Shown here: piece after piece, positions 1 through 64,000 of the stretch
How positions within the stretch are numbered: position 1 is the first letter of the stretch
How the letters are laid out: each line of letters opens with the position of its first letter
Assembly (NCBI GenBank): GCA_965223085.1
Contig: OZ244981.1
Span: 577,161-641,160 of the forward strand
DNA: 64,000 bases
Source of the DNA: Gammaproteobacteria bacterium
GTDB lineage: Bacteria; Pseudomonadota; Gammaproteobacteria; Ga0077536
Direction of reading: 5' to 3'
Program-made: the position numbers and the translations under genes
The notes under the pieces: model-generated
Told to the model about the DNA's origin: nothing
Databases searched by the model: none
The model's input: the letters and a program-made list of their open reading frames with translations, nothing else

Positions 1-297
1 TGCACGGCCTGTGCGGCCAGGGTGAATGCGGTCGAGCCGCTCGCGCAGTTATTATTGACATTGACGATCGGAATCCCCGTCATGCCGACGTGATACAAGG
101 CCGTCTGGCCGCTGCAGGAATCGCCATATACATAGCCCGCATAGGCGGCCTGGATATTCTCGTAGGCGATCCCGGCATCAGCCAACGCACTGCGCACCGC
201 TTTCGCGCCCATCTGATCGTAGGCATCGCTCTGCCCGGGCTTCTTAAAAGGCACCATGCCAACCCCGCCGATGATCACTTGATTCGATCCGTTCATA
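1..297 (-). CDS. thiolase-fold protein (SCP-x / lipid-transfer-type thiolase), N-terminal part; gene runs off the window start
   Basis: Minus-strand translation from the ATG at 297 reads MNGSNQVIIGGVGMVPFKKPGQSDAYDQMGAKAVRSALADAGI...YVYGDSCSGQTALYHVGMTGIPIVNVNNNCASGSTAF. The NNNCASGS active-site Cys region is typical of thiolase-fold enzymes. GAGGTG lies upstream of the ATG. Confidence 0.6.
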
Positions 298-387
298 CCC
301 ATGCTTCACCTCACTAAATCACGTTACGCCGCGTGCCTGTCGCTGCCAGTACTCAGATCAGCTACATCATGCACCACTTCCGTGGCC

Positions 388-555
388 TCATAAATCTGCG
401 GTTTCGATGCCTCGCACGAGCGTCGTTGCCACCTGCAAACGCGTTGTGCTCCGCGCGGCGGCAATAAACGGTAACCGATAGTTACGCAAAGACTCGCACA
501 CGAGCCGGGCCGTATAACCACTAGCACCGTAGACAACAACAGGGTCATTCGCCAT
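388..555 (-). pseudogene. orphan N-terminal fragment of a saccharopine-dehydrogenase-like NAD(P)-binding protein (about 55 aa, then stop)
   Basis: MANDPVVVYGASGYTARLVCESL is a Rossmann GxSGxxG motif of the saccharopine dehydrogenase / trans-acting enoyl reductase type, but the ORF stops after about 55 aa. Confidence 0.3.
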
Positions 556-565
556 GACCTGCCCG

Positions 566-1846
566 CTATAGCGAGATTTGATTTTCTTCGCAGTAATGTC
601 TCGACAGCCAGTCGGCACCGATGAGGTCGAGTATATTGTTCTCGCCGTCCTCGATAAGTGCCGCGCGGGCGTCACGGAACAATTTCTCCACAGGATATTC
701 GCGCGTGAGCCCGTTGCCGCCGAAGAGCTGAATCGCTTCGCTGGCTACATCTAATGCCATCTGGGTGACGGCCGTTTTTGAGGTAATGGACGCCAGCACA
801 TGCGGGTGGCCAGAGACAAAATTGTAGTACGCAGCCCGCTGGCTTATTGCGCGGCACATTTCAACTTTCTGCCACATACCGAATAAGCGCTGTTTGACCG
901 ATTGATGTTTGATAATTGCAGTACCCCCCTGCCGACGCTCGTGCACATAAGCCAGGGCATGTTCGTAAGCGGCGCGCGCGAGACCGGTCAGTGCGATACC
1001 CATCTCCATGTTTGCGAACGTTAGCGCGCTGAAGAAGCTGGCCTCGTAGGCATCGCGATCGGCGACCACGTAATCGGGTGGAATGCGAACCTGATCAAAG
1101 AACACTTCACCTTGAGAGAGGGGCCGTTGGCCCAACTTCTCAAGCGGTCTCCCCTTACTGACACCAGGCAGATCAAACGGGATTAGCAAACCAATTCCGT
1201 TCGCCATACCATCGCCACGGATAACGCCATCACCATAATCGCAAGGCACATAGGCGAGCGCACATTCAGCCGTTGGCGCCGTAGACACCCACGCAGAACT
1301 TTGACCGTTGAGCACGACCTCATCACCGTCGAGGATCGCCACTACATTGCCGCGGTGCTGCGCCGTGCCCGGCTGAAGATTCGCACCCTTAAAATCTAGA
1401 ATGTCGCTACCGCGATCCGGTTGCGTCGCCAGCCAGCAACCACGAAGCCCGGCAAACCGCGCCGCGACCTCGGCGCTGCCGGTCATCCCAGCCGCCGTTG
1501 CGGGAAACTTCATGACCATGGTCGAGAGCCCCAAACCGACATCACCCCAGCAGAGCTCTTCCATGATGATGGGGAATAAGCGTGCCGCCTGTTGTGGCGC
1601 TAAGGTGGTTAGCATTTCCGGACCGATGCCTAATTCCTCGAAAGCCTCGATAAACGCCCACAGTGGTGAGTCGGGCGCGATCGCGTCCGCGGCCGAAAGT
1701 TTATCGAGGGCGATACCGGTCGGGCGGACCACCTCTGCGGCAAAGCGATGCAAAGTATTCTGGAGGGCCGTTTCTTCTTCGGTCAAGGCGCAATCCAGCC
1801 CCGTAAGCGCGAGCCGCGGGACGGTGATTTCTGAGATATTGAACAT
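566..1846 (-). CDS. acyl-CoA dehydrogenase family protein
   Basis: 426-aa product (MFNISEITVPRL... start with a GAGGAG RBS). Motifs match the ACAD family throughout (..MVMKFPATAAGMTGSAE.., ..QLFGGNGLTREYPVEKLFRDARA..). Confidence 0.85.
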   Translation of the reverse strand: MFNISEITVPRLALTGLDCALTEEETALQNTLHRFAAEVVRPTGIALDKLSAADAIAPDSPLWAFIEAFEELGIGPEMLTTLAPQQAARLFPIIMEELCWGDVGLGLSTMVMKFPATAAGMTGSAEVAARFAGLRGCWLATQPDRGSDILDFKGANLQPGTAQHRGNVVAILDGDEVVLNGQSSAWVSTAPTAECALAYVPCDYGDGVIRGDGMANGIGLLIPFDLPGVSKGRPLEKLGQRPLSQGEVFFDQVRIPPDYVVADRDAYEASFFSALTFANMEMGIALTGLARAAYEHALAYVHERRQGGTAIIKHQSVKQRLFGMWQKVEMCRAISQRAAYYNFVSGHPHVLASITSKTAVTQMALDVASEAIQLFGGNGLTREYPVEKLFRDARAALIEDGENNILDLIGADWLSRHYCEENQISL

Positions 1847-1926
1847 GCGCTGCTCCTCGCGTTTAAGTCTTAGCAAGGCTACGATGCCCCGCATCCCAGA
1901 GCTTGATTTTTAGTGACAGATATTTG

Positions 1927-2949
1927 TTATTTTGGGCCACCTCCGGTTCGCTGCCGCCAACGACTCGGCGCGATCCCATGCCAACGTTTGAACGCATGGT
2001 TGAAGGCGCTGACATCAGTGTATCCCAGGGCATTCGCGATCTGCGTAATTTGCAGCGTGCTGTTGCGGAGCAATTGTTCCGCACGCTCGCGACGGCATTG
2101 CTGGACGAGATCACGAAACGTCTTATCTTGCATTTGCAGAACTCTATGCAAGGAACGCCGGTGCATGTTTAACAGGCGTGCAATAGTGCGCGCCGAACAT
2201 TGACCGGTATCCAAAGTGCGCTGTATGAGGTGTTCTATCTGTGCGATCCGGTCGCGTGGATAGCGTTCTTCTAGGACTTCGAGAAACGCATGGAGGACGG
2301 CGCTAAGCGCAGGATTCGAGCCCGGCACGGAATGCGCCAAATCCGTAACGGGAAACGTAATCGCATAGCGTTCTCGGTCAAAATGGACCGGCGCACCGAA
2401 CAATTTCGAGTAGATCATCGTATCGCCGATTGGCGCATGCGCGAACTCGACGCCCAACACGGTAAGTCCCGGACCGTGCACGATGCGCAACAACTGTACT
2501 GCCGCAGCGAGCGTATCCTCCATCACTAACAACAGACCGCGGTTGTTGATTTCCACCGTCGACGGCGCGAACACGAGTGAGGCGATATCACCGACTGTCT
2601 CAAGCGTGGCACTTTCCGCATCCTGCCAATGCAAATGCAGGTTACGCACGAGTCGGTGCAGGGCTTCGGCAACCGTCGGCGCAGACATCATGGCGAAACC
2701 GATGACGCCTAGTATCGAGACGTCTTGGCGGCTGCCTAGCAGCGCACCGATGTGGTGGCAACCGGTCGCGACCTCGGCTTTTTCCAACAGCAAGCTGATA
2801 TCTCGCAAGGACATGGTGTCATCGTGGGCGGGGTTTTCTAATCGCTCGGGTGCGATGCCGAGTGACCGGATGAGCGGCTCGGGATCCGCGCCGAGTTCGC
2901 GCACTAGCGCAGGGAAACCCATCAGCCCGGCGATTCTAACTTGTGCCAT
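1927..2949 (-). CDS. AraC-family transcriptional regulator
   Basis: The C-terminal AraC/XylS HTH (..ITQIANALGYTDVSAFNHAFKRWHGIAPSRWRQ) is preceded by an AraC-type ligand-binding-like N-terminal domain. Confidence 0.8.
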   Translation of the reverse strand: MAQVRIAGLMGFPALVRELGADPEPLIRSLGIAPERLENPAHDDTMSLRDISLLLEKAEVATGCHHIGALLGSRQDVSILGVIGFAMMSAPTVAEALHRLVRNLHLHWQDAESATLETVGDIASLVFAPSTVEINNRGLLLVMEDTLAAAVQLLRIVHGPGLTVLGVEFAHAPIGDTMIYSKLFGAPVHFDRERYAITFPVTDLAHSVPGSNPALSAVLHAFLEVLEERYPRDRIAQIEHLIQRTLDTGQCSARTIARLLNMHRRSLHRVLQMQDKTFRDLVQQCRRERAEQLLRNSTLQITQIANALGYTDVSAFNHAFKRWHGIAPSRWRQRTGGGPK

Positions 2950-3097
2950 GACAATAGCCTAACCCGGATACCCCCGAAGGACTCATTTTGGGGCACACAC
3001 TTTCCTGGGGAGATCGAGGACACACACTTAGCCATTGACGTGTCAGCTGGCCAAGCGCTAACGTTGCACTGCAACTCAAACCACCAAGGGATTGCAA

Positions 3098-3898
3098 CCA
3101 TGACCACACCAAGGACGGTGCTGATCTCGCTCGATGAGACACCCTACTACCACATCGCCTCTCGCGGCGTGCGCCGCGCCTTGTTGTGCGGTAAAGATGC
3201 CTAACCGGGACAGAACTATGAACAGCGACGACAGTGGGTCGTCGACCGCATCAGACTGCTATCTTCGCTCTCGATGTCTGCGCCTATGCCGTGATGAGCA
3301 ATCACTACCACCTGGTGTTGAAAGTCTGCCCAACACAACTCAATGACTTAGCCGACCAGAACATCATCAAACGCTGGTGCGCCCTCTTCAAAGGCCCTGT
3401 GCTCGTGCAGCAATATCGCGCCGGGCATGACTTCTCTGACCCTGAAATGAACAAACACGCACTGCTCGCCTGCATGGCTTATGTCAACCCAATCCCCTGC
3501 GCGCCAATATCGCCCGCACTCTCGAGGATTCCAACTACACCAGTATCCAAGCGCGCATCCAATCAACGTTCAGCCTAGAGAAAACAATGCACAGACAAAT
3601 CCCTCCCGGCGATAGCTTAGCGTACCATCTCCCCCTGAAACCCTTGGCACCTTTCAAAGGGAACATTCAAGGTAAACCACACCACGACATCCCCTGCCCT
3701 TATCGGGATTACCTCGAACTCATTCACTGGACCAGCCGGCTCATCCGGGACATCCACCATCACACTAGCCCCGCAACACCGCCCCGCCTCGAACGCTTCA
3801 ACATCAGCACCCCGCAATGGCGTATCGAAACCACCCAATTCAAGACCCTTCACCGGCAACGATTCAACCGCCACACGCCAACGCCAAATACGGGCTAA
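3098..3898 (+). pseudogene. decayed Y1 (HUH) IS200/REP-associated-type transposase, split over at least three frames
   Basis: Fragments MTTPRTVLISLDETPYYHIASRGVRRA and ..FALDVCAYAVMSNHYHLVLKV.. (the HxH/HUH motif of Y1 transposases), plus a further frame continuing to 3898. No intact ORF remains. Confidence 0.5.
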
Positions 3899-4229
3899 GC
3901 TCAATCGCCTTACCGCCCAAGCCCGCATCCGAGCCGCCCACCCAATCGGGTGCGGCCGCTCCCTGCCCGTCATCTCACATAGACGCCTATCGCAACACCT
4001 CGGCAACCGCTCAGGATGCGCCAAACCTCCTCAACCCCACCACTAAACACCGATAACACATCAAAACACCACCACAACCGCTAAAAACAAACTGCTCACG
4101 CAAAAAGTGTGGCGCCTTTATTATCCTTATCGCAGCTCGGAAAGTGTGTGTCCCTAATTGAGACAATAGACGGGCCAAACAGACCGACGTATGATTTTTG
4201 ATCTCGGGACTTACTCTGGATAGAACGCG

Positions 4230-5288
4230 ATGCATTACGGATTTGCTTTTCTCTCTGCGATCGACATCGACGGCGACGTCGCCTACGCCGAACAACAGGG
4301 TTTTACGCACGCTTGGTTATACGATTCACCGATGATCTGCGCGGACGTCTATCAGTGCCTCGCGCTCTGCGCCAAGAAAACGAGCACGATCAAGCTCGGT
4401 ACGAACGTCACGAATCCCGCTTCGCGAATTGCCCCGGTCACGGCGAATAATTTTGCCACCCTCAACATGCTGGCCCCGGGCAGAGTGATCATGGGTATCG
4501 GCACCGGCAATACCGCGCGTCGCACGCTTGGCATGCCGGCGGCAAAACTGGCACAGCTGCGTTCACATGTGGAGATCTGCCGCGGTCTGTTGCACGGCGA
4601 AACGGTGGCGTATTCTGAAGGCGCGCGCCACCGCATGATCCGGTTTCTGAACCCGACGGGTGGCTGGATCCATCTCGAGGATGAGATCCCGATCTATATC
4701 GCCGCGAGCGGGCCAAAGGCCCTCGAACTCGCCGGCGAGATCGCCGACGGGGTGATCCTGTTCGGCGCCGTCGGCGACAGCCTACTCGAATACGCCCTAG
4801 ACCGAGTGCGACGCGGGGCAGCGCGTCGCGGACGCCACCTGGACGATCTCTATATCATGCTGTCCACTGCATCACATGTGACGCAAACAGGCGAGAGTCT
4901 CGCATCGAAACAGCAGGCGGTTGGCGCCTACGTCACTTCACAATGCAACATCTTCGCCTTATCGGTGCAGGATTTGACAGATCTGCCCGCCGACATTCGC
5001 GATGACATCATGGCGTTCCGTAACGCTTACCGCACACCCGCCACGCCAATCGAAACGCGTCATCTCGATCTTTACGCAGGATACGTCAACGAATTCAAGG
5101 CGGAACACGCGGACATCGTTACCGAGAAAATGATCCGCGAAACGACACTCACCGGCACGCCCGACGAACTCAGCGCGCGCATCGCTAAGTTGAAGGCAGC
5201 AGGCGTGGACCAGATCGCGATTCACGGCGGGTCGCGCGAACGCACGCGTGAAGTAATCGCAGAATTTGCCGCGCACGTTATCGCTTAG
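4230..5288 (+). CDS. LLM-class (luciferase-like) flavin-dependent oxidoreductase
   Basis: 352 aa with ..GIGTGNTARRTLGMP.., a TIM-barrel bacterial-luciferase-family signature. A good ORF, divergent from the upstream transposase debris. Confidence 0.8.
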   Translation: MHYGFAFLSAIDIDGDVAYAEQQGFTHAWLYDSPMICADVYQCLALCAKKTSTIKLGTNVTNPASRIAPVTANNFATLNMLAPGRVIMGIGTGNTARRTLGMPAAKLAQLRSHVEICRGLLHGETVAYSEGARHRMIRFLNPTGGWIHLEDEIPIYIAASGPKALELAGEIADGVILFGAVGDSLLEYALDRVRRGAARRGRHLDDLYIMLSTASHVTQTGESLASKQQAVGAYVTSQCNIFALSVQDLTDLPADIRDDIMAFRNAYRTPATPIETRHLDLYAGYVNEFKAEHADIVTEKMIRETTLTGTPDELSARIAKLKAAGVDQIAIHGGSRERTREVIAEFAAHVIA

Positions 5289-5452
5289 CGCGAGCGGCGA
5301 AACCGCGGCACTTCAAAGTCCATAGTGAAGTCTCTATCGCATCGAGTATCCGCTGGGATAAAGCCGATTTTTTGTCGCATGAGCGCTGCTATGACCAGAA
5401 ACGCCTTGGCGTCGATACAGGCATCACGTAACACTAGATCACCATTAATGCC

Positions 5453-7900
5453 GTGAGCACCTCTCTGCCGAACGAGGCTCAGGTAATTGTCGTCGGCGGC
5501 GGCGTCATCGGGTGTTCGATTGCGTACCACCTCGCGGGACTTGGGATAGAGACCGTATTGCTGGAACGACGGCAACTCACCTGCGGCACAACATGGCACG
5601 CTGCAGGATTGCTCGGGCAACTCAGAGGCTCGCTGAACATGACGCGCCTCGCAAAATATACAGCCGAACTTTACGCGGGTCTGGAAGCGGAGACCGGCCA
5701 GGCGACCGGGTTTCGTGAGACGGGCTCGATTTCAATTGCAACCACCCCGGGCCGACTGGAAGAGTTACGCCGTAACGCATCGATGGCAAAAGCTTTCGGG
5801 CTACGGGCGGACGTGCTCACGACGACCGAAGTCGGCGCGCGGTATCCGCTCATCAAAACGAATGATGTGCTCGGGGGGGTGTTCATTCCGGGCGATGGTC
5901 ATGCCAACGCCGTCGATACCACACGCGCACTCGCGATCGGTGCGCGCCGGCACGGTGCGATGATTTTTGAAGATACCGAGGTGACGACCATCGAGCACGA
6001 CGGCAGTCAGATCACAGGAGTATCGACGACGGCCGGGCGTATCGCGACCCGGCAAGTCGTATTGTGCGCGGGCATGTGGACGCGTAATTTGGCCGCGACG
6101 ATCGGTGTCAATGTACCGTTGTATCCCTGCGAGCACTACTACGTCGTGTTCGAGAACTGTGTCGGGCTCACCCCGGGCATGCCTGTTCTTCGCGATTATG
6201 ACTCGCGTACTTACTACAAGGAAGATGCCGGCAAGCTTCTCTTGGGCGCATTCGAACCCCAGGCACGTCCGTGGACAGTCGACGAAATTCCGCAGGCATT
6301 TTGTTTCGACGAACTCCCGGGTGTGTTTGACCACTTTGAACCAATACTCGCCACAGCTACGGAACGCATGCCGATGTTGGCTGAAGCCGGCATGCAATCT
6401 TTTTTCTGTGGTCCGGAGAGCTTTACTCCAGATGTACGCTACCACATTGGCGCGGCGCCTGAACTCGACGGTTGTTTTGTTGCGGCCGGTTTGAATTCGA
6501 TCGGGCTGCAATCTGCCGGTGGTATCGGCAAAGTGATGGCGGCGTGGATCCGCGACGGGCATCCGCCCATGGATCTGTGGGACGTCGACATTCGCAGGAA
6601 CCAACGGTTTCAAAGTAATCGAACATACTTGCGCGAACGTGTTCGAGAGAGCCTCGGGTTGTTATATGCGCATCACTGGCCGTTCCGACAGTACACGACC
6701 GCGCGCGGACTGCGCCGTTCGCCGCTGCACGACAGGCTTGCGGCCAAGGGTGCGTGTTTCGGCGTCGTGGGTAGCTGGGAGCGTGCGAACTGGTTCGCAC
6801 CGCCCGGTGTGAAAGCGGCGTACGAATACACCTGGGGCAAACAGAACTGGTTCGACTACTCAGCGGCGGAGCACCGCGCCACCCGCGAAGGCGTCACCTT
6901 GTTCGACATGTCTTCGTTCGCGAATTTCCTCGTGCAAGGGCGGGACGCGACCAAAGCTTTAAATCGAATCTGCGCCAACGACATCGATGTTGAGCCCGGG
7001 CGCATCGTGTATACGCAATGGCTCAACGAACGCGGCGGGATAGAAGCAGATCTGACCGTAACGCGGTGGAACGAGAACGAGTATTTCATCGTCTCACCAG
7101 GAGAAACACAGGTGCGGGATTTTGCTTGGTTGCGCAAAAACTTGCACCCGGACGCTGTCGCCGTTGCGACCGATGTCAGCTCCGGGTGGGCGGTGATTCC
7201 GGTCATGGGACCGCGCTCGCGAGAATTATTGCAGTCGCTGACGCGTGCGGATTTATCGAACGACGCGCACCCATTCGGGCGCAGCCGAGAGATCGAGCTT
7301 GGCCCTGCTCTGGTGCGCGCGTCACGTATCTCCTACGTTGGGGAACTCGGCTGGGAGCTGTATATACCGACCGAATTCACGCTTTGTATTTATGAGGCGC
7401 TGGTGGAAGTCGGCGAGAACTTTGGTCTGGTGCATGCCGGATTGCATGCGCTGAATTCGTTACGCATCGAGAAGGCCTTCCGACATTGGGGCCACGACAT
7501 CACTGATGAAGACACGCCACTAGAGGCCGGCTTGATGTTCGCCGTCGCGTGCGACAAACCGGGTGGCTTCAGCGGTCGGGACGCCGTGCTTCGTCAGCTC
7601 GAATCGGGGACCGACAAACGCCTACTGCAATTGAAACTAGATGCGGGCGCGCCGCTGGTCTACCACAATGAACCCATCGTACGCGAGGGTGAGATCGTGG
7701 GCCTCGTCCGCTCTGGCATGTACGGTCACACGTTGAACGGTCCTGTAGCACTCGGCTATGCCGAATTCCCCGGCGCTCGTGACGACGAAACAGTTCTCGC
7801 TGGCGATTATCAAATCGAGATCGCGGGCGAGCGTCACCGCGCACAAGTATCGCTGGAACCAATGTATGACCCGCAGAGTTGCCGATCGCGGGACGTTTAG
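5453..7900 (+). CDS. dimethylglycine/sarcosine dehydrogenase-family enzyme (FAD oxidoreductase fused to a GcvT-like aminomethyltransferase domain)
   Basis: 815 aa. The N-terminus VIVVGGGVIGCSIAYHLA is a DAO-type FAD-binding fold; the C-terminal half (..FDMSSFANFLVQGRDA.., ..VSPGETQVRDF..) resembles the GcvT/T-protein. Size and architecture match DMGDH/SardH. Confidence 0.85.
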   Translation: MSTSLPNEAQVIVVGGGVIGCSIAYHLAGLGIETVLLERRQLTCGTTWHAAGLLGQLRGSLNMTRLAKYTAELYAGLEAETGQATGFRETGSISIATTPGRLEELRRNASMAKAFGLRADVLTTTEVGARYPLIKTNDVLGGVFIPGDGHANAVDTTRALAIGARRHGAMIFEDTEVTTIEHDGSQITGVSTTAGRIATRQVVLCAGMWTRNLAATIGVNVPLYPCEHYYVVFENCVGLTPGMPVLRDYDSRTYYKEDAGKLLLGAFEPQARPWTVDEIPQAFCFDELPGVFDHFEPILATATERMPMLAEAGMQSFFCGPESFTPDVRYHIGAAPELDGCFVAAGLNSIGLQSAGGIGKVMAAWIRDGHPPMDLWDVDIRRNQRFQSNRTYLRERVRESLGLLYAHHWPFRQYTTARGLRRSPLHDRLAAKGACFGVVGSWERANWFAPPGVKAAYEYTWGKQNWFDYSAAEHRATREGVTLFDMSSFANFLVQGRDATKALNRICANDIDVEPGRIVYTQWLNERGGIEADLTVTRWNENEYFIVSPGETQVRDFAWLRKNLHPDAVAVATDVSSGWAVIPVMGPRSRELLQSLTRADLSNDAHPFGRSREIELGPALVRASRISYVGELGWELYIPTEFTLCIYEALVEVGENFGLVHAGLHALNSLRIEKAFRHWGHDITDEDTPLEAGLMFAVACDKPGGFSGRDAVLRQLESGTDKRLLQLKLDAGAPLVYHNEPIVREGEIVGLVRSGMYGHTLNGPVALGYAEFPGARDDETVLAGDYQIEIAGERHRAQVSLEPMYDPQSCRSRDV

Positions 7901-7917
7901 AACGGCAGTAACAGGAG

Positions 7918-8319
7918 ACACCGTTACGGACGTATTAGTATTGGCAGAACGTTTTCTTCGTGCTCTCGAAAGTATGGATGAAGCAGGGCTACGTAGTTGC
8001 TATGGACCGCATAGCTTCGATTTGGCACGACTTTGATCAAGTAACACAAAGCGTTGATGAAAATATCGCGATGCTCGCGAGCTTGCACGAGCTCGTCGGC
8101 AGCATCAAGTTTCAAGGCCGCCGGCGGGAGGCGATTAAGGGGGGCTTCCTTGAAGTTTATACTCTACGGGGCAGCGTTGCGGGAAGCGACTTTGCTATAC
8201 CGGCATGTTTTCTTGCCGATGTCGAGAATAATCGCATCGTGAAAATTGAAGAATACGTCAATCCCCAAGCATTACCGGATAAACTGAGTCCGGAACAACA
8301 AGCCGCGTTTGTCGCTTAA
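7918..8319 (+). pseudogene. SnoaL/NTF2-like small protein, apparently frameshifted near 8016-8020
   Basis: Frame A reads ..TDVLVLAERFLRALESMDEAGLRSCYGPHSFD and then hits a stop. Frame B continues ..WHDFDQV..GRREAIKGGF..FLADVENNRIVKIEEYVNP, the C-terminal half of a SnoaL-like fold. A one-base indel in GATTTGG would join the two. Confidence 0.4.
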
Positions 8320-8642
8320 CCGGCTATTGCACGAGGACCGCAGTAGCAAGCAAGTGAGCGCTCCCACACTATCTGGCTTAGAGGTATCCGCCGTGCGTGC
8401 CTAAGCGGCAGCCGGTAAGCACCTCGCGCAAGTTCGATCACACCGGCAGACACTGCATAGGTTTTGCGTTGTTCATCGAAGTGCAACATACCTTCGGCAA
8501 CCAAGGTTTTTAGCAATTTAAAGCAACTGTTTACGTTGAGTTCGAGTTCAGCTGCGATGCCGCTCACACCCATCGGCTCACAGCTACTTAAATGGCGAAT
8601 AATACACAACGCGTTGCTTACCGAACGAATACTATTGGCCAT
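8316..8642 (-). pseudogene. IclR-family regulator, HTH domain only (truncated)
   Basis: MANSIRSVSNALCIIRHLSS..MGVSGIAAELELNVNSCFKLLKTLVAEGMLHFDEQRKTYAVSAGVIELARGA is an IclR N-terminal HTH. About 33 aa of non-IclR sequence follow and then a stop. No effector domain is present, and the position is occupied by a convergent gene. Confidence 0.5.
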
Positions 8643-8779
8643 CTTAGAAACGTCGTCAGTGCTTGTTCCGAATCTGGTTCTGTCATCATTCCAATAATGA
8701 AATGACTTTATCAATTTTTTGCTACGATGTAGCTTACGGTCGAGCAGCAGCTTCGACAGATAAAAATAGGAGGGCGAGT

Positions 8780-10027
8780 ATGTTTACGGCAACTGACGGA
8801 ATATTGATCCCAACGACTGTGACGGGATCTTGGCCACGACCCGCGTGGTTTACGCGCAGTCTTCAAGGGCGACGCTTATCCGACGTGATGACCGACATCG
8901 AGTACCGCGAGCAGTTTTTGGACGCCGTGGCGACCGTTATCAGCGATCAGGAGCAGGCTGGCCTAGACATTGTCTGCAACGGTGACTACCACCTCGATCC
9001 TAATCTCGGCGGCCTATCCTGGATCCTGTGGCCGATTGAACGCATGGCGGGCGTTGACGCGCAGGATACCTATCCGGCGGCGGAAGAATGGTCGTATCCA
9101 CCCGGCTCGGTGCTCAACGAGGTCATGGGGGGGTGGCGCTATCCGGCAGCAGTGGACAAAGTGCGCCGAGAAAGATCGTGGGAATTCGCCAAGCTGTGGC
9201 GAACGGCGCAAGCAAAAACAATGAAACCATTGAAATTCGGTACCGTGTCCGGGCAAATGACGGGGTCTTTTGTCGAGTTGCGCACGACTAAATATCCGCA
9301 GGACAAACGTGAGCTCATGTGGGATATGTGCGTCGCGATCAACGAGGAGTTGTGTGAACTCGCCACCGCGGGCTGCAAAGTGATTCAACTCGAAGACCCA
9401 CTCATACATCTCGTCAGTCCGACCAAACCCGACAAGGAGTACGTCGATTTCCTGATCGATTGTTTTAATCGTGAAGTAGAGGGCCTAGATGATGTTGAAA
9501 TCTGGATCCATACTTGCTGGGGCAATCCAAACATGCAAAGGGTGTTGGAAGACACATCGTATGCCCCGTCGTTCGAAGACTATATGGAACGCGTGAACGG
9601 GGATGTATGGACGGTCGAAATGAAGGAGCGCAACTGGGCGGATATCGAGTTATTTAAGGCGTATAAAGGCAAAAAATGGCCGAAGAAGATCGCCGTCGGC
9701 GTTATTAGTCACCGTTACCTGCAAGTTGAAACGCCGCAAGAAGTCGCTGCCGATATTCGTAACGCGCTGAAATACATTGATCCTGAGCAGTTGGTCCTTT
9801 CAACCGATTGTGGCTTCGGACGTCAAGGGTGTAATCGCATGATTGCTTTCCACAAATCGGTGTCCATGGTACAGGGTGCAAACATTGTTCGACAGGAACT
9901 CGGCGGCGAAGCAAGCATGGTCAGGGCCGCTGATCCGAACTTGCAAGTCGATAATATTTATCGCGAAACCCGTGATCGCGTGCTGATTACTGACGCCGGA
10001 GTCGGTGCTAGCCGTGGCGACGGATGA
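8780..10027 (+). CDS. MetE-like Zn-dependent methyltransferase (cobalamin-independent methionine synthase family, stand-alone catalytic barrel), paralog 1
   Basis: MFTATDGILIPTTVTGSWPRPAWF.., IQLEDPLI (Glu ligand), WIHTCWGN (His-x-Cys) and STDCGFGRQG (Cys) are the MetE C-terminal-domain Zn-site signatures. An AGGAGG RBS lies upstream. It is about 45% identical to the paralogs at 22507 and 48017. Confidence 0.8.
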   Translation: MFTATDGILIPTTVTGSWPRPAWFTRSLQGRRLSDVMTDIEYREQFLDAVATVISDQEQAGLDIVCNGDYHLDPNLGGLSWILWPIERMAGVDAQDTYPAAEEWSYPPGSVLNEVMGGWRYPAAVDKVRRERSWEFAKLWRTAQAKTMKPLKFGTVSGQMTGSFVELRTTKYPQDKRELMWDMCVAINEELCELATAGCKVIQLEDPLIHLVSPTKPDKEYVDFLIDCFNREVEGLDDVEIWIHTCWGNPNMQRVLEDTSYAPSFEDYMERVNGDVWTVEMKERNWADIELFKAYKGKKWPKKIAVGVISHRYLQVETPQEVAADIRNALKYIDPEQLVLSTDCGFGRQGCNRMIAFHKSVSMVQGANIVRQELGGEASMVRAADPNLQVDNIYRETRDRVLITDAGVGASRGDG

Positions 10028-10180
10028 CGGTTAACGGAAAGCCGTGCACTAATGTAATCACCTATCTCGAGCACGTGAATAAGGAGCCAGCAGTCTGTCG
10101 GTGATGTAAGCGCCGCAATAGAGCAGACGACTAACCGCAAGACGCGTTGGCCAAGCGAGCGCTATAGGGAGGAGGAATCG

Positions 10181-11395
10181 ATGCCAAACGCAAGCTCTGA
10201 TAGCGCCGTCTACATAGTCGGCACCGCTGATACGAAGCGTGCCGAGCTAGAATTTCTGCGCGAGCGTATCGCGGCTAGCGGCGTGACAACCCGGATCGTC
10301 GATGTTGGCATTCTTAGCGACGGACGCGACGTCGATTTTGGGCCGACCGCGGTTGCCGCTCACCATGCTCGAGGCGCTGCGATCCTAGATACCGATGATC
10401 GCGGTGGAGCGATTGCGGCCATGGGCGAAGCGCTCATCGGGTTTCTCACTTCGAGGCCTGATCTCGCAGGTGTGATCGGGATCGGCGGCTCGGGCGGTAC
10501 GGCAGCTATTACACCCGCGATGCAGGCACTCCCCATCGGCACACCGAAAGTCATGGTTTCTACCGTGGCGTCGGGTGATGTCACCGCATACGTTGGCCCT
10601 ACCGACATTTGCATGATCTACTCGATTACAGATCTCGCCGGACTGAACCGAATTTCCACGACAGTGCTCAACAACGCGGCGGCCGCGATCTCAGGCATGG
10701 TCCGTGCGCCGCGTGCTGCCATGGTGTCGCTGCCGCCGGCGGTAGGACTTTCGATGTTCGGCGTTACCACACCGCTTGTCATGACCCTCACAGAGCGATT
10801 AAAACCCGCGTTTGAACCTTTGGTATTTCACGCTACCGGTATCGGCGGTAGGTCGATGGAACGTTTGGCGTTAGAACGCGAAGTGATCGCCCTACTCGAT
10901 ATGACGACCACGGAAATCGCAGATTATTTAGTCGGCGGTGTAATGAGCGCGGGTCCGAGTCGCCTCGATGCCGTAATCGAGACCAAGCTACCCTACATCG
11001 GGTCGTGCGGCGCCTTAGACATGGTTAATTTTGGGGCCCGAGAAACGGTGCCGGAAAAATTCAACGATCGTCAATTCTACATTCACAATCCCTTCGTGAC
11101 CTTAATGCGTACGACGCGCGACGAAAACCGGCAAATCGGGGAATGGATCGGCAACAAGCTCAATTGTTGCGAGGGTCCGGTGCGTTTTTTAATCCCGAGC
11201 AAGGGCGTATCTGCGATCGACATCGAAGATGGACCCTTTCGTGATCCCCAAGCGGATGCAGCCCTGTTCGAGGCGTTGCAATCAACCATCACCGAAACTG
11301 CGAAACGCCAACTCGTGTCTATCGACGCTCATATCAACGATACCGTGTTTGCTGACGCGGTTGAGTCTTTGTTTAAGGAAGTGGTTGCCGTCTAG
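10181..11395 (+). CDS. UPF0261 / Tm-1-like ATP-binding domain protein (COG5441)
   Basis: 404 aa, [22 protein letters not shown]...[16 protein letters not shown]... The size and motifs are typical of the Tm-1-like N-terminal family, which is normally found next to a PEP-hydrolase-like partner, as here. Confidence 0.75.
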
Positions 11396-11406
11396 GAGAA
11401 CGCCAC

Positions 11407-12231
11407 ATGATTTCTCGTCAACAAGTCCTCAGCAAATTTAACACCATGATCGAACAAGGTATACCCATCATAGGTGGCGGTGCCGGCACAGGTTTATCGG
11501 CAAAATGCGAAGAAGCAGGGGGCATCGATCTGATTGTGATCTATAACTCCGGCCGCTATCGAATGGCTGGGCGCGGTTCACTCGCCGGTTTGCTGGCCTA
11601 CGGCAATGCGAACGAGATCGTCGTGGAGATGGCGCAGGAAGTCGTGCCCGTAGTCAAACACACTCCTGTGCTTGCCGGTGTTAACGGCACCGATCCGTTC
11701 ATTGATCACACGCGCTTCCTACAAAAGCTGCAAACTTTGGGTTTTGCGGGCGTGCAGAATTTTCCCACGGTCGGTTTAATCGACGGACAGTTTCGCCAAA
11801 ATCTGGAAGAGACAGGCATGGGGTATGCGCTCGAAGTTGACATGATCGGCGCGGCACACCGCCTCGATCTACTAACAACACCTTATGTCTTTGACGTCGA
11901 CGATGCCCGCGCTATGACGGCTGCCGGTGCAGATATCTTAGTCGCGCATATGGGTCTAACGACCGGCGGCGCGATCGGGGCTGATACGGCGCGTAGCTTG
12001 GATGATTGCGTTGGCAAAATCGACGCCATCGCGCAAGCGGCGAGAGCGGTACGCCCTGAGGTGATCATGCTGTGTCACGGCGGCCCTATTTCATCGCCCG
12101 AAGATGCGAAATTCATACTCCAGCACTGCCGCGAAATTAATGGCTTTTATGGTGCGAGCAGCATGGAACGTCTACCAACTGAAACAGCGATCACCGGGGT
12201 CACGCAAGCATTCAAAAACATTACCGTCTAG
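11407..12231 (+). CDS. phosphoenolpyruvate-hydrolase-like 'TIM-barrel signal transduction' protein (COG5564), partner of UPF0261
   Basis: 274 aa, ..[43 protein letters not shown].. Start is 12 nt after the Tm-1-like stop. The last 57 nt of the gene lie inside direct repeat 1. Confidence 0.75.
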
Positions 12232-12255
12232 GTCGGAGGTTCGTTCTAACCGAAC
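12175..12255. repeat. direct repeat 1 (about 81 bp), covering the 3' end plus 24 nt downstream of the PEP-hydrolase-like gene; left boundary of the island
   Basis: ccaactgaaacagCgatcaccggggtcAcgcaagcAttcaaaaacattaccgtctaggtcGgaggttcgttctaaccgaac matches 24786..24866 with 4 mismatches. It contains the stop codon and a small hairpin (gttcg-ttctaac-cgaac). Confidence 0.85.
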
Positions 12256-12416
12256 TAACCGTGGAATTCGTCGAATTTAATATACGAACAATCTTTTTAG
12301 GGGGTAACCCACTCGACTCCAACGATAGAGGTGGCCCCGGAAAATCGGACAGCGGTATAAGTGGAATCTGGGCCTGATATGAGCCATGTTATTGGCCTCC
12401 CTATCAGGAGGCAATC

Positions 12417-12719
12417 ATGCCGAGAAGACCCCGCCGAAATCACACGCCGGTATTCAAATCGAAAGTCGCGTTGGCAGCGATCCAGGGTGACAAAACGGTT
12501 GCTGAGCTCGCCCGGCAGTTCGACGTTCACCCGAACCAGATCACGCAATGGAAGAACCAGCTGCTCGAGCGAGCGGCCGATGCGTTCGACGGTAACGGCC
12601 CGAAGGAGCCGGCGGTGGACATCAAGGCGCTGCACGCCAAGGTCGGCGAACTTGCCTTGGAGAACGATTTTTTGGCAAGCGCGCTCAGCACGGCGGGCCT
12701 GCTGAGCGCAAAAAGATGA
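12417..12719 (+). CDS. IS3-family transposase OrfA (HTH)
   Basis: MPRRPRRNHTPVFKSKVALAAIQGDKTVAELARQFDVHPNQITQWKNQLLE.. is an IS3 OrfA. It ends at the AAAAAG frameshift window. Confidence 0.8.
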   Translation: MPRRPRRNHTPVFKSKVALAAIQGDKTVAELARQFDVHPNQITQWKNQLLERAADAFDGNGPKEPAVDIKALHAKVGELALENDFLASALSTAGLLSAKR

Positions 12720-13543
12720 TCGACCGGACTCACCCGTTGCCGATTACTCGCCAGGCGAAGGCGTTGAGGATGGCACGTTCTACGGTGTATGCCATGCCGC
12801 GACCAATCTCGGATCGCGACCTCGATCTGATGAAGCGCATCGATCGGTTGCATCTTCAGATGCCGTACGCCGGCTCTCGCATGCTGCGCGATCTATTGAA
12901 CCAGGACGGCATCAAGGTCGGTCGTAAGCACGTGGCGACGTTGATGAAGCGGATGGCCATCGAGGCGCTGTAGCGCAAGCCGAAAACCACGAAGAAGCAC
13001 CCGGAGCACCGCGTGTACCCGTACTTGTTGCGTCGCCAGGCAATTACTCGCCCGGGACGGGTCTACGCCATGGACATCACCTACATCCCAATGGCTCGCG
13101 GCTTCGGGTACCTGGCGGCCGTGCTGGACTGGTACTCGCGCAAGGTCCTGTCCTGGCGGGTCTCGCTCACCATGGACGTGCACTTCTGCCTCGAGGCTAT
13201 GGAGGAAGCCATTGCCCGCTACGGAGCACCTGAGATCGTCAACACCGATCAGGGTTCCCAGTTCACCTCACAGGCCTTCACCGGCCTGCTCAAGGAGCAG
13301 AACATCCAGATCAGCATGGACGGCAAAGGCGCCTGGCGTGACAATGTCTTTGTCGAGCGGCTGCGGCGATCCGTAAAGTACGAAGAGGTTTACCTGCATG
13401 CTTACGACACGGTCTCTGAGGCACGTGCCGGTATCGGCAGGTACTTTGATGTGTACAATCGAAGAAGGCCGCACTCCAGCTTGAAAAGAAAAACGCCGGA
13501 CCAAGTCTATTACTCATCGCAGCCGCTGACCCTGGCTGCTTAA
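12716..13543 (+). pseudogene. IS3-family transposase OrfB (DDE integrase core) interrupted by an in-frame amber codon at 12971-12973
   Basis: ORFs 12716..12973 and 13013..13543 are in the same frame, separated by a TAG (..MAIEAL*RKPKTTKKHPEHRVYPYLL..). The second part carries the DDE core (..VNTDQGSQFTS..). Confidence 0.7.
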
Positions 13544-13616
13544 ACGACAGGCTCGGAGCCACTTATAGAACCGGGTTTAGTTGTCCAAACAAATGGGACC
13601 ACCTCTGTTGCCGAGC

Positions 13617-14034
13617 AGCTGCGACTGAGAGGTAACGAGGACGTTGTAGCCGAGGCGCACGGCAGCATGGCCGATGGCCTGAGCGATGTGGCTTTTGCCG
13701 GTGCCGCAGGGCCCGGCGATGAGGACAGAGCGACGTTTTCCTCGATGAAGCGTCCGGTGATGAGTCCGTGGACCAGGGCTGAGTTGATGTTTGGATTGAA
13801 GCTGAAGTCGAACTGGTCGAGTGTTTTGTGCGATCGGAACGAAGCGCGCCGCAGTCGCGTAGCGACGCGTTTCTGGTCGCGCCGTGCGACCTCGTCGGCG
13901 ATAAGCAGAGCGAGGAACTCAGGGTAAGGCATTTTCTTGTCGATGGCCTGTTTGTTGCGGGATTCGAGGGAGTCGAGGATCCCGGACAGCCGCAGTTGTT
14001 TGAGCATGGGGGCGCGTTCTGGCATGGGGTTCAT
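13617..14034 (-). pseudogene. istB: IS21-family helper gene istB: frameshifted near 13735 and 3'-truncated by the IS3 insertion
   Basis: MLKQLRLSGILDSLESRNKQAI...LDQFDFSFNPNINSALVHGLITGRFIEEN, then the Walker A region (RSVLIAGPCGTGKSHIAQAIGHAAVRLGYNVLVTSQ) is readable only in a shifted frame. The ORF ends abruptly at the IS3 right end. Confidence 0.7.
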
Positions 14035-14048
14035 GGTGTATTCTCCTT

Positions 14049-15559
14049 TCAGTGTTTAAGTAAGTCACGGGTGTCTCGGCAGAAGCGTGCGTGGCCGGTA
14101 TAGGTGTCAGCCAGGGCATCAAAGGCCTGCGCTGCCGAGGGGTGTTGGTCGAGGTCTTTGTCGAGGATGGTCTTGACGGTGCGGTAGCGGGGATTGTCGT
14201 AGTCGAGCGCACGTTGGCAGGCGGCTTCGAGGCGCTCGGCGCCGTATTTTTTCTTTAATCCGACGACGCCTGGGGCGGCACGGAGATTATCCAGTAGGCG
14301 GTCGGCGAACAGTTTCTGGATGAGTTGATGACAGGCGGAGCCGATACGCTCGGCCTGAGCGAGGTACCATTGGGGGTCGCGCATTTTCCAGGCCAAGGCC
14401 TCAGGCGGCATATGGTCATCGGCGGTGGCGCGGGAGCCGGATCGTGTGAGGCGTGGGTGCACGGCGATCAGTTCATGGTCGCGGTAGATGCGCACCGTTA
14501 CCGCGGTGGCTTTCAGCCACAGGGATTGGCCGAGTAGCCGGAAGGGCACGGAGTAGCGGCATTTCTGGAACTGGACGTGGGCATCGCGATGGACTTTGAC
14601 CTTGGCCCAGACAGCGAGCTCGGGTGGCACGGCGGGTAAGGGCTGTAGCAGAGGCTGCTCGATGGCGAAGCGCACCAGCGGTTTCTCCCGGGTGGAACCA
14701 TGGAGTCGGTTGCCGGCCTCGCCCAAGACCCAGTCCTGTAGTTGCCGGTTGGCCTCACCCAGGTCACGGAAGTATCGCAGCGGCAGGAAGTTACGTTTGA
14801 CGTACTTGACGCCGGATTCGACCCGGCCTTTCTTTTGCGGGTCGCGCGGGGCGCAGGCGGTGATTTTGAAGCCGTACGCTTCAGCACATTCGGCATAGGC
14901 ACGCTGGACCTCGGGGTCGCGGATACAGGCGCGGGTGATGGCGCACTTGGCGTTGTCGATGATCACCCGACGCGTCCCGCCACCGAACCATTCGAAGGCG
15001 TGGCGGTGGCAGGCGAGCCAGGTGTCTACTTTCTGGTCGAGGACGATCTCGGCGTACTGATGGCGGCTCCAGCACAAAGTCATCAGGAAGAACCAGGTCT
15101 TGCGCGCCTCCCCGGTGATCGGGTCGACCAAAGTGGGGCCGGCGCCGAAGTCGACCTGTGCGGCCTCGCCCGGCGCGAAGTCCAGGTGCACTGTGGCCTT
15201 CGGTGCTTCGAGCGCCGGGGCACGCACAAACCGATTGACCGACGCATAGCTGCCGCGAAACTGGTGGAGTCGCACCAGCGCCTGATGGATGGTCTTACTC
15301 TGGATCCCCTGCTCGGCCCAGCCGGTGACCAGTTCGCGGAAAGGTTCCACACACGATACAGGACCGGGCCGTTCCGGGTGAGTCAGGGCCTTGGCCAGCA
15401 CCGCGTCATCCGGCATCGCTGTGTCCGGGTTCAGCCAGTCGCGGGCGCCAGCCGCCGGAGTTCCTGGGCCTTGCGCCGACCGATTAACCCGGCCCTGGCC
15501 AAATCTCGATCGGAATCCCCTTGGCGCATGCGCACCAGAACGTGACGAAATTCGAACAT
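14049..15559 (-). pseudogene. istA: IS21-family transposase istA with an N-terminal frameshift near 15440
   Basis: MFEFRHVLVRMRQGDSDRDLARAGLIGRRKAQELRRLA (ATG 15559, GGAGG RBS) is typical of an IS21/IS408-type IstA N-terminus, but it shifts frame before ..DWLNPDTAMPDDAVLAKAL... The remaining 455 aa contain the DDE domain (..HLDFAPGEAAQVDFG..). Confidence 0.7.
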
Positions 15560-15666
15560 CTCGAACCTCCTGTTTGCCATCGATACCCCTTCGACCAAAA
15601 GGTGCGAGGGTATCCGCGGTTACAGAAAGTCCGAACCTGAAATCAGCTCATCGGCTCCGTCGCCGT

Positions 15667-15727
15667 GGCGCCATTAACCTGTAATTACACTGGCTCCATT
15701 AACCTGCAACCCGATTGGCTCCATAGG
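15667..15727. repeat. IS21 terminal multiple direct repeats (predicted IstA binding sites) marking the IS21 end
   Basis: ggcgccattaacctg / ggctccattaacctg / ggctccatagg lie in tandem just outside the istA start. Multi-copy terminal repeats are characteristic of the IS21 family. Confidence 0.55.
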
Positions 15728-15874
15728 CGTGCAAATCGACATAGGGTCGACACTTGTGGTAAGTCTATTTGGTTCAGACAACATACACAATATACGATGG
15801 TATGCTAGACACTAGTCACACAATGCTTTCACATTGTCCTTCGGGATTAACCTACGCAGAAAAGCCCCCAGCTG

Positions 15875-16105
15875 GTGTTCCCCTCCTTATTAAAGAAAAC
15901 GCCAACAATCCCGACAACCCCTTATGTGTCCGGCATGACTGTTGAAACAGCTGTTGCGATCGCTGGCGGTTATTCCGAGCGGGCAAGCAAGCGTTCGTTC
16001 CGGCTATCGCGGCGCGTTAACGGCTTCGACGAGACGATAGAAGCCCCAGCTGACTATATGGTGCGGCGCGGCGACACAGTCGTCGCCCACGAGCGTTTCC
16101 TATAG
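15875..16105 (+). pseudogene. C-terminal fragment of a polysaccharide-export (Wza-like) periplasmic protein
   Basis: ..PYVSGMTVETAVAIAGGYSERASKRSFRLSRRVNGFDETIEAPADYMVRRGDTVVAHERFL resembles the C-terminal repeat of polysaccharide export proteins. There is no N-terminal part because the IS21 end lies upstream. Confidence 0.35.
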
Positions 16106-16145
16106 TCTGGCAAAACATTGCCCGTCCAACATCAGAGCGCGATCT

Positions 16146-17270
16146 GTGCCCTTCTCATTTCGCATTTTGCATTGCTTAAGAGCACCGGTCGGTGGATTGT
16201 TTCGCCATGTCCTGGACCTTGCAATGGAGCAAGCCAGCGCTGGTCATAACGTCGGCATCATGACAGATGCGATATCATCCGACGTATTAACACAGTCTAA
16301 ATTAAAGGCCATCGAGCCACACTTAACACTTGGACTTCATCTGGTTCCCATGAGCAGACGACCAGGTGTTGGCGATATTGCTGCAACACGTCAGCTCGTT
16401 CGGTTGGCGCGTATGAAAGATGCCAACATTGTCCATGGCCATGGTGCAAAGGGCGGCGCATATTCCCGTCTCGCTGCCTGGTTTCTGAAAGCACGCGGCC
16501 ATCCGCTAGCAAGTTTCTACACCCCACACGGCGGCTCGCTGCATTTTGACCCAAAGACAACAGAGGGACAAATCTATCTGAACCTCGAAAAGATTCTCGC
16601 GCGCTTCACAGACGGGCTCATTTTCGAAAGCAAATTTGCCCGCGACGTTTATGAAGACCACATTGGCTTCAGTGGGCGTTCGGTGAAACTCATCCCCAAT
16701 GGACTTCGCCCTGCCGACTTTGGCAGCCATGTCCCAGATCCGGACGCTGCAGACTTTCTGTTCGTCGGCGAGCTGCGCCAGCTCAAGGGCGTCGACGTCA
16801 TGTTGCGCGCTCTGGCCACGTTGCAATCAGAGACGCGCCCGGCAACCGCCTATTTTGTTGGTGGGGGGCCAGATCGACAAATGTTTGAGACCCTCGCACA
16901 AGATCTTAACCTCACTCAGGTGACGCATTTCCCAGGTCCCAAGCCGGCACTGGAAGCATTTCCAAAAGGCCACTGCTTGGTTGTGCCCTCACGCGCCGAG
17001 AGTTTTCCCTACATCGTTCTAGAGGCGGGTGCGCAGGCGATGCCTATTATTGCCACCGAGGTAGGCGGCATTCCCGAGATGGCACACGGTACACCACTCA
17101 AATTGATTGCACCCGACGACGTCCCCTGCCTTGGAACAGAAATGAAGCGGTTTCTCAACCAGCCAGGAGAATTTCGAGCTGCCGCGCAGGCGTTTAAAGC
17201 AAAGGTCGAAACGACCTATACAGTTTCTGAAATGACGCAAAACGTTCTCAATTTTTACGGGGACGCCTGA
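16146..17270 (+). CDS. GT4-family glycosyltransferase (exopolysaccharide-type)
   Basis: 374 aa with the C-terminal GT-B EX7E-like region (..VVPSRAESFPYIVLEAGAQAMPIIATEVGGIPE..). Confidence 0.8.
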   Translation: MPFSFRILHCLRAPVGGLFRHVLDLAMEQASAGHNVGIMTDAISSDVLTQSKLKAIEPHLTLGLHLVPMSRRPGVGDIAATRQLVRLARMKDANIVHGHGAKGGAYSRLAAWFLKARGHPLASFYTPHGGSLHFDPKTTEGQIYLNLEKILARFTDGLIFESKFARDVYEDHIGFSGRSVKLIPNGLRPADFGSHVPDPDAADFLFVGELRQLKGVDVMLRALATLQSETRPATAYFVGGGPDRQMFETLAQDLNLTQVTHFPGPKPALEAFPKGHCLVVPSRAESFPYIVLEAGAQAMPIIATEVGGIPEMAHGTPLKLIAPDDVPCLGTEMKRFLNQPGEFRAAAQAFKAKVETTYTVSEMTQNVLNFYGDA

Positions 17271-17282
17271 CCACCTGATCAA

Positions 17283-17470
17283 GAAGTCAGGGCATACCCA
17301 CAGGACAGCCCACACGGGTGCGGTCACGCTGATCCAGCGCTTTGGCAGTGCGCTGAACCTGAATATCCATTTCCACATGCTGTTCCTTGATGGGGTGTAC
17401 GTCGACCGCCCCGATGGGGCTGCCCGATTCCGCTGGGTCAAGGCGCCCACCACTGAGGAACTCACGCAAC
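17283..17470 (+). pseudogene. internal fragment of an IS91/ISCR-family (Y2, rolling-circle) transposase
   Basis: GHTHRTAHTGAVTLIQRFGSALNLNIHFHMLFLDGVYVDRPDGAARFRWVKAPTTEELTQL contains the conserved HFHMLFLDGVY block of IS91 transposases. Nothing IS91-like precedes or follows it. Confidence 0.5.
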
Positions 17471-18159
17471 TAAATCGTGTCCGAATGTCATTGCCTGCAT
17501 CGAAGACCCGGTGGTTCGATGGACTGCCGCACACGATTGTGACGGTACAAGGTCTTAGGTGCGCACCTGCGATCGGGCACTTCACCGCCGAGCGCCGTGT
17601 CGGTGATCAGATCACTGCGCTCTTTGATCGCATGCCGCCTGGGACGATTCTCGTCTTAACCTTGACGGTGCGCCCGCAAGATGTGACACGACAACACATC
17701 GCAGCCGTCAAACGCGCGACGGTGGGTGATGCCGCCGAAGCGACGCTCACCCGCGAGCAAGCGAGCGCCGTTGAGCGCGAGATGGCGGCCGGCAACAAAC
17801 TCTATCCGCTCAGTATCGCGTGTTATCTCCGCAGTCAAGACTTAGCGGAGCTACAAGCGCATGTGAATCAATTGCACGCACTTTTATTACCGAGTGGGTT
17901 GCAACCGATTGGGCGAGAGGCGGATCTGTTGATCCTCGGTCGTTACCTCCGGCATCTACCGATGAACGATGAGGTATTGCTCGAGTGGGTGGCTGGTCGC
18001 GGCTCGTCTTTCCACACCATACCGCGAACCTCTTACCGCTCTACGGGCGATCACGTGGGACCGGCCACCCTGGGATGGTGTTTTCAACCGCGGCGCGGAG
18101 CCTTTGATCTTCGATCCGTTGCATCCCGATGATCGCAAGAAAAACGCGCATCTCTTGGT

Positions 18160-19262
18160 CTTATTGAGACTAACAAAATAAATGAACTATGTATGATTTC
18201 GATGATCGGATCTTTCAGATTGTACACTGAAGAGACCGATGGCGAAATCGGAGAAACAGAAAGCGAAAGAGAAACGTCGTCTGCGAGCCGGCCGTTTATT
18301 GCTCAAGGGCGTGCTGCAAGTCGAGGTCGCTGAACGCATCGGGGTTGCCAAGTCGAGCGTCAGCGGCTGGGCCAAACGATTGTCGGAAGGCGGACTGGAT
18401 GCGCTGCGTAGCGATGCGATATTGGGGCGTCCATCGGGCATGGACGACGAGAGGAACTCGTTCGCGCCCTGAAGCAAGGGGCAATGGCGCACGGGTTTCC
18501 GACAGAGCTATGGACGTTACCGCGGGTGCGACGCCTGATCGAGTCAATGTTTGGCTTGCAGTATTCGGAGCCCCATGTGTGGCGGATCCTGCGCAGCCTG
18601 GGTTTCAGTCCGCAATGACCGAGCAAGCGGGCGCTGGAACGTGACGAGGATGCGATCCGAAATGGGAAGCAGAAACGATGGCCAGCGTTAAAAAAAACGC
18701 CGTAAAACAGGGGCGAACTATCGTTTTCGTGGATGAGTCCGGTTTGAGCGAGCGGCCGACGCGCACGAGGACATGGGCGCCGAAGGGCCCCACGCCGGTG
18801 CTGCAATATCACTTCAATTGGCATCAATTGTCGGTCATGGCGGGTATTACCTGGCGCCGATTTTACTTTCGTCTGTTTCCCGGCAGCGTCAAAGCGCCCG
18901 AGGTGATGAAATTTCTCAAAGCGCTGTACCGGCAAATGCGCCGCCCGTTGTTGAACATCTGGGATGGTCTGCCCGCCCACCGCTCATGCCTCGTGCGCGA
19001 ATACATCGAATCGAAGAACGGTGCGATTCAGTTGGAACGCTTGCCCGCTTACGCACCAGAGCTCAATCCGGTGGAATATATCTGGGCTTATGCGAAACAA
19101 CATGAAGTCGCCCATCTGTGTCCGGATGATTTCGCAGAGTTGACCGACGTTGCTCGAAGCCGCCTTCGTTCGATGCAACGCCAACCTGCCTTGGTTGAGG
19201 CATTTTGGAAACAGGCAGAACTCTCCTTATGATTGTTCATCATTTATGTAAGTCTCAATAAG
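18160..19262 (+). mobile_element. IS630-family element (about 1.1 kb) with terminal inverted repeats cttattgagac / gtctcaataag; the transposase is inactivated
   Basis: The transposase is spread over three frames: an HTH part (18239..18472, MAKSEKQKAKEKRRLRAGRLLLKGVLQVEVAERIGV..), a middle part with an in-frame TGA (..LGFSPQ*PSKRALERDE..), and the DDE_3 part (18678..19232, ..TIVFVDESGLSER..). An A8 run sits at the junction at 18688-18695. Confidence 0.7.
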
Positions 19263-19360
19263 GTGTGAAATGAGACGGCGTCAAGCCATTCCCTGTTACA
19301 GCTTACTCGCAAATTCCCCACCACGAGCAAGGTCGTTTGACGACCCGCATCATTGCATCG

Positions 19361-20054
19361 CTACGTCGGTTGGCGAGAGCACGCGACGCTTACAGCTCGC
19401 GCAACGACGATGGGAATGATTCGCGCGCGATACCAGGCCGAGGCATGCTTGTCAGTGGCAGGATCGATCAGGGCCGCGCTGCCCGCGAGTACTTCTCGGC
19501 AATGTTCCGGAGTAGGATCTTCACCCACTTCGGACGCGTCCATTTCAACCACAACGGGCTTGGTAGTCGCGCGACCAATCGCGACCCGAACAGACTCGTC
19601 ACTGTAGACCGCCGCCGCCGTGGCAATAGCCGGAGCGATCGCAAACGTCGACCTGGGCGTCCAGTGCGAGCAAGGTGAACGCCAGATCGCCGCGATAGAC
19701 GACGTTGCCGCCCACCGTGGCAAGGTTGCGCGAGGCTGGAGCACCCACCGACCTGGCCGCAACTCGCAGCGGCTCGAGTGCTGTGATCCGTTCAAATTCG
19801 GCGATCCGCAACATAGCCCCGATACGAACGCCGCCGTCATCGATACTTACCGCGTCGAGTCCGGCGCAAGCTAGATCGGCCACATCGGTGTGCGCTGAGG
19901 CGCCTTGGAACAGGGTCGGCGTCGTCACCGTCCCACCGCCGATTAATAGGACTCTCGGGGTCGGCTCGCTGGTAAGCGCCCAGGCTTCGGCGCTGCTGGT
20001 GGGAAAATGGTAGCTAATGCTCATCAACGGTGCTCGGTGTTCTCGCGGTAACAA
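19361..20054 (-). pseudogene. CoxM-like FAD-binding subunit of a xanthine-dehydrogenase-family enzyme, frameshifted; paralog of 49320..50117
   Basis: N-terminal frame: MSISYHFPTSSAEAWALTSEPTPRVLLIGGGTVTTPTLFQGASAHTDVADL... C-terminal frame: ..VRVAIGRATTKPVVVEMDASEVGEDPTPEHCREVLAGSAALIDPATDKHASAWYRARIIPIVVARAV. Both align to the intact CoxM at 49320 but sit in different frames. Confidence 0.7.
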
Positions 20055-20213
20055 TAATCCAAGACCCGGGGCGAGGTCTAATCAGCCACTATCAACTAAA
20101 TTTCTCCGCGCCGAGTACTTTGCGAACGATGTTGACCTCGAACTGCGGCGGCATCGGATCGACTAGCGCGCGATTCGGTCACCCCGCGGCGATCACCACT
20201 CCCCCCGTTAGGA

Positions 20214-22463
20214 TTAAAAGCGATACGATAGCGTAACGCCATAACGACGCTCCGTCGCCTGGTAGCCAACATCAGGCAGGTTTGTCGTCTGAGCATTGAA
20301 CCAATTTGACCAATATTGGGTGTTACCTAGGTTCTTCGCCCAAACCGTAAGCTGCCAGTTTTCGTTCTCAACAGCGACATTGGCATTGATTAGATGTACG
20401 TCTTCTTCAATGTCGGTATTAAATACGTCCCAATAATTGTCGCCGCGTACGGCATAATCGATATGGAGCGATGCTTCCCATCCGGTATTAGTGATCGGCC
20501 ACCTGTATTCGCCCGTTACACTGGCCGACCAATGACTGAAATTTCCAAGCTTATTTCCGATGAAGAAGTTATCGCTTATGGGGGTGGCTAGTCCGGATGC
20601 GGCGCTGATAGCCGCGGCATTGCCGCCAACGTTGATCGGGAACAGTGCAGCGTTCTCAAACGCCTCAATCTCAGAATCCATCCAACCGAGCGCGGCGCCG
20701 ACCGTAAGTCGATCGCTTACAGCCCAAGTTCCGTCGAGCTCAATACCCCAGACGCTGGACTCGGGGATATTGTGGAGGATCTGCGCCGCCTGCACCGAGT
20801 CGAACACGAAATCCTGTTTGTCATTTATGTCTTCGTAAAACACGGCTGCGTTAAATAACATCGCGCCGCCAGCGTATCGTCCCTTATGACCAAGCTCGTA
20901 ACTCCACAAAGTCTCCTCCTTGAAGGTTGTCGGGAAGGCAGATCTAGGTGTGTTGAAACCGCCGCTACGAAATCCTCGGGAGGCAGTTAAGTAAAACATG
21001 TGATCGCCGGTGGCGTTATAGCTGATGGAAGCTTTTGGCTGAATATCGTCAAATATCTTGTCGAAAAAGTTTGTCGTCGGATCGGGATCATCGTAGTCAA
21101 ACTGATCACGATCTTCGCGGTCATAACGCAAACCGAGGCTCACCGTCCACTTGTCGGTAATGTCGAAGTCGAGGTTGCCAAACACGGCGATCGCGTCAAT
21201 ATTACGTTTCAACCCAACTGGGGAGATGATAAAAGTCTCATCGGCCAGATCACCGTCCCCGTCGAAGTCGATGAAAACCGGCAGCGTGTCACGCCGATCG
21301 ATTGAGATGTAATACAGACCAACCATCCATCGCAAACGCTCTTCCGTGTTCGAGATCAGTTTAGCTTCTTCCGACCAAGACTTAGCGGTGTAGGTTTGCT
21401 CGTTACCAATAAATTCACCGGCAACAAAATCAAGATCACCAGGGCCGTCACCGCCCACGCCTTCGCCGCGCCGACCATAGCGCTCATAGGTATTGTTGTA
21501 GGCTGTTACAGACGAGAGTTTCGCCCAACCAAAATCATACTCCAGTTTCAAGGATGTGTCCCAAATAGTACCGAACGCAACAGATATAGGATCCGAAGTC
21601 GGACGCCCGAACCCATTATTACTATTTCGAATCCGGCCCGTAAATGGTACGCCGATCGGCCGAGTTATTACGTAGTTGTAATTTCCGGCCTCGAGGTCGT
21701 CGACGCTGAAACGAAAGTCGGCATTGAAGTTTTCAGTTGGGAACCATGATAGCCTGGCGCGCAATGTTTTATTCTCTTGAAAGTCGGCTTTTTTATTAAC
21801 AGTCGCATTGTTAATCGTCCCGTCATCATCGTGATAAGTGCCAGCTAAACGATACGATAGGGTATCTTTTATCACTGGACCCGCAACTGAAAACCTGAGA
21901 TCCAATGCGTCTGCGTTCCCGTATCCAACGGTGAATTTTCCTTGATGTTCGTTCGTGGGTGCTTTGGTTGTGATATTGATAGCGCCGGCGATCGCATTGC
22001 GACCATACAGCGAGCCCTGCGGTCCTTTGAGTATCTCAATTTGTTCGATATCGAATAACTCCTGGCGGACCTGGCTGGCATTACTAATCTGCACGCCATC
22101 GACGACTATGGAGATCGCCGGGTCCGTATTCCTTGTTTGTGTAATACCGCGCACGGAGATAAAGGTGGACGTTGGGCTTAGATCGTTTCTCGAGCCGATA
22201 TTGGGATAAAGCATGCCGATATCCTTAACCGTCGTGATACCGGCGCGTTCGATCTGATCTGATGTGATCACTACGATGCTGTCTGGAACATCGGCCAAGG
22301 ACTCGCTCCGCTTACGCGCTGTAACTACGATCTCCTCTAGTGCCCCTTGCGCTGCCGCGACACCTATGAGTTGAAACCCCGGCGGGTATTGCGTTGATAG
22401 TACAAGCGCCATCGCAATTGTTGGCACAACATATACTAGTCGATTTACTGATTTACGATTCAT
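20214..22463 (-). CDS. TonB-dependent outer-membrane receptor
   Basis: 749 aa with a signal peptide, an N-terminal plug (..EEIVVTARKRSESLADVPDSIVVITSDQIERAGI..), and a beta-barrel ending in the canonical ..RRYGVTLSYRF. Confidence 0.85.
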   Translation of the reverse strand: MNRKSVNRLVYVVPTIAMALVLSTQYPPGFQLIGVAAAQGALEEIVVTARKRSESLADVPDSIVVITSDQIERAGITTVKDIGMLYPNIGSRNDLSPTSTFISVRGITQTRNTDPAISIVVDGVQISNASQVRQELFDIEQIEILKGPQGSLYGRNAIAGAINITTKAPTNEHQGKFTVGYGNADALDLRFSVAGPVIKDTLSYRLAGTYHDDDGTINNATVNKKADFQENKTLRARLSWFPTENFNADFRFSVDDLEAGNYNYVITRPIGVPFTGRIRNSNNGFGRPTSDPISVAFGTIWDTSLKLEYDFGWAKLSSVTAYNNTYERYGRRGEGVGGDGPGDLDFVAGEFIGNEQTYTAKSWSEEAKLISNTEERLRWMVGLYYISIDRRDTLPVFIDFDGDGDLADETFIISPVGLKRNIDAIAVFGNLDFDITDKWTVSLGLRYDREDRDQFDYDDPDPTTNFFDKIFDDIQPKASISYNATGDHMFYLTASRGFRSGGFNTPRSAFPTTFKEETLWSYELGHKGRYAGGAMLFNAAVFYEDINDKQDFVFDSVQAAQILHNIPESSVWGIELDGTWAVSDRLTVGAALGWMDSEIEAFENAALFPINVGGNAAAISAASGLATPISDNFFIGNKLGNFSHWSASVTGEYRWPITNTGWEASLHIDYAVRGDNYWDVFNTDIEEDVHLINANVAVENENWQLTVWAKNLGNTQYWSNWFNAQTTNLPDVGYQATERRYGVTLSYRF

Positions 22464-22506
22464 CTTGAAACCCCAACAGCATGACGGATCACCAAATTAA
22501 GGAACT

Positions 22507-23679
22507 TCAAATTAAGGCGAACCTTGGATCGGCCGCGAGGCTGGGTATTTCCTCTAACCCCAACTCTTTGCGAACGATATTGACCCCTAGTCGCAGCGAC
22601 ACCATTTTGAAAAACGCGTGCATTCGACTCATGCCTTGTCGACCGAAGCCGCAATCAGAGCTGATGATCAGTCGCTCTGGACCTATAAGTGTTGCCGCAC
22701 GACGGACTAGGTTTGCAACCTGTTCAGGGCGTTCGATCTCGAGGCTACGGTGATGAATGGCGCCGATCGCCACCTTCTTGTCTTTACCAATCGCCTTTGC
22801 AATTGCCTCGAGGTTTTCTCCCTCATCACTGGCCGTCTCGAATGTAATGACGTCGACATCCAACGCATTTAAATATGACAAACCCGGTGTGTAGTCCTGC
22901 ACCACTTCAACGCGTTGGGCGAGCGGATTGCCCCAACAGGTGTGCGCCCAAATCTCGGTCTTGTCCCGCAAACCGTCAACTTCACGGTTAAATACCTCTA
23001 CATATTCGGCTGCGCGTCTCGCGCCATCGTCCATTGACGCAACGTACTGTATGAGTGGCTCCTCTAATTGAATAACCGGTGCGCCAGCATCGGCGAGCCG
23101 GCGGTATTCCTTATTCATGGAATCTGCGATTGCGTTCGTGACTTCCTGCGGTTGTTTGTAATAACGATTAACGACCACTGCATCCAATAGCTGTGCGCAG
23201 CAACTACCTAGTTTTACCGGTTGAGCGCTCATGCTCTGAGCGATCTTCCAAAGCTCCGTGTATTCGAGATCACCCGGCGTGATCTCACCGGTTATCGAGG
23301 CGGGCAGCCGACATTCTTGAACGCGTTGCAAGATATCGCCGCGTTGTTGTTCGCGCGGTGAGGACCACCCGGGAACCTGCAAGGCGGGTTTTTCCATGCC
23401 ACCCATACGCTCGAACATGTACGCAAACCAAGCGCGGCCACCAACATCCGCGTCGAAACGCGAGTCGCCGTCGACGAAGATTTCGATTCCGGCGATCGAC
23501 TGATCGCAGAAGTGCGCTGCTAGTGTGTCGCAATACTGTTCGCGAAAACGTAGATCTGTCATGGCCAAAGAGAAGGGGCGGCCATTGAGATTCTCTGTAA
23601 ACCAACTGGGACGTGGCAGCGATCCGGTAAGCGTGGTCGCTAACGGTCGATCTTTGGTCGCTTTGAACATGAAAACCAA
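22507..23679 (-). CDS. MetE-like Zn-dependent methyltransferase, paralog 2 (about 90% identical to 48017..49189)
   Basis: MVFMFKATKDRPLATTLTGSLPRPSWF..IQLEEPLIQ..WAHTCWGNP..SSDCGFGRQG. A 390-aa intact ORF. Confidence 0.8.
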   Translation of the reverse strand: MVFMFKATKDRPLATTLTGSLPRPSWFTENLNGRPFSLAMTDLRFREQYCDTLAAHFCDQSIAGIEIFVDGDSRFDADVGGRAWFAYMFERMGGMEKPALQVPGWSSPREQQRGDILQRVQECRLPASITGEITPGDLEYTELWKIAQSMSAQPVKLGSCCAQLLDAVVVNRYYKQPQEVTNAIADSMNKEYRRLADAGAPVIQLEEPLIQYVASMDDGARRAAEYVEVFNREVDGLRDKTEIWAHTCWGNPLAQRVEVVQDYTPGLSYLNALDVDVITFETASDEGENLEAIAKAIGKDKKVAIGAIHHRSLEIERPEQVANLVRRAATLIGPERLIISSDCGFGRQGMSRMHAFFKMVSLRLGVNIVRKELGLEEIPSLAADPRFALI

Positions 23680-24031
23680 CCTGGTTCGGCAGTGCCCTAG
23701 AGGCCAGCCGGGTCATTGGCGATTTGAATAGATTTAACGATATAGCGCGATTCCACAATGTTGGGCCATATGGTGGCTTATCCCGTAATCTGATTTGGTG
23801 CTACGAACTACGATGACACGAAATACCCTTGGCAGACTGAAGTTTGCGAGTTAGCTTAAGCTCATGCGCGCGACTTCGTGCGGCCGTGGCAGCGTCGTGA
23901 GACGGACGGGTGATTGTTAGACTGTCAGATAAATCAGCAGAGTACGCAACATTTTCACTGTTGTTGAATTCGAACACTCCACAGTACATGGTGGTTCTAG
24001 CCGACGATAAACGACACTTGCGGAAACCCTT

Positions 24032-24100
24032 ATGAAGACAGCGATCAAGAGCGCGACCATCGTGCCTATGGATGAAAACATCGGCGATCTCGTCGAGCTC
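24032..24100 (+). pseudogene. 5' end (about 23 codons) of an amidohydrolase paralog, with its conserved leader, truncated by an IS256 fragment
   Basis: MKTAIKSATIVPMDENIGDLVE parallels MKTVIKSASIVSMDEGIGDLASGDILIEG of the intact amidohydrolase at 55261. The upstream 46-nt leader is 41/46 identical to 55148..55193. Confidence 0.55.
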
Positions 24101-24447
24101 ATCTCCGTGCCGCACAGCGCTTCGACAACTCTCTTCACCCGACGGGTCGACACCCCTTGAACGTACATCTCTGCTATAGCCAACAGTAACGCGCGTTCCG
24201 AGCGTAGACCACGCTCCAGACTTTGCGGGTAAAATTCGCCGTCGCGGCTCTGGGGCACCATCAGTGCCAACGTACTGAGCCGCGTCTTTATCGATTTGTC
24301 TTTGTAACCATTGGCATAGCCCGTACGCGCCGCCACCATCGCCGAGTTCAGCAAAACCGTCACCGCTTCTGCCAGTCCATCAAAGCCATGCGTCCTTAGC
24401 AGTTCCACTGCATCGACAATCGTTTTATTCTCACCATGCTGAGCCAT
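24100..24447 (-). pseudogene. N-terminal roughly 115 aa of an IS256-family (mutator-type) transposase, truncated
   Basis: MAQHGENKTIVDAVELLRTHGFDGLAEAVTVLLNSAMVAARTGYANGYKDKSIKTRLSTLALMVPQSRDGEFYPQSLERGLRSERALLLAIAEMYVQGVSTRRVKRVVEALCG is IS256-like. It ends within amidohydrolase-derived sequence. Confidence 0.6.
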
Positions 24448-24785
24448 TTCGTGTTTCCTCTTTGTCCGCAATTCGCCAATCGCTTTCAAAAGGATAACCG
24501 GATGGCTCGGCGCTTCCGAACCGACAACAATTTACAGAAGAAACGTTACACCACCCAAAATCAAAAGGCATGAGAGATACAGAATTATCCACTCTTCTTG
24601 GGGAGGCATACTTCCATGAGGGAAAATACCAAAACGCTATTGCAGCTCTCACAGCCGGTATCAATCTCTTTGTCGAAGATTCGCGATTTAATATGTCGGG
24701 CGAAAGTTTTGGACCTCCGCGAGCTCCGGCCATTTACCACGGCGTTAGATTGCATATCCGATTTGGGTGGCTGACCGGGAGTCAG

Positions 24786-24866
24786 CCAACTGAAACAGTG
24801 ATCACCGGGGTCGCGCAAGCGTTCAAAAACATTACCGTCTAGGTCAGAGGTTCGTTCTAACCGAAC
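24786..24866. repeat. direct repeat 2 (partial copy of the PEP-hydrolase-like gene 3' end); right boundary of the island
   Basis: 77/81 identical to 12175..12255. Only the last 16 codons upstream ([17 protein letters not shown]) resemble the gene, so this is the partial duplicate. Confidence 0.85.
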
Positions 24867-24946
24867 GGAGATAACGGCAATGTGCAGCGCCATATCTGCA
24901 TCCCCGGCGCACGCGCCGCCTAAACCGACGGATCGACGGGAGAACG

Positions 24947-26500
24947 CTACCGCGCTGCTTTAACCCGTTCGTCACCGTCACGCTCGTGCGCTGGCGCATT
25001 TTCGTACACGAACTCAAGACCATCGAGATCAATTGCTGGGATCGCGTCCTTCTCCGTCCAGTAGTCTTGGGTATGCTGCCATTCCGGCTTGTCTCCGCGT
25101 TTGGGAAGCAAGTGCATGCTACGTAGCATATAACCGGGATTGAAGTCTTCCGTGTCGAGCCATGACAGTAGTGGCATGTCCTGGTCTTCAGGTCGCAATG
25201 CCACCGATACTTTTGTCGCACCTTTCTTTTGCATATGTTTTAGTAAACGACAGACGAAGTCTGCTAGGAGATCGACGCGCAGTGTCCAGCTCGCTCGAAA
25301 ATAACCAAAAACCCATAAGAGATTTGGCACACCAGTGAACATCATGCCGCGATAGGTCACGGAATTCGCAAAATCGAGCGCTTCGCCATCGACGCTAAAA
25401 TCGATGTTGCCGAGAACACTCAAATTGAAGCCGGTCGCGGTAACGATAATATCGGCCTCGAGTTCCTGACCGGATTTCAGACGAATACCCGTCTCGGTAA
25501 AACGATCGATTTCGTCAGTGACTACGCTCGCCTTGCCCGCGGTGATGCCTTTAAAAAGATCGCCGTCTGGCACTACAGCGATACGCTGACGCCAAGGCCG
25601 ATACGTCGGCGTGAAGTGCGTATCGACATCGTAGTCTGGACCAAGATAGGCGCGTACACCGGCAAGAAGTTCTTCCTTCACCACCTCGGGTTCTTCCACC
25701 GAACGGCGCGTGAATTCTCTTTGCTCCATTAAGATCTGTCGACGCACGATCTCGTGGATCCATTCCTCCTTGATGTCGAGTTTGCGCAGCTCGTCAGCCA
25801 TATTGTTCTGGTTAAATCCCGGCAGAAAATACGTTGGTGAACGTTGCAGCACTGTGACGTGCTCACAGTCTGCCGCGATAGCCGGAACGACGGTAGCGGT
25901 AGTTGCGCCAGAACCGATTACGATCAGTCTCTTGTTCGCGTAGTCAAGATCCTCGGGCCAAGTCTGAGGGTGAATGACCTGTCCCTTGAAATCGTCCATT
26001 CCTTCCCATTCCGGCGTGTAACCCTTTTCGTGGTGATAATATCCCTGACACATCCACAAAAAATTGGCCGTGAACTGCAGCGTTTCATCGTTATCGGTAC
26101 GCACCGCATCGATCGTCCAGAGGTTATCGGTACTCGACCAACTCGCCGAGACTATTTTATGGCGATACCGAATGTGTTGATCGAGATCGTTCTCCTCAAT
26201 CACTTCGCCCATGTACTTAAGGATCTCCTCGGCCGATGCGATGGGGGCACTGGTCCAAGGTTTGAAACGGTAGCCAAAGGTATACAGATCGCTATCGGAG
26301 CGGATGCCGGGGTAGCGATGCATGAGCCAGGTGCCACCGAAACTCTCCAGTCCTTCCAATACGACGAAGCTTTTCTCGGGGCATTGTGTCGCTAGATGAT
26401 AAGCGCTGCCGACGCCGGAAATACCGGCCCCCACAATGAGCACGTCAAAATGCTCACCAGCTCGTGATTTAGGTATCGTGGCTACGCCGGAAACGCTCAT
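24947..26500 (-). CDS. flavin-containing / Baeyer-Villiger-type monooxygenase (class B flavoprotein)
   Basis: GAGISGVGSAY FAD-binding Rossmann motif, the FMO-identifying motif FKGQVIHPQTW (FxGxxxHxxxW), and a second Rossmann motif VIGSGATTATVV. Start taken at the second ATG (MSVSG..) on RBS spacing. Confidence 0.8.
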   Translation of the reverse strand: MSVSGVATIPKSRAGEHFDVLIVGAGISGVGSAYHLATQCPEKSFVVLEGLESFGGTWLMHRYPGIRSDSDLYTFGYRFKPWTSAPIASAEEILKYMGEVIEENDLDQHIRYRHKIVSASWSSTDNLWTIDAVRTDNDETLQFTANFLWMCQGYYHHEKGYTPEWEGMDDFKGQVIHPQTWPEDLDYANKRLIVIGSGATTATVVPAIAADCEHVTVLQRSPTYFLPGFNQNNMADELRKLDIKEEWIHEIVRRQILMEQREFTRRSVEEPEVVKEELLAGVRAYLGPDYDVDTHFTPTYRPWRQRIAVVPDGDLFKGITAGKASVVTDEIDRFTETGIRLKSGQELEADIIVTATGFNLSVLGNIDFSVDGEALDFANSVTYRGMMFTGVPNLLWVFGYFRASWTLRVDLLADFVCRLLKHMQKKGATKVSVALRPEDQDMPLLSWLDTEDFNPGYMLRSMHLLPKRGDKPEWQHTQDYWTEKDAIPAIDLDGLEFVYENAPAHERDGDERVKAAR

Positions 26501-26899
26501 CGGTATCATTCCTCGATAATAAAACTGAAATCAGTCGGTCAAACCTATATATTTTATATGATCTAGATTAATCATCGATAGCGATTGGTTGGCACAGTGA
26601 GCCGCTAATACTAGCCCAAGCATCTAGATTTACTGTGAGCCAGAATCATGTGCGGCGCGAGTATAAAGCGCTGCGCGGCAAGACGTGAAACTACAATCGG
26701 TAAGCTTATGAGTTGTTGGATTATCCAATAGTTATAGGAGATTAATGGCAAGATTCATGAAAACCAATATATCGCCAAATCGTAAACATCTTGTAGAAAA
26801 TTGGCTGCACATTCGGCCACTACATCAAAGGGCTTCGAGCAGTGACCCACTCGAAGCCCCCGATTGTGGGTTTGTGCTACCCTCTCCTCGGCGTCGGAT

Positions 26900-27259
26900 C
26901 TAAATCGACATCATCTTATCGCCGAGATTCCACAGCTCTACCTTCGCATCGTTTTCAATGCATACGCCGACACGGTTGATCGTTGCACAAAACGTATGCG
27001 TCGGTCCCATGACGGCGACACCCTGGACCGGCGACATCTTGATCTCACCGCTGCCGATCGCATCGAGCAGATTTGCCTGTAAGCCTGCTCTGATACCATC
27101 TGACTCGAGAAAATGCATCGCCATCACCGCGTCGTTTCCTTGAATCGCGCCAACGACCTCCAGTATTTCCGGCGGCTTGGCGTTGACCGAATCCGCTGCT
27201 TTCCAACGTCCGGCACCCACAACACCAGGAATGTCTAGCAAATCATTCAAAGTAGTCAT
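26900..27259 (-). CDS. roadblock/LC7-domain protein
   Basis: 119 aa, MTTLNDLLDIPGVVGAG...FLESDGI.., matching the Robl/LC7/MglB-like small regulatory domain pattern. It is flanked by roughly 390-bp non-coding stretches. Confidence 0.5.
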   Translation of the reverse strand: MTTLNDLLDIPGVVGAGRWKAADSVNAKPPEILEVVGAIQGNDAVMAMHFLESDGIRAGLQANLLDAIGSGEIKMSPVQGVAVMGPTHTFCATINRVGVCIENDAKVELWNLGDKMMSI

Positions 27260-27656
27260 TGTTATCTCCTTGGGTCGGTTATGAGAAGCGGCCTCAAATT
27301 ATTCGCGGTTACGTTAGCGTCCGCAAAACTCGGCAGAACAACATAAACCGGAGACGCAGCGCGTCGTGTTCTATGCGCACGTACGGCGATACTACCGCTT
27401 CTAGGCTTTGCTGTGCGTGCTCATCACGCACTTGCGTAGTGTGAGCGCGATTCGACGCGTTAACTTGATGTGGGTCAAGAACACACCATGCGTCGGAAAA
27501 TGTTGCGGCGAGGCGCTAGAAAAATGCTGCCCAGAACGGCGCATGGGCACGGTAGACGACATCGCGGCCGCGCTTGTCTATATGGCGAGCCCAACCGCAT
27601 TATCGGGGATTTGAGTTGTTTGTAAACGCATCAATTGGCACACGTATAATATAAAT

Positions 27657-29060
27657 TTAGATCGCGCGCGAGAACCCTCGCTTTGGAGTCGAACCCAGCG
27701 CTACCTGCGGAGGTAAGTAACGGTCAAACACCATGCAAATGTTGCGGATCAAAAACCGCCCCTTATCGGTAACGCGAATTGTATCGAGTTCCAATTCTAC
27801 GAGTTGCTCGCCCGTGAATTCTGCGAGTCTTTCCCACTGATCCTTAAAGTAAGATTTGAAATCAATGCCGTGCCGCATTTCAAACGCTTTCACGTCCAGG
27901 CGAAAGTAGCACATCAGTGTGCGGATGGCATCGCGAACGATGACATCATCATCGCTGAGAACCACGCCTTTCTCGATTGGCAGGCTATGCTCGTTTAGCG
28001 CCTGCGTGTACGTAGGCAGATCCTTGGCATTTTGACAATACACGCCGTTTACGCTGCTGATGGCACTCACGCCGAGGCCGATTAGATCGCACTGTCCGTG
28101 AGTGCTGTAACCCTGAAAGTTGCGATGCAGGGTGCCGTTCTGTTGAGCTATTACAAGACTGTCGTTGGGTTTAGCGAAGTGATCCATGCCGATGTACTCA
28201 TACCCAGCCTCGTCTAAGATTCCGATTGCGGTTTGTAACAAGACGAGCTTCGTCTCGGCGGTAGGAACATCATCACTAGCGATCTGACGCTGCGTTTTGA
28301 ACCGTTGCGGTAAGTGTGCGTAGCTGTAGATGGACAGGCGATCCGGATCTAGATCTAACACTCGATACAGGGTGTTGCGGAAACTATCAGGTGATTGCAA
28401 CGGTAGCCCATAGATCAAATCCACGCTCACGGATCGAAACCCAACAGCGCGCGCCGCATCGATTACCGCGGCTGTTTCGAGCTCGTTTTGCAAGCGGTTT
28501 ACGGCTTTCTGCACGTTCGGATCGAAATCTTGAATGCCTAAGCTCACGCGATTCAAACCACAGCGCGATAGATGATGAATGCGCGCGGCATCAACCGTGC
28601 GCGGATCGATCTCGATCGAAAAATCGCGCTCGTTTCCGGCAGCGAGGTTAAAGTTACGATGCAACGCTTCGAAGATCACATCAAATTGATCGTCGGTGAA
28701 ATAGGTAGGGGTGCCGCCGCCAAAGTGTAGCTGCACTACTTCGTGATTGTCTCCCAGTAAACGGCGATGCAGACTCATCTCTTTAATCAACTGTCCTAGG
28801 TAGGCCTCGGCGTGCTTACGGTTTTTAGTCACAATCTTGTTGCAAGCGCAGTAGTAGCAAACGGTGTCGCAGAAAGGCACGTGCATATACAGCGACAGGG
28901 GCGCCCTCAGCTTCGCGCCGAGTTGCCCGACTGCGGCGGCGTAGTGACGAGTGTCGAAAGCCTCGACGAATTGAAGCGCAGTTGGATACGACGTGTAACG
29001 GGGTCCCACAACGTCGTACTTTTTGATTAGCTCGGGATCGAATTGAATATGACGATGCAT
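27657..29060 (-). CDS. hemN: oxygen-independent coproporphyrinogen-III oxidase-like radical SAM protein
   Basis: ..YMHVPFCDTVCYYCACN.. (CxxxCxxC radical SAM) with HemN-type flanking blocks (..RYTSYPTA.., ..LHFGGGTPT.., HemN C-terminal domain). About 467 aa. Confidence 0.85.
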   Translation of the reverse strand: MHRHIQFDPELIKKYDVVGPRYTSYPTALQFVEAFDTRHYAAAVGQLGAKLRAPLSLYMHVPFCDTVCYYCACNKIVTKNRKHAEAYLGQLIKEMSLHRRLLGDNHEVVQLHFGGGTPTYFTDDQFDVIFEALHRNFNLAAGNERDFSIEIDPRTVDAARIHHLSRCGLNRVSLGIQDFDPNVQKAVNRLQNELETAAVIDAARAVGFRSVSVDLIYGLPLQSPDSFRNTLYRVLDLDPDRLSIYSYAHLPQRFKTQRQIASDDVPTAETKLVLLQTAIGILDEAGYEYIGMDHFAKPNDSLVIAQQNGTLHRNFQGYSTHGQCDLIGLGVSAISSVNGVYCQNAKDLPTYTQALNEHSLPIEKGVVLSDDDVIVRDAIRTLMCYFRLDVKAFEMRHGIDFKSYFKDQWERLAEFTGEQLVELELDTIRVTDKGRFLIRNICMVFDRYLPPQVALGSTPKRGFSRAI

Positions 29061-29284
29061 TGGTGCCCCAATTATACATGCACGCTTGCCGTCTTCGGAA
29101 CGACAAAGGAGCCGATCGCTGTCATACCGGGCCCACACTGGTGTGATACCGGGTTTGACCCGGTACCCAATTAGCGTAAATCGCTGTGGGCCGTCCCTAC
29201 GCAGCTAATTTCGTCACTGCTGTATCATTCGTGTCGATAATACTGATGCGATCCGTTGAGGCCGGCGTGCGGATGAGGAAGAGA

Positions 29285-30904
29285 ATGAATAACCTAGCTC
29301 GTTACACACCGAAGCTCCTGCCGTGGTTAGCTGTGACGCTATCTTTAACCGCCATGCATGCATCAACGGCGGCAAACCCGATACTGATCGGTACTGTTAG
29401 TGACGATAGCGGTCCCCGTGCTGGTGCACAGGTCACCGCTAAGCATCATGAATCGCGGATTGAAGTGACTACTTTTAGCGATCCACAAGGCCAGTATTCC
29501 TTATCTCTAGATGCAACAGGCGACTATGACGTTAGAGCCTCATGGTCAACCCAGGCGAGCGACCCCGTGATCGTGACGCTCGCGAACGACGCTCAGCGGC
29601 GATTGCACCTTAATTTGCAAGCAGACCCATACTATTTGGACCGGGTAACGAGCGAACAGTGGCTGTCCTTGCTGCCGGACGGTGCAATGAAACGTGAATT
29701 CATTCTTAACTGCACATCTTGTCACGAGATCGACGCTGATCGCATTCTTGTACACGGTAAACCACGTTCGCGCCAACAATGGGCAACTGCATTCGCGATG
29801 ATGCGCTCCATCGATCAATATAGCCTGATACCGCCCGATTTTAACGATGCTACCTATATTGAATGGCTCACGAAAAACATTACCGAGAAAACTGCGGCCA
29901 CCCTAGCACCGAAAACGCCGGCGAACGTTGATAAGCTCGCTACGATCCGGATCACAGAATATCCGTTACCGGACGCGGGTGAGTTGCCGCATGATTTAGT
30001 CGTGGGTCCCGATGGACGCATTTGGATCACCGCTTTTTTCACTGATGTCATCTGGGCAATGGAACCGACTAGCGGTGATATCGAAACGTACAGCATCCGC
30101 CCGGCTAATGCTGCGGGGTGGGGTCAAGCACGCGCCTTGATTTTCGATGATCAGAGCAATTTGTGGGTCGTTTTAGGCGGCACCCACGAGCTCGTTGCTT
30201 TGAACGTGGCCACTCGCGCCATTAAAACTTACAACATCGGAATGTATGCGCACAGCTTAGCGCGCGACAATAAAGGAAGAATTTGGTTCAACGATTACTT
30301 TGCCGAAAAAGAACGAATTGGGGTACTTGATCCCATCACGGAACAGGTTCGGCACATCGATATCCCCACGGTCGGTTTGACGAAACAAGAGGGTCTACCG
30401 CTACCCTACGGCCTGCAAATCGATAGCAGTGGGCGTCTCTACAGTACCCAAATGGCGGCGAACACCATCGTAATGTATGACACGAATACCGCTGCCACAG
30501 AACTGCTCACAATGCCCACGGATAATACCGGCCCCCGGCGTCCCGCAATCGGTAAGAACGACATGCTGTGGGTACCGGAATGGAATACCGGCCATCTGTC
30601 TAGCTTCAATCCCCATAAACACAGCTTCAAACGTTACCGACTAGCGTCTTCCACGCTCGGCGCCTACGATGCGGAATACGATCGAAGGTCCGGACACATC
30701 TGGGTAAGCGGCGCGCTTGCTTCCAGCATGGTCGTGTTTGATCCAGACAGTGAGTCTGTGTTGGAAATACCGCTGCCCACCAACCCCGGCTATACCCGGC
30801 ATTTAGCGGTCGACCCCAAGACGGGCGATCTGTGGTCGGCCTATTCATCCTTGCCAGCCGCAAAACCTAAAGTGGTGCGCATCGAACGATGTCGTAATTT
30901 GTGA
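29285..30904 (+). CDS. secreted beta-propeller protein with a carboxypeptidase-regulatory-like N-terminal domain and a single CxxCH motif
   Basis: Signal peptide MNNLARYTPKLLPWLAVTLSLTAMHASTAANP. ILIGTVSDDSGPRAGAQVTAKHHESRIEVTTFSDPQGQYSLSL looks like a CarboxypepD_reg-type domain. LNCTSCHE is a c-type heme site, followed by repeated ..G.IW.. blades. Confidence 0.6.
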   Translation: MNNLARYTPKLLPWLAVTLSLTAMHASTAANPILIGTVSDDSGPRAGAQVTAKHHESRIEVTTFSDPQGQYSLSLDATGDYDVRASWSTQASDPVIVTLANDAQRRLHLNLQADPYYLDRVTSEQWLSLLPDGAMKREFILNCTSCHEIDADRILVHGKPRSRQQWATAFAMMRSIDQYSLIPPDFNDATYIEWLTKNITEKTAATLAPKTPANVDKLATIRITEYPLPDAGELPHDLVVGPDGRIWITAFFTDVIWAMEPTSGDIETYSIRPANAAGWGQARALIFDDQSNLWVVLGGTHELVALNVATRAIKTYNIGMYAHSLARDNKGRIWFNDYFAEKERIGVLDPITEQVRHIDIPTVGLTKQEGLPLPYGLQIDSSGRLYSTQMAANTIVMYDTNTAATELLTMPTDNTGPRRPAIGKNDMLWVPEWNTGHLSSFNPHKHSFKRYRLASSTLGAYDAEYDRRSGHIWVSGALASSMVVFDPDSESVLEIPLPTNPGYTRHLAVDPKTGDLWSAYSSLPAAKPKVVRIERCRNL

Positions 30905-31030
30905 ACACCTCAGGTTTCCGTCGGAAATTATTGGGTCGGCCGTTTAGATTTACTATCGATTCCATCTTAGCCATCGCGATATTGAAGCATCGGGGGCTGA
31001 ACGCGGTATCGCCATGTCGTTTGCTCACGA

Positions 31031-32044
31031 TCAATGTTTGAAATGCGGCAACACCTCTTGTCCAATCAGGTCGACCGCCGCGTTGAAATCCGGCCCCAAG
31101 GGATGGCCAAAGGCCACGTGCGTCACGCCCGCCGCGGCCATCGCTTCGATTTGCGGGATCACATCGTCCGGCGTGCCCGCAACGGCATGCTTGCTGACCG
31201 CGAGATCCGATACGTAACTGGCGCCGCGCTCGAAGTCGCCCGCGGCAGCGGCATCGCGGACCCGCTGCACTTCTTTGGTCGGCACGCCAGACACCTCAGT
31301 CATCGGATAAAGATATGGCAAGTAAACGGCGAGCACACGACGTGCGGCCGCGATCGCCGCTTCGCGATCGACCGAAATCGCGGACAAAGGCCCCGCGCAA
31401 ATGCCGCACTCGGTCGGGTCGCGGCCAACGCGTTTCGCACCGATGTCGATGTTCTCGCGCACGATGCGCACATAGTTTGGATCCCACATGCCATCCGACT
31501 TGGTCTCAAACGCGACCTCGCCCGCGAGCTGACACATTTTCGCACCCCAGGTGCCGATAAATATGGGTACGTCGTCGCGATACGGTTTGAAGCGAAAAAA
31601 CAATTCCTCGGTCGCGGTAAAACACTCGCCGTTGAAAGGCGCGCGCTCGCCACGCAGCAACCGGCGTATCAGTTCGATCGCTTCGCGGACCATCGTGATC
31701 GGCTTAGCTTGCTTTTCGATGCCGAGAAACTCAAAAAATGCACCGCGCGCGATACCGAGCACGGCACGGCCCTGTGTCAGCTCGTCCAGCTCCGCCAAAT
31801 TGCCGGCATGGTAGGCGGGGTGCACGACTTGCGGTGTGACGATGCCCGGCCCGATCTCGAGCCGCTCGGTGTGTTCGCCGATCAGCGTCAGAATCGGCCA
31901 GGTCGGCTTGAACATCAGATCGTCGTAGACGTGCAGTGAATCGAAACCGTAACCCTCGATTTTTTGGGCCATGTCGATGTATTGGCGCAGTAGATAGCTG
32001 CCCTGCATGCCGATGCTGAATTTAAGTGCCATGCGTTCGCCCAT
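31031..32044 (-). CDS. LLM-class flavin-dependent oxidoreductase (second copy of the family)
   Basis: MALKFSIGMQGSYLLRQYIDMAQKIEGYGFDSLHVYDD.. luciferase-like TIM barrel. The start could be 32044 or 32032. Confidence 0.75.
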   Translation of the reverse strand: MGERMALKFSIGMQGSYLLRQYIDMAQKIEGYGFDSLHVYDDLMFKPTWPILTLIGEHTERLEIGPGIVTPQVVHPAYHAGNLAELDELTQGRAVLGIARGAFFEFLGIEKQAKPITMVREAIELIRRLLRGERAPFNGECFTATEELFFRFKPYRDDVPIFIGTWGAKMCQLAGEVAFETKSDGMWDPNYVRIVRENIDIGAKRVGRDPTECGICAGPLSAISVDREAAIAAARRVLAVYLPYLYPMTEVSGVPTKEVQRVRDAAAAGDFERGASYVSDLAVSKHAVAGTPDDVIPQIEAMAAAGVTHVAFGHPLGPDFNAAVDLIGQEVLPHFKH

Positions 32045-32402
32045 ACCGCAGTATTTGAATCATTAAAGCGCGCAACGATCCTAGCCTGGTCCGAGCCTGC
32101 AGACCACTGGATTCGGGCGCCGAATTTGACCATGTGGGCACCTGTATGCGCGATTCGCTAATACCAATTCTATAACGCTAAGCCTCGGGTCCGCTTAAAC
32201 GCCCGCGTCTTGCAAGTAACCAGCGTCACGCAATGATGTTCACATGATAAAGTTAACATGGCGATATCCATCGACACATCAGGCTTTGACGCGAGCAAGC
32301 GAGCGGCGAAATCGCCGACGTTTTCTTGCCCAGGACATGGCGGGCTGCGGTCGCCGAGGTGACCTTATCCTGAGAACACGAATCAGCAGGTGTGCGGCGA
32401 GC

Positions 32403-34511
32403 GTGAGGCAATCAACGCAGAAGTTCAGAACGACCTGCCGTGCCTGCGGCCACGGTGGTTGCGGCGTATTCGTTGCCGTCGAGAACGGGCGCGTCACCGC
32501 GGTCAGCGGCGATCGCGAGCATCCGATCAGCAAAGGTTACTGCTGCAAGAAAGCGCATGCGGCGGTTGAGATGCAGTACCATCCGGATCGTTTGAAGTAC
32601 CCCAGGCGACGCGTCGCTGAGCGGGGTGCGGGTAAATGGGAGCGTCTGTGCTGGGATGATGCGCTGACTTATGTGGCTGAGCGACTCAACGCGATCAAGG
32701 CCGAGTCGGGTGCGGAGTCTGTGATTTTCGGTCACGGTACTGGCCGAGATTTCCACCGTTTTGTCTACCGCGTAGCAAATCTCTTTGGCACACCCAACGT
32801 GCTCACGCCCGGGCATATGTGCTACCTGCCGCGCGTTGCTATTTCGAAAGTACTCGGTATGGACATACCAATGGTGGACTACGAGAGTCGACCCAAGTGC
32901 GTGCTGAACTGGGGCAGCAATCACCTAATTTCGAATCCAGACGAAAACAAAGGCATTAACCTGGCGCAGGCCCTCCGCGACGGTGCGAAAATGATCGTCG
33001 TCGATCCGCGTCGCAACCAACTCGCCAGGCGCGCCGATATATTCCTGCAGATTCGGCCAGCCACCGATGTCGTGCTCGCCATGGGCATGATGCGTGTGAT
33101 CGTCGCGGAAGATCTGTACGACCACGAGTTTGTCGACAATCACACGACCGGTTTTCAAGCGTTCTGCGAGCGCCTCGAGAAATTCACCCCGGAGTACGTC
33201 GAGAACATCACCTGGGTGCCGAAAGAGCACATGGTCGAGGCCGCGAGATTGTATGCGACCACCAAACCGGCCGCGCTGCAATGGGGTGTCGGCGTCGAAC
33301 AAAACATCAACTGCGTGGATGCGGATCGGGCACTCATTTACTTGGTTGCGCTGACGGGCAATCTCGACGCGCCCGGTGGGAACGTGATTTTCGGCCTGCC
33401 GCCCGGCCTGCCCCGTGCTGAATTTTCCTTATTCGATCGCCTGCCCGAGGCGCAACGCGCGAAAATGCTCGGCGGCGATCGCTACAGGCTGGGCGCGTTG
33501 ATCAATCGCATCACGCCACACGTTCTCTGGGACGCTATCGAGACCGGTAAACCTTACCCGGTACGCGGTCTGGTCGTGTTTGCCAGCAATACGCTCATGG
33601 CACGCGAAAACGCCGGACGCGTGTACGAGGCGTTAAAAAAACTCGAGTTTCTCGTTACCACCGACATCTTCCCTACGCCAACGACCGAGTTAGCCGACGT
33701 CGTGCTACCGGCGGCGACGTGGTTCGAGCACAACAACATCGCGGATTATTGGAAAGTTCATGGCTATGTGTTTCCGCGGGTGCAGATCGTAGCACCGGAA
33801 GCCGAAGCGCGCGCCGACCATATCATTCTGAACGAGCTCGGTCGAAAACTTAGTTTCGAAGAAGCGTTTTGGGAAAACTACGAAGACTCACTCGACTTCA
33901 TTCTCGAACGCACCGGCATGACGTGGCAAGAGTTCAAGGAAAAACCCTTTCTGCGCACGGCGCCGGAATTCTACAAGTTCAAGCGTAACGGCTTCGCTAC
34001 CGCGTCTGGGAAACTCGATTTCTGGATCCCCCAGTACGCCGAGTGGGGCTACGATCCGCTGCCCGATTTTGTCGAACCCCCCGAGAGCCCGGCGCGGGAG
34101 AAAGAATTTGTCGAGCAATACCCGCTGATCTTGATCACGGGTCACCGGATCTTCAACTTCTTCGGCTCCGAACATCGTCAAACCGGTGGGCTGCGACGTA
34201 CGCACCCCGATCCGCTGATTGAGATCCATTCGCAAACCGCGGCCAAATACGAGATCAACGACGGCGACTGGGTATTCGTCAGCACACCCAGAGGCCGGGT
34301 GAAACTCCGTGCCGAAATCGACGATTCGGTAGACCCACGCGTGGTCAGCGCGGAATTCGGCTGGTGGTTCCCCGAGCGTCGCACGCCCGACTTCGGGTGG
34401 AACGAATCCAACATCAACATGGTCACCGATGACGGCCCCCCATTAGGCCCGGGCATGGGCGCCACCAACTTGAAAGGCCTCATGTGTAGAATCGAGCGCG
34501 TAGCGGCGTAG
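32403..34511 (+). CDS. molybdopterin (Mo-bisPGD) oxidoreductase, DMSO-reductase superfamily, cytoplasmic (no Tat signal)
   Basis: N-terminal 4Fe-4S motif CRACGHGGCGV...GDREHPISKGYCCKKAHA followed by molybdopterin-binding domains, about 700 aa. The start is uncertain: GTG 32403 or ATG 32337. Confidence 0.75.
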   Translation: MRQSTQKFRTTCRACGHGGCGVFVAVENGRVTAVSGDREHPISKGYCCKKAHAAVEMQYHPDRLKYPRRRVAERGAGKWERLCWDDALTYVAERLNAIKAESGAESVIFGHGTGRDFHRFVYRVANLFGTPNVLTPGHMCYLPRVAISKVLGMDIPMVDYESRPKCVLNWGSNHLISNPDENKGINLAQALRDGAKMIVVDPRRNQLARRADIFLQIRPATDVVLAMGMMRVIVAEDLYDHEFVDNHTTGFQAFCERLEKFTPEYVENITWVPKEHMVEAARLYATTKPAALQWGVGVEQNINCVDADRALIYLVALTGNLDAPGGNVIFGLPPGLPRAEFSLFDRLPEAQRAKMLGGDRYRLGALINRITPHVLWDAIETGKPYPVRGLVVFASNTLMARENAGRVYEALKKLEFLVTTDIFPTPTTELADVVLPAATWFEHNNIADYWKVHGYVFPRVQIVAPEAEARADHIILNELGRKLSFEEAFWENYEDSLDFILERTGMTWQEFKEKPFLRTAPEFYKFKRNGFATASGKLDFWIPQYAEWGYDPLPDFVEPPESPAREKEFVEQYPLILITGHRIFNFFGSEHRQTGGLRRTHPDPLIEIHSQTAAKYEINDGDWVFVSTPRGRVKLRAEIDDSVDPRVVSAEFGWWFPERRTPDFGWNESNINMVTDDGPPLGPGMGATNLKGLMCRIERVAA

Positions 34512-34519
34512 GGAGCAAA

Positions 34520-34985
34520 ATGCGCACCATCGGCCAAGTGACCAACAATATCGATACCCTGGATAAAGTGACCGGCGGCCAAGGCTACGTCGTGAACCTC
34601 AAACCACCGGGCATGCTACACGCGTGCTTGGTCCGCAGCCCCTATCCGCACGCACGCCTCGTCAGCATCGACACCGCCGCCGCTGAAGCCTTGCCAGGGG
34701 TAAAGGCCGTGCTGACGCCCGACGAGGTCCAACAAAAATCTACACGCCCGTCTATTTCGTACCGACGCTGACGTCTAGCGTCGTGCAAGATATGCTCGTG
34801 CTGAGCGATCACGTTCGTTACACCGGACAACCCATCGCGGCGGTAGCAGCAACCAGTAGTGAAATCGCGATTCGCGCGCTTGAGCTTATTGAAGTCGAGT
34901 ATGAACAACTCGACACGGTGTTCGACCCGCTCGAAGCGATTAAGGACGGCGCCGTACAGATCCACGCTAGCGCCCGGAAATATTG
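34520..34985 (+). pseudogene. N-terminal fragment of a xanthine-dehydrogenase-family large (CoxL-like) subunit, frameshifted and truncated
   Basis: MRTIGQVTNNIDTLDKVTGGQGYVVNLKPPGMLHACLVRSPYPHARLVSIDTAAAEALPGVKAVLTPDEV is the a/b-hammerhead N-terminus. It continues in another frame (..SDHVRYTGQPIAAVAATS..IEVEYEQLDTVFD..) and then degenerates. Confidence 0.6.
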
Positions 34986-35182
34986 CCAAGAACGCTTCGC
35001 TATCTGTCGGAGACTTGGAAGCCGGTTTTGCTGCCACCTCTCAGCGCGCTTTTCCAGAGTGCAGGTATTTTCACTCCTCCAAAGCGCGCTGTAATGAGCA
35101 GCTGAGCACGACGTTAGATGCTCTCTTCGGCATCGCTCTCCACACTTGATATACCATATAAGCTATATATACTATTTATGGT

Positions 35183-35467
35183 ATGTGGCAGGTACTTGAG
35201 CACCGCCGCGTCGTGAGACGCTTGGCCAAATTGCCTGTCGAGGTCTTAAAACGCTACGAGAAATGGAAAGATATCGTGGTTATTTCCGGGCCGCAGGGGC
35301 TTCGTCTCATTAAAGGTTTTAATGATGAGGCGCTGCGTGGTGAATGGAAAGGTCACCGATCTTCCCGACTGGTGATCCAGTACCGCGTTATTTATGAGAT
35401 CGAAGGTGAGAAATTCGTGGTGAAGGCCATCGACCTCACTGCACATGACTATCGGAGTAAGAGCTAA
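35183..35467 (+). CDS. RelE/ParE-superfamily toxin (HigB-like arrangement, toxin gene first)
   Basis: 94 aa; ..LRGEWKGHRSSRLVIQYRVIYEIEGEKFVVKAIDLTAHDY matches the RelE/StbE core. The stop overlaps the start of the downstream HTH gene (TAATG). Confidence 0.65.
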   Translation: MWQVLEHRRVVRRLAKLPVEVLKRYEKWKDIVVISGPQGLRLIKGFNDEALRGEWKGHRSSRLVIQYRVIYEIEGEKFVVKAIDLTAHDYRSKS

Positions 35468-35727
35468 TGAGCGAATTCCGCAAAGCTAAGCGCATGATTG
35501 AAGTGACGCCGGGCGAATCCGTAAAGATACTTCGTGAGCTGCAGGAATTGAGCCAGAACGAATTGGCAGAGCTAAGCAGCATACCGCAATCGACGATCTC
35601 GGCGATCGAGAACGATCGAGTTCGTTTAGGTGTAGAGCGCTCAAAGGTGCTGGCTAGGGCTTTGAGTTGCCATCCGGCCGTACTGGTTTTCCCTGGCTGG
35701 GATGTTGGCGTTGAGTCGGCCGCCTAA
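35467..35727 (+). CDS. XRE-family HTH antitoxin (HigA-like)
   Basis: ..LRELQELSQNELAELSSIPQSTISAIENDRVRLGVERSKVLARAL.. is a Cro/C1-type HTH. It is translationally coupled to the toxin. Confidence 0.65.
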   Translation: MSEFRKAKRMIEVTPGESVKILRELQELSQNELAELSSIPQSTISAIENDRVRLGVERSKVLARALSCHPAVLVFPGWDVGVESAA

Positions 35728-35824
35728 CCAGCGAATGCAGTGGACCTCCTTACCCGGCGCGGCCTTTGCTTGCGCAAAGGCCGCGCCGGCTTACGTCGGC
35801 CACTGATTCGGGCGTTGGGCGGCG

Positions 35825-36118
35825 GTGGCAGTGCGTTCCGAAGACATCAACGCTGCAATAGAACGACTGCTAGGAACGAGCCACTGGATTACTCGAGCAC
35901 ACCGCGCTGAGGTAGAGGCCGAGTTTCCCGCTGAAGTCATGGAAACGGTGAGGGAGATGCTCGAGTTCTCATGCTCGCCTTCAGAGACCTGGACGACAGC
36001 TTCGTCGCTTTCGGAGGCCGCGAAGCAGATCGAGCCGCGGATCCGATCCAGCTATCCGGCACTTTCCGATCGATCGGTCCAGCTCTTGCTCAGCTATGCC
36101 TGCTTCTCGTGGAGATAA
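35825..36118 (+). CDS. hypothetical protein
   Basis: 97-aa ORF with no recognisable motif. Coding is uncertain. Confidence 0.25.
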   Translation: MAVRSEDINAAIERLLGTSHWITRAHRAEVEAEFPAEVMETVREMLEFSCSPSETWTTASSLSEAAKQIEPRIRSSYPALSDRSVQLLLSYACFSWR

Positions 36119-36338
36119 GCAGTATCCGGCCGTTCTCGAGCGTTCGACCGCCGCCAGGGCGGCGGCGACCAGCGTTGAATCACCAGTGTTGCACTTACTT
36201 CTTGAATCCGCGCGTCATAACAAAACGCTGCAACGGACGCCTTTCCGCAGCCCGTTTTGGGAATGCTTTGCATGATATTCCCAAAACGGTCCACTCCAAG
36301 GCGCCGCCGAGCTTAGCGTTAGATGTCAGGGACACGCT

Positions 36339-36710
36339 ATGACATCGCCTGAAGCTAGCTACTCGGGCGGCTGCAGTTGCGGCGAGGTCCGCTATGGGTT
36401 CGCTGGTGAGCCCGACCAAATCGTGGTGTGCCACTGCCCCGATTGTCGGCGCGCCGTCGGTGCTCAATCCGTCGCGCATGTTTTCGTGGAACTCGATAAG
36501 TATCGACTCACGAAAGGTTCTCCCAAAACGCACAATTCATCGCCAGGCGTTACACGAGCGTTCTGCGGAACCTGGGTACAATGCTGAGTTGGATAGGTGG
36601 CCCTCAGCCAGGTCGAATCGATATTAACGGTGGGTAGCCTCGATAACCCGGAAGGATTCAAGCCCACTAGAGCGGTTTATCGAGAGCATCGTCTTCCGTG
36701 GGCGTCGGAA
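36339..36710 (+). pseudogene. GFA-family (glutathione-dependent formaldehyde-activating / CENP-V-like) protein, C-terminus frameshifted
   Basis: MTSPEASYSGGCSCGEVRYGFAGEPDQIVVCHCPDCRRAVGAQ.. carries the GFA Cys motifs. After ..FCGTW the expected ..MLSWIGGPQPGRIDINGG.. lies in another frame and contains stops. Confidence 0.55.
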
Positions 36711-36747
36711 ATATGATGCAACCTTGATTACATTAGCCGAAATCTCG

Positions 36748-37233
36748 ATGTCTGAAGAAGATAACCCGAATATGAGTACGCCAGTCCTCACGGCCGAGGA
36801 AACTCAAGCGACAATCGTCAATAATCTTCCTCCGATTGATCACCACGACGAAATTGTCGAAGAAGTCGGGCCGAATTCGATCCGACTCAGATTGCCTTTC
36901 AATCCTGCGTTTGTCGGAGCCGAGCCATGGCAAACGGGGAAAGGAAAGGTATTTTCGGGTCCGATGGTAATGGGTTTCGCTGATACAGCTATGTACTGCT
37001 GTGTAATGGTGGCCGTGGCGTATGATGTCATCCCCGTAATGATTAATCTAACTATTTCGTTCGTAGAGCCTGCGCTGGAGGAAGATCTCATCGCCGACGC
37101 CCGCATCGTTCGCCGCGGCGGGCGACTACATTACGTAGCGTGTTGGTTGCGGTCCGAGTCGAAACAATCCCCTTGTGCGCATATCACGTCTACCTACCGT
37201 GTGGCCCAATACAAACATCGAAATCGCGAGTAA
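36748..37233 (+). CDS. PaaI/hotdog-fold thioesterase family protein
   Basis: ..IRLRLPFNPAFVGAEPWQTGKGKVFSGPMVMGFADTAMYCCVMVA...ADARIVRRGGRLHYVA follows the PaaI-like hotdog pattern. Confidence 0.6.
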   Translation: MSEEDNPNMSTPVLTAEETQATIVNNLPPIDHHDEIVEEVGPNSIRLRLPFNPAFVGAEPWQTGKGKVFSGPMVMGFADTAMYCCVMVAVAYDVIPVMINLTISFVEPALEEDLIADARIVRRGGRLHYVACWLRSESKQSPCAHITSTYRVAQYKHRNRE

Positions 37234-37444
37234 CGGGCTGACATCTAACCAGTGCGCGGAGCGGACACTTGACCTGCCCGTCATCAGATATGTTGAGACC
37301 GGATCGGGTTTTCGTTAACGGAGACTCTGGCTCGTCTGACGCCTACTCAGTTTAGTTTCGCTTTCGAAGTCGGTGTCATTGAAAAGTTACCAGCCTGGCG
37401 AGACATGCGGGTACTTAGCGATGTGAACCCAACAGTCCTTGACG

Positions 37445-38007
37445 CTATCGTGACATTTTTTCGTCGAGCAAGGTCAAGATAATTCGCTTGGCCGATTCTG
37501 CTGGTTTCGGAGATCGAGTGATTAAGGTTCGCATCAGGACACCTTCATAAAGCACCCCGATCTGCTCAGTTAGAATCTGACGATCGACGTCGTTAAGTTT
37601 CATTACCTGCTGTCTGAACCACTTCATTATCGCGGTCTTATGATGCTGTGCGGCGACAAACCCTTCGTGTTCAGCATCTCCCGCCAGCTCTATGAGAGTC
37701 CTCGAAAACGGGCATCCGTAGAAAGACTTCACCTTGCTGAACTTAGCGAGCAGGTCGAACACCGCAAGTATTCGCTCTTTAGGTGTGTCGGCCGTCGCCT
37801 CCGCGCCGGCAATTACAGCAGCTAGCGTCGTCTTGTTTCTATCGGCCAGCCATGCCAGGAACAACTCACCCTTCGACCACAGTGCGCATACAACGTCTTT
37901 TTCGTTACACCCGCCACGCTCGCCAGTGCGGCGACTCCAGTCGCAGAGTAACCATCGCGACTGAACAGCTTGTCGGCGGCCCGAAGAATGTTGTCACGAG
38001 CAGACAT
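37445..38007 (-). pseudogene. TetR-family regulator, frameshifted between the HTH and ligand domains near 37865
   Basis: HTH frame: MSARDNILRAADKLFSRDGYSATGVAALASVAGVTKKTLYAH. C-terminal domain in another frame: ..FLAWLADRNKTTLAAVIAGAEATADTPKERILAVFDLLAKF... Confidence 0.55.
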
Positions 38008-38056
38008 GCTTGCATGTATACCAATCGGAATACTTTTCGTCGAAAGGGTTATTGCC

Positions 38057-38967
38057 ATGGTAAATCCCGCGATTATCGATACTCTTTCGTATTCCGGAAT
38101 GGGCGTCCGGGATCTGCGAGCAAACGCAAGAATTGGTAGAGACGGTATAACGCTTTTTGAACATGATTTGGCGTTCGTTCGGTTTCGGTCGGTAACGACG
38201 GCTCCGGGTAAACCGACAATTGTCGTTTTACCAGATAGTCCCGCGACAATCGAAAGCTACGACAATTTTGTTGAAACCGTATCTGCGGATTATAACGTTG
38301 TTTTGCTTGAGATTCCGGGATTTGGGTTTTCGTATCCTAAAGTCCCGGGGGCCTTGGGGTTTGAAGAGACATCACAGATCATAGCAACCGCGATAAGTGA
38401 GCTTCCAAATCGAGACATCATTCTAGTGGGACCTTGCTTCCAAGGTCTAATAGCAATCCGGGTAGCCGAGATAATCCCAAATCATTTACGCGGTATTATC
38501 GTCGCACAATCGGGCGACTTTGCCGCGGAATGTAGTTGGTGCGACAGTATTCCAGACCCAAAGCAACTGCTTCGGCGACCATTCATCGGGCAAATCGAAT
38601 TCCGCGAGGATCGCGAACGGTTAGCTATCGATTGGTGGTCCTCCGTTGCTGCGGGACCATTATTGCCGCTGGAGGATTTCCAATCGGTCGCAAGAGATGT
38701 CATGAGACGCGGTTCTTGCTACGCGCTCGCGACGTTTGTACAAGAGCTGCATTCGTTGAACCCGCCACCGGCGTTGCACACGTCCTTACCCGCTGAAATC
38801 ATGTAGAGGTTAGACGACAGCTCTCACTCGAGCACAGATCGCACTTCAGTCTGCAAGTATCTTTCGAACGCCGGTTATTCCGAACTGCCCAACATCGGAC
38901 ATTTTGTCGAGCTTGAAGCACCTCAAGCAATCATAGCTGCCGCGGATCGTATTTTGCGGGAGTCGTG
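38057..38967 (+). pseudogene. alpha/beta-hydrolase with an in-frame amber codon at 38804-38806, cutting off the C-terminal roughly 53 aa that include the catalytic-His region
   Basis: After ..HTSLPAEIM*, the same frame continues RLDDSS...YSELPNIGHFVELEAPQAIIAAADRILRES*, a typical alpha/beta-hydrolase C-terminus. Confidence 0.55.
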
Positions 38968-38972
38968 AAGAA

Positions 38973-39365
38973 ATGGCCATTCCGGAGGAGTTCGAAACCC
39001 TAGAAAGGCGAAGCCCCCTGACTACGCCGTGGGAGCCGATTTACTGTCAAACGCTCGCCGATCGATTGAAACTCGGCATCATCGTAGATACACAACACAC
39101 GAACTCACGAGGCCTGGTTCACGGCGGCTTAATCGCTGCATTGTCAGACAACGTCATGGGTTGGTCCTGCTCAATGCAATACGAGACACCTCGAAGCTTC
39201 ACACTCAATCTATCCCTCGATTATATGGGCATTGCCAAACAAGGTCAGTGGTTGGAGTTCTCTCCGACCGTTTCAAAGCTCGGCGGTACGGTTTGCTTCG
39301 CCCAATGCTTCGTAACGGCAAATACAACCGCCATCGCCAGGGCCAGCGGCGTCTACAAGTCCTGA
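38973..39365 (+). CDS. PaaI-like hotdog-fold thioesterase (second copy)
   Basis: ..NSRGLVHGGLIAALSDNVMGWSCSMQ...FSPTVSKLGGTVCFAQCFVTAN follows the PaaI/YigI pattern. Confidence 0.55.
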   Translation: MAIPEEFETLERRSPLTTPWEPIYCQTLADRLKLGIIVDTQHTNSRGLVHGGLIAALSDNVMGWSCSMQYETPRSFTLNLSLDYMGIAKQGQWLEFSPTVSKLGGTVCFAQCFVTANTTAIARASGVYKS

Positions 39366-39427
39366 TGGCACGAGCCTTGATCGTACCCCTCAAACCGAGC
39401 CGTCCCGAATGTAGGAAATTGAGCATA

Positions 39428-39800
39428 TCAGGCAGCGTCTCGAGCGAAAACTGCAGGTGGCTTTTTGCCTAGTGAGCGATGCGGCCTGACGTGGTTGTAA
39501 TGCGTCCGCCAACCATCGATTGTTGAACGAGCATCTTCGAGACTGGCGAACCAGTTCAAATCCAGGCAATAGTCTCGGAACTTCCCATTGAAGCTCTCGA
39601 CGAATGCGTTCTGAGCCGGCTTGCCAGGTTGAATGTAGTGGAGCTTTACACCGTCCCGCTTCGCCCAGAAGAACATTGCCTTCGATGTAAACTCTGGGCC
39701 GTTGTCGCAGACAATCATTTTCGGTAGTTGTCGTTTGAGCCCGTCGAGCTCACGTGCCAGCCGTAGCCCGGATATCGAAAAATCAACGATCTGCAAGACG
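39428..39800 (-). pseudogene. C-terminal fragment of an IS3-family OrfB (integrase core)
   Basis: ..[88 protein letters not shown].. is an rve-domain tail. The N-terminal part is absent. Confidence 0.65.
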
Positions 39801-39816
39801 CACTCTCGCGAGTAGT

Positions 39817-40059
39817 CTAAGCAATGCCGGTAACGGATCCCGCAAGCCAACTGCCGGTTGGTCGCCCCACCAGTGCACCATTGGTATGGCACTGACCACA
39901 GCCCAGCAAGGTAGTCAGGTACTCGCCGCGCGCGCCATCGCTGGCCGTTGCGTCTGCACCGATGCGATTGTTGTTTCCGGCGCACGCTGTCAGTACAACT
40001 GCAGCGATGAGCGTGGTCACCATTGCCACAAGTTGGTGTCGCATTTTACTGGTTTGCAT
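39817..40059 (-). pseudogene. lipoprotein-type c-type cytochrome, N-terminal fragment truncated by the IS3 remnant
   Basis: [28 protein letters not shown].. (lipobox) ..[18 protein letters not shown] (CxxCH). The ORF ends at the IS3 fragment boundary. Confidence 0.45.
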
Positions 40060-40116
40060 TGCCGCGCTCCTTTGTCTGCCGGTTCACCGGCGGTGGGGAT
40101 TTGATGCGGTGACTAA

Positions 40117-41385
40117 ATGTTCTCGCCACCACCAAGGGATTATGATGGGCGATATATGAGCGACAAACCAACGGCAGATAACCATAACAGACTCAGCCGT
40201 CGTCTGAATCTGCCGATGTTACTTTTGTATGGCATCGGTACCACAGTCGGCGCCGGTATCTATGCACTGCTGGGTGAGATTGCGCGACTCGCGGGCTCGC
40301 TAGCGCCGTGGTCGTTTCTACTCGCTTCGCTGTTGGCGGCGTTTACGGCACTGTCGTTTGCCGAGCTTTCTAGTCGTTATCCACAGGCCGCAGCAACCGC
40401 CATGTATGTGCAACAGGGGTTCCGTTCCAGCAAACTGGGAACGGTGGTTGGCGCCCTGGTGGCGCTAGCAGGCATCGTTTCCAGTGCGGCGTTGCTTAAT
40501 GGCATGGCCAACTATCTGCTACCGATATTGGACGTGTCCCGTACGGTTATCGTCGTCAGCGGTCTTGTTGTGCTGACGCTGCTGGCCATCTGGGGCATAG
40601 CCCAGTCGGCATTGGTAGCAGGGCTGATTTGCCTGGCTGAGATCGGCGGTTTGCTGTGGATCTCTTGGCTCTGTTTTCATGCCATAGAACCGGGCACCGT
40701 TGACTGGGTGCAGTTGCAACCGAGCTGGAAGCATGGGCCCGCCGTAATCACCGCCGCGGTCCTGGCTTTTTATGCCTACATTGGCTTCGAAGACATGGTG
40801 GAGGTGGCAGAAGAAGTACAGGATGTACGCATAACGCTGCCGCTGGCCATCATCGCCACGTTGGTGATTACAACAATCCTGTACCTAGTCCTGTTGATAT
40901 GTGCCCAGTTTGCCGTCAGCGCTCAGACCCTGGCGCTATCGGAAGCACCGATGGCGGACTTGTATCGCATCCTCACCGGTCACGACCCATACGTCATTAC
41001 GCTGATCGGTGTCGCCGCCATTGTCAACGGCATACTCATTCAACTGATCATGGCTTCGCGAGTGGTGTATGGACTGGCCGATCGCGGCCAGATACCTCGT
41101 TGGCTGGCTGCGGTTAACCCGGTTACCCATACACCCATCCGCGCCACCCTGCTGATCGCCGGTATCGTTCTGGTGCTGGCGTTGTGGGGATCGCTGGCTG
41201 GCTTGGCGAGCACGACATCGATCATCATGCTCATCGTCTTCGCGTTGGCGAACCTCAGTCTCTGGCTGCTCAAACGCTGGCGCGAGCCAGGCCCAAGCAG
41301 CGGGATCCAGTTGCCCGCTTGGATACCCTTGTGCGGGTTTGTCGTCTGCATCGCCGTTGTCGGTTGGACGTTGCTTAGATATTGA
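40117..41385 (+). CDS. APC-superfamily amino-acid/polyamine permease
   Basis: About 410-420 aa, multi-TM, ..LPMLLLYGIGTTVGAGIYALLGEIA.. The alternative start is 40156 (MSDKP..). Confidence 0.75.
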   Translation: MFSPPPRDYDGRYMSDKPTADNHNRLSRRLNLPMLLLYGIGTTVGAGIYALLGEIARLAGSLAPWSFLLASLLAAFTALSFAELSSRYPQAAATAMYVQQGFRSSKLGTVVGALVALAGIVSSAALLNGMANYLLPILDVSRTVIVVSGLVVLTLLAIWGIAQSALVAGLICLAEIGGLLWISWLCFHAIEPGTVDWVQLQPSWKHGPAVITAAVLAFYAYIGFEDMVEVAEEVQDVRITLPLAIIATLVITTILYLVLLICAQFAVSAQTLALSEAPMADLYRILTGHDPYVITLIGVAAIVNGILIQLIMASRVVYGLADRGQIPRWLAAVNPVTHTPIRATLLIAGIVLVLALWGSLAGLASTTSIIMLIVFALANLSLWLLKRWREPGPSSGIQLPAWIPLCGFVVCIAVVGWTLLRY

Positions 41386-41405
41386 TCGCACCATTCATCA
41401 GGGCA

Positions 41406-41808
41406 ACTATGAAATCCGACATCAAGATCGTGCTCGCTGGCCCGTACGGCAGCGCGCTTTTCAACTACGTGACCACCGGCGAAGCCACCATGACACCGGG
41501 GCCGTCGATCACCGAAGGTATCGGCAACTCACGCGTCACCGACAATTTCGACGGCACCGAGATCGATTGGGCGGTCCAGATTCCCGACCACAACATGGTG
41601 ACCATGGTTTACCGGATGCTGAAAAAGGATGGTTGGTTCTTCGGCTCGAGCACCGGTATCAACCTCTGCGGCGCCGTCCAAGTCGCGCGTGAGCTGGGCC
41701 CGGTCACACGATCGTCACGATGCTCTGCGATGACGGCAGCAAATACCAATCGAGCCTATTCAATCCCGAATTGCTGGCGGAACGAGAGCTCGACCCCAGC
41801 GTCGACTA
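41406..41808 (+). pseudogene. 5'-truncated, frameshifted C-terminal fragment of a PLP-dependent cysteine-synthase/CBS-family enzyme
   Basis: ..IKIVLAGPYGSALFNYVTTGEATMTPGPSITEGIGNSRVTDNF..GWFFGSSTGINLCGAVQVAREL matches the PALP C-terminal region. The end (..PGHTIVTMLCDDGSKYQSSLFNPELL..*) is in another frame. The N-terminal roughly 200 aa are missing. Confidence 0.5.
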
Positions 41809-41834
41809 AGCAACGAAGCGACAGAGTAGGAACC

Positions 41835-42602
41835 ATGGCGACAATTAATCGGGACGGCGTCAGCGTCTACTACGAACGGCATCCGTCGCAACGTGACGAT
41901 GCCCGCACGATCCGCTTGTCCCACGGGTACAGCGCAACCGCCGGGGTGTGGCGCGGCCAGATCGACGCGTTGACCCGAACGCTCGGCCTCATCGTCTGGG
42001 ACGTGCGCGGCCACGGCCAATCGGATCCGCCCGAGGATCTGGACCAGTACACCGAGGCCCTGACCATCGGCGACATGGCTGCCATCTTGGATGCGTGCGA
42101 AGTCGAGAGAGTCATCAGCAGGGGATTGTCGCTCGGCGGTTACCTGTCTCTTGCGTTCCACCGCGATTTCCCGGAACGCACGGAAGCCCTTCTGCTATGC
42201 GACACGGGGCCCGGGTGTCGAAACGACAAGGCCCGTGAAGCCTGGGATCGCATGGCCAGGAGCCGCGCAGACGCGCTCGACCGCGATGGGTTATCCGCGC
42301 TGGGCGCTGGCGCTGAAGTGCGGGCAAGCCAACACCGTTCTGCAGCTGGATTAGCCAATGCCGCCCGTGGAATTCTCGTTCAGTTCGACGATCGCGTCGT
42401 CGCCTCGCTGCCGGAGATTGAAATCCCCACGCTCGTCCTCGTCGGCGCCAACGAGGAGGCATTCCTAACGCCGAGCGAGTACATGGCAAACAAGATTCTG
42501 AACGCAGAACGCGTGACCCTGGGCGACGCAGGTCACGCAGCGAATACCGATCAGCCGGAAGGGTTCAATCAAGCCGTCATCGGGTTTCTCGGCGGCCTTT
42601 AG
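41835..42602 (+). CDS. alpha/beta-hydrolase fold protein
   Basis: MATINRDGVSVYYERHPS..VWDVRGHGQSD..GLSLGGYLSL (GxSxG nucleophile elbow)..GDAGHAAN. 256 aa. Confidence 0.7.
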   Translation: MATINRDGVSVYYERHPSQRDDARTIRLSHGYSATAGVWRGQIDALTRTLGLIVWDVRGHGQSDPPEDLDQYTEALTIGDMAAILDACEVERVISRGLSLGGYLSLAFHRDFPERTEALLLCDTGPGCRNDKAREAWDRMARSRADALDRDGLSALGAGAEVRASQHRSAAGLANAARGILVQFDDRVVASLPEIEIPTLVLVGANEEAFLTPSEYMANKILNAERVTLGDAGHAANTDQPEGFNQAVIGFLGGL

Positions 42603-43456
42603 AGGTCGAGCGGCAGCTTCGCGGTCGGCACCGCCAACCCCGGCACGCCGGCGCGGTATTTGAATACTCCACCTCGCGTCTCTCCCTCCAATCCGTTGGA
42701 GCCGGAGACAATGTAGAGATCCTGCAAATCGTCGCCGCCGAAGCAAACGCTCGTGCACATCGGATGCGGAATCTCGATTTTCTCGCGCAAAGCGCCTTGC
42801 ACATCGTAGACGCCCACGCCTGATCCTCCGGCCAGCGCTACCCAAACCGCGCCGTCCTCGGACACGACCAGCCCATCTGGCGCACCGTCTTCCGTCTCGA
42901 CGAAAACCTCCTTCTCGCCCAGCGATCCGTCATCGCGGACGTCGTAGCAACAAACCGCGCTTCTCCCTGAGTCACTGTGATAGAGTCGCTTGTTGTCGGG
43001 CGAAAATCCCAGACCGTTCGTCAAGCGAACGTCTTGGACGACGACGCTGACCGATCCATCGAGGTCGATCAGGTAGAGGTTCCCGGACTGTGGCGGCCGA
43101 CCGTCTTCGAACACAGGGCTCGAGCTGAGGCCGCCGGCGTAGACTCTGCCTTGCACGTCGGTCGTTATGTCGTTGAAACCGACGAGGCCTTGCTCTTCGT
43201 TCCGGTCGAACAGGACGATCGTATCGCCGCCGGCGAAACTCTTGTAAGCGATGTTGCGCCCGCTAATGACCAGACCGCCAGCTTCATGCAGCGACATACC
43301 GCCGATCCCGCGCCGATGCGGGAAGACCTCCTCGACGTCGCCACCGGGAGTCAGGCAAAACACGCCGCCCTGCAAGACGTCGCTGAACATCAAACCGCGC
43401 CCCGGCACCCAAACCGGGCCTTCGATGAGCCCGAATCCTTCGGTCAATGTTTCCAC
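42599..43456 (-). CDS. SMP-30/gluconolactonase/LRE-family beta-propeller hydrolase
   Basis: METLTEGFGLIEGPVWVPGRGLMFSDV..TNGLGFSPDNKRLYHSDS..PDGLVVSEDGAVWVA.. are SGL-family blades. Confidence 0.75.
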   Translation of the reverse strand: METLTEGFGLIEGPVWVPGRGLMFSDVLQGGVFCLTPGGDVEEVFPHRRGIGGMSLHEAGGLVISGRNIAYKSFAGGDTIVLFDRNEEQGLVGFNDITTDVQGRVYAGGLSSSPVFEDGRPPQSGNLYLIDLDGSVSVVVQDVRLTNGLGFSPDNKRLYHSDSGRSAVCCYDVRDDGSLGEKEVFVETEDGAPDGLVVSEDGAVWVALAGGSGVGVYDVQGALREKIEIPHPMCTSVCFGGDDLQDLYIVSGSNGLEGETRGGVFKYRAGVPGLAVPTAKLPLDL

Positions 43457-43604
43457 AGCTTACCCCTCGCGATTTGCCTCAGAGATTTCGACCGAAAAGC
43501 CCAAAGAGCCCCTCCCAGTGCCTTTCCGCGGATGCCTTGTGATACATGCCGTCACGCAGCGGGAACACGAATCCGTGGTGAGTGCCAGGATACGACTCGA
43601 TCGT

Positions 43605-44049
43605 TTAGTCGATACCCGTGTCGGCGAGAGACGCGTCGAGACCGTCAATCATCTCGCGCGGCGCCCACTCGTCCGTCTCGGCACAACCGAAATACATCTC
43701 GCCCGTGATCTTGTGTGCATCGAGGTGCGGCGAGTCGCTCGCGTCGTTGAACAGCCGCACGCCATGCAGAGATGCACTCGCTTTGATGCGATCCGGGAAC
43801 GCAGACGCCGCCGCGAAGGCGAGCGGTCCGCTCATGCAGTAGCCCACGCATCCGATCGCGCCGTTCCGCGCCGCCGAATCCTCCGCGGCAAAGTCGAACA
43901 TCGTCTGAATGTCTTCGCAGACCATGGCATTCGTCAGCGCGTTCATGTGCCCAAACATCTCTTCGTGCTTATCCGGCCCCACCATGAACTCGCGCGCTGT
44001 CCGGTAGTATGAGGTTCGACAGCATGACATAATAGCCCACCGTCGCAAT
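43605..44049 (-). pseudogene. dienelactone-hydrolase-family protein, C-terminal roughly 125 aa only (N-terminus replaced by IS-derived sequence)
   Basis: ..IGCVGYCMSGPLAFAAASAFPDRIKASASLHG...YFGCAETDEWAP.. is DLH-like. The apparent start (MVVRSSIPRRG) is encoded by the 62-bp IS110-related repeat. Confidence 0.4.
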
Positions 44050-44112
44050 GCGCCGCGCCGAGGAATACTCGACCGCACCACCACGTCGCAGTGATACCCT
44101 CGGCTTTAAGGG
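44050..44112. repeat. 62-bp IS110-transposase-derived repeat, copy 1 (copy 2 at 59530..59592)
   Basis: ccgcgccgaggaatactcgaccgcaccaccacgtcgcagtgataccctcggc(c)tttaagggcg is near-identical at both loci. At 59530 it is embedded in an IS110-family tnp pseudogene. Confidence 0.7.
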
Positions 44113-44157
44113 CGCGCTGCAGCGAAAAACCGACCTAGGACGCTTCATAGCACAGCG

Positions 44158-44442
44158 TCAGATCGACATCGCCGAAATACTGATGGGCGTTCTCGAGCTG
44201 CTGCACCAGGCCATGCAACGTCGCTCGACACCGAAAATCCAGCGCCGACCCATGGTCATCTCGTCCGCTTCATCGGGGCGATAGCGGCCGATGCGGGTAT
44301 TACGTTTGAGTTCACGCCCGATAGTGCTGCGATGCCGACCGAGCTTGCGGGCTATTTCAGCGTGACAACACCCTTGCAATCTCAATGCGTGAAGCATATA
44401 TCTTTCACCTGAGGTGAGTTGGTGGTATTTCATCGTGTGCAC
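44158..44442 (-). pseudogene. N-terminal fragment of an IS30-family transposase (HTH)
   Basis: MKYHQLTSGERYMLHALRLQGCCHAEIARKLGRHRSTIGRELKRNTRIGRYRPDEAD matches the IS30 N-terminal HTH. It degenerates after that. Confidence 0.6.
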
Positions 44443-44637
44443 CCTATTCCGCTAAGATGAGAATGCTGATGAGCATCCCAGCTCGCCTCACTTAATTCGA
44501 TAGCGTATTTTTTTCGTGTTGCACTTACATTGTGAATCCAAGGCTCGTCATTTAGGATCGAGGACGCACTTATGAAAGCCGCGGACAATACGGCACTGGT
44601 CTGGGGCCTGCTGGTTCGAATTGGCAACAGTCGCGCC

Positions 44638-45375
44638 TCAATCCGCGTTCGTCCGATCCGTCGGTAATCCGCTCAGCACCTTCTTGCCCGAAACCATCGC
44701 GGATATCAGATTGCCGCCGTCGCGCAGCTCGGTCACGACGACTGCCAGGATATGTATCACACCGAATGCGAGTAGCACGAAGAAACCGTAATAATGGACG
44801 GTTATGAAAGGTTTGCGGAAGGCGCGCATCGCCTCATAGGCGGTATCGTCATACATCTCCTGCGCGTAAGGTACCAACGTTGCCGGATCGATCCCTGGAT
44901 TGGCGATCCAGCCGGCAATCCACGCACCGATGGGCGGGTAGAACAGATCTGTGCCCGCCAGTACCAGTCCCGTGAGTGCCTGCGACAACAACAGCAGCAG
45001 CAGGAGAGTAACCGCGATGCGCCCGATCGGATTGTGGCCGAGGTACGGGCGTGGCCGCCCGGCGCGGAAATCGGCAATGTAACCGCGCACCTCGTTCCTG
45101 TAGCCACGCCCGCCCGGGAGAATTGCCCGCCAGCGCGCATGTGGTCCGCCGATAAATGCCCAGACAAGACGCCACAATAGATTCGCCGCGAACACGTAAC
45201 CAATCCAGACGTGCACGGTTTTCAGCAGAATCTTGCCGTCGTTGGTCACCCCGAGCGCCTTCGCGTTGAGGATAACCACGCCCACGGCGATCAGCCCGAG
45301 CATACACAGCAGATTGATCCAGTGAAACCAGCGAACGTTGGCGTCCCAGGCGGAATATGCTTTGAGGTCGGTCAT
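44638..45375 (-). CDS. b-type cytochrome (cytochrome b561 / Ni-Fe hydrogenase cytochrome-b-like family)
   Basis: MTDLKAYSAWDANVRWFHWINLLCMLGLIAVG..VHVWIGYVF... Four TM helices with conserved His. AGGAG RBS. Last gene of a three-gene operon. Confidence 0.7.
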   Translation of the reverse strand: MTDLKAYSAWDANVRWFHWINLLCMLGLIAVGVVILNAKALGVTNDGKILLKTVHVWIGYVFAANLLWRLVWAFIGGPHARWRAILPGGRGYRNEVRGYIADFRAGRPRPYLGHNPIGRIAVTLLLLLLLSQALTGLVLAGTDLFYPPIGAWIAGWIANPGIDPATLVPYAQEMYDDTAYEAMRAFRKPFITVHYYGFFVLLAFGVIHILAVVVTELRDGGNLISAMVSGKKVLSGLPTDRTNAD

Positions 45376-45411
45376 GGCGATGCTCCTGTATTTCGTACTC
45401 ACTATGAGTTT

Positions 45412-46203
45412 CTAATCGTCATCATGCTTTCGTTCTTTCCGTTTCAGGTCGGGACGCCGGGAGTCGGTTTTGCGCTCCCCGGACCCCAGGCGTTTTTGCT
45501 TCCAGAGGCGTTCCGCCTCATCTTCGTCGCCGCTGCGATGGCACTCTTCGCAGTTTTCATAATCGTAGATCCCCTCCTCGACATGCTCTTCACGAACATT
45601 GGACCGTGAGTGCTCATGGCAACCGTAGCAAGTGTAATTGCCGTAGTCGTTGTTCATATGACAGGTACTGCATTCCGTGGTGTGATCTTTGTCAAACCGG
45701 AAGTATTTATCATGATCGAACGTAGCTGGGATCCAGTGTTCCTCCGTATGACACTGCCCGCAGTCGCCCTTGATACTCTGATGGAGGCTGTCACCTGGAT
45801 TGCTGTGACAGCCGTCGCACTGCTCTCGCGCCGCAGGCTCCAGCAGTTGGTGAGAGAACTGGCTGATGGGGCGGAAGGCCTGCACGCCTTTATGGTCGCT
45901 ATGGCAACCAATGCAATCTTTCGCAAGTAGTTTCTGGTGGAACGAAACATTCTTCTTCTCCTTGGCGATCGACCGTCCCTTGGTGGTTTCCAGGCCAATT
46001 TCCTCCACTTTGTGGCATCGGATGCACTTCTCGGGGGAACTTCCGATAAATACACTGTGGCAGGCGAAGCAATCGGTGGTGAGTTCCAGGTGGGCGTCAA
46101 TCAGCTTGCCTGGACTGACCATCAGATGAGGATAAAGGAACACCAGCAGCAATACCGCTGCCAGACTGGCTACGACGGTAGCGATGACGGTCTTTTTTTT
46201 CAT
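45412..46203 (-). CDS. octaheme c-type cytochrome (8 CxxCH in about 264 aa), N-terminal signal anchor
   Basis: CFACH, CIRCH, CIGCH, CDGCH, CGQCH, CSTCH, CYGCH, CEECH. The start ATG overlaps the upstream gene's stop (ATGA) and is followed by an A9 run (MKKK). Confidence 0.8.
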   Translation of the reverse strand: MKKKTVIATVVASLAAVLLLVFLYPHLMVSPGKLIDAHLELTTDCFACHSVFIGSSPEKCIRCHKVEEIGLETTKGRSIAKEKKNVSFHQKLLAKDCIGCHSDHKGVQAFRPISQFSHQLLEPAAREQCDGCHSNPGDSLHQSIKGDCGQCHTEEHWIPATFDHDKYFRFDKDHTTECSTCHMNNDYGNYTCYGCHEHSRSNVREEHVEEGIYDYENCEECHRSGDEDEAERLWKQKRLGSGERKTDSRRPDLKRKERKHDDD

Positions 46204-46778
46204 CGCCACTCCCAAAACAAAAAGATACTGAGGATATGGGAGATGCTGAGGACTGCGAATACCAGTGTGATCGGAAGATGTATCTCCCGCCATTTTTTCA
46301 TGGCGTCCAGCGCTGTGGCGTCCCAGAAGAGTTTCTTTTCGACAGCCTCGCCGGTCAGACCCTGCCGGGCATAGTCTTCTTGCTTCTCTGCCAGGAAGCG
46401 ACGCGAACGGCCCAGCAGATACTTGCCCGTCATGCCGCTGATAACGTTAATCAGCATGGCGAGGAGCGCCAGCCAAGGCAGGATAGTATAGATATGCACG
46501 CCCGCGTGCACGAGGATCATCAGGGCCCCCAACCAAGTCAGGGTTTCATGCAGGATAAGCAGATTCCTGGGTTTACCCACTGTGATCAATTTGCGCTTAC
46601 GCATGGAGTAGAAGAACGACACTAGTATCAGAATGACACCGGGTATCCCCAGATAACGTCCCACCCAGACCAGATCGAACAGATGGAGCAGCGCATCGAT
46701 TATCGTGGTCGAAACGATAAGCGCTCCAAACATCCCCAGAAACGGAAGGACTTCCTTGCGAATGAGTGAACGCTCCAT
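46200..46778 (-). CDS. integral membrane protein (4 predicted TM), first gene of the cytochrome operon
   Basis: 192 aa, hydrophobic segments (..LPFLGMFGALIVSTTIIDALL.., ..GVILILVSFFYS.., ..WLGALMILVHAGVHIYTILPWLALLAMLINVISG.., ..LPITLVFAVLSISHILSIFLFW). No recognisable motif. Confidence 0.55.
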   Translation of the reverse strand: MERSLIRKEVLPFLGMFGALIVSTTIIDALLHLFDLVWVGRYLGIPGVILILVSFFYSMRKRKLITVGKPRNLLILHETLTWLGALMILVHAGVHIYTILPWLALLAMLINVISGMTGKYLLGRSRRFLAEKQEDYARQGLTGEAVEKKLFWDATALDAMKKWREIHLPITLVFAVLSISHILSIFLFWEWR

Positions 46779-46869
46779 AGCACCCCCATACGGCCAATGC
46801 GGGTACTGTCAACTTAACTTTTCGACGTCAGAGAAATCAAGCAATTCGTGGCGCTTACGCGACCGCATA

Positions 46870-47551
46870 TTCTCAAGACGCAAACGCCTGCGAACGAAAA
46901 TACCGATAATTCTTCGCCGAAATAAGGTGACGGCCAAGATTGAATAAATTATGTACCGCTGCGTGAACCGTCAAGAAACGCTGGCACTGCTTTGCCGATT
47001 TGAATCGATGCATCACCCGCTCTCTAACTCGTGTCGACTGATGCGATAGTTCGGCGCGATTATTGGCGTATTACGATGTGTCGTGGGTCGTCTGTGGCAT
47101 TAGTTCCCGATGAGCGACGCCATAGCTTTTCAACTTGTCCGTTACGATCGTTTTCGGCTCCTGCCGATGCGTTTTCAATAAACGCTTGAAAAATCGTTTG
47201 GCTGTCTTGGCGTCTCGTCGACGCTGAATAAACACGTCGATGAACTCGCTATCCTGATCGACAGCTCGCCACAAATAATGTTGCACACCACCGATCTTAA
47301 CGAACACTTCGTCCAGGTAAAAAGTATCGCCGTAGCCTCGGTGATTGCGTTTCAATCGTCACGCATACCCCGACCCAAATTTAATGCACCATAACCGGAT
47401 CGATTCATAGCTCACGACAATGCCTCGTTCTGCGAGTATATCTTCAACGTCTCGATGACTGAGATTGAACCGAAAGTAGGTCCACACCGCATATTGAATT
47501 ATTTCTGCCGGAAAACTGCGCCGTGTGTACAGCGGTCTAGGATGTACTCAT
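46870..47551 (-). pseudogene. IS6-family (IS6100-like) transposase with in-frame TAG, TGA and TAA codons and one frameshift
   Basis: MSTS*TAVHTAQ / (frameshift) FPAEIIQYAVWTYFRFNLSHRDVEDILAERGIVVSYESIRLWCIKFGSGYA*RLKRNHRGYGDTFYLDEVFVKIGGVQHYLWRAVDQDSEF...TIVTDKLKSYGVAHRELMPQTTHDTS*YANNRAELSHQSTRVRERVMHRFKSAKQCQRFLTVHAAVHNLFNLGRH.. Confidence 0.7.
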
Positions 47552-48016
47552 CGAATCATTACCGTTCAACGCTACTTAAGTTGCCAATACCAACTCGACT
47601 ACGCGATCATCGTGCTCGAAGGCCCGGCTGCGCTGGCGGCTATCGATGAGAACGGCGAAGAGACCTTTCGGTTCGAAACCGTGAGGTTGGTCCGCACGAA
47701 TCTATCATTGAAGACGGCGAGGTCGTGTCGCCCTCAATTGGTTTGGGTGCACCCGCTGCGCAGGCAGCAAACAATGGCGGCGATGCGTTCCGCCACGAAA
47801 TCTTAATTGAGTATAAGAAGCACGTTTAAGCGCCATGAATCCCACCTCAAGCCTGCGCCAATCTATTGTGGTCAATCTCGATGGGGGTTTCCCAACGCCA
47901 AATCAGATTACGGGATAAGCCACCATATGGCGCAACATTGCCCGAGTGCGCCTTATCGTTAAATCTACTCAGCCCCTAAACAACCCGGCTGGCCTGAGGG
48001 GCACAACCGGACCAGG

Positions 48017-49189
48017 TTGATTTTTGTGTTCAAAGCGACCGACGGTCGACCCTTAGCGACCACACTGACAGGATCTCTCCCACGACCCAGCTGGTTTATC
48101 GAGAATCTACGCGGCCGCCCATTCTCTCTGGCCATGGCTGATCTCCATTTTCGTGAACAGTACTGCGACACGCTGGCGACACACTTCTGTGACCAGTCGA
48201 TGGCAGGGCTTGAGATCCTCGTCGATGGCGACTCGCGTTTCGACGCCGATGTAGGTGGCCGCGCTTGGTTCGCTTACATGTTTGAACGCATGGGTGGCTT
48301 GGAAAAGCCGGCCTTGCAAGTGCCAGGATGGTCGTCTCCTCGCGAACAACAGCGCGGCGATATTTTGCAGCGCGTCGGAGAATGTCGAGTGCCAGCTTCC
48401 GTGACCGGTGAGATCACGCCCGGCGATCTCGAATACACCGAGCTGTGGAAGACTGCTCAGAGTATGACTTCAAAACCAGTAAAACTGGGTAGCTGCTGCG
48501 CGCAACTGCTAGACACAGTTGTCGTAAATCAATATTACAAACAGCAACAGGAAGTCACAAATGCCATAGCGGATTCTATGAACTCCGAATACCACCGACT
48601 TGCCGATGCCGGCGCACCAGTGATTCAACTAGAAGAGCCACTGATACAATATGTCGCGCCGCTGGATGGTGGTAAGAAACAAGCAGAGAAATACGTAGAG
48701 GTTTTTAATCGTGAAGTCGATGGCTTGCGGGACAAAACCGAGGTTTGGGCACATACATGTTGGGGCAACCCACTGGCCCAGCGCGTTGAAGTCGTACCGG
48801 ACTACAACCCGGGTTTAGCGTATTTAAATGCCCTGGATGTTGACGTCATTACATTCGAGACGGCTAGCGACGGGGGAGAAAACCTGGAGGCGATTGCCGA
48901 CGCGATTAGTAAAGATAAAAAGATCGCAATCGGCGCGATCCATCATCGGAGCCTCGAGATCGAACGACCCGATCAAGTCGCCGAAATCGTCCGTCGCGCG
49001 GCGAAACTGATTGGGCCTGAGCGGTTGATCATAAGCTCTGACTGCGGATTCGGTCGTCAAGGCATGAGTCGCATGCACGCGTTTTTCAAAATGGTGTCGC
49101 TGCGATTGGGAGTCAATATTGTTCGCAAAGAATTCGGATTGGACGAAATACCCAGCCTCGCGGCCGATCCCAGATACGCCTTAATTTAG
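48017..49189 (+). CDS. MetE-like Zn-dependent methyltransferase, paralog 3 (about 90% identical to paralog 2)
   Basis: MIFVFKATDGRPLATTLTGSLPRPSWF..IQLEEPLIQ..WAHTCWGNP..SSDCGFGRQG. Lies immediately upstream of the Mo-hydroxylase cluster. Confidence 0.8.
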   Translation: MIFVFKATDGRPLATTLTGSLPRPSWFIENLRGRPFSLAMADLHFREQYCDTLATHFCDQSMAGLEILVDGDSRFDADVGGRAWFAYMFERMGGLEKPALQVPGWSSPREQQRGDILQRVGECRVPASVTGEITPGDLEYTELWKTAQSMTSKPVKLGSCCAQLLDTVVVNQYYKQQQEVTNAIADSMNSEYHRLADAGAPVIQLEEPLIQYVAPLDGGKKQAEKYVEVFNREVDGLRDKTEVWAHTCWGNPLAQRVEVVPDYNPGLAYLNALDVDVITFETASDGGENLEAIADAISKDKKIAIGAIHHRSLEIERPDQVAEIVRRAAKLIGPERLIISSDCGFGRQGMSRMHAFFKMVSLRLGVNIVRKEFGLDEIPSLAADPRYALI

Positions 49190-49319
49190 GGTCCCACGGT
49201 TGTGAACTTTATAACGGACGCAAGGAATCCACTTTGTAGAAATGACGCCGTCAGCAGCAGATTAAGCCTTGCCCTCGGTTTTTAGATTTACCACAGCACA
49301 ACGACACCGAACGTTACCG

Positions 49320-50117
49320 ATGAGTATCAGCTACCATTTTCCCACCGATAGTGCTGCCGCCTGGGCATTGATCAGCGACCCCAAAGCGAAGGTTATCGTG
49401 ATTGGCGGCGGCACTGTGACAACCCCAACGCTCTTCCAAGGTGCGTCGACACACACCGATATTGCCGATTTATCGCGCGCCGGATTGCATACCGCTAGCG
49501 ACGATGACGGCCGTATTCGGGTTGGGGCGATGATCCGAATAGTCGACTTCGAACGGATCACAGCGCTGCGCGCATTGCGCACAGCGGCCCGATCTGTGGG
49601 ATCGCCGGCCTTGCGCAACCTCGCCACTATCGGCGGTAATGTCGCCTATCGCGGTGATCTGGCCGTCGCCATGCTGGCACTGAAAAGCGATGTCGACATT
49701 CGCGATCGATCGGGACAGCGTACCGTGTCGTTGGAAGACTTCTATCGCGGTGATGTCAGTGTTCCGTACCTCATCACTGGGCTCACCATCCCTAAGCCGT
49801 TACCGTTGCGGCTTGGTTATTACAAATTCGCTCGACGTGCCCACAACACATCTGCGATCGTCACAGCAACAGTTGTGTGGCGTGATGATGCCGTCCGCAT
49901 CGCGATCGGCGGTGCGACCCCTAGCCCGTTCCTGGTTGAGTTAGACGCTACCGAAGTGGGCCAGGATCCCACACCCGAGACTTGTCGTGACATACTCGAA
50001 CGCAGTGGTACACCGATCGAACCGATCACCGACGCACAGGCGTCAGCGTGGTATCGCGCGCGGGTTATTCCGATCGCGCTAGCACGAGCTATTGGCGCCG
50101 CGCAGGCGCCACGATAA
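49320..50117 (+). CDS. xanthine-dehydrogenase/CO-dehydrogenase-family FAD-binding medium subunit (CoxM-like)
   Basis: MSISYHFPTDSAAAWALISDPKAKVIVIGGGTVTTPTLF..ATIGGNVAYRGDL.. FAD_binding_5-type motifs. An upstream alternative start at 49269 is possible. Confidence 0.8.
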   Translation: MSISYHFPTDSAAAWALISDPKAKVIVIGGGTVTTPTLFQGASTHTDIADLSRAGLHTASDDDGRIRVGAMIRIVDFERITALRALRTAARSVGSPALRNLATIGGNVAYRGDLAVAMLALKSDVDIRDRSGQRTVSLEDFYRGDVSVPYLITGLTIPKPLPLRLGYYKFARRAHNTSAIVTATVVWRDDAVRIAIGGATPSPFLVELDATEVGQDPTPETCRDILERSGTPIEPITDAQASAWYRARVIPIALARAIGAAQAPR

Positions 50118-50232
50118 CACGCAAATCTTTGTTGCGAGACGCTGGCAACGTAATAGCCCTAGGAGAAATCGTTAGTGACGTACAGTCGGAAAGGGTTCAA
50201 CAGCAGTTCATACTGCACCCGGGGACGATAAG

Positions 50233-50715
50233 GTGGTGGATACTGCAATCTCGATCGAGATAAATGGCCGCGATGAAACCGTCTTGGTAAATGCCACGAC
50301 ATCATTACACGCACTATTGCACGAGCGCCTCGATTTGCACAGCGTCCGATCGGGTTGTAGCGTGGGCACTTGCGGAAGTTGTGCAGTGTTACTCGACGGC
50401 GAACTCGTATTGTCCTGTCTCGTACCGGCGCTACGCGTCGAGGGCCACCGCATCGAAACGCTCGAAGGACTTTCACACGCAAACGAAATAGAGTCGATAC
50501 AAGCAGCCTTCATCGAATGCGGAGCAACACAATGTGGGTATTGCACGGCGGGAATGATTATCGCCGCGAAACAACTACTCGACGACAATCCCGCGCCGAC
50601 GCGTGAGGCGATTCTCGAAGCGATATCCGGTAACGTCTGCCGCTGCACTGGTTACGAACCCATTGTTGCGGCGATCGCGCTAGCCGCACATGGTCAAACC
50701 GATCTGGAGAAGTAA
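50233..50715 (+). CDS. (2Fe-2S)-binding small subunit (CoxS-like) of the molybdenum hydroxylase
   Basis: ..RSGCSVGTCGSCAVLLDG.. (plant-type 2Fe-2S Cys4) and ..CGATQCGYCTAGMI..CRCTGYEPI.. (second cluster). Confidence 0.85.
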   Translation: MVDTAISIEINGRDETVLVNATTSLHALLHERLDLHSVRSGCSVGTCGSCAVLLDGELVLSCLVPALRVEGHRIETLEGLSHANEIESIQAAFIECGATQCGYCTAGMIIAAKQLLDDNPAPTREAILEAISGNVCRCTGYEPIVAAIALAAHGQTDLEK

Positions 50716-50717
50716 GC

Positions 50718-52073
50718 ATGTACGACTTGAAAACAGTGACTTTTCCGGAGCAACACGATGACTCCTTAAGCGTCGTCGGGAAATCAATACCAAGACGCGG
50801 CGCGCCCGCTAACGTTCGGGGTGAGGTTAAATTCGTGGATGATGTCGCCTATCGCGGCATGCTACATCTAAAAATGGTGAGAAGCCCAATTCATCATGGA
50901 CTCATTAAATCCATCGATGATTCTGCGGCGGCTGAGGTCGACGGTTTTATCCGTACCCTGACTCATCATGATGTACCTAATAATTATTTTACGCCATTGC
51001 AGATCATCGGTGTCAGCCCCAATGACGAACCGGTATTAGCCACCGATAAGGTACGGCATCGAGGCCAATCCGTCATCGCCGTACTCGGTGAAACGCCGCA
51101 GGCAGCAGCGGCGGCGGCAGCTCGCGTAAGGGTCGAGTACGAGGAATTGCCGGCCGTGTTCGATGTCGAGCAAGCACTCGAACCAACGGCGCCCATCGTC
51201 GCCACGCACGGGAAGAATTATTGGGAGTACGAAGGTCACCCTTGTCGCCGTGTCCGTTTCGGCGATGTTGCGGCCGGTTTCGAACAGGCCGATGTGATCG
51301 TCGAGGATCGCTACGATACCTCACCTATCGAGCAAGCGCCGCTGGAAACAACCGCTTGCGTTGCCGTGCCCGGATCGGACGGCCGCGTTACGGTTCATAC
51401 CAACACACAAGCACTGTTTTTTACCCTAGCGAATACGTCCATCATCAGCGATATTGCGCCACATCGCCTGCGATTCCTCGGCGGTGTGGTCGGTGGTGGA
51501 TTTGGTGGCAAGTCTGATGCGATAACGGAGCCGCTCGCGGTTGTCGCCGCAAACCTCACCGGCCGTCCGGTGAAATTCAAGTATTCGCGCGAAGAAGAAA
51601 TGCAAGTGTCGTCTACCCGAGCCGCTTGGCGTTTCTATATCCGTGACGGGGTCAAACGTGATGGCCGAATCGTTGCGCGCGAGATCACCGCTTACGCAAA
51701 CTGTGGCGCATATACCCGCCTAGTGAACTACGGCGTCACGAAATGTGCAGCCCACCTGCCAGGACCCTATACCATCCCCAACGTATCGATCGATGCTTAT
51801 TGCGTCTATACGAATCGCCAACCCGGTAGTGCCATGCGCGGATTCGGTTGCACAATGGGTGACTTCGCGATCGAAATGCAAATGGACAAGATCGCCACGG
51901 AGTTAAATTTGGATCCATGGCGTGTTCGCATGGTCAACGCGTACCGCGACGGAGATATGAAGGCCCACCGCAAGGAGGTAGAAGGCGCTGCCCTAATTGA
52001 AGTTTTGCAGCAAGCAGCGCAGCAGGTCGGTCACGAACTTAGCGCTGACCTGGCAAGCATGCGCTCGTTCTAA
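50718..52073 (+). CDS. molybdopterin-binding large subunit (CoxL-like), N-terminal part (split gene)
   Basis: a/b-hammerhead (..GKSIPRRGAPANVRGEVKFVDDVAYRGMLHLKMVRSPIHHGLIKSID..) and the first Mo-binding domain (..GGGFGGKSD.., ..GCGAYT..). Ends at a TAA 16 nt before the next ORF. Confidence 0.75.
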   Translation: MYDLKTVTFPEQHDDSLSVVGKSIPRRGAPANVRGEVKFVDDVAYRGMLHLKMVRSPIHHGLIKSIDDSAAAEVDGFIRTLTHHDVPNNYFTPLQIIGVSPNDEPVLATDKVRHRGQSVIAVLGETPQAAAAAAARVRVEYEELPAVFDVEQALEPTAPIVATHGKNYWEYEGHPCRRVRFGDVAAGFEQADVIVEDRYDTSPIEQAPLETTACVAVPGSDGRVTVHTNTQALFFTLANTSIISDIAPHRLRFLGGVVGGGFGGKSDAITEPLAVVAANLTGRPVKFKYSREEEMQVSSTRAAWRFYIRDGVKRDGRIVAREITAYANCGAYTRLVNYGVTKCAAHLPGPYTIPNVSIDAYCVYTNRQPGSAMRGFGCTMGDFAIEMQMDKIATELNLDPWRVRMVNAYRDGDMKAHRKEVEGAALIEVLQQAAQQVGHELSADLASMRSF

Positions 52074-52088
52074 ATCGGAGAGATCCAC

Positions 52089-53093
52089 ATGGCGATTCGT
52101 GAAGGGCGGGGCATCGCCGCCGTCAATTATCCAACCGGGATGAATCTCGGCGGGGATCCATCGCAGGCGCTGATCCATGCTACGCCGACCGGCGAATTCC
52201 ACGTCGTCTTGGCATCGGTCGACCTAGGACAAGGCCTGCGCACCGTGATCGCGCAGATTGCCGCCGAAGCGCTCGGGGTTCCCATCGACGTCATCAACGT
52301 CCAAACCGGCGATACAGACACGGGGCCGCACTGCACGGGAACATTCGCGAGTCGTGGTACGCATCGTATCGGCAACGCAGTTGCGGCCGCGGCGGCAGAA
52401 GCCAGAAACGTTATGCTCGAGGTTGCCGCGAACGAACTTGAAGTCGATCCGGGCGATCTCGAAACGGACGGCGACGGCAATATTCATATCAAGGGTCACC
52501 CGGAACGCTCGATATCCGTTTGTGACACGGCCTTGGCCGCACATTTCGCAGTCGGTCGAACGATATCCGGTCGCGGCATCTACCTCAAGGAACCGAGTAC
52601 GCCAGATCCTGAGACAGGCGCGATGGACCCAGACTCGGGACACGCCCACGCGTGTGTTGTCGCCGACGTGCAAGTTGACACTGATACCGGTGAGGTGCGG
52701 GTCGTCGCGGTCCACAATGCTTTCGAGGTTGGCCGAGCCGTTAATCCGACCTTGGTGGAGCAACAGATCTTTGGCGGCGCGTGGATGGGAATGAGTCACG
52801 CGTTGTACGAAACAACGGCACCGTATTACCCTGAGCCTGATCACGCACCGGTCGATTTCGGCGACTACCTCATGCCGCATGGCGCAGAATTGCCGGAGGT
52901 CAGCAGCGTTGTCATCGAACGACCGAACGCTAGCGGGCCCTACGGCGTTAAAGGCGTCGGAGAGATGACCGCAAATCCGATTATTCCAGCCATCGCCAAC
53001 GCCGTGGCGGATGCGGTTGGTGTGCGTATAACGAGCCTTCCAATTACGCCCGAGAAGGTGCTACGGGCATTGGACGGCCTTAAGCGCACGTAA
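52089..53093 (+). CDS. molybdopterin-binding large subunit, C-terminal part (split gene)
   Basis: ..AHACVVADVQVDTDTGEVRVVAVHNAFEVGRAVNPTLVEQQIFGGAWMGMSHALYE..GPYGVKGVGEMTANPIIPAIANAV is the C-terminal domain of XDH-family large subunits. Own ATG with a GGAGAG RBS. 451+334 aa sums to a normal CoxL length. Confidence 0.75.
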   Translation: MAIREGRGIAAVNYPTGMNLGGDPSQALIHATPTGEFHVVLASVDLGQGLRTVIAQIAAEALGVPIDVINVQTGDTDTGPHCTGTFASRGTHRIGNAVAAAAAEARNVMLEVAANELEVDPGDLETDGDGNIHIKGHPERSISVCDTALAAHFAVGRTISGRGIYLKEPSTPDPETGAMDPDSGHAHACVVADVQVDTDTGEVRVVAVHNAFEVGRAVNPTLVEQQIFGGAWMGMSHALYETTAPYYPEPDHAPVDFGDYLMPHGAELPEVSSVVIERPNASGPYGVKGVGEMTANPIIPAIANAVADAVGVRITSLPITPEKVLRALDGLKRT

Positions 53094-53980
53094 TGGATAC
53101 CGTGTCCCAATCGATTCCGCAAACTGTATCGGATGTGGACGACAGCTTGCGTGCGACGGGGTATATCAGCGACGAGGGAATCGCGGCTGCCGTGTTTTTG
53201 GCGCTTCGTCTACAACGCCCGCTTCTACTCGAGGGATTTCCAGGTTGTGGCAAGACCGATTGTGCGAAGGCGCTGGGCGAAGTCCTCAAAACTGAGCTCA
53301 TCCGGCTGCAATGCTACGACGGATTAGGCGCTAAAGAGGCACTATACGATTGGGATTATTCGCGGCAGTTGCTTCATCTACGCGCAGTGCAGAACGAAGA
53401 GCAATCGCGTGGATTGGATCAAGAACTGTACAGTGAGCGATTTTTGCTAGCCCGTCCGTTGCTGCGCGCACTACAGGAGGCGCGCGCCCCGGTCGTCCTC
53501 ATCGACGAAATCGATCGCGCGGATGCAGATTTCGAGGCCTTTCTACTCGAGTTTCTCGATGAGTTCCAGGTAACGATTCCTGAAATCGGCAGTGTGACAG
53601 CGAGTGCCCGACCCCACGTTGTGTTGACGTCCAATCGTACTCGCGAATTGCACGACGCACTCAAGCGTCGTTGTATTTATCATTGGATCGACTTACCAAC
53701 ACCCGAGCGCGAGTTGGAGATCATCCGCTCACGTTGCCCAGATATATCGAAGCAACTAGCACACCGCATCAGTATCGCATTGCAACGTATTCGCGCGCTC
53801 GATTTAGCCAAAAAACCAGGGGTCGCCGAGGCCATCGACTGGGCGCGGGCTTTAATGCAATGGCAAGCTGCACAATCGCAAGGTGAGGACTGGGCACCAA
53901 CTCTTGGCGCATTGCTCAAGAACCGGCGCGATCTCGAGATCGCCCGCGAACAAAACGAGGAGATTTTCGCAGAAAATTGA
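53093..53980 (+). CDS. MoxR-type AAA+ ATPase (CoxD-like Mo-enzyme maturation factor)
   Basis: ..LLLEGFPGCGKTDCAKAL.. (Walker A), ..VVLIDEIDRA.. (Walker B). The start overlaps the coxL-C stop (TAATG). Confidence 0.8.
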   Translation: MDTVSQSIPQTVSDVDDSLRATGYISDEGIAAAVFLALRLQRPLLLEGFPGCGKTDCAKALGEVLKTELIRLQCYDGLGAKEALYDWDYSRQLLHLRAVQNEEQSRGLDQELYSERFLLARPLLRALQEARAPVVLIDEIDRADADFEAFLLEFLDEFQVTIPEIGSVTASARPHVVLTSNRTRELHDALKRRCIYHWIDLPTPERELEIIRSRCPDISKQLAHRISIALQRIRALDLAKKPGVAEAIDWARALMQWQAAQSQGEDWAPTLGALLKNRRDLEIAREQNEEIFAEN

Positions 53981-55140
53981 TCTCAGCTGCGGCGACTGTT
54001 CCTATTGTTCCGTCTTTGGTGGGATTCGCCTGTGCCTTGAGAGACGCGGGATTCATGATATCCCCAGAACAAACTAGGCGTTTCCTCCAAGCGGTGACCG
54101 AAATCCGCCTCGAACGCAAGGCGGAATTGTACTGGGCAGCGCGTGTGTGTTTGTTAAGCGACGCTACTCGTATCGCGACTTTTGACGCGGCGTTCCATGA
54201 TTATTTCAACACTACGCCGGGCGCCTTGCTTGGCGCTGAAATCGCGGATTCTGTCGCGACCAACGATCAATTAGGGCGACAGCTCGTGCACACCGGAATA
54301 GGTGATAACTCGTGTGATGTCGAGGGCGAAACTCGGGGCGGCGAAAACATGGGACGCGGCGCGTCCGGCGTCGAAAGACTTAGGACGCGTTACCTCGAGC
54401 CACCTAGCGCGGCAGAACGTGCGGTGCTAGACGAATTGGAACGCCGGCTGCATCACACAATATCACCCCGTGCCAGTCGTCGTTTCATGCGCGGCGACAG
54501 CGGCGACGAACTGGATTGGCACGCGACTATCGGTCGCATGCCGCGTACCTATGGTGAAATCAGTCGCCTCGAATGGAAGCAACGCCGAAAACAATACGCC
54601 ATACCGATCGTACTCATTGATATATCGGGCTCGATGTCCGCGCAGATCCGCCCGGCCATGATGCTCGCCTACGCCTTGACGCAGGCCTTTAAACGAACGC
54701 GCTGCTTTACCTTGGGCACCCGTTTGACCGATCTCGGCGATGCCCTGCATTCGCGTGACGCGGCGCAGTCATTCTGTCAGCTTAGCGAACGGGTCGACGA
54801 TTGGCAGGGTGGTACCCGCCTAGGCCCGACACTGCTGGAATTTGTGCAGGACTTCGAACGCGAGGCCCTGGTACGGGGCGCTCGAGTGCTGATAATTTCC
54901 GATGGATTGGAACGTGGCGATCCGAGTGCGCTTTATCTTGCGGTTCATCGGATCAAACTGTTGGCGTCACAGCTCACTTGGTGTTCGCCGCTGGCGCGCC
55001 GGTCCAACTACGAACCACGCACGCGAGCTATGCGGGAATTACGCCCAACACTCGGGCAGATCTTCCCCGGTTCTCAGCTATGGGAGTTAGGTGATTCTGT
55101 GCTTCGGGCTTGGTGTCGACCGGGTAGTGTAGTGAGGTAG
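53977..55140 (+). CDS. VWA-domain protein (CoxE-like)
   Basis: ..PIVLIDISGSMS.. (MIDAS DxSxS) in a roughly 387-aa protein after a MoxR ATPase. Putative TTG start overlapping the coxD stop; a downstream ATG at roughly 54053 is an alternative. Confidence 0.7.
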   Translation: MISAAATVPIVPSLVGFACALRDAGFMISPEQTRRFLQAVTEIRLERKAELYWAARVCLLSDATRIATFDAAFHDYFNTTPGALLGAEIADSVATNDQLGRQLVHTGIGDNSCDVEGETRGGENMGRGASGVERLRTRYLEPPSAAERAVLDELERRLHHTISPRASRRFMRGDSGDELDWHATIGRMPRTYGEISRLEWKQRRKQYAIPIVLIDISGSMSAQIRPAMMLAYALTQAFKRTRCFTLGTRLTDLGDALHSRDAAQSFCQLSERVDDWQGGTRLGPTLLEFVQDFEREALVRGARVLIISDGLERGDPSALYLAVHRIKLLASQLTWCSPLARRSNYEPRTRAMRELRPTLGQIFPGSQLWELGDSVLRAWCRPGSVVR

Positions 55141-55260
55141 GCTAGGGATTGTTAGACTGTCGGATAAGTCAGTAGAGCACGTAACATTTTCACCGCAGTT
55201 TAATTCGCACACTGTACGGTGAGGGAAAGTTCTCGCTCAACACCAGCGCCGGAAACCCGC

Positions 55261-56586
55261 ATGAAAACAGTGATTAAAAGCGCAAGCATCGTATCTATGG
55301 ACGAGGGTATCGGTGATCTCGCCTCCGGGGATATTTTGATCGAGGGGGAGCGCATCGCCGAAATCGGTGCGGATCTGGGCGTCATCGCCGCCGATGTCGT
55401 GATCGATGGTACGGACATGATCGCGATGCCCGGATTCGTCAACGGACATCTCCACTTGTGGCAGACCGCACTTCGTGGCATCGCTGGGGACTGGAGCCTA
55501 GGCCGGTATTTTCATACCTTGATCGAGGATGCGGTGCCGAATTACCGGCCGACCGATGTCATGATTGGCGATTTAGCGGGCGCACTTGATCAACTGAATT
55601 CTGGGGTCACCACACTCGTGGACTGGTGTCATATCGCTAATTCTCCAGAATATGCTGACGCCGCGGTAGACGGCCTCCTTGCATCGGGAATTCGCGCGGT
55701 GTTCTGCTACGGCGCGCCGATGACAATCCTACTTAACCCAGAAGCTGATCACCCCACGGACGTGCGTCGCATGCGCAAAGAACGATTGGCTTCTCGCGAC
55801 GCGTTGGTGACGATGGGACTTGCGCTACGTGGACCCGATTTTGCGCCGGGCACGGAAGAGACCGACATCCGCCTGGCTCGCGAACTCGATGTCCCGGCTA
55901 CTTTTCATATCGCCTGCGGAAAGTTTGGCCCGCGACCAGAATCTGTGGTTGCGCTCGCGCAAGCAGAGCTACTAGGCCCCGACATCAATCTCGTGCATGC
56001 CAACTTTTTGACCGACAATGAATTTCGTGCGGCGGCGAACTGCGGCGCGTCGATTGCGATTACGCCAGAGGTCGAGATGCAGATGGGGCTTGGGCTACCA
56101 CCCACCAATCCCGCGCGCGATCATCAGGTTAGGATCACACTCGGTACAGATATCGTAACCGACGTAAGTGCCGATATGTTTTCGCAAATGCGATTCCTGC
56201 TGCAGACAGAGCGTGCCTTACGTAACGATAAGCTTTTGCAACAAGGCGAAATGCCGGAGCAAATTGAATTCACCATACGCGATGTGCTGACTATGGCAAC
56301 GATTGAAGGCGCACGCGCATTCAATTTAGCGGATGAGATAGGCTCATTGACACCGGGGAAATTTGCCGATATTACGCTGTTACGCAAGAGTGATATCAAC
56401 ATGGCCTGCGTCAGGGATCCCGTTGCCGCAATCGTGCTTCACGCCAATCCCGCGAATGTCGACACAGTACTCGTAGCAGGTGTGCTGCGAAAAAGAAATG
56501 GGCAGCTTACCCACGCTGATTACGACAAAACGATGCACGAGCTACAAACATCGTCCGATTATCTCCATGCCGCCATGGTTTCATGA
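55261..56586 (+). CDS. amidohydrolase-1 superfamily metal-dependent hydrolase (chlorohydrolase / aminohydrolase-like)
   Basis: MKTVIKSASIVSMDEGIGDLASGDILIEGERIAEIG...GFVNGHLHLWQTALRG (HxH metal site)...HIAC..HANFL.. matches the guanine-deaminase/AtzA-B-like subgroup. Confidence 0.8.
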   Translation: MKTVIKSASIVSMDEGIGDLASGDILIEGERIAEIGADLGVIAADVVIDGTDMIAMPGFVNGHLHLWQTALRGIAGDWSLGRYFHTLIEDAVPNYRPTDVMIGDLAGALDQLNSGVTTLVDWCHIANSPEYADAAVDGLLASGIRAVFCYGAPMTILLNPEADHPTDVRRMRKERLASRDALVTMGLALRGPDFAPGTEETDIRLARELDVPATFHIACGKFGPRPESVVALAQAELLGPDINLVHANFLTDNEFRAAANCGASIAITPEVEMQMGLGLPPTNPARDHQVRITLGTDIVTDVSADMFSQMRFLLQTERALRNDKLLQQGEMPEQIEFTIRDVLTMATIEGARAFNLADEIGSLTPGKFADITLLRKSDINMACVRDPVAAIVLHANPANVDTVLVAGVLRKRNGQLTHADYDKTMHELQTSSDYLHAAMVS

Positions 56587-56657
56587 TGCTCGACTCACAC
56601 CCCACGCGCCTAAACCCAACAGGCTGCTAATAGTCGCCTTCCTTACACGCTGTCCGC

Positions 56658-57557
56658 ATGCTGCCAGTCGAAATTGTTGATGCGCACCACCACATCTGGC
56701 GCCAGAGGGATTTGCCATGGTTACAAGGAAAGATGCAGCCGCGCATTTTCGGACCCTACGAACCGATCATGCGCGATTATGGCGTGGAGGAATACATCCG
56801 TGATGCCGAGGAGTCTGGTGTGGTAGCGTCGATTTACGTACAGACGAATTGGCCGACCACGCAAGCCGTTGACGAGGTCGCATGGGTGGAATCGTGCGCA
56901 GCAGCGCATGGCAAACCGACGGCGATCGTCGCTTATTGTGATCTCGTGGGGAGTGCCGTCGAAGAAACGCTGGAACGTCAAGCCCTCGCCTCGAGCCGTA
57001 TGCGCGGGATCCGCATGCAATTGCACTGGCATAAAAACCTAATGTACCGATTCGCTGAGCGGCCCGATCTGTGCTGCGACGATCGCGTTCGCCACAGTTT
57101 GGAAAAGGTCTGTAAGCGCGGTTGGCTATTTGAACTACAAGTGTTCCCAGATCAGATGAACGATGCCGCACAGCTGGTCGCGGACTTACCTGATTTAAAC
57201 TTCGTGTTGGTACACGCCGGAATGCCCGAAACCGACACCGGCTCTGCCTTCACTAAATGGCGCGCCGCGATCGAAACGCTCGCAAACCACCAAAACTGCT
57301 ACACGAAACTGTCTGGTCAGGGCACCTTCTTACATCGTGTCGATGATAGTTTTATCGGCAATGTGGTTCGCGCGTGCTTAGATGTGTTCGGTGCTGAACG
57401 TTGCATGTTCGGCTCCAATTTTCCCATCGAGAAAATTTGGTCCGATTTCAGCGGGCTCATGCGCGGTTTTGATACGGCCTTGGCGGGGCTACCGGATGAC
57501 GTTATGCGAAAGCTGTTTTTCGAAAACGCGAATCGCGTTTATAAGCTCGGCCTCTAA
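56658..57557 (+). CDS. amidohydrolase-2 (PF04909-type TIM-barrel metal-dependent hydrolase/decarboxylase/lactonase family)
   Basis: MLPVEIVDAHHHIWRQRDLPWL.. (HxH)..VLVHAGMP..FGSNFP.. 299 aa. Confidence 0.75.
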   Translation: MLPVEIVDAHHHIWRQRDLPWLQGKMQPRIFGPYEPIMRDYGVEEYIRDAEESGVVASIYVQTNWPTTQAVDEVAWVESCAAAHGKPTAIVAYCDLVGSAVEETLERQALASSRMRGIRMQLHWHKNLMYRFAERPDLCCDDRVRHSLEKVCKRGWLFELQVFPDQMNDAAQLVADLPDLNFVLVHAGMPETDTGSAFTKWRAAIETLANHQNCYTKLSGQGTFLHRVDDSFIGNVVRACLDVFGAERCMFGSNFPIEKIWSDFSGLMRGFDTALAGLPDDVMRKLFFENANRVYKLGL

Positions 57558-58426
57558 GTACTACGCCTGCCGCGGTGCGGGCAGCGTTCCGTATACTTTC
57601 CATCCGGTTTTGCGACCACTCTGTAAGCGCTGGGTGCAACCCCCGTGTGGTTGCGGAAAAAGCGTGAGAAATTCCCCGGCTCAGTAAACCCGAGTTCAAC
57701 CGCGAGGTCATTTAGCGATACATCCGACCCCAATAGTCGATCGATCGCCGCCTCCACACGTAGCGTGTTCCAGTAGAGATTGGGTGTCACTTTCATGTAT
57801 TTCCGAAACAACGCGAAAAAATGCGGTCGCGAGATTCCGGCATCACGAGCGACCTCGTTCAAATTTGGTCGATCGTTTAGATGTGACCGCATGTAAGCGA
57901 TCGCTCGCTTGAGTCGAAAATCGACGAACTCGCCGGTGGGGAAAACCGGTGTCTGTTGGACCGAACGCGCCCCGGCTTTTTCCAGAACGCCATGTAGGAA
58001 TCGGGCGACTTGCTTGTCTAAATCCAGCTGCTCGTCGGGAAGTGACAATAACTGGGCGGAGAATTCCTGATACAAGGCTCGCAAGCCGTCATCAATTTCT
58101 ATCGAGTTCGCAGTGAAATTCGGATCGAAGCCAAGCCGAAGGCATTCGTGGGCCAGCCATGGCATCTCGAGATAGAACAGCAAAAACGTGACTGGGTCAT
58201 TGCTATCAAGGCGGCTAAACTCATGCGGCTCGAAGGAATTGACTAGTGCACAATGATCCTGATCCAACGGAATGGTATTGTCGCTAACGCGCATCTTGGT
58301 CCGCGCCCCAGCAAACCAGAAGATAAGATGCCCCTGAGGATGGGCGTGCTCAACAAGCGATGAGTTGGCGCGTAACAACGCGACCCGCCCGCATTCACCC
58401 CAGTTGACTCGCAAAATCTCAGACAA
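57554..58426 (-). CDS. AraC/XylS-family transcriptional regulator, convergent with the amidohydrolase-2 gene
   Basis: N-terminal cupin-like domain plus C-terminal HTH (..LNEVARDAGISRPHFFALFRKYMKVTPNLYWNTLRVEAAIDRLL..LAVELGFTEPGNFSRFFRNHTGVAPSAYR). Confidence 0.8.
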   Translation of the reverse strand: MSEILRVNWGECGRVALLRANSSLVEHAHPQGHLIFWFAGARTKMRVSDNTIPLDQDHCALVNSFEPHEFSRLDSNDPVTFLLFYLEMPWLAHECLRLGFDPNFTANSIEIDDGLRALYQEFSAQLLSLPDEQLDLDKQVARFLHGVLEKAGARSVQQTPVFPTGEFVDFRLKRAIAYMRSHLNDRPNLNEVARDAGISRPHFFALFRKYMKVTPNLYWNTLRVEAAIDRLLGSDVSLNDLAVELGFTEPGNFSRFFRNHTGVAPSAYRVVAKPDGKYTERCPHRGRRST

Positions 58427-58759
58427 TGTTGCGTCTCCGGTAAACGAGATTCTAGCTTACAACTCCGCAGCAGATTGCAATGAGCGGCACTTTTCTTGCA
58501 AAACAGCGCTATTTTACTAGAAGCGGCCGCAAAATTGTTTGCGCCAGCGCTGGCGCGGACTGTTCGGGCCACTGTTCGGGGTCGGACCAACCTATCTCCC
58601 GGATTTCGTTCGTATTAATTGCGAAATGAGGGGGGATTACGTCAGTTAGCATTCGATTGTGCAATGAAAATCAGCCGCTAAGCGTCGGAACGGCTGGCAG
58701 GCCAGGTGATGAACGCTTAGTACGGCGAAACCAGCTGAAAATCCGTGCCTAAGAACGTT

Positions 58760-59160
58760 CGCGACGATAATCCAGAAAAATGGTGGTCGACCAGATGCTT
58801 AAGCTGGTCCGACCCCGAGCTCCCTGGCAGATGCTTAAGCTGGTCCGACCCCGAGCTCCCTTACTCACCCCGAGCTCCCCTCTCTCGATCTCATCCGAGA
58901 CTGTGCGCTGGTGTTTCTTTACCAGCTTGGGCTCGAAGGTGCCGGCACGATCGCGCGGCGTCTCGAGCTCGAACTGGCCGCCGGTGCTCTAGACCGCCTT
59001 CTTCGATTTACCGTTCTTGCGATTCTCAGCAAGATCTTCGGCCAGATGCGAATCGAGCTCCGCCTCAAGCGCTGCCTCGGTCAGCTGCTTCACGAGCGGA
59101 CCTAATACACCGTCTTTTCCCGTGATCGATTGCCCTGATTGAACCGCTTTCAGCGCCGCT
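58760..59160 (-). pseudogene. N-terminal fragment of an IS256-family transposase with an in-frame amber codon and an internal 36-bp tandem duplication
   Basis: ..DGVLGPLVKQLTEAALEAELDSHLAEDLAENRKNGKSKKAV*STGGQFELETPRDRAGTFEPKLVKKHQRTVSDEIE.. The tandem repeat cagatgcttaagctggtccgaccccgagctccctgg occurs twice (58790..58861). Confidence 0.6.
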
Positions 59161-59303
59161 TCAAAATCAAACTTCTCTGCCGTTTCTCAATCCTCTTTCC
59201 GTATAGATTAAAGAATTGACACAGAATTTCTAACACTCCCGTTTCAACTCCGTTTCCTGTTCGCCGGTCGTCGGGAACTGATGGGTCGGGTACTGAGGAT
59301 CGT

Positions 59304-59700
59304 CTACCGGGCCGTCGCGGCCTTATAATGAAGACCATTGCGGCGTAACAACGACCCGATGTGTCGGCGTAGCGAACCTTGCAGCTGTATGAGTTGCTGC
59401 CTCGACCTCAACAGATCGCGATCTTGTTCGACTTGCGCATCGGGCTCTATCACGACCGTCAACAAATCATTCGCATAAAACTCGGCCAGCTCTGTCGCAT
59501 CGAGTCGATCCGTCTTCACCGATTTCCCACCGCGCCGAGGAATACTCGACCGCACCACCACGTCGCAGTGATACCCTCGGCCTTTAAGGGCGGTCGACTC
59601 TCAAAATCCAGTACCTCACCGGTGCGCTTTTCCAGCGCTGACCCGTGGTAGCGCACGTCATCGACATCAATTCCAACAGAAATTACATTCTGTTCCATAG
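59304..59700 (-). pseudogene. IS110-family transposase, frameshifted N-terminal portion
   Basis: MEQNVISVGIDVDDV.. (DEDD N-terminus) then, in another frame, ..GKSVKTDRLDATELAEFYANDLLTVVIEPDAQVEQDRDLLRSRQQLIQLQGSLRRHIGSLLRRNG.. Contains the 62-bp repeat (59530..59592). Confidence 0.55.
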
Positions 59701-59829
59701 ACGCCTCCCGTATTGTATCAGTGGCCAGCCAACCACTTGAGGTATCCATCACCGATGGGAGCCCTCGGGTCAAGAGGGGGCGTCTATATCTTCTATACTG
59801 TTCAACACTATCAGATGAACACCCGCGTG

Positions 59830-60615
59830 ATGCTTGTGGACAGTATCGACGAAGTGCCGGGACTGCCGGAACTGAACGCGTATGACCTAAGCTCCATCAA
59901 CACAGCCCCGTGCATCTCCTTTATCAAAAACTGAACAAAGACTACCGCGCCCGCTGGAAAGCGCTTACCGGCACCACCCTCTTTGAAACCGCCTACGGTG
60001 TGACCGAAACTCACACCTGCGACACCTTTAATCACGGCTTCCAGGGTAATGATTTCGACCTGTCCTTTGCACCGGCCTTTGTCGGCATGCCCGTTCCCGG
60101 TACGGAAGTAAAAATCTGCGATTTCGACACCGGCGAACTCAAGCCGCTGGATGAAGAAGGCGAAATCCTGATTCGCACCCCCACGCTGTTAAAAGGCTAC
60201 TGGAACAAGCCAGCCCGAAGCCAATGCTGAGCTGTTTGTGGGCGACGGCTGGTTTCGCACCGGCGATCCGGGCATAGTGACCAGCGAAGGTTATGTACGC
60301 TACCTCGGCCGCCGCAAGGAAATGATCAAAGTCAACGGCATGAGCGTCTTTCCCACCGAGGTGGAGTCCATGCTGGGCCAGAATCCCGCCATTGCCGCCT
60401 GCGGTGCCATCGCCCGACCCGATGAGAAAAAAGGCCAGGTACCTATTGCCTTTATCACGCTCAAACCGGGTCACAAGGAAACCGAGGAAAACCCGCGCGC
60501 ATGGAGCGAAGCCACGATGGCGGTGTACAAAGTGCCCGAGTTTCGCATTATGGACGCCCTGCCCATGACCGCGACAGGCAAGATCAAGAAAAACGAACTG
60601 GAACAACTCCTGTAG
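59830..60615 (+). pseudogene. C-terminal roughly 260 aa of an acyl-CoA synthetase (AMP-binding enzyme), 5'-truncated and frameshifted near 60230
   Basis: ..TLFETAYGVTETHTCDTF..GMPVPGTEVKICDFDTGELKPLDEEGEILIRTPTLLKGYWNKP / (frameshift) GDGWFRTGDPGIVTSEGYVRYLGRRKEMIKVNGMSVFPTEVE...ATGKIKKNEL. The N-terminal AMP-binding half is absent; IS110 debris lies upstream. Confidence 0.55.
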
Positions 60616-60628
60616 TCGAGGACCGGTT

Positions 60629-63600
60629 ATGGACTCCCTGTTTACGCGCATTTTAATCGCCAACCGCGGCGAAATCGCCATTCGTATCGCCCAGGCCGCC
60701 GACGACCTGGGCATAGAAACACTGGCCATCTACCCGGAGGATGACGCGCTCAGCCTGCACACCCAAAAGGCTACCCACGCAGTCAAACTCGAAGGTCGCG
60801 GCGTCAAAGCCTATTTGGACATAGAACAACTGATCCGTGTCGCCAAAGCACACGGCTGCGATGCGGTGCACCCCGGCTACGGGTTCCTCTCGGAAAATGC
60901 CGAGTTCTCTCGCCGCTGCGTCGAGCAAGGCATGACCTTTATCGGCGCCAGCGCCGAACTGCTGGAGCAGCTGGGCAACAAAGCCACCGCCCGGGAAATT
61001 GCCCTGCGTTCCGAGACACCGCTCACTGGCGGCATCAACAAGGCCTGCAGCCTGGAAGAGGTCCAGGCATTTTTCGAATCACTTGGCGAAGGCGCCGCGG
61101 TGATGATCAAGGCCCTGGCCGGTGGCGGCGGTCGCGGGATGCGACCGGTCACCGAGTACGACAAGCTGGCCGAGGCCTACCAGCAGTGTCAGGATGAAGC
61201 CACGATTGCCTTTGGCAGTGGTGATCTCTATGTGGAGCAACTGGTGCAGGACGCTCGCCACATTGAAGTGCAGATTTTAGGGGACGGCACAGGTGCGGTA
61301 AGTCACGCCTGGGAGCGCGAGTGTTCCCTGCAGCGCCGCAACCAGAAACTGCTGGAAATTGCCCCCAGCCCTTCCCTGTCCGATGACGAGCGTCAGCCTA
61401 TTATCGAAGCGGCACTGAAACTGGCATCCGACGTGAAGTACCAGGGATTGGGCACCTTTGAGTTTTTACTCGACGCCAAAGATCACCGCAAATTCTATTT
61501 TATGGAGATCAACCCCCGCATTCAGGTAGAGCACACCATCACCGAAGAGATCTGTGCTATCGACCTGGTCCAGGCGCAGATTCAACTGGCCGCTGGCAAG
61601 ACCTTAGAGGCGTTGGACTGGCTGGAACCCCCGGTCAAAAAAGGTTACGCCATCCAGGGCCGGGTCAATCTGGAAAAACTGGAAGTCGGCGGCAGCGTTC
61701 GCCCCGCCTCCGGCTTGCTCTCTGTCTACCAGCCCCCCACGGGCCGCGGCGTTCGGGTGGACGATTACCTATACAGTGGCTATTGCGTCAGCCCCAGTTA
61801 CGATTCCCTGGGTGCCAAGGTAATCGTCAAGGCGCACAGTTATGACTTCGCCCTGCAAAAATGCCAGCGTGCCCTGCGCGGTATGAAGATTGACGGCGTC
61901 AGTCACAATATCGGGTTGTTATTGAACCTGGTTGAGCATGAGGCGGTTAGGCGCAACCAGGTCAATATCCAATGGGTGGAAAACAACCTGCTTGAACTGA
62001 TCTGCCCCCGCAACAGTGACGACCACACCTACTTTACCTCCGATGCTACCAACAACGAAGCTACGCTAGACATCACAATCCCCGCGGGTTGCGAAGGCCT
62101 CCCATCCCCCACCGCTGGCACCCTGGTTTCCATCGACGTCAATGAAGGTGACGAAGTACATGCCGGCCAAGTGGTTGCGGTGATCGAAGCCATGAAAATG
62201 GAAATCCCAATCAAGGTGGAGCTGGACGGCACCATCGACCAGGTGCTGGTCTATGAGCTCGGTGAGATTATTAACGAGGCGCAACTGCTGCTAATCCTTC
62301 AGCCGGGTGAAGTCTCCATCGCACGGGGCAAAACCGAGGAAGAGATCGATCTGGATACCATTCGCGCCGACTTGCAGCAGTTCTTTGACCGCCGCGACAA
62401 AACCCTGGACGTCGCGCGCCCCGATGCTGTGGCCAAACGTCACGCGCAAGGCAAGCGAACGACCCGGGAAAATATCGACGACCTGCTGGATGCCGGCAGC
62501 TTTAACGAGTACGGCGCCATGGCGCTAGCCGCCCAGCGCCGTAAGCACAGTGTCGACAAGCTGATCGAAATCAGTCCTGCGGATGGCAAGGTCACCGTCA
62601 CCGGCACCGTCAATGCGGCCTTGTTTGGAGCAGATGCGGCCCGCTGTGCGGTGATGTCCTATGACTACACGGTAATGGCCGGTTCTCAGGGGATTATCAA
62701 CCACAAGAAAACCGACCGCATTCTGGGGCTTGCCAAAAAGTGGCGCATGCCACTGGTGATTTTCGCAGAGGGTGCCGGTGGGCGTCCTTCCGATACCGAC
62801 TACCCCGGTGTTGGTTTTCTTAATCTGCACACTTTTTCTGCCCTGGGCGAGCTGTCCGGACTGGTGCCTACCGTGGGCATTGTCGCCGGCAACTGCTTTG
62901 CCGGAAACGCGGCCATGTTTGGTGTGTGCGACCTGACCATTGCCACCCGACAGGCCAGTATTGGTATGGCGGGGCCCTCCATGATTGAAGGTGGCGGGCT
63001 GGGTAAGTTCAGACCGGAAGACGTTGGCCCGACCTCGGTACAAAGTCCCAATGGCGTGATCGATGTGCTGGTGGAAGATGAAGCGCAAGCGGTGGCCGTG
63101 GCCAAGCAATACCTGTCTTACTTCCAGGGCGACCTCAACACCTGGGAGACCCACGACCAGCGAAAATTACGTCATCTGATCCCGGAAAACCGAATGGCGG
63201 TATACGACATTCGCGAGGTTATCGAGACACTGTGTGATGTGAACTCCGTGCTGGAACTGCGCAAGGATTTTGCCAAAAACATGATCACCTGCCTGGTGCG
63301 CATCGAAGGTAAAGCCTACGGTTTGTTCTGCAACGATCCACGCTACCTGGGAGGCGCCATTGATGCCGTCGCCGGTGACAAACTGGCACGTTTTATCCAG
63401 CTGTGTGATGCACACGATATTCCACTGATCTCCCTGTGCGACACGCCAGGCTTTATGGTGGGGCCCGAATCGGAGAAAAACGCTACGGTGCGCCATATTT
63501 GCCGCATCTTTGTCCATGCGGCCAACGCAACAGTTCCCCTGTTTACGATCGTGTTGCGCAAAAGTTACGGCCTGGGCGCCATGGCCATGGCCGGCGGGGG

Positions 63601-63916
63601 CTTTACCGCGCCGGTACTGGCCGCCTCCTGGCCCAGTGGCGTATACGGTGCCATGGGTATCGAGGGCGCCGTACGGATCAGCGCCGCCAAACAGTTGGCA
63701 GCGATCGAAGACCCGACGGAGCGCGAAGCAACCGTCAAAACCCTGGCCGACAAGATGTATGAAGAGGGCAACGCCATCAACACCGCCAGCTACCTGGAAA
63801 TCGATGCCGTTATCGATCCACTGGAGAGCCGCGACTGGATAACCCGCGCACTGGCCGCCACCCCTAAACCTGCCAAACGCGAGGGCAAGAAGCGCCCCTG
63901 TATCGACACCTGGTAA
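60629..63916 (+). CDS. single-polypeptide biotin-dependent acyl-CoA carboxylase (biotin carboxylase + biotinyl/BCCP + carboxyltransferase domains fused)
   Basis: 1095 aa. BC domain (RILIANRGEIAIRIAQAA..; ..KALAGGGGRGMR..; ..EINPRIQVEHTITE..), biotin attachment motif EAMKMEI, and a C-terminal carboxyltransferase domain (..VMAGSQG.. and acyl-CoA CT beta-type blocks). Confidence 0.8.
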   Translation: MDSLFTRILIANRGEIAIRIAQAADDLGIETLAIYPEDDALSLHTQKATHAVKLEGRGVKAYLDIEQLIRVAKAHGCDAVHPGYGFLSENAEFSRRCVEQGMTFIGASAELLEQLGNKATAREIALRSETPLTGGINKACSLEEVQAFFESLGEGAAVMIKALAGGGGRGMRPVTEYDKLAEAYQQCQDEATIAFGSGDLYVEQLVQDARHIEVQILGDGTGAVSHAWERECSLQRRNQKLLEIAPSPSLSDDERQPIIEAALKLASDVKYQGLGTFEFLLDAKDHRKFYFMEINPRIQVEHTITEEICAIDLVQAQIQLAAGKTLEALDWLEPPVKKGYAIQGRVNLEKLEVGGSVRPASGLLSVYQPPTGRGVRVDDYLYSGYCVSPSYDSLGAKVIVKAHSYDFALQKCQRALRGMKIDGVSHNIGLLLNLVEHEAVRRNQVNIQWVENNLLELICPRNSDDHTYFTSDATNNEATLDITIPAGCEGLPSPTAGTLVSIDVNEGDEVHAGQVVAVIEAMKMEIPIKVELDGTIDQVLVYELGEIINEAQLLLILQPGEVSIARGKTEEEIDLDTIRADLQQFFDRRDKTLDVARPDAVAKRHAQGKRTTRENIDDLLDAGSFNEYGAMALAAQRRKHSVDKLIEISPADGKVTVTGTVNAALFGADAARCAVMSYDYTVMAGSQGIINHKKTDRILGLAKKWRMPLVIFAEGAGGRPSDTDYPGVGFLNLHTFSALGELSGLVPTVGIVAGNCFAGNAAMFGVCDLTIATRQASIGMAGPSMIEGGGLGKFRPEDVGPTSVQSPNGVIDVLVEDEAQAVAVAKQYLSYFQGDLNTWETHDQRKLRHLIPENRMAVYDIREVIETLCDVNSVLELRKDFAKNMITCLVRIEGKAYGLFCNDPRYLGGAIDAVAGDKLARFIQLCDAHDIPLISLCDTPGFMVGPESEKNATVRHICRIFVHAANATVPLFTIVLRKSYGLGAMAMAGGGFTAPVLAASWPSGVYGAMGIEGAVRISAAKQLAAIEDPTEREATVKTLADKMYEEGNAINTASYLEIDAVIDPLESRDWITRALAATPKPAKREGKKRPCIDTW

Positions 63917-63928
63917 AAGAGAAAGCTC

Positions 63929-64000
63929 ATGAGAGAAGCAGTTATCGTCTCCACCACCCGCACCGGTTTGGGCAAAGCCTTCCGTGGCTCACTGAACAAC
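63929..64000 (+). CDS. acetyl-CoA acetyltransferase (thiolase), N-terminus; continues beyond the window
   Basis: MREAVIVSTTRTGLGKAFRGSLNN is a classic thiolase N-terminus, 13 nt after the carboxylase stop. Confidence 0.6.
   Translation, partial: MREAVIVSTTRTGLGKAFRGSLNN

Follow-up and report, generated by a model that had tools for sequence, protein, structure and literature searches.

A MetE-like methyltransferase gene beside a Tm-1-type UPF0261/PF09370 pair: probably two separately conserved units rather than a general three-gene system

Introduction

Do a MetE-like methyltransferase gene, a UPF0261 (Tm-1-like ATP-binding) gene and a PF09370 TIM-barrel gene that follow one another on one gammaproteobacterial strand form a single system, or are they separate units that happen to adjoin? 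Among enzyme-like modules that lack a known substrate, the UPF0261/PF09370 pair is one of the more widespread, being present in bacteria, archaea and fungi and, in fused form, in plants; a neighbor with a genuine link to it would be a helpful pointer to that substrate. A sequence-only reading of the 64,000-nt stretch of DNA analyzed here (the window) had proposed such a link. On balance, we favor the view that the locus consists of two separately conserved units standing side by side on one strand, and not of a general three-gene system.

Gene content of the locus

The three enzyme ORFs and a neighboring IclR-family regulator were recovered at the positions that the sequence-only reading had given, and its domain assignments were borne out by Pfam and NCBIfam profile matches (Table 1). 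Its remark on the tight spacing of the last two genes also held, although the gap counts 11 nt (11396-11406) and not 12.

Table 1. Features of the MetE-like/UPF0261/PF09370 locus, in window positions
Feature	Position	Strand	Length	Basis or remark
SnoaL-like gene, apparently frameshifted	7866-8319 (start approximate)	+		Frame translations
IclR-family regulator remnant	8316-8714	-	132 aa	HTH_IclR only
MetE-like gene	8780-10027	+	415 aa	ORF and PF01717 match
Spacer MetE-like/UPF0261	10028-10180	+	153 nt	
UPF0261 / Tm-1-like ATP-binding protein gene	10181-11395	+	404 aa	PF06792 and PF23189
PF09370 "PEP-hydrolase-like" TIM-barrel gene, UPF0261 partner	11407-12231	+	274 aa	
Direct repeat, left copy	12170-12255	+	86 nt	Last 19 TIM-barrel codons plus 24 nt
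Direct repeat, right copy	24781-24866	+	86 nt	Orphan 3' end of TIM-barrel gene; closes insertion

A single-barrel MetE-type zinc enzyme

The MetE-like protein matched PF01717 (Meth_synt_2, E 9e-26) in the Pfam profile search, with no match to PF08267, the N-terminal folate-binding barrel. Its catalytic barrel is homologous to that of full-length MetE (E 3e-18 against the T. maritima protein) and has an identical Zn-binding pattern, but full-length MetE runs to ~750 aa, whereas the window protein misses the whole N-terminal barrel. The latter also fell far under the cutoff of every NCBIfam methionine-synthase equivalog (69 bits against 930 for TIGR01371; 75 bits against 541 for NF003556), and on these grounds its identification as a full-length MetE was rejected.

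The structures nearest to the AF2 model were MesD (3RPD) and the C-terminal barrels of MetE, with 3RPD as the top Foldseek match (E 1.6e-22). What the protein has in common with MesD and the core methionine synthases is a lone MetE-type barrel, with no N-terminal barrel to bind folate, together with the same Zn ligands and serine. The ligands H244, C246, E280 and C344 align with those of T. maritima MetE and MesD, and they and the homocysteine-carboxylate serine (S17) are invariant across the MetE-like family and in all three MetE-like paralogs of the window. Differences from MesD lie in overall identity (24-25% to 3RPD), in region 70-125, which holds ~55 extra residues where the corresponding 3RPD region has ~30, and in the acidic residues that contact the homocysteine amino group, which are swapped in length. 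The equivalents of E. coli S433, E484 and D599, whose roles in homocysteine binding have been described (PMC7857596), are S17, D69 and E205, the last two being invariant in the family. This E-to-D and D-to-E swap may preserve homocysteine binding; as these ligands are exchanged, the substrate could also be some other thiol. Oxygen-dependent methionine synthases of the MesD/MesX type are recognized by at least ~72% identity to ACIAD3523-type MesD and a neighboring DUF1852 gene (Price et al. 2021, PMC7857596). With its low identity to 3RPD, and with the IclR remnant and the UPF0261 gene as its flanking genes in place of MesX/DUF1852, the window gene was rejected as a member of this type.

We regard the protein as a probable Zn-dependent thiol methyltransferase that belongs to an uncharacterized ~400-aa family. 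Homocysteine is most likely the thiol that it methylates, because proteins 59% identical to it (P0053 and P0097) are encoded in metK/ahcY/MTHFR clusters, arranged as GntR-X-metK-PfkB-ahcY and X-metK-PfkB-(S-methyl_trans fusion)-MTHFR. The other two paralogs in the window (22513-23670, minus strand; 48026-49186, plus strand) share 41-42% identity with it and 88% with each other. Its earlier description as a more divergent third copy is misleading: this copy is the one nearest to the widespread family (59-85% identity), and the other two are the outliers. In the favored two-unit reading, this gene is unit A, whose product would most likely activate homocysteine on Zn and methylate it to methionine.

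A two-gene counterpart of plant Tm-1

The UPF0261 protein covers PF06792 (E 5.7e-58; profile positions 2-173 of 176) and PF23189 (E 1.8e-87; 2-217 of 218) almost completely and exceeds the cutoff of NF002673 (575.8 bits against 520). Among PDB entries it matches tomato Tm-1 (3WRY, E 2e-93), aligned over Tm-1 residues 6-428 including the GTADTK ATP-binding stretch; MarK (9MPY) is a weaker match (E 2e-54). The stretch G-T-A-D17-T18-K19 corresponds to GTADTK in Tm-1 and to D14-T15-K16 in MarK, so that the ATP-binding lysine (Tm-1 K20, MarK K16) is present, and D17, T18 and K19 are invariant or nearly so among 25 homologs.

To our knowledge, MarK (multiple aromatic kinase, Saro_1862 of Novosphingobium aromaticivorans) is the only member of the UPF0261 family characterized so far. 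It is a stand-alone UPF0261 protein, reported in 2025 to phosphorylate phenolic hydroxyls while converting ATP to ADP (PMC12624787). The earlier statement that the family has no assigned bacterial function is thus partly outdated, although it still holds for the paired form, which has no known substrate. Both proteins share a UPF0261 fold of two domains, the D-T-K of the ATP site and the residues of the acceptor site; MarK G195/H219/H304 are G194/H217/H302 in the window protein and vary little or not at all across the aligned family. The residues lining the acetovanillone pocket of MarK (roles in PMC12624787), T196/F283/I285/H348, are instead V195/M281/N283/I346. Furthermore, MarK is a homodimer active without a TIM-barrel partner, and its gene accompanies the carboxylase and phosphatase genes acvCDEF/hpeCBAD, whereas the window protein is paired with a PF09370 barrel and no such gene set adjoins it; the sole biotin carboxylase in the window lies 48 kb off (60629-63916). 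A MarK-type acetovanillone kinase was accordingly rejected. By analogy, the window protein is a putative small-molecule kinase, and the residue comparison with MarK suggests that the paired enzymes keep the kinase chemistry with a different and more polar acceptor pocket.

The TIM-barrel protein matched PF09370 across the whole profile (E 1.4e-131) and, by this full-length match and its fold, belongs to the Mll9387-like family; Mll9387 itself, from Mesorhizobium loti, is a "putative phosphonopyruvate hydrolase" according to its PDB deposition (2P10). It resembles generic phosphate-binding barrels, and its loops after strands 7 and 8 are conserved; many TIM barrels bind phosphate at these loops. 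Both halves of tomato Tm-1 and the plant Tm-1-like structures (PDB 3WRV-3WRY) are homologous to the window pair. The known role of Tm-1 is the binding of tobamovirus replication proteins. None of the PADLOC defense models matched any of the three enzymes; the IclR remnant gave a marginal Csa3 match (E 0.0084). In the plant protein the UPF0261 domain is fused to the PF09370 barrel (PMC5028733), whereas the window has two adjacent genes.

Across 80 species-representative genomes, a PF09370 gene lies at most 600 nt downstream of UPF0261 in 76, with a median gap of ~40 nt. This agrees with studies that treat the two as a co-evolving or co-occurring pair (PMC5028733; PMC8963296) and upholds the earlier claim of tight coupling and wide conservation. 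The usual neighbors of the pair are Liv-type ABC transporters (binding protein in 27 of 80 loci, ATPase in 40), flotillin (25 of 80), SRPBCC proteins (20 and 16 of 80) and amidohydrolase, TetR and SDR genes, with a cupin and a Xaa-Pro-peptidase-family gene in rhizobia. Unit B (10181-12231) is the two-gene counterpart of plant Tm-1, in which the UPF0261 protein, by analogy with MarK, most likely phosphorylates a hydroxyl of a small molecule with ATP, and the barrel most likely binds the phosphorylated product and converts it in an isomerase-, aldolase- or lyase-type reaction. The order of kinase and barrel is inferred, and the role proposed for the barrel is tentative, because MarK works without a barrel partner.

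Gene neighborhoods of the MetE-like gene and the pair

How often a MetE-like gene stands beside the UPF0261/PF09370 (COG5441/COG5564) pair was surveyed in the 80 best-scoring loci of each scan. A homolog of the MetE-like family occurred within 10 kb of the pair in none of the 80 best-scoring pair loci, the only MetE-family match being a 24%-identical protein 4 kb away. Conversely, neither pair gene was found within 6 kb of MetE-like homologs (53-71% identity) in the 80 best-scoring metagenome loci, nor was the pair present at any of the six loci with homologs of 70-75% identity. None of the 80 pair neighborhoods thus contains the MetE-like gene, which is the outcome that the sequence-only reading had itself named as refuting its proposal. 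A general three-gene system is unsupported and mostly refuted by the survey, and a partnership between the MetE-like gene and the pair is likewise not supported.

The one other occurrence of the trio, against 166 neighborhoods without it, is on a second contig (L005), where the three genes follow one another as in the window, 39 and 13 nt apart. The encoded proteins are 85, 70 and 73% identical to their window counterparts, at 67-74% DNA identity, and for each of the three genes the nearest relative found lies on this contig. Recurrence of the trio in so diverged and tightly spaced a form counts for more than nothing as a sign of a functional link; however, as the nearest relative is the same for every gene, the common order may be plain inheritance.

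Within the window, a sequence scan of the spacer between the two units detected neither a terminator-like nor a promoter-like site, and RNA folding gave no stable structure there (z-score +1.36); GGGAGGAGGAATCG precedes the UPF0261 start. Since no terminator separates the units, one promoter may serve both, and the MetE-like gene and the pair are possibly co-transcribed in this lineage.

These observations bear on the best-surviving alternative, a true, lineage-peculiar pathway operon whose MetE-like, UPF0261 and TIM-barrel enzymes would successively process a single small molecule that is methylated or contains a thiol. We consider it unlikely, though it has the common strand, the lack of a terminator, the gene order of the second contig and a similar GC3 (0.61, 0.61 and 0.58) on its side. 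The UPF0261 proteins of the window and the second contig also share ~10 substitutions at alignment positions where at least 90% of the remaining family agrees, including T191S and T221I near the predicted acceptor site, which could mark an altered substrate tied to the MetE-like neighbor. The TIM barrel, however, carries only one clade-specific change, so its chemistry looks unchanged from lineages without that neighbor. Besides the mutual absence of the MetE-like gene and the pair from 80 of 80 and 86 of 86 loci and the possible inheritance of the shared order, no fusion protein occurs among the top 120 homologs of each of the three proteins.

Regulator remnant, flanking genes and insertion

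The IclR ORF, divergent from the MetE-like gene, probably starts at an ATG at 8642, which gives 108 aa. Its HTH_IclR domain (E 7.7e-7 / 4.6e-7) is not accompanied by the PF01614 effector domain, which was found neither in this ORF nor in those further downstream on the minus strand, and NCBIfam full-length IclR models (~260 positions) match it only over their first ~85 positions; IclR-family proteins combine both domains in ~250 aa. The truncation noticed from the sequence is hence confirmed, and the remnant probably no longer provides ligand-controlled regulation. Converging on it is the SnoaL-like gene, with its N-terminal part in one frame and 7960-8319 in another, which reads continuously only after frameshift repair. 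The repaired protein matches SnoaL_2 weakly over positions 1-101 of 102 (E 1.2e-3; 19.9 bits, below the gathering score of 27), and the 119-aa ORF by itself has no Pfam match.

At the other end, the 86-nt repeat copies, 93% identical, bracket a 12.6-kb segment full of IS3, IS21, IS630-type and Mutator fragments, in agreement with the earlier observation of an island integrated where the TIM-barrel gene ends. RAYT-like fragments lie upstream of the cluster.

A further alternative assigns the MetE-like gene to the one-carbon genes upstream and leaves the Tm-1-type pair as an unrelated neighbor: methylene-folate would arise from N-methyl groups removed by a FAD/GcvT dimethylglycine-dehydrogenase-like enzyme (5453-7900), a Mer-like LLM oxidoreductase (4230-5288) would reduce it, and the MetE-like enzyme would hand the methyl group on to homocysteine. 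The domains fit, with DAO, FAO_M, GCV_T and GCV_T_C in the first product and Bac_luciferase in the second, whose best NCBIfam matches are F420/methylene-H4MPT reductase families, and a 59%-identical MetE-like homolog clusters with MTHFR and metK. Yet the LLM oxidoreductase lies under every NCBIfam cutoff, the frameshifted gene and the opposite-strand regulator remnant intervene, GC3 is 0.66-0.70 upstream against 0.61, and an LLM or DMGDH-like homolog occurs in 0 of 80 MetE-like loci, which makes this arrangement improbable. Just as doubtful is a decaying accessory region, left over with broken regulation in IS-ridden surroundings and without a current coordinated role: the HTH-only regulator, the frameshifted gene, the 12.6-kb insertion and the RAYT-like fragments would fit it, but the three enzyme ORFs are full length, retain all family-invariant residues and are each preceded by a good Shine-Dalgarno sequence.

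Implications

This locus is only a weak lead on the pair, because the MetE-like neighbor is confined to one small clade. For unit A, a large single-barrel family with members in metK/ahcY/MTHFR clusters may represent an unrecognized type of methionine synthase. For unit B, there is a slim chance that this lineage has drawn the pair into sulfur or methyl-group metabolism, in one pathway with the homocysteine-methylating enzyme; its substrate might, for example, be a small hydroxylated compound, either a precursor for the methionine/SAM cycle or a by-product of it, that is first phosphorylated and then converted. If this recruitment is true, it would provide the first physiological substrate class for a pair conserved across bacteria, archaea, fungi and plants.

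Gene organization and domain content

The cluster comprises three enzyme genes, each preceded by a Shine-Dalgarno sequence, with a gap of 153 nt between the MetE-like and UPF0261 genes and one of 11 nt between the UPF0261 and TIM-barrel genes. Searches against Pfam matched the MetE-like protein to PF01717 (Meth_synt_2; E 9e-26) and the UPF0261 protein to PF06792 and PF23189, and the complete PF09370 (PEP_hydrolase) profile was covered by the TIM-barrel protein (E 1.4e-131). In NCBIfam, all methionine-synthase equivalogs scored the MetE-like protein far under their cutoffs, and the UPF0261 protein lay above the cutoff of NF002673, an equivalog named 'hypothetical protein'. The domain calls made earlier from sequence alone were borne out by both databases, and the ORFs, domains and gaps as found therefore confirm the three-gene cluster that they described.

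Coordinates of the features analyzed, in the window or in the named locus
Feature	Sequence	Position	Strand	Remarks
MetE-like gene	window	8780-10027	+	415 aa; ATG chosen to match homologue N-termini
UPF0261 gene	window	10181-11395	+	404 aa
PF09370 TIM-barrel gene	window	11407-12231	+	274 aa
IclR remnant	window	8316-8714	-	132 aa
Split transposase-like ORFs	window	3234-3898		
Mer-like LLM oxidoreductase	window	4230-5288		
FAD + GcvT enzyme	window	5453-7900		815 aa
Direct repeat, left copy	window	12170-12255		86 nt
Direct repeat, right copy	window	24781-24866		86 nt
Segment between repeats	window	12256-24780		12.6 kb
TonB-dependent receptor	window	20214-22463		
Second MetE-like paralogue	window	22513-23670	-	inside IS-rich insertion, beside TonB-dependent receptor
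Third MetE-like paralogue	window	48026-49186	+	heads CoxM/CoxS/split CoxL/CoxD/CoxE cluster
Third-paralogue cluster	window	48017-58426		Cox genes, then two amidohydrolases and an AraC regulator
Fused biotin-dependent polypeptide	window	60629-63916		1095 aa
Methyl-cycle cluster homologues	L002-L004, MAG contigs	10001-11203 / 7873-9075		59-60% identity
Methyl-cycle cluster homologue	L173, MAG contig	5001-6191		59-60% identity
Amidohydro_1-MetE-like locus	L168	303-1589		Amidohydro_1 directly upstream, same strand
Amidohydro_1-MetE-like locus	L169	1806-3092		Amidohydro_1 directly upstream, same strand
Amidohydro_1-MetE-like locus	L170	343-1740		unannotated opposite-strand gene in between
Best plasmid match to MetE-like protein	L172, Nocardioides sp. 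JS614 pNOCA01	6001-7067		32% identity
Rhizobial pair locus	L175, R. johnstonii 3841 pRL12	7992-11704		
Rhizobial pair locus	L176, S. meliloti pSymA			

The divergent IclR-type regulator had been read as truncated, and this holds: its ORF ends after 108-132 residues, HTH_IclR is its sole domain match, and an effector domain was detectable neither in the remnant nor in any further minus-strand ORF, which leaves it short of a full IclR-family regulator in that domain. A convergent SnoaL-like reading frame fills the space where the effector part would lie. The accompanying proposal of a frameshifted SnoaL-like gene is plausible: the gene becomes continuous only after conceptual frameshift repair, and the repaired protein then covers SnoaL_2 over its whole length, although the match is weak (E 1.2e-3, under the gathering score). 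The divergent promoter region (8600-8800) contained no operator-like palindrome.

The UPF0261/PF09370 pair as a conserved module

To define the pair, 25 UPF0261 homologues were aligned (alignment A1), and the best 80 loci were taken from species-representative genomes; these show 48-59% identity and come from Alpha-, Beta-, Gamma- and Deltaproteobacteria, Actinomycetota, spirochaetes, Synergistales and Bacteroidota. A PF09370 gene lies on the same strand within 600 nt downstream of UPF0261 in 76 of the 80 loci, with a median gap of ~40 nt. This adjacency agrees with the published co-evolution of UPF0261 and PF09370 (PMC5028733) and with the phylogenetic profiling that links COG5441 to COG5564 (STRING score 0.988; PMC8963296), and it upholds the sequence-only view of a widely conserved and tightly coupled pair. 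The pair in the window is a typical two-gene UPF0261/PF09370 (Tm-1-like) module. Conservation is much higher in its TIM barrel, which shares ~75% identity with proteins of Mesorhizobium, Morganella, Brenneria and Inquilinus, than in the UPF0261 partner, which shares 55-60% with its homologues; mean column identity of the barrel is 83%, and ~75% identity is maintained across Alpha- and Gammaproteobacteria (alignments A1 and A3; loci L007-L086). Conservation of the barrel peaks in the loops that its structural model predicts with low confidence (residues 49-60, 185-191 and 250-257).

Neighboring gene families were counted in the same 80 loci, and the counts are approximate, coming from our own ORF calling and clustering with ORFs over-extended in high-GC loci. 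The recurrent neighbors include Liv-type ABC transporter genes (Peripla_BP_6 in 27/80, ATPases in 40/80 and permeases in 18/80 loci), flotillin/SPFH proteins (25/80) and SRPBCC (Polyketide_cyc2) domains, either encoded on their own (20/80) or joined to a quinone-oxidoreductase-like domain (16/80), along with amidohydrolase (13/80), TetR and SDR genes. On the pRL12 plasmid of Rhizobium johnstonii and pSymA of S. meliloti, a divergent TetR gene is followed by UPF0261, the barrel, a cupin and an Xaa-Pro-peptidase-family gene, and both loci adjoin a sugar-type ABC transporter.

Linkage between the MetE-like gene and the pair

Each scan for linkage covered its 80 best-scoring loci. Among the pair loci, tblastn at E 1e-5, a threshold that would also detect the 41% paralogues, recovered no MetE-like homologue within 10 kb of the pair, the one exception being a match of 24% identity in Orbus sasakiae at a distance of 4 kb. 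Reciprocally, neither UPF0261 nor PF09370 was found within 6 kb in 80 metagenome loci with MetE-like homologues (53-71% identity), and the pair is missing from six loci of the closest MetE-like clade (70-75% identity), in three of which the MetE-like gene has one for an amidohydrolase (Amidohydro_1) on its upstream side. The trio recurs in a single locus, L005 (GCA_021773855.1, contig JAJFJR010000174.1), a contig that starts 24 nt upstream of its MetE-like gene and is laid out as MetE-like (85% amino acid identity), 39 nt, UPF0261 (70%), 13 nt and barrel (73%), with DNA identities to the window of 74% and 67%. Of the relatives found, L005 is the nearest for each of the three genes, so that inheritance may explain the common order. 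A search of window positions 7900-12300 against plasmids by megablast returned no match.

These surveys count against a three-enzyme pathway joining the MetE-like gene and the pair, which we regard as unlikely. The top 120 homologues per protein included no fusion of the MetE-like domain with UPF0261 or PF09370, and the TIM barrel carries a single clade-specific change. Consistent with such a pathway are the common strand of the genes, their similar GC3, the recurrence in L005, and a 153-nt spacer free of terminator-like sites (promoter and terminator scans gave no excess over shuffle expectation) and of significant predicted RNA structure. The UPF0261 proteins of the window and L005 also have in common about ten substitutions at columns that are conserved in 90% or more of the other family members; two of these substitutions, T191S and T221I, adjoin the predicted acceptor site. 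The sequence-only reading had made the MetE-like gene a partner of the pair and had taken its absence from other COG5441/COG5564 neighborhoods as the sign of chance adjacency; that absence is what the 80 best pair neighborhoods returned, and L005 is the single exception found. The trio is thus an unusual, narrowly distributed arrangement of a typical pair and a MetE-like gene.

Insertion at the 3' end of the cluster

An island had been placed exactly at the 3' end of the operon, and the repeats that bracket the 12.6-kb segment support this position. The two copies of the direct repeat are 93% identical and correspond to the TIM-barrel gene's final 19 codons together with a further 24 nt, and the TIM-barrel ORF is intact. 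The segment contains IS3 (split ORFs), IS21 (IstA and a truncated IstB), IS630-type DDE_3 and Mutator-family fragments, a TraC fragment, a GT4 glycosyltransferase, the TonB-dependent receptor and the second MetE-like paralogue. An integrase gene was not seen there. The IS elements matched only distant Burkholderiales and Acidithiobacillus copies at ~74% identity. Insertion may have been site-specific, with the incoming DNA supplying a replacement 3' end, or may have come about by homologous recombination between the gene end and a foreign copy of it. A short hairpin (GGCTGAC-CGGGA-GTCAGCC) immediately precedes the right repeat copy. Elsewhere in the window, two adjoining ORFs (3234-3898) resemble by eye a split REP-associated (IS200-like) tyrosine transposase with the motif YHLVLK; the first of them had no Pfam match.

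The MetE-like family and its probable role

The nearest structure to the AF2 model of the MetE-like protein (pLDDT 80) is the single-barrel methionine synthase MesD (PDB 3RPD; E 1.6e-22), followed by MetE C-terminal barrels and then by uroporphyrinogen decarboxylases and MtaA-type methyltransferases. Despite this similarity the protein is not MesD, to which its family is only 25% identical, and although a PF01717 member it is not a full-length MetE, as it is without the N-terminal folate-binding barrel. By alignment, with residue roles taken from PMC7857596, the zinc ligands are H244, C246, E280 and C344, and S17 is the serine for the homocysteine carboxylate; at the homocysteine amino group, D69 and E205 replace Glu and Asp, a swap invariant in the family. 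One homologue with 59% identity is encoded within a GntR - X - metK - PfkB - ahcY cluster and a second, also at 59%, within a GntR - X - metK - PfkB - (S-methyl_trans/methyltransferase fusion) - MTHFR cluster; a third lies among housekeeping genes, and most of the 80 metagenome MetE-like loci have no conserved neighbor. On this basis we take the family to be putative homocysteine methyltransferases, distinct in type from the four families that Price et al. call 'core'. The MTHFR neighbor hints at 5-methyl-THF as the methyl donor.

The sequence-only reading had called the first copy the more divergent, but it is the one nearest to the mainstream family, and the other two paralogues are the outliers, with 88% identity to each other, 41-42% to the first and 39-44% to the rest. 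Downstream of the third-paralogue cluster, a single polypeptide fuses biotin carboxylase, biotinyl and carboxyltransferase domains.

Upstream of the cluster, a Mer-like LLM oxidoreductase gene (best NCBIfam TIGR03842, an F420-type family, under cutoff) directly precedes a gene for an FAD + GcvT dimethylglycine-dehydrogenase-like enzyme, and the two form a possible one-carbon unit. A rival reading that ties the MetE-like gene to these enzymes, which would together take N-methyl groups to methionine by way of methylene- and methyl-folate, is chemically coherent but without comparative support; tblastn of the LLM protein against plasmids gave only ~33% matches in Rhodococcus and was uninformative.

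Searches of plasmids with the MetE-like protein by tblastn yielded only matches of at most 33% identity, annotated as methionine synthases. The region of the best match, on pNOCA01, is only partly annotated ('hypothetical protein') and has CoA-transferase, SDR and CoA-ligase genes around it; it may represent a decayed gene for a Zn-dependent thiol alkyltransferase. This plasmid encodes an epoxyalkane:CoM transferase that belongs to the same superfamily as the MetE-like protein; the match might correspond to that gene, an assignment set aside here.

Predicted chemistry of the pair

The one catalytic precedent for UPF0261 in the literature consulted is MarK (Saro_1862; PDB 9MPY), a stand-alone homodimeric protein that transfers phosphate from ATP, leaving ADP, to the phenolic hydroxyl group of acetovanillone and of related ketones and aldehydes (PMC12624787). 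Tm-1 matches the window protein more closely (E 2e-93) than MarK does (E 2e-54). Alignment with 9MPY by HMMER pairs the MarK ATP-site residues D14/T15/K16 with D17/T18/K19, and it pairs G195, H219 and H304, which hydrogen-bond to or stack on the acceptor (PMC12624787), with G194, H217 and H302; all six are invariant or nearly so across the UPF0261 family (A1). The MarK residues that shape the hydrophobic pocket and bind the ketone (PMC12624787) differ, with T196, F283, I285 and H348 replaced by V195, M281, N283 and I346, the last three being invariant or nearly so in the UPF0261 alignment and present in Tm-1 too. From these residues we infer that phosphotransfer chemistry is probably kept and that the substrate would differ from MarK's; since it agrees with MarK neither in specificity residues nor in gene context, the window protein is not a MarK orthologue.

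MarK works without a TIM barrel, whereas UPF0261 here is paired with one; the independence of MarK implies that the kinase step can stand alone. The barrel has invariant stretches after strand 7 (HGGPI) and strand 8 (GASSMER). Loops at these two positions form the classical phosphate-binding site of such TIM barrels. The most economical mechanism for the pair would begin with a UPF0261 kinase step on a small molecule, after which the barrel would convert the phosphorylated product. As none of the three enzymes had a match among the PADLOC defence models, an anti-phage reading based on Tm-1 was dropped; the IclR remnant gave only a marginal Csa3 match.

Collectively, the locus gives only a weak contextual clue to the role of the pair, which is a genuine 'known unknown' linked to plant viruses. 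Its rhizobial hosts are well studied, and an inducer of the pair might already be on record. The ~400-aa single-barrel MetE-like family, in turn, might constitute a methionine synthase type that has so far gone unrecognised.

Follow-up and report, generated by a model that had tools for sequence, protein, structure and literature searches.

In this study, analysis of a 64-kb stretch of gammaproteobacterial DNA (hereafter the window, meaning the whole of that stretch) revealed that a 12.6-kb interval is bracketed by two direct copies of an 81-bp sequence. From the sequence, the two copies can be read as the attL-like and attR-like junctions of an element that integrated site-specifically into the 3′ end of a PEP-hydrolase-like gene and subsequently decayed, and we put the probability of this reading at roughly one half. 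Site-specific integration is an inferred event, but it is the best available and the most economical explanation, because a single reciprocal exchange would account at once for both edges of the repeat, the direct orientation and spacing of its copies, the preserved gene and the 95% identity between the copies. The interval itself is a patchwork rather than one clean element, and only its left 7 kb is foreign-looking.

The two copies, at 12175–12255 and 24786–24866 on the forward strand, are identical at 77 of 81 positions in a gap-free, direct alignment. The recurrence had been reported with these coordinates in an initial annotation of the DNA, and was confirmed by alignment, by a repeat finder (family D2) and by self-BLAST within the 64-kb window, which recovered the 81-bp pair at E=1e-30. 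No third copy of the 81-mer exists in the window, as an ungapped scan of both strands found nothing else above 38/81. Copy 1 (attL-like) comprises the last 57 nt of the PEP-hydrolase-like open reading frame 11407–12231, that is 18 codons and a TAG stop (12175–12231), and the 24 nt downstream of it (12232–12255). Copy 2 (attR-like) consists of 18 orphan codons, a stop codon and 24 nt; only the final 16 codons had been recognized at this second site originally. Both edges of the repeat are sharp according to MAFFT and the repeat finder. When the flanks of both copies were aligned over 75 nt to either side, similarity ended with the 81 nt, save for 3 of 5 matching positions immediately to the left, which are doubtful, and in local alignments neither repeat flank continued elsewhere in the window. 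A hairpin or terminator in the repeat was not supported, since folding was no better than that of shuffled sequence (z = −0.06 and +0.35). A sharp 54-nt repeat at 44.05 and 59.53 kb was considered as a second att pair and discarded, its copies being scraps of an IS110-family transposase gene. The search for a motif common to both arms returned one 9-mer, which was not significant (p about 0.09).

The PEP-hydrolase-like gene (11407–12231, forward strand; 274 aa) is intact and full-length on PF09370 (positions 1–267 of 267, E=1.4e-131), in agreement with the initial annotation, which had described it as preserved. It is the last gene of a run that also includes a MetE-like gene (8663–10027) and a UPF0261 gene (10181–11395), the latter with both its N and C domains matched. 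The C-terminal sequence encoded by copy 1 agrees with the family consensus of 81 homologues, a fit that bears out the earlier proposal that the repeat duplicates the 3′ end of this gene and led us to reject the alternative that the tail was borrowed from a repeated element. Copy 2 carries an A to V and a T to A replacement at columns conserved in 81/81 and 79/81 homologues, respectively, plus one synonymous change. Such substitutions at conserved columns mark copy 2 as a decaying copy and, judged from this comparison, it is a genuine but decaying fragment of the tail of the PEP-hydrolase-like gene, with the pattern expected of an orphan that came from a nearly identical sequence and is free of constraint. 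The 95% identity of the two copies is far above that of the window's other paralog pairs, which is 69–81% (the probability of at least 77/81 matches at 81% identity is 2.4e-4), which places copy 2 outside the old paralogy of the window. At other PF09370 loci, no duplicated gene tail was found in the downstream sequence covered, which extended to at most 10 kb (81 loci, consisting of 80 distant relatives and L081). The 130 downstream open reading frames from 78 of these loci are mostly Polyketide_cyc2, flotillin and cupin genes, and there was no integrase among the best 25 of the 55 families matched, which include every family matching at least two members. To judge from these loci, the PEP_hydrolase gene is neither a known nor a recurrent integration target.

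Direct repeats lying near each other might also have arisen by local tandem duplication from 12175, the part downstream of the first copy having later been replaced through insertions and deletions. Tandem duplication is frequent in IS-rich regions, to which the present one belongs. However, such an origin predicts that 24554–24785 should recur rightward and that the sequence from 12256 onwards should match that from 24867 onwards, and neither was found in the remaining 39 kb; it must in addition assume a deletion that begins precisely where the 81 nt stop. On these sequence comparisons, a local tandem duplication within the window appears largely refuted, and we consider it very improbable.

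The left part of the interval begins with a 71-nt segment (12256–12326) that, on the integration model, would be the remainder of the element's arm. The segment had no match to the IS21 end, the right flank, plasmids or phages, nor to Pfam in six frames. Its identification as the missing end of the IS21 element was rejected, as was a resumption of homology beyond the IS elements, since no alignment scored above shuffled controls in either case. It separates copy 1 from an IS3-family element (12327–13606, forward strand; HTH_Tnp_1, HTH_21 and rve domains), with orfA at 12417–12719 and an orfB that is broken into 12716–12973 and 13013–13543. The terminal repeats of this element are GAGGTGGcCCC and GAGGTGGtCCC, and the ends of plasmid IS elements align from about 12322. 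There is no target-site duplication, as the flanks (...ACGAT and GTTGC...) differ, and the DNA on its two sides is unrelated. These properties indicate that DNA was deleted or rearranged at the position that integrase genes usually occupy, and a deletion at the IS3 element may therefore have affected that position. An IS21-family remnant follows (13607–15744, reverse strand), in which istA (14049–15416) is intact (rve and Mu-transpos_C_2 domains; NF033546, transpos_IS21) and istB is cut by the IS3 element at about codon 142 (IstB_IS21 profile positions 3–103 of 238). Its multi-repeat left end, at about 15670–15744, contains GGCTCCATTAACCTG repeats. The IS3 element had been described as nested in the IS21 element, but it abuts the truncated istB by its right side only. 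Further to the right are the C-terminal scrap of a polysaccharide-export (SLBB/Wza-like) gene (15875–16105, forward strand), which was assigned from the translation of its open reading frame and an SLBB match that is weak, as it falls under the Pfam cut-off (E=0.0011), and an apparently intact gene for a GT4 glycosyltransferase of 374 aa (16146–17270, forward strand; Glycos_transf_1 and Glyco_transf_4 domains).

Immediately beyond the glycosyltransferase gene, a single open reading frame joins a scrap of an IS91-family (Y2_Tnp) transposase gene (17272–17471, forward strand; PF04986 positions 1–30; 79% nucleotide identity to plasmid IS91-family genes) to an internal scrap of a conjugative-transfer ATPase gene (17500–17967, forward strand). 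The latter matches TraC_F_IV at positions 214–374 of 375 and TIGR03744 (traC_PFL_4706) at positions 258–413 of 892, the second match scoring 161 bits against a cut-off of 520. It represents about 156 aa of about 890 and has 38–43% amino acid identity to plasmid genes annotated as "conjugative transfer ATPase". This scrap, which is of ICE/plasmid type, was absent from the initial annotation's list of contents. No full-length transfer ATPase, relaxase or coupling protein was found by Pfam in the open reading frames and gaps of the interval, where the TraC scrap is the only trace of transfer functions. An IS630-family element (18164–19258, forward strand; DDE_3) completes the left part; its inverted ends (repeat I4) and the TA duplicated at both sides as its target indicate a simple insertion.

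The right part of the interval contains a frameshifted CoxM-like (FAD_binding_5) pseudogene (19361–20054, reverse strand; PF00941 positions 2–137 of 170, in two frames), an intact gene for a TonB-dependent receptor of 749 aa (20214–22463, reverse strand; Plug and beta-barrel domains) and an intact MetE-like gene of 390 aa (22507–23679, reverse strand; Meth_synt_2). Next to these are the first ~36 codons of an amidohydrolase paralog (23984–24092, forward strand), cut by the 5′ fragment of an IS256-family element (24092–24552, reverse strand; Transposase_mut positions 54–135 of 379). That fragment retains an outer inverted repeat at about 24529–24552 and a transposase start at 24447, and is broken at about profile position 135. 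Its end was placed against a 1308-bp IS on the Halioglobus pacificus plasmid CP019045, and we rejected the possibility that copy 2 begins, on its left, at the IS256 terminus, because the intact relative puts the terminus at about 24552, 233 nt away. Within the 232 nt that separate the fragment from copy 2 (24554–24785, forward strand) starts an open reading frame (24570–24842) that reads in frame into copy 2 and has one generic TPR-like unit; it had no Pfam or NCBIfam match, and a phmmer search of 1.84 billion proteins matched it, over residues 7–47, only to proteins with multiple stretches of TPR repeats, a generic similarity that does not by itself decide whether it is a truncated gene. Outside the interval, a flavin monooxygenase-like (FMO) gene (24947–26509, reverse strand; FMO-like and Pyr_redox domains) is convergent with copy 2 across a gap of 80 nt.

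The contents of the interval had therefore been listed largely correctly in the initial annotation, as regards the IS3, IS21 and GT4 genes, the SLBB/Wza scrap and the IS91/IS630/IS256 debris, and likewise the TonB receptor, the MetE-like gene and the CoxM pseudogene. Five IS elements or remnants (IS3, IS21, IS91, IS630 and IS256) are present, and illegitimate junctions within the interval number five or more, which leaves entry of the interval as a single unit undemonstrated. The compositional difference from the flanks that the initial annotation had suggested testing was found in the left 7 kb and not in the right 5.5 kb: 12256–19262 is distinct from the flanks (delta* 64–92), whereas 19263–24785 differs from them by a delta* of 24 and 33, compared to 33 between the flanks themselves, and has a GC3 of 0.55–0.57 versus 0.58. 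Across the window, sequence falls into two compositional classes, one with a GC3 of about 0.55–0.60 and the other of about 0.64–0.72. The right half is also paralogous, at 69–81% nucleotide identity, to a chromosomal-looking cluster at 47.9–55.3 kb. The CoxM pseudogene is 69–72% identical in nucleotides to 49319–50102, the MetE-like gene has 88% amino acid and 81% nucleotide identity to its paralog at 48017–49189, and 23912–24092 is 72% identical to 55147–55321, which covers the start of an amidohydrolase gene (55219–56586; PF01979). As only the left half is foreign-looking, annotation of the interval between the repeats as horizontally acquired cargo should not extend to its full length.

This flank-like composition and nearby paralogy of the right half would suit a different history, in which the 12.6 kb was never a unit, its right half being native chromosome and its left half an IS-driven junk insertion. 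Copy 2 would then be the scrap of a second PEP-hydrolase-like gene, about 95–100% identical to the first, recently acquired or duplicated and ending at 24842, of which IS-associated deletions like those at the neighbouring amidohydrolase and IS256 sequences left only the last 57 nt. Orphan fragments are common in the window, given the abundance of truncated genes and IS scraps there (the amidohydrolase, CoxM, TraC, Wza and IS256 fragments and others from IS110, IS30, IS3 and IS200-like elements), and the TPR-like unit joined in frame to the left of copy 2 resembles another gene fragment; the absence of a recombinase also agrees with this history. Yet two or more independent events would be required to produce the two sharp edges. 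This history also leaves unexplained the shared end point of the similarity (12255/24866), a mere 24 nt beyond the stop codon, the position of the fragment just 12.6 kb away from the resident gene and in the same orientation, and an identity of 95% as against 69–81% for the other paralog pairs. In addition, neither the remainder of a second copy nor a second UPF0261 gene was found in the window. We regard this origin of copy 2 as possible but, on balance, unlikely.

No tyrosine or serine recombinase and no excisionase was detected by Pfam in open reading frames of at least 80 aa or in a six-frame scan of all unannotated gaps, which returned only DDE/IS transposases and no Phage_integrase or Resolvase domain, consistent with the earlier statement that no integrase or recombinase survives. 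There are no tRNA genes in the window, and no Rfam families were matched within 11–26 kb. The complete absence of a recombinase remnant would fit a Campbell-type insertion, in which circular DNA (for instance a plasmid, or an IS-bounded segment after its excision) that happened to carry 81 bp or more from the 3′ end of the gene entered by a RecA-mediated crossover that required no integrase. The outcome would be the same, with sharp direct repeats and a preserved gene; plasmid-type DNA is present in the form of the TraC scrap, and the substitution pattern suggests that the copies were near-identical at the time of the event. Against this, a homology of 81 bp is short for RecA to recombine efficiently, and it is unexplained why a foreign circle should carry exactly a gene-restoring segment, with 57 nt before and including the stop and 24 nt after it, a design characteristic of attP sites adapted to gene ends as their targets. 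A crossover of this kind is in our estimation rather improbable.

Evidence from other genomes was limited by relatedness. A scan of 185,579 species genomes for an empty site found relatives at no more than 76% identity, and the lack of an empty site follows from there being no close relative in any collection searched. The best non-self homologues reach about 76–80% for the PEP-hydrolase-like protein, 80% for the FMO and 53–62% for the TonB receptor. There were no exact-protein matches on record for the two flanking genes, and no gene order was held in common with homologue loci in the contexts read from genome, metagenome and protein collections. When the att core and both junctions were used as exact DNA patterns, they were found in no metagenome or viral contigs, and BLAST searches with both att regions gave no match in phages and only IS3-end and IS256 matches in plasmids. 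The comparison with known att sites that the initial annotation had recommended thus yielded att-like sequence in none of the phage, plasmid, viral-contig and metagenome collections, and no cognate ICE or IME for the 81-bp repeat was found in the window. The original proposal of integration into the gene's 3′ end is supported in part.

According to the integration reading, a circular and probably conjugative element would have recombined with the chromosome at the 3′ end of the PEP-hydrolase-like gene. It would have brought its own, nearly identical version of the final 18 codons, the stop and the following 24 nt, now copy 1, so that the gene stayed whole; because the repeat spans the stop codon, the gene is reconstituted. 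The displaced native tail would have become the orphan beside the FMO gene, copy 2, and would since have drifted by about 5%. Later insertions of IS21, IS3, IS91, IS630 and IS256 elements, with associated deletions, would have removed the recombinase, almost the entire transfer machinery and some of the cargo, leaving a 12.6-kb, immobile, CIME-like patchwork. Three parts of this account are inferred, namely the joining by a recombinase, the arrival of the entire interval in one piece and the loss of the integrase gene where IS3 meets IS21. A more speculative extension, which we think doubtful, is that the 81-bp pair could still be used by an undescribed lineage of integrases specific for PF09370 3′ ends, in which case the interval would be a CIME open to mobilization in cis, along with its TonB-receptor and MetE-like catabolic genes, by a cognate conjugative element present in the same population.

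If the integration reading is true, the UPF0261/PEP-hydrolase-like operon adds one more protein-gene 3′ end to the range of integration targets. It would also illustrate that IS activity can erase an integrative element almost wholly while its two junctions are left, which would be useful for annotation and for island-finding tools that demand an integrase. The island would be of an ordinary kind, and it touches no open question, since the mechanism, the outcome and the route of decay are all well known.

The 156-aa scrap matches the ATPase family of the TraC_PFL_4706 (TIGR03744) proteins of ICEs and plasmids, which we take to be the ICEclc/PAPI-1/pKLC102 group. ICEs of that group usually target tRNA genes, unlike the present case, as there is no tRNA gene in the window; unlike those ICEs, too, the interval has about 17% of one transfer gene and no relaxase, coupling protein or integrase. 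A closer parallel in structure is e14 at icd in Escherichia coli, where a 163-bp pseudo-icd duplicate remains (PMC6379469). On the integration reading, the insertion here would resemble those of e14 and phage 21 at icd: it would lie within the 3′ end of a protein-coding gene whose function is kept by a replacement end, and a short pseudo-copy of the original end, in direct orientation and with few mismatches, would mark the far junction, as in e14 (PMC6379469). The two cases differ in that e14 has kept its integrase and can be excised, whereas no recombinase remains here, and in that the target is a PF09370 gene whose duplicated tail is shorter (57 nt of coding sequence and 24 nt). The decayed state of the interval has its counterpart in CIMEs, which are 1.2–13 kb in length and keep their att sites although their recombination and transfer genes are lost; in streptococci they are found at the 3′ ends of fda, rpsI, rpmG and rplL (PMC7563491). 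The streptococcal CIMEs are recognized because a cognate ICE or IME lies beside them in tandem or occurs in sister strains, while no cognate element or integrase is known for the 81-bp repeat, and the present host is Gram-negative (tentatively one of the Halieaceae, going by a single weak IS match) and the interior of the interval far more IS-scrambled. Nevertheless, the interval shares with CIMEs a cargo that is flanked, at the 3′ end of a protein-coding gene, by direct repeats of the att type and lacks integrase, relaxase and transfer genes (PMC7563491), with flanking att-like sites in place and, of any transfer function, only the 156-aa TraC scrap left between them.

The direct repeats at 12175-12255 (copy 1, attL-like) and 24786-24866 (copy 2, attR-like), first proposed in the initial annotation, were confirmed by alignment, a repeat finder and self-BLAST, with 77 of 81 positions identical and no gaps. 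Together with an E value of 1e-30 in self-BLAST within the window, and no third copy in an ungapped scan of both its strands (the next best place matched at 38 of 81 positions or fewer), this shows the pair to be real, the only one of its kind in the window and well outside chance expectation. Copy 1 comprises the final 57 nt of the PEP-hydrolase-like ORF (11407-12231, +) and 24 nt downstream. Alignment of the flanks revealed sharp repeat edges on both sides, and local alignments of the flanks of either copy found no renewed similarity elsewhere in the window. Tandem duplication as the source of the pair is highly improbable, as its predictions fail within the window. Shuffled sequence folds as well as the hairpin attributed to the repeat.

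The target gene is preserved, as had been claimed: its ORF spans the entire PF09370 PEP_hydrolase profile (E = 1.4e-131), and genes for a MetE-like protein (454 aa) and a UPF0261 protein lie upstream. C-termini of 81 homologues were aligned to distinguish the original copy from the derived one. The 18-residue tail of copy 1 agrees with the family pattern PTExA[LI]T..T.AFK. In copy 2, V stands where 81/81 homologues have A, and A where 79/81 have T; its further differences are one synonymous change and one change 3' of the stop codon. These substitutions show copy 2 to be a true gene-tail fragment whose sequence was once all but identical to that of copy 1 and has drifted unconstrained. Since the remaining paralog pairs in the window have 69-81% DNA identity by self-BLAST, and the chance of 77/81 matches given 81% identity is 2.4e-4, the tail duplicate is younger than, or unrelated to, the window's older paralogy.

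The most economical reading, to which we assign a probability of about 0.5, is that of the initial annotation, in which an element recombined with the 3' end of the gene. A circular element would have brought its own version of the gene's final 18 codons and stop codon and of the next 24 nt, and its recombination with the 3' end of the PEP-hydrolase-like gene would have left an attL-like copy inside the gene, which stayed whole, and an attR-like orphan next to the flavin monooxygenase-like (FMO) gene (24947-26509, -). This reading is favored because one event explains both sharp edges, the direct orientation and the 12.6-kb spacing, as well as why the repeat takes in the stop codon and why the copies were nearly identical when it happened. 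While the pair itself is observed, we infer the joining by a recombinase, the interval as one unit and the loss of the integrase. A RecA-mediated Campbell insertion through the 81-bp homology appears unlikely as the means of joining.

Copy 1 is followed by 71 nt of no assigned origin and an IS3-family element (~12327-13606) with a broken orfB. As this IS3 has no target duplication and joins unrelated DNA on its two sides, it marks a deletion or rearrangement beside copy 1, at the usual site of an integrase gene. The proposed nesting of this IS3 in IS21 is too simple: the IS3 truncates istB of an IS21 remnant, but only the right side of the IS3 touches IS21. Further along are an SLBB/Wza scrap (a weak match), an intact GT4 gene and an ORF (17377-18132) in which an IS91 (Y2_Tnp) scrap is fused to an interior piece of a conjugative-transfer ATPase that had been missed. 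The latter, 156 aa matching positions 258-413 of the 892 in TIGR03744 traC_PFL_4706, is the sole trace of transfer machinery within the examined parts of the window, and with the IS load shows that conjugative-element DNA has been at the locus. The remainder of the interval contains an IS630 element between cleanly duplicated TA dinucleotides, a CoxM-like gene with a frameshift, intact genes for a TonB-dependent receptor and a MetE-like protein (390 aa), the start of an amidohydrolase gene (~36 codons), and 460 nt from the 5' end of an IS256-family element. The outer end of the IS256-family element was placed at ~24552 with the help of an intact relative carried by a Halioglobus pacificus plasmid. 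The final 232 nt, of no assigned origin, hold an ORF that has a single, generic TPR-like unit and continues in frame into copy 2. Consistent with the initial annotation, Pfam searches of all unannotated gaps in six frames identified no integrase, resolvase or excisionase remnants; there were no tRNA genes in the window and no Rfam families in 11-26 kb.

Compositional analysis of 12256-24785 set apart its left part (12256-19262), whose dinucleotide signature is unlike both flanks (delta* 64-92), whereas the right part (19263-24785) had delta* values of 24 and 33 to the flanks (33 between the flanks) and the same GC3 as flanking genes (0.55-0.57), measures that are noisy in such short segments. 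The interval is therefore not one homogeneous island, and composition, noisy as it is, does not support a foreign origin of its right half. Block 19382-24092 is paralogous to 47889-55321 (MetE-like, CoxM, ..., amidohydrolase). That a native-looking right half exists, in a region with many other gene scraps, would suit copy 2 being what IS-associated deletions spared of a second gene copy, but we consider this doubtful, as it requires several events and leaves unexplained the common right edge, proximity, orientation and 95% identity.

The right half is paralogous, in part and in rearranged order, to a MetE-like/CoxM-S-L/CoxD-E/amidohydrolase cluster 24 kb away. The MetE-like pair (88% aa, 81% nt identity) is in inverted relative orientation, the CoxM pair has 69-72% nt identity, and the amidohydrolase starts (72% identity) are in direct orientation. 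A TonB receptor gene lies between MetE and CoxM in the island copy and is absent from the intact cluster, whose CoxL-like large subunit occupies two adjacent ORFs, 50718-52073 (MoCoBD_1) and 52089-53093 (MoCoBD_2), which reflect a natural split or disruption of the gene. Genes with GC3 of ~0.55-0.60 occupy 8.6-31 kb, including both interval flanks, and 48-57 kb; those in the rest of the window, compared at 1-8000, 31000-34500 and 60600-64000, have ~0.64-0.72. Either class may be the native one, and all of the 8-31 kb block may be accessory.

The whole window is IS-ridden. A second sharp direct repeat pair of 54 nt (44053-44112/59530-59589), 15.5 kb apart around the cytochrome/Cox cluster, was rejected as att sites, ORFs 59304-59561(-) and 59516-59773(-) reading as IS110-family transposase pieces. 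Outside the interval are an IS3-type rve/rve_3 fragment (39428-39985, -), an ORF resembling an IS30-family HTH N-terminus (44158-44442, -) and a broken IS200/RAYT-like Y1 transposase gene (3081-3900; motifs YYH... and NHYHLVL read by eye), within a stretch (3000-4500) of strong C + A skew (GC skew -0.28). An exact 34-nt tandem pair (58792-58825/58828-58861, 2-nt spacer) is intergenic, 3' of an AraC-type regulator gene.

No sister genome of the source, a single 4.74-Mb contig, was present in the collections searched, and exact look-ups of the flanking proteins gave no match. The nearest PEP-hydrolase-like homologues are ~76-80% identical, with the UPF0261 neighbor the only gene in common; the nearest FMO (80%) and TonB (53-62%) homologues are in unrelated contexts. 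No duplicated gene tail was found at 81 PEP-hydrolase loci within up to 10 kb downstream, and 78 of these loci had no recurrent downstream integrase, the usual genes being Polyketide_cyc2, flotillin or cupin. The gene is neither an established nor a recurring target for integration. Within ~3.5 kb downstream of the UPF0261/PEP_hydrolase pair at those 78 loci of distant relatives, Polyketide_cyc2 (SRPBCC) was commonest (29/130 ORFs), flotillin/Band_7 accounting for 15/130; neither follows the gene in the window. In the three nearest FMO relatives, FMO is convergent with a Polyketide_cyc2 gene. The suggested search of mobile-element sequences matched only IS sequences when the att regions were compared with plasmid and phage collections, and neither the att core nor either junction was found in the metagenome or viral contigs searched.

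The analysis thus upholds the repeat pair and bears out part of the initial interpretation. The locus is probably an unremarkable insertion at the end of a gene, bounded by repeats and much eroded, in which at most the target gene is new. Pfam searches of the interval's ORFs and six-frame gaps found no recombinase, nor was a cognate element found in the data searched, and membership in the CIME or e14-type class is not established. In its present state, with att-like repeats and no recombination or transfer genes, the interval resembles CIMEs, decayed ICEs or IMEs that keep att sites after those genes are gone and have reported sizes of 1.2-13 kb (PMC7563491). In e14/phage 21 at icd, the element provides the gene end and a 163-bp pseudo-icd remains at the far junction (PMC6379469); the structure here would work in the same way, with the gene end supplied by the element.

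Follow-up and report, generated by a model that had tools for sequence, protein, structure and literature searches.

The 34-nt sequence that precedes two MetE-like paralogs in the 64,000-nt stretch of DNA analyzed here (the window) is, judging by its conservation, a genuine cis-regulatory element under selection, and we consider it likely (with a probability of about 0.7) that it forms the core of an operator of the AraC/XylS type, joined to a promoter that depends on an activator. The element would most likely be of a known and ordinary kind, and its regulator an uncharacterized one. Its conserved core was an asymmetric, two-part box of 17 bp, TCAGACT-N3-GGATAAG (the consensus of 16 sites). 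A candidate operator sequence is now in hand for an uncharacterized AraC-subfamily regulator, and four promoters, namely those of the two MetE-like paralogs, of an amidohydrolase operon, and of one defunct amidohydrolase copy, are tied into one proposed regulon.

As written, the 34-mer GCCATATGGTGGCTTATCCCGTAATCTGATTTGG was present exactly twice in the window, at 23765-23798 (+) and 47898-47931 (-), which upheld the perfect repetition described in an earlier reading of this DNA made from its letters (hereafter the sequence-only reading). No further copies were found in the window when up to three mismatches were allowed, with 0 expected by chance. The two copies were inverted relative to each other and 24 kb apart, and both formed the distal edge of the leader of a Meth_synt_2 (MetE-like) gene. 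Each gene together with its leader made up one arm of a 1.3-kb inverted repeat (22509-23807 and 47889-49187) that was 81% identical. The likely start codons, ATG 23670 and GTG 48026, coincided when the paralogs were aligned, agreed with homolog N-termini, and placed the 34-mer 95-128 nt upstream of the gene, or 86-119 nt if TTG 23679 is the start, rather than at the 65-100 nt given previously. Coordinates of these and the other features discussed here are collected in Table 1, where c1 and c2 denote the promoters of MetE-like paralogs 1 and 2, and a1 and a2 the related sites upstream of two amidohydrolase paralogs.

Table 1. Features of the two gene clusters and their leaders. Coordinates are those of the window; leader positions are counted from the T of TCAGATT (position 1).
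Feature	Position	Strand	Basis and remarks
34-mer copy 1, gene sense strand	23765..23798	-	Exact match; part of the 42/43-identical block at leader -4..38
34-mer copy 2	47898..47931	+	Exact match
c1/c2 leader	-4..38		42/43 identical: the 34-mer, one mismatch, 8 more identical bases
c1/c2 leader	39-50		42% identical, neutral-like
c1/c2 leader, block B	52-65		14/14 identical, TATCGTTAAATCTA
c1/c2 leader	66-80		44% identical, neutral-like
c1/c2 leader, block C	81-93		13/13 identical, ACCCGGCTGGCCT
c1/c2 leader	94-123		73% identical, reaches the start codon
Box 1 of promoter c1, TCAGATTACGGGATAAG, predicted strong half-site	23777..23793	-	22.7 bits; 13/14 to TCAGACT-N3-GGATAAG
Box 1 of promoter c2, TCAGATTACGGGATAAG	47903..47919	+	Match to box matrix and consensus
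Box 2 of c1, CCATATGGCCCAACATT, putative degenerate proximal half-site	23757..23773	-	Offset 20 from box 1; 6/14 to TYAGAYT-N3-GGATAAG
Box 2 of c2, CCATATGGCGCAACATT, putative degenerate proximal half-site	47923..47939	+	Same evidence as for c1
Block B copy 1, putative -10 region	23729..23742	-	14/14 identical between neutral-like flanks; TTAAAT at 23732-23737
Block B copy 2, putative -10 region	47954..47967	+	14/14 identical; TTAAAT at 47959-47964
Block C copy 1, presumed 5′ UTR	23701..23713	-	ACCCGGCTGGCCT, 13/13 identical
Block C copy 2	47983..47995	+	13/13 identical
Site a1, TTAGACTGTCAGATAAA...ACATT	23917..23953	+	Divergent from c1; 115 nt before ATG 24032 of an amidohydrolase remnant
Site a2, TTAGACTGTCGGATAAG...ACATT	55152..55188	+	109 nt upstream of amidohydrolase ATG 55261; putative internal promoter of cluster 2
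MetE-like (Meth_synt_2) paralog 1, 387 aa	22507..23670	-	Pfam; identical to P0001; first gene of decayed cluster 1
MetE-like paralog 2, 387 aa	48026..49189	+	Pfam; first gene of intact cluster 2
Amidohydro_1 (TRZ/ATZ-like)	55261..56586	+	Putatively under site a2; followed by Amidohydro_2 at 56658-57557
Cupin-type AraC/XylS-family regulator, proposed cognate protein	57554..58426	-	Pfam AraC_binding and HTH_18; convergent, at the end of cluster 2

The case for selection depends on how far the paralogs have diverged where nothing holds them together. They had been described as 90% identical, and shared 88% of their residues (341/388) and 81% of their DNA. Identity at codon positions 1, 2, and 3 was 92%, 95%, and 58%, respectively, and only 79 of 167 fourfold degenerate sites (47%) were identical, so that neutral sites are saturated. 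We therefore took the neutral rate at fourfold sites, rather than the overall identity of 81%, as the null for run length. At this rate, the probability of a run of at least 34 identical positions in the leader was ~5e-10. Against the overall 81%, the 34-nt run was unremarkable (P ~0.015), and an exact run of 33 nt between the paralogs was also present within the coding region. Since 42 of 43 positions in this part of the leader were identical although neutral sites were saturated, we regard the 34-mer as being under selection. Identity was far from uniform, with 58% at third positions, 47% at fourfold sites, and 30-40%, that is, no detectable similarity, upstream of the 34-mer in c1 versus c2, which ruled out a recent duplication that had not yet diverged and agrees with the earlier argument for selection on a cis element. 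The patchy similarity that had been reported upstream of the 34-mer was absent there; the patchiness instead lay on the gene side, where conserved blocks alternated with neutral ones.

With neutral sites saturated, the abrupt upstream loss of similarity marks the end of constraint, and the boundary need not be a duplication breakpoint. This bears on the idea that a mobile or recombining module ends at the element, which would then be a terminal repeat or a target of site-specific recombination. The c1/c2 homology does begin abruptly at the element, the inverted arrangement of the copies would suit such a module, and in the organism carrying the orthologous site (organism L, below) sequence contexts diverged 3-10 nt upstream of the box, at a recent rearrangement breakpoint (L001/L002). 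However, we found no recombinase gene between or beside the copies and no partner repeat at the other cluster ends, there being two copies only, both of which lay gene-ward of the boundary, while the neighboring IS pieces were fragments of unrelated families. Moreover, the a-type sites shared homology that ran ~43 nt further upstream, and in the other loci examined the box was located in ordinary intergenic regions beside the regulator. We give this explanation very little credence.

Gene-ward of the 34-mer, conserved and neutral-like blocks alternated up to the start codon (Table 1), and the 128-nt leader as a whole was above neutral identity (72% outside the 34-mer). The second motif that had been noted, TAGATTTAACGATA, was confirmed in both copies, at the coordinates of block B, but lay 22 nt closer to the gene and not further upstream. 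Block C was partly kept in organism L; it falls outside the operator model presented below and could act at the RNA level. Together with the conservation of the leader as a whole, this unaccounted-for block is compatible with a structured 5′-UTR RNA (a riboswitch, an attenuator, or an sRNA target) acting on the MetE-like genes once transcription has begun; a 5′-UTR RNA had been raised as an alternative in the sequence-only reading. The segments AGATT...GATAAG and CTTATC...AATCT can indeed pair in c1 and c2, and one weak terminator-like hairpin overlapped the copy-2 start. The pairing of AGATT with AATCT was, however, missing in the ortholog from organism L, Rfam 15 gave no match at gathering score anywhere in the window, scans of the leaders relaxed to E ≤ 10 yielded nothing relevant, and folding energies did not stand out from those of shuffled sequences (z = +0.93 and -0.57). 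The covariation term from RNAalifold was just -0.21 kcal/mol, from three sequences (c1, c2, and L) and hence at low power. Furthermore, the box also occurred in antisense orientation upstream of regulator genes, at 6 of the 8 ortholog loci considered below, with box-to-start distances of 80-140 nt, and two sub-motifs around an uninformative center are typical of protein-DNA contacts. Control through a leader RNA thus appears quite improbable.

We return to the operator as the preferred reading, for which the orthologous site in organism L was informative. The MetE-like protein P0003, encoded on metagenomic contigs (GC 68% versus 56% here), was the only moderately close homolog, at 75% identity. 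Its operon comprised MetE-like, CoxM, CoxS, split CoxL, Amidohydro_1, and Amidohydro_2 genes along with a convergent AraC-family regulator. The leader of this operon retained TCAGATT..CGGA.AAG.C.C.ATA.G.C.C.ACATT and was identical to c1 at 27 of 37 positions. Although CCATATGG is a true 8-bp palindrome, as stated in the sequence-only reading, the symmetric-dimer operator proposed on that basis did not survive comparison. The palindrome was replaced by CCGATACG in the L leader and by unrelated sequence (GTAGAGCA or GCAGAGTA) in the a sites; it was absent from every related site, its dyad symmetry was not conserved, and what was conserved was asymmetric. The palindrome of a single sequence was a poor guide here: once related sites were compared, the asymmetric box beside it emerged as the functional core. 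Beyond organism L, the element was absent from 80 reference-genome loci of MetE-like homologs (≤63% identity), and the plasmid collection contained no match to it. A search of metagenomes with a degenerate 37-nt motif returned two chance-level matches, in coding sequence of unrelated AT-rich contigs, and did not recover the L loci.

Within the box, positions A3, A5, G12, and A13 were invariant, positions 8-10 carried 0.09-0.58 bits, and the centers of the two sub-motifs were 10 bp apart, approximately one helical turn. It is thus an asymmetric unit of 15-17 bp with two sub-motifs and an uninformative center, as AraC/XylS-type sites are. Four boxes were present in the window, one ahead of each MetE-like gene and one ahead of each of two amidohydrolase paralogs, 109-123 nt upstream of the start codons of genes that belong to one catabolic cluster. 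The a sites were independently recognizable in a leave-out test, in which a matrix built solely from the c and L sites scored a2 at 21.8 bits and a1 at 21.3 bits, compared with a mean of 12.1 (sd 2.2) and a maximum of 17.5 bits in 100 shuffled windows. Their raw ungapped identity to the 34-mer region (24/37) was borderline, being reached by 1 of 40 shuffles.

The box was associated with one type of regulator. The convergent AraC-family protein of organism L was an ortholog of the window's cupin-type regulator (61% identity) and occupied the same cluster-end position (L088-L090). The subfamily appeared to be small: of 5.8 billion proteins searched, 18 passed E < 1e-20. Eight further ortholog loci, in which the regulator was 41-48% identical by BLASTP (38-45% in the alignment), all adjoined split-CoxL XDH-type clusters. 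We scanned these loci with a matrix of the 17-nt box derived from window and L sites only, at a threshold of ≥14 bits, and obtained nine hits in 123 kb versus 0.72 expected (Poisson P = 7e-8); the control set, for which the 80 MetE-like homolog loci were reused, yielded three hits in 517 kb. All nine hits were intergenic and flanked the regulator or adjacent catabolic genes, and composition-matched shuffles of single loci agreed with the result. Recognizable boxes were also present in loci that fell below the threshold (L093, 11/14; L096, 12/14; L097, 12/14 and 11/14). When the consensus was used instead, 19 sites were found ≤400 nt from regulator genes versus 0.15 expected, a comparison that is partly circular because the consensus had been refined on some of these sites. 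The AraC-family regulator lies in one cluster with genes that it would control, and the box tracked its orthologs; the earlier proposal to assay the nearby AraC regulators for binding was apt. Both recognition helices were invariant across 10 regulator orthologs, which fits a conserved DNA target. Against named NCBIfam models, every score of the regulator was far below cut-off, the best score to AraC being 50.6 versus 208 bits. No box was found upstream of the window's own AraC gene, unlike at the majority of ortholog loci noted above.

The layout of the related promoters provided a framework for that of the window. In loci L097 and L098, the box was repeated at a spacing of 21 bp (offset 21, 11-13 of 14 positions matching), and the -10-like TACGAT stood 19-20 nt further on. 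Five one-box promoters had TAnnnT at positions 38-44. In the window-type promoters (c, a, L088, and L094b), no hexamer was common to all at positions 38-44, where c1 had TGGAAT (at 39) and L094b had TTTAAT (at 38). Their best -10-like hexamers were instead at 57-60, compared with TACGAT at 58-59 in the two-box loci. In all promoter classes, -10-like hexamers were located 19-22 nt after the proximal site, or its putative equivalent, a spacing compatible with a proximal half-site at or over the -35. A sigma-70 consensus promoter was not detected in either leader region of the window, as expected for an activator-dependent promoter.

The absence of a sigma-70-like promoter also speaks for a site that serves a different protein, be it another transcription factor, such as the AraC protein encoded at 1927-2949 or a regulator whose gene lies outside the window, or an alternative sigma factor for which GGAyAAG and ACATT would be the -35 and -10 elements. 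In line with this, the spacing of GGAyAAG and ACATT did not vary among the c, a, L088, and L094b sites, the window does contain this second AraC gene, and TonB-dependent receptors, a class often controlled by ECF sigma factors, were present in cluster 1 and related clusters. Yet ACATT was missing from the one-box promoters L091, L092, L095, L093, and L096, all of which kept the 17-nt box, and genes for sigma or anti-sigma factors were not found in the window or in related loci. The N-terminal domain of the protein encoded at 1927-2949 is of another type (Arabinose_bd), and the gene for this protein was not conserved beside the cluster in the L loci. The box tracked one AraC subfamily through eight further loci from other organisms. 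A different cognate protein is therefore unlikely, if less so than the other alternatives weighed here.

Two further readings of the leaders were discarded. A sigma-54 promoter seen by eye, TGGCGC-N5-TGC, had a GG-to-GC spacing one base short and was absent in c1 and L. An 11-codon uORF (MAQHC...) common to c1 and c2, a potential leader peptide, was absent in L and the a sites, lay inside the operator, and appeared coincidental.

Under the operator reading, the 34-mer would consist of a CCAAA flank (5 nt), box 1, and, beyond a linker of 3 nt, the initial 9 nt of a putative degenerate box 2. One monomer of the regulator encoded at 57554-58426 would contact box 1 via its two helix-turn-helix motifs, and the next 20 nt (CCATATGGCsCAACATT), directly adjoining the -35, would offer the other monomer a weaker second half-site. 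After box 2, a 12-nt unconstrained stretch (the variable positions 39-50) would act as the -35/-10 spacer, and block B would supply the -10 region. The inducer-bound dimer would then fill both half-sites and recruit RNA polymerase, so that four units would be co-activated: the MetE-like genes under c1 and c2 with their downstream genes, the a2 amidohydrolase operon, and, formerly, a1. Such an arrangement of box 1, box 2, spacer, and -10 region would account for the alternating blocks of the leaders. We infer the binding of the regulator, activation (as opposed to repression), the transcription start, and the role of box 2 from the sequence layout. Box 2 in particular is assigned by analogy with L097 and L098; it contains the non-conserved palindrome plus the conserved ACATT, and the internal direct repeat of the window element is not significant (27 matches at offset 20 versus 26 at offset 17).

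The identity of the c1 and c2 elements extended to positions at which members of the motif family differ. We calibrated the expected divergence on the operator itself, with c and L differing at 10 of 37 positions at a protein divergence of 25%, as compared with 12% for c1/c2. Over 37 nt, c1 and c2 had one difference versus ~4.9 expected, which is mildly surprising (P = 0.046). This extra identity could arise from both promoters serving one regulator, since cluster 1 has none of its own and both would answer to that of cluster 2. Perfect identity could also have come about if the two paralogous loci, in a region rich in IS elements and rearrangements, recently swapped promoters or underwent gene conversion over a short tract, in which case the identity would reflect no function of the element. 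Several features of the genomic setting would favor this: IS fragments adjoin both copies (IS256-like at 24091-24336 and IS6/IS240-like at 47071-47355), cluster 1 is a mosaic of rearranged fragments, and in organism L the L001/L002 breakpoint lies just upstream of the box. On the other hand, fourfold sites over the initial 170 nt of the coding regions were 48% identical, that is, there was no adjacent tract, and homology that could anchor such a patch was lacking upstream. A deviation as mild as that above hardly calls for a conversion tract, which we regard as unnecessary and do not favor. The element was in any case kept in other organisms and at other promoters, and so would be functional regardless. 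We consider it improbable that the identity came about in this way.

The proposed operator resembles known systems in part. AraC of Escherichia coli is a dimer whose subunits combine a cupin ligand-binding domain with a double-HTH domain and which acts at araI1-araI2 of pBAD. Strong and weak direct-repeat half-sites, with the weak, proximal one by the -35, are what we propose for the window as well, and the sites at regulator genes in many ortholog loci are reminiscent of araC autoregulatory or looping sites. However, the half-site has another sequence, a distal looping site could not be found in the window, and the regulator gene closes the cluster in convergent orientation instead of diverging from its target promoter. 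The marbox of MarA, SoxS, and Rob is asymmetric and ~20 bp long, accommodates two HTH motifs in successive major grooves, and functions in either orientation; MarA and SoxS are monomers that lack a ligand-binding domain. The box discussed here is likewise asymmetric with an uninformative center and occurs in either orientation to the promoter. In contrast to these proteins, the window regulator has a cupin domain and the tandem sites of L097 and L098 imply a dimer, and the consensus sequences are unrelated.

Sites of the AraC/XylS type are composed of 15-bp units, TGCA-N6-GGNTA, in which each sub-motif is contacted by one HTH, and usually comprise two direct repeats at -35 to -49 and -55 to -69 (PMC6205950). 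Those of XylS at Pm (TOL plasmid of Pseudomonas putida) and of CphR at PcphA2A1 (Rhodococcus) are, like the box, asymmetric, 15-17 bp long, and have sub-motifs 6-7 nt apart (PMC6205950). Against TGCA-N6-GGNTA, the box reads TCAG-N6-GGATA, so that the A sub-motif differs (TCAGACT, not TGCA). The likeness extends to the direct repeats of L097 and L098, with a period of 20-21 bp, while in the window the second repeat is degenerate and falls short of statistical support. It also extends to the location of the regulator in a catabolic cluster and to target promoters without a good sigma-70 consensus. The window regulator is nevertheless not an ortholog of either XylS or CphR, its NCBIfam scores being far below cut-off.

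With regard to function, no cluster protein reached an NCBIfam equivalog cut-off, and we thus refer to the pathway as uncharacterized. We suggest tentatively, at somewhat less than even odds, that the TCAGACT-N3-GGATAAG box and the small AraC subfamily constitute an undescribed regulon of an uncharacterized catabolic pathway, the substrate probably being an N-heterocyclic or methylated compound, with a split-CoxL molybdenum hydroxylase and a MetE-like or LarA-like first enzyme. The same tentative proposal includes a possibly portable promoter-operator cassette with recurrent rearrangements at its distal edge, as in the c1 mosaic and at the L001/L002 breakpoint. Box and regulator together would provide a handle on this pathway, the box could be used for finding the rest of the regulon, and the regulator/promoter pair could report on the inducer.

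In cluster 2, the MetE-like gene was followed by CoxM, CoxS, split CoxL, CoxD, and CoxE. Cluster 1 was an IS-riddled partial copy of cluster 2, with a truncated amidohydrolase and a frameshifted CoxM-like gene that was cut by a DDE_3 element. The amidohydrolase remnant downstream of a1 was interrupted after ~20 codons by the IS256-like fragment (Transposase_mut). Intact in cluster 1 were the MetE-like gene and the TonB-dependent receptor that follows it (20214-22463).

Six of the eight loci from other organisms that encode orthologs of the window's AraC regulator (L091-L096; 43-48% identical) carry the regulator gene immediately upstream of a LarA-like (Lar_N) gene. The next gene encodes a CMD-domain protein in L093, L094, and L095, while L091 also has LarB/LarC-like genes for nickel-pincer cofactor synthesis. 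The LarA-like enzyme in these clusters occupies the position of the window's MetE-like enzyme. At six of the eight ortholog loci (listed in the table), a box (the 17-bp TCAGACT-N3-GGATAAG motif, a proposed AraC-type half-site) precedes the AraC start codon by 109-146 nt and is oriented antisense, an arrangement suggestive of autoregulation or looping. No antisense box was found upstream of the AraC gene in the window or in the relative with the orthologous operon; in both, the regulator gene is convergent and lies at the cluster end.

In this relative, two contigs (L001 and L002) carry an identical MetE-like protein, P0003, and are presumably from strains of one organism. Contig comparison showed that the downstream 7.3 kb were 99.99% identical, whereas the upstream sequences were unrelated, as also seen for L088 versus L090. 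One upstream context held DUF5131/helicase genes and the other GntR-M19-TBDR-MFS, and the point of divergence between L001 and L002 was just 3-10 nt upstream of box 1.

Within the window, decay is ongoing in cluster 1, with the MetE-like gene still intact. In the 24032-24336 region, an amidohydrolase paralog is truncated about 20 codons in, and the cut (~24092) coincides exactly with the start of an opposite-strand IS256-family (Transposase_mut) fragment. Its box-bearing promoter, site a1, retains approximately 32 nt of a CoxE 3′ end (repeat 23874-23985 / 55109-55220), and the cluster 1 CoxM-like gene (18678-20054 region) is divided between two frames.

Upstream of the two MetE-like paralogs, both leaders shared an identical 13-nt block, ACCCGGCTGGCCT (23701-23713 and 47983-47995), about 30 nt ahead of the start codons and partly retained in the ortholog as CCGGGCTGGCGG. 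This block is unaccounted for by the operator model and may be a 5′-UTR element or a second-operator element. Both leaders also had an 11-codon ORF (MAQHCGIALYR / MAQHCPSAPYR) with its ATG within CCATATGG, for which the first two nucleotide differences between copies were synonymous; it had no obvious ribosome-binding site and was not found in the relative or at the two a sites.

Coordinates of features in the window and in related loci
Feature	Position	Comparison
FAD_binding_5 part, cluster 1 CoxM-like gene	19599-20054	
CO_deh_flav_C part, cluster 1 CoxM-like gene	19361-19840	
DDE_3 IS element interrupting cluster 1 after CoxM-like gene	18678-19232	
11-codon leader ORF	23735-23770 (-); 47926-47961 (+)	
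IS6/IS240 fragment, mobile-element-rich region	47071-47355	
Breakpoint	L001:5850-5861 vs L002:5850-5861	L001/L002
Antisense box	L091:9875; L092:9872; L093:9636; L094:1087; L095:118; L098:7855	

A third, longer Meth_synt_2 paralog (8663-10027, 454 aa) has as neighbours a UPF0261 / PEP-hydrolase-like pair and, at 5453-7900, a gene resembling dimethylglycine dehydrogenase; the 5453-12231 region thus has the appearance of a methyl-group or one-carbon module in its own right. Two more short direct repeats, 12170-12255 / 24781-24866 (93% identical) and 44053-44112 / 59530-59589 (95% identical), were in a region rich in mobile-element genes (IS21-type rve/IstB, a Mu-like transposase, and a TraC fragment) and may be IS ends.

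Follow-up and report, generated by a model that had tools for sequence, protein, structure and literature searches.

Catabolic clusters centred on a Mo hydroxylase are already known as a kind, and by analogy the closest paradigm for the locus described here appears to be the lumazine/pterin pathway of Cupriavidus. Cluster I of Cupriavidus sp. LA-1 (Doi et al. 2025, PMC12391406) combines a lumazine dehydrogenase, an Amidohydro_2 isomerase and a pterin deaminase. Compared by description and not by sequence, the features that liken it to our locus are an XOR-family Mo dehydrogenase, which hydroxylates ring carbons beside nitrogen, an Amidohydro_2 enzyme, which attacks the cyclic amide after hydroxylation, an amidohydrolase-type deaminase, which strips the exocyclic amino group, and the grouping of all these, together with transporters and regulators, in one inducible cluster. 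Only the LA-1 cluster possesses an unsplit Mo subunit, a prFMN decarboxylase, a GTPase and an Amidohydro_2 isomerase that consists of two subunits and has a His/His/Asp Zn site, and it lacks a MetE-like gene and CoxD/CoxE; the present locus exhibits instead a MetE-like enzyme, a single Amidohydro_2 protein (with Asn for Asp) and an Amidohydro_1 protein from which the deaminase Glu is missing.

The nicotinate dehydrogenase of Eubacterium barkeri (NdhF/S/L/M, 3HRD) shares with the locus a four-subunit architecture, in which two polypeptides (about 50 and 37 kDa) make up the Mo subunit, and gave the top match, in structure as in sequence, to both Mo halves (3HRD_A, nicotinate dehydrogenase L, for the N-terminal half, E 2.5e-66; 3HRD_B for the C-terminal half, E 1.5e-52). 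However, the similarity is moderate (228 and 182 bits), Lys and not Arg occupies the Arg880 position, and the partner genes of nicotinate fermentation are absent. The cog0402 amidohydrolases (MTA/SAH deaminase 4F0R, 8-oxoguanine deaminase, the triazine hydrolases TrzN/AtzA), whose general chemistry is the hydrolytic displacement of a substituent of an N-heteroaromatic ring, have their fold and the HxH/His/His/Asp metal ligands in common with Amidohydro_1, which differs from them in that the catalytic Glu of HxxE is an invariant Cys. Like the MetE catalytic domain and the 'core' MetE proteins (3RPD, MesA-D families), the MetE-like protein has a (beta/alpha)8 fold and a zinc site of the His-x-Cys/Glu/Cys type, and the residues that bind homocysteine have their counterparts in it as well, but the identity is only about 20-22%; unlike MetE, the protein lacks the folate-binding N-domain and scores far under the cut-offs of all curated NCBIfam methionine-synthase models, and unlike those of its methionine-synthase relatives, its gene sits inside catabolic clusters. 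The MetE catalytic domain is not known to take methyl groups from donors other than N5-methyl-pterins.

The window (the whole stretch of 64,000 nucleotides of gammaproteobacterial DNA that was analyzed) contains at 48017-57557 on the + strand a genuine gene cluster under a regulator, which probably degrades a methyl-bearing ring compound (Table 1); no description of this gene combination was found in the literature searched. Profile matches confirmed the coordinates and domains of all ten genes that a preliminary description had assigned to the intact locus. Its reading as a single locus is likewise supported by the location of the cluster genes on one strand, the short intergenic gaps (71-115 nt) and the lack of any convincing internal terminator in a search of the cluster. 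A 29-nt block upstream of the operon (47902-47930) is identical to the block upstream of the second MetE-like copy (two exact matches in the window, zero in shuffles), and a conserved block was seen in the alignment of the operon upstream region with those of copy 2 and of L003, from a metagenomic relative (L001-L004) in which an AraC ortholog (61% identity) occupies the same position. IS fragments are abundant in the window.

Table 1. Coordinates of the features discussed in the text, in window positions
Feature	Coordinates	Strand	Domains and remarks
MetE-like, subfamily B, third gene	8663..10027	+	PF01717; likely start about 8780
CoxM paralog pseudogene	19382..20045	-	frameshift, about 53 internal codons lost
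TonB-dependent outer-membrane receptor	20214..22463	-	Plug + TonB_dep_Rec_b-barrel
MetE-like, subfamily A, copy 2, intact	22507..23679	-	PF01717
Amidohydro_1 remnant, leader + about 20 codons	23912..24092	+	blastn 72% to 55147-55321
Conserved upstream promoter/operator region	47898..48016	+	blastn homology begins at 47898
MetE-like stand-alone Zn enzyme, subfamily A, copy 1	48017..49189	+	PF01717, 83 bits
FAD-binding subunit of Mo hydroxylase (CoxM/XdhB-like)	49269..50117	+	PF00941 + PF03450
[2Fe-2S] subunit (CoxS/XdhC-like)	50233..50715	+	PF01799 + PF00111; 2x[2Fe-2S]
Mo-cofactor subunit, N-terminal half, NdhL-like (hammerhead + MoCoBD_1)	50718..52073	+	PF01315 + PF02738
Mo-cofactor subunit, C-terminal half, NdhM-like (MoCoBD_2)	52089..53093	+	PF20256
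CoxD-like MoxR AAA+ ATPase, putative Mo-site maturation	53093..53980	+	AAA/AAA_5
CoxE-like VWA protein, putative Mo-site maturation	53977..55140	+	PF05762 VWA_CoxE, 146 bits
Amidohydro_1, PRK08204 subfamily	55219..56586	+	NF006056, 531 bits vs cut-off 391; likely start 55261
Amidohydro_2, LigI/lactonase-like branch	56658..57557	+	PF04909, 153 bits
AraC-family regulator with cupin ligand domain, convergent	57554..58426	-	PF12833, PF00165, PF02311

MetE-like copy 1 (387 aa from the database start, three codons later) is predicted to be a Zn-dependent thiol alkyl(methyl)transferase. The family exhibits invariant Zn ligands (H246-x-C248, E281, C343) and keeps equivalents of the homocysteine site (GS20LP, D70, E206-E207), which supports the earlier identification of a MetE-like Zn enzyme. 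The AF2 model (pLDDT 86.6), with 3RPD and the T. maritima MetE C-domain as the best structural matches, suggests that the MetE fold is retained. No SAM or B12 riboswitch was found ahead of the MetE-like genes, which is consistent with a catabolic role. A third MetE-like gene, overlooked by the preliminary description, is 41% identical to subfamily A; compared with the MetE-like genes that accompany Amidohydro_1, it shows 50-52% (L172-L176) and 52.6% (L067) identity, and its subfamily B is the MetE-like type paired with Amidohydro_1 orthologs elsewhere. The genes beside it, at 8.7 kb, encode one DMGDH-like and one Mer-like LLM enzyme.

Amidohydro_1 keeps the metal ligands, and its residues H77, H79, H230-x-A-C233, H260 and D311 are invariant; in place of the catalytic Glu it has the invariant Cys233, which takes the place of the HLAE Glu when the protein is aligned to the 8-oxoguanine deaminase 7WW2. 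Its PDB matches include structures of 8-oxoguanine deaminase and of isoxanthopterin deaminase (2PAJ, which we take to be the latter enzyme), while a search for a characterized member of the PRK08204 subfamily found none. In Amidohydro_2, H10, H12 and H186 are kept and the beta-8 Asp is replaced by the invariant Asn254 (GSNFP in 35/35 orthologs). The best PDB match is L-fucono-1,5-lactonase (4DLF, E 8.6e-11), and since the nearest characterized relative is a sugar lactonase, an O-heterocycle or a lactone is a possible intermediate. Judging from these residues, the reactions of both amidohydrolases may depart from the family chemistry. The lack of a canonical catalytic residue in both therefore leaves the deamination or ring opening proposed earlier unsupported, as neither can be read from family membership.

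Two sub-modules, each conserved on its own, are fused in the operon, and the view of the module as one conserved unit is not supported. Sub-module A, comprising the Mo enzyme, usually CoxD-CoxE, and Amidohydro_2, was found in 29 of the 80 genomes with an ortholog of the Mo subunit and ranges over Alphaproteobacteria, Actinomycetota, Chloroflexota and Verrucomicrobiota; it occurs also in Labrys and on a Yoonia plasmid. Sub-module B consists of Amidohydro_1 and the MetE-like gene, adjacent in all four sampled orthologous contexts (4/4), where Amidohydro_1 orthologs with 57-62% identity adjoin a PF01717 gene. Both are fused in the window and in the metagenomic relative L001-L004, which is 74% identical, has the same module without CoxDE and carries the MetE-like gene at the same operon position. 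Partial fusions unite sub-module A with Amidohydro_1 (L089) and sub-module B with an unsplit XDH-family enzyme (L175/176), and MetE-like genes adjoin other, unrelated XDH-family enzymes in L067, L115, L133/134 and L135. Thus, the co-localization does recur in other genomes. A MetE-like gene near the Mo-enzyme ortholog is missing from 79 of the 80 genomes and Amidohydro_1 from all 80, and 76 of 80 MetE-like loci lack an XDH-family neighbor; the link between the sub-modules is therefore lineage-restricted. Related modules in L003/L004, L089 and L091 have TonB-dependent receptors beside them.

A decayed second copy, with an arrangement unlike that of the first, lies at 19.4-24.1 kb. Its MetE-like gene exists as previously described, but the identity to copy 1 given as about 90% is 87-88% for the protein and 81% for the DNA (over 1290 nt, about 120 nt upstream included). 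The receptor gene lies downstream of it, between MetE-like and CoxM. The CoxM paralog is indeed frameshifted, but it has also lost internal codons and its coordinates are revised (tblastn: aa 11-149 at 69% and aa 203-278 at 59%; FAD_binding_5 match on just one fragment). The Amidohydro_1 remnant (tblastn: aa 4-34 at 68%) is present too, although slightly shorter than reported; it is cut by a Mutator-family transposase fragment (Transposase_mut, 23917-24489, -) and, because it is read from the + strand, it diverges from MetE-like copy 2 instead of following it downstream. Neither CoxS nor the Mo subunits have left a remnant in copy 2, and the same is true of CoxD/E and Amidohydro_2, so that we can only infer that the whole module existed at least twice.

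The N-terminal half of the Mo subunit retains Q231, R374 and F376 (equivalents of Gln767, Arg912 and Phe914), with S266 at the Glu802 position (Val in the family) and K342 at Arg880; the Glu of the GVGE motif in the C-terminal half, placed at the Glu1261 position by eye and not by alignment, is putatively catalytic. The CoxD-like ATPase is co-conserved with the Mo enzyme across many genomes, and CoxD/CoxE-type chaperones would serve in Mo-site maturation. The presence of these genes, the XdhA models at the top of the NCBIfam matches and the Cox/Xdh-style names could all suggest an aerobic CO dehydrogenase or a xanthine dehydrogenase, which is extremely improbable. The Cu-Mo CO dehydrogenase was rejected on G375 (AMRGFG) at the position of the active-site Cys and the absence of VAYRCSFR, i.e. 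of the Cys loop, and xanthine dehydrogenase on the replacements of Glu802 and Arg880; no Xdh or CODH equivalog score comes near its cut-off (e.g. 267 vs 916, 167 vs 991) and there are no purine-catabolism genes near the locus. The name CoxL is misleading, the nearest solved relative being nicotinate dehydrogenase. Could the enzyme then be a dehydrogenase of nicotinate or another pyridine carboxylate, in an operon that degrades a demethylated N-methylpyridinium betaine such as trigonelline? The same L/M split and the basic residue kept at the Arg880 position agree with such a function, genes that are NicX-like or belong to the maleate-isomerase family occur in the vicinity of some distant MetE-like genes, and quaternary N-methyl groups are chemically good donors of methyl. 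It is very doubtful, however, given the moderate similarity to 3HRD, the absence from the locus of genes for 6-hydroxynicotinate reductase/enamidase and NicC/NicX/NicD/NicF, and the fact that the known trigonelline/homarine pathways open the ring without prior demethylation, using unrelated genes.

It is also unlikely that the Mo enzyme is a dehydrogenase of pterin/lumazine (or of a folate-breakdown product) in a variant of the pterin/lumazine pathway, where the MetE-like enzyme would strip the N5-methyl off methyl-tetrahydropterin/folate, Amidohydro_1 would be the pterin deaminase and, finally, Amidohydro_2 would open or isomerize the hydroxylated pyrazine ring. Such a scheme follows the logic of Cupriavidus cluster I and is consistent with the established donors of the MetE catalytic domain, with the THF/H4MPT-type enzymes adjoining the third MetE-like gene and with the two deaminases among the PDB matches of Amidohydro_1, but the annotated window ORFs include no prFMN/UbiD decarboxylase, LA1_0143-type GTPase or second Amidohydro_2 subunit, the Zn ligands of DHLI are His, His and Asp whereas Amidohydro_2 has Asn at the Asp position, and the deaminase Glu is missing from Amidohydro_1. 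Or does the MetE-like protein perhaps act as a methionine synthase with a methyl-pterin donor, and not demethylate a catabolic substrate? The MetE-like genes would then be alternative methionine synthases on a mobile island, and the pathway would comprise only the Mo hydroxylase and the amidohydrolases. Intact Zn and homocysteine sites, core MetE proteins as the nearest folds, the unrelated contexts of most MetE-like homologs, the abundant IS fragments and the neighbors of the subfamily B paralog, which could make methyl-THF, point in this direction. Nevertheless, it is improbable in view of the operon position kept in the 74%-identical relative, the recurrence beside Amidohydro_1 orthologs and several unrelated XDH-family enzymes, the missing folate-binding domain and the low methionine-synthase scores, the absence of a SAM/B12 riboswitch, and the presence of three paralogs in 64 kb, which is hard to square with housekeeping genes.

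The chances are about even that the genes make up a catabolic operon under AraC control, which was built by sub-module fusion and serves to break down a (hetero)aromatic compound with a transferable heteroatom-bound methyl or alkyl group. In this AraC-controlled operon, the Zn-activated thiol of the MetE-like enzyme, most likely homocysteine, would remove the methyl group of the substrate, yielding methionine; the Mo hydroxylase would introduce a water-derived OH into an electron-poor ring carbon beside the heteroatom, giving a lactam or a lactone, and Amidohydro_2 would then hydrolyze or isomerize the resulting cyclic amide or ester. With its metal center and the invariant Cys, Amidohydro_1 may replace an amino or similar group on the ring by hydrolysis, and the TonB-dependent receptor would provide the uptake route in the relatives and in the decayed second copy. 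The demethylate-hydroxylate-hydrolyse route of the preliminary description is thus plausible, if unproven; its demethylation, the N-heterocyclic nature of its substrate and the order of its steps are what we infer. As a weak guess, the organism would use this operon to degrade a methylated pteridine-, purine- or pyridine-type compound.

The ORF listing and the Pfam and NCBIfam scans bear out the gene content given in the preliminary description, i.e. a same-strand array at 48017-57557 and an AraC-family gene convergent on it (see the table). The intergenic gaps in the array are 0-115 nt long, and a pattern scan revealed no convincing terminator in any of them. The best-supported reading, to which we give roughly even chances, is that the array is an operon for the catabolism of a heteroaromatic compound. 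When the whole window was scanned with Rfam at gathering scores, no match was returned, hence neither a SAM nor a cobalamin riboswitch lies ahead of the MetE-like genes. A 29-nt block, ATCAGATTACGGGATAAGCCACCATATGG, located at 47902-47930 and 23766-23794, is 100% identical upstream of both copies of the MetE-like gene found in the array (hereafter MetE-like A), while the DNA around it is only 81% identical between the two; the block is partly kept upstream of the ortholog in a metagenomic locus (L003), and we regard it as a candidate operator or promoter. The sequences of the TonB-dependent receptor and the AraC protein did not narrow down the substrate of the operon, and comparison of the locus DNA with plasmids produced no match.

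Features of the window and of two related plasmid loci
Feature	Position	Strand	Remarks
AraC-family regulator, QhpR-like	1927-2949	-	
LLM-class oxidoreductase, methylene-H4MPT reductase-like	4230-5288		
DMGDH/sarcosine-dehydrogenase-like FAD + GcvT protein	5453-7900		
Third MetE-like gene (MetE-like B)	8663-10027		
UPF0261, MarK-type aromatic kinase family	10181-11395		
PEP-hydrolase-like TIM barrel	11407-12231		
Transposase/integrase fragments (rve, IstB, Mu-type, Mutator, IS240-type) and TraC	13013-15416, 17377-18132, 23917-24489, 39428-39985, 47071-47355		IS240-type: 47071-47355
CoxM paralog	19382-20045	-	
TonB-dependent receptor	20214-22463		
Amidohydro_1 remnant	23912-24092	+	
DMSO-reductase-family Mo oxidoreductase	32244-34511		
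XDH-family hammerhead fragment	34565-35016	+	
MetE-like A, stand-alone	in array 48017-57557	+	PF01717
FAD subunit	in array 48017-57557	+	PF00941 + PF03450
Double [2Fe-2S] subunit	in array 48017-57557	+	Pfam
Mo subunit N-half, 451 aa	in array 48017-57557	+	hammerhead + MoCoBD_1
Mo subunit C-half, 334 aa	in array 48017-57557	+	MoCoBD_2
CoxD-like MoxR-type AAA+ protein	in array 48017-57557	+	
CoxE-like VWA_CoxE protein	in array 48017-57557	+	
Amidohydro_1	55219-56586	+	above NCBIfam PRK08204 curated cut-off
Amidohydro_2	56658-57557	+	Pfam domain, 153 bits
AraC-family gene	57554-58426		convergent on array
AMP-binding (acyl-CoA ligase) gene	59910-60615		
Biotin carboxylase/BCCP/carboxyltransferase fusion, 1095 aa	60629-63916		
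L180, Salinigranum rubrum plasmid NZ_CP026310.1	7652-12758		split Mo enzyme ortholog (57%), cyclase-family, SRPBCC
L182, Cupriavidus necator N-1 pBB2	1269-10253		Amidohydro_1 homolog (43%)

All Pfam domains of the XDH-family subunit set (FAD_binding_5/CO_deh_flav_C, double [2Fe-2S], hammerhead, MoCoBD_1 and MoCoBD_2) were identified in the Mo hydroxylase above gathering scores. The best PDB match of both Mo halves is nicotinate dehydrogenase (NDH) from E. barkeri (3HRD; E values 2.5e-66 for L and 1.5e-52 for M), with CODH, XDH, quinoline oxidoreductase and 4-hydroxybenzoyl-CoA reductase scoring lower for both. Alignment of the N-half to rat XDH placed Q231 at Gln767, R374 and F376 at Arg912 and Phe914, S266 at Glu802 (Val in the family consensus, Leu in NDH), the invariant K342 at Arg880, and G375 at the Cu-binding Cys of CODH; GVGE in the C-half, matched by eye, resembles the position of the catalytic Glu1261. 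The active-site loop reads SAMRGFG, versus VAYRCSFR in form I CODH. Thus, the Cu-Mo motif, which in the preliminary description would have marked a CO dehydrogenase, is absent, and a form I/II CO dehydrogenase is ruled out by Gly375 and by the score of TIGR02416 (167 bits, cut-off 991). Xanthine dehydrogenase is ruled out by Ser266 in place of Glu802, Lys342 in place of Arg880, and scores far under the cut-offs of the Xdh equivalog models. Judged by these residues and scores, the enzyme is a hydroxylase-type member of the XDH family and belongs to neither of these two dehydrogenase types. Homologs of CoxD and CoxE occur beside non-CODH hydroxylases in many orthologous loci, so their presence is no sign of CO oxidation. 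Elsewhere in the window, another XDH-family hammerhead fragment directly follows the gene of a DMSO-reductase-family Mo oxidoreductase; it spans aa 32-179 of the NdhL-like N-half (28-38% identity) and is probably a pseudogene remnant.

MetE-like A is a single 390-aa domain, in which no folate-binding N-terminal domain was found. The MetE zinc ligands (H246-x-C248, E281 and C343) are invariant in 29 sequences, and so are GS20LP, D70 and E206-E207-P208, which we take to be the equivalents of the homocysteine-binding Ser and acidic residues of MetE. Among the NCBIfam methionine-synthase models, the best match reaches 112 bits where 406 are required, and the scores of all curated models are far below their cut-offs. 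The AlphaFold model (pLDDT 86.6) matches core MetE (3RPD) and the C-domain of T. maritima MetE (TM ~0.7-0.8, ~22% identity). The zinc ligands, the missing folate domain and the sub-cut-off scores together identify MetE-like A as a predicted Zn/thiol alkyltransferase. A search of plasmids with this protein gave no match, even at 1e-30.

Both amidohydrolases exhibit unorthodox active sites. Amidohydro_1, which scores 531.7 bits against NF006056 (PRK08204; cut-off 391), a family annotated in NCBIfam only as 'hypothetical protein', retains the metal ligands of the cog0402/TRZ-ATZ group (H77, H79, H230, H260 and D311, i.e. HxH, the β5 His, the β6 His and the β8 Asp, all invariant) but lacks the catalytic Glu: the HxxE motif is replaced by H230-I-A-C233, and Cys233, which takes the place of the HLAE Glu of 7WW2 in the alignment, is invariant in 27 sequences. 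The AlphaFold model is of moderate quality (pLDDT 69, low in the active-site loops). In Amidohydro_2, whose nearest solved relative is L-fucono-1,5-lactonase, H10 and H12 (the N-terminal HxH) and H186 (the β5/6 His) are kept, but unlike in the canonical members (ACMSD, LigI, lactonase) the β8 Asp is replaced by Asn254 (35 of 35 orthologs). With such departures in the catalytic residues of the partner enzymes, the names of their families are no guide to the reactions that they catalyse, and the earlier statement that amidohydrolases of these families open or deaminate rings cannot simply be extended to enzymes with Cys233 and Asn254.

In the proposed pathway, the Mo hydroxylase would convert the substrate to a lactam or lactone, on which the co-conserved Amidohydro_2 would act, Amidohydro_1 would displace a ring substituent, and the MetE-like protein would transfer a heteroatom-bound methyl group to homocysteine. 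The nearest characterised logic is that of the lumazine/pterin pathway of Cupriavidus sp. LA-1 (PMC12391406), which combines an XOR-family dehydrogenase, an Amidohydro_2 isomerase and a pterin deaminase, and the operon might accordingly be a pterin/folate variant; unlike the Cupriavidus cluster, however, it has no prFMN (UbiD) xanthine-carboxylate decarboxylase, LA1_0143-type GTPase or α/β DHLI pair, none of which was found in the locus or among the annotated ORFs of the window. Or perhaps the operon encodes a nicotinate or N-methylpyridinium route? As in the E. barkeri nicotinate dehydrogenase, the Mo subunit is split into L and M, a split that is kept in the orthologs, and the halves align over their full lengths with 3HRD_A and 3HRD_B; unlike in E. 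barkeri, no nicotinate-pathway genes (Hnr/Ena or NicC/X/D/F-type) are found in the operon locus. The homarine hom operon, considered as an N-methylpyridinium match, was rejected, as it has neither a Mo enzyme nor a MetE-like gene and its ring opens before demethylation (PMC13236597). The MetE-like protein could also be a plain methionine synthase: it shares the zinc ligands of MetE and core MetE, but differs from MetE in lacking the folate domain and in falling below every curated cut-off. An assignment of the Mo enzyme as CODH or XDH is contradicted by its active-site residues. Literature searches on MetE-like/PF01717 proteins in catabolic clusters, on a Mo hydroxylase with a homocysteine methyltransferase, and on split NdhL/NdhM with an amidohydrolase turned up no paper on this gene combination, in agreement with the initial impression that the pathway is not a described one; for the NCBIfam names 'MadB/MadC', no source was found.

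Comparison of genomic neighborhoods revealed that the proposed operon consists of two parts. The Mo enzyme, CoxDE and Amidohydro_2 form sub-module A. Several thousand homologs of the Mo subunit were scored, mostly 59-65% identical among the matches listed, and 80 genome loci with an ortholog were compared. CoxM-CoxS-L-M is nearly always present; Amidohydro_2 (48-55% identity) occurs in 29 of the 80 loci, with CoxD-CoxE in 27 of these 29 (Mesorhizobium, Dongia, Nonomuraea, Actinomadura, Asanoa, Chthoniobacterales and others), and EthD-like and GntR genes are common companions. The Mesorhizobium version is compact, with unrelated flanking genes, and a Yoonia plasmid carries a version extended with lactonase-family, isochorismatase, SDR and FAA-hydrolase genes. 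A cyclase/formamidase-like protein stands in place of Amidohydro_2 in most Chloroflexota loci and on the haloarchaeal plasmid of Salinigranum rubrum. The split Mo enzyme on this plasmid, 57% identical, implies that sub-module A has moved between bacteria and archaea. Among the 80 loci, Amidohydro_1 was found in none and a MetE-like gene in one (L067). One further locus (L089, Mo subunit 65%) combines sub-module A with Amidohydro_1, FAA hydrolase, TonB-dependent receptor and GST genes, and no MetE-like gene was found in it.

Sub-module B comprises Amidohydro_1, also a large family (mostly 56-64% identical among the matches listed), and the MetE-like protein. In all four orthologous contexts compared (L172, L173/174, L175/176 and L177), Amidohydro_1 is convergent to a PF01717 gene and adjoins a Peripla_BP_6 binding protein; the PF01717 proteins of these contexts share 38% identity with MetE-like A and 50-52% with MetE-like B. 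L175/176 add an unsplit XDH-family enzyme, CoA ligase, OYE/TMADH-like flavoprotein, FAA hydrolase, SDR and GST, while in L177 an AraC regulator is present together with a UPF0261/PEP-hydrolase-like pair, which in the window comes after MetE-like B; UPF0261 has recently been shown to be an aromatic phenol kinase, MarK (PMC12624787). On the Cupriavidus necator plasmid, an Amidohydro_1 homolog belongs to an aromatic cluster of the hydroxyquinol type, together with genes for an intradiol dioxygenase, a maleylacetate reductase and a GMC oxidoreductase, which suggests that substituted aromatic rings, and not N-heterocycles alone, are substrates of the wider Amidohydro_1 family.

Besides the window, one metagenomic relative was found with A and B fully fused (L001-L004; MetE-like 74%, Mo halves 73% and 77%, Amidohydro_1 69%, Amidohydro_2 66%); it has AraC in the matching position and lacks CoxDE. 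Among 80 further metagenome loci with MetE-like A homologs (46-57%), a different XDH-family enzyme (27-31%) adjoins the homolog in four (L115, L133, L134 and L135; L133 and L134 are one lineage). By these comparisons, the MetE-like/XDH-family adjacency has arisen about 5-6 times independently, as a minority arrangement. The co-localisation expected from the preliminary description does recur, yet two conserved pairs that have become fused describe the module better. A MetE-like A homolog also lies directly downstream of FdhD in L128, L130, L133, L134, L142, L146, L148, L149, L157, L159 and L170, soil-metagenome loci with MobA and MoeA upstream in most, MobB in six and an ABC ATPase on the other side in several; as the ten loci compared (all but L142) are 85-97% identical, they count as one lineage, and what looked like a Moco link through MobB-MoeA-MobA-FdhD was set aside as the arrangement of that lineage, although it adds another Mo-related neighborhood.

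The existence of a second MetE-like gene was confirmed, although at lower similarity than the ~90% first stated: in the self-BLAST, 47898-49187 matches 23798-22509, including ~120 nt upstream, with 81% DNA identity (87-88% for the protein). The CoxM paralog is frameshifted, as described previously, and carries an internal deletion as well (aa 11-149 kept at 69%, aa 203-278 at 59%). Likewise, the leader and ~20 codons of Amidohydro_1 are indeed repeated, on the + strand and thus divergent from the second MetE-like copy, and are cut off by a Mutator-family transposase fragment; the TonB-dependent receptor gene lies between this MetE-like copy and the CoxM paralog. The gene order of the second copy differed from that of the first. 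With only three module genes still visible, a second copy is observed, while a duplication of the entire module is an extrapolation. The DNA around the second copy (13-27 kb) contains a TraC fragment and transposase pieces of the Mu-like, IS21-like and Mutator types, and an IS240-type fragment lies just upstream of the first; the window resembles a decaying island, mosaic in structure, of catabolic genes. Near its end, an AMP-binding gene is seemingly split into two short ORFs and is followed by the biotin carboxylase/BCCP/carboxyltransferase fusion. At the other end, a second candidate operon (1927-12231) could channel N-methyl groups via methylene-/methyl-pterin to methionine; its UPF0261/PEP-hydrolase pair recurs beside Amidohydro_1 and MetE-like genes in L177.

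The operon is of a known kind, a catabolic cluster centred on a Mo hydroxylase; it brings together three large enzyme families with atypical catalytic residues and a recurrent MetE-like partner. The three partner families yield thousands of homologs per search (mostly 54-65% identical among the matches listed) from soil alphaproteobacteria, actinomycetes, Chloroflexota MAGs and haloarchaeal plasmids, and no characterised member of any of them was found. A bolder proposal, which we consider less likely than not, is that the 390-450-aa MetE-like A and B proteins are new cobalamin- and oxygen-independent demethylases, passing (hetero)aryl N-, O- or S-methyl groups to homocysteine to form methionine, in concert with Cys-using PRK08204 amidohydrolases, and that the Mo hydroxylase and Amidohydro_2 with its Asn form a second undescribed two-enzyme unit for ring opening, distributed from Chloroflexota to haloarchaea. 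The operon offers a compact, regulator-linked test bed, in which one inducer screen could give functions for four enzyme families. If the MetE-like protein is a homocysteine-dependent demethylase, it would represent a third mechanistic class beside the oxygenase and corrinoid/THF demethylases, and methionine supply would be tied directly to the degradation of heteroaromatics that carry methyl groups (alkaloids, modified nucleobases, pterins, pesticides).
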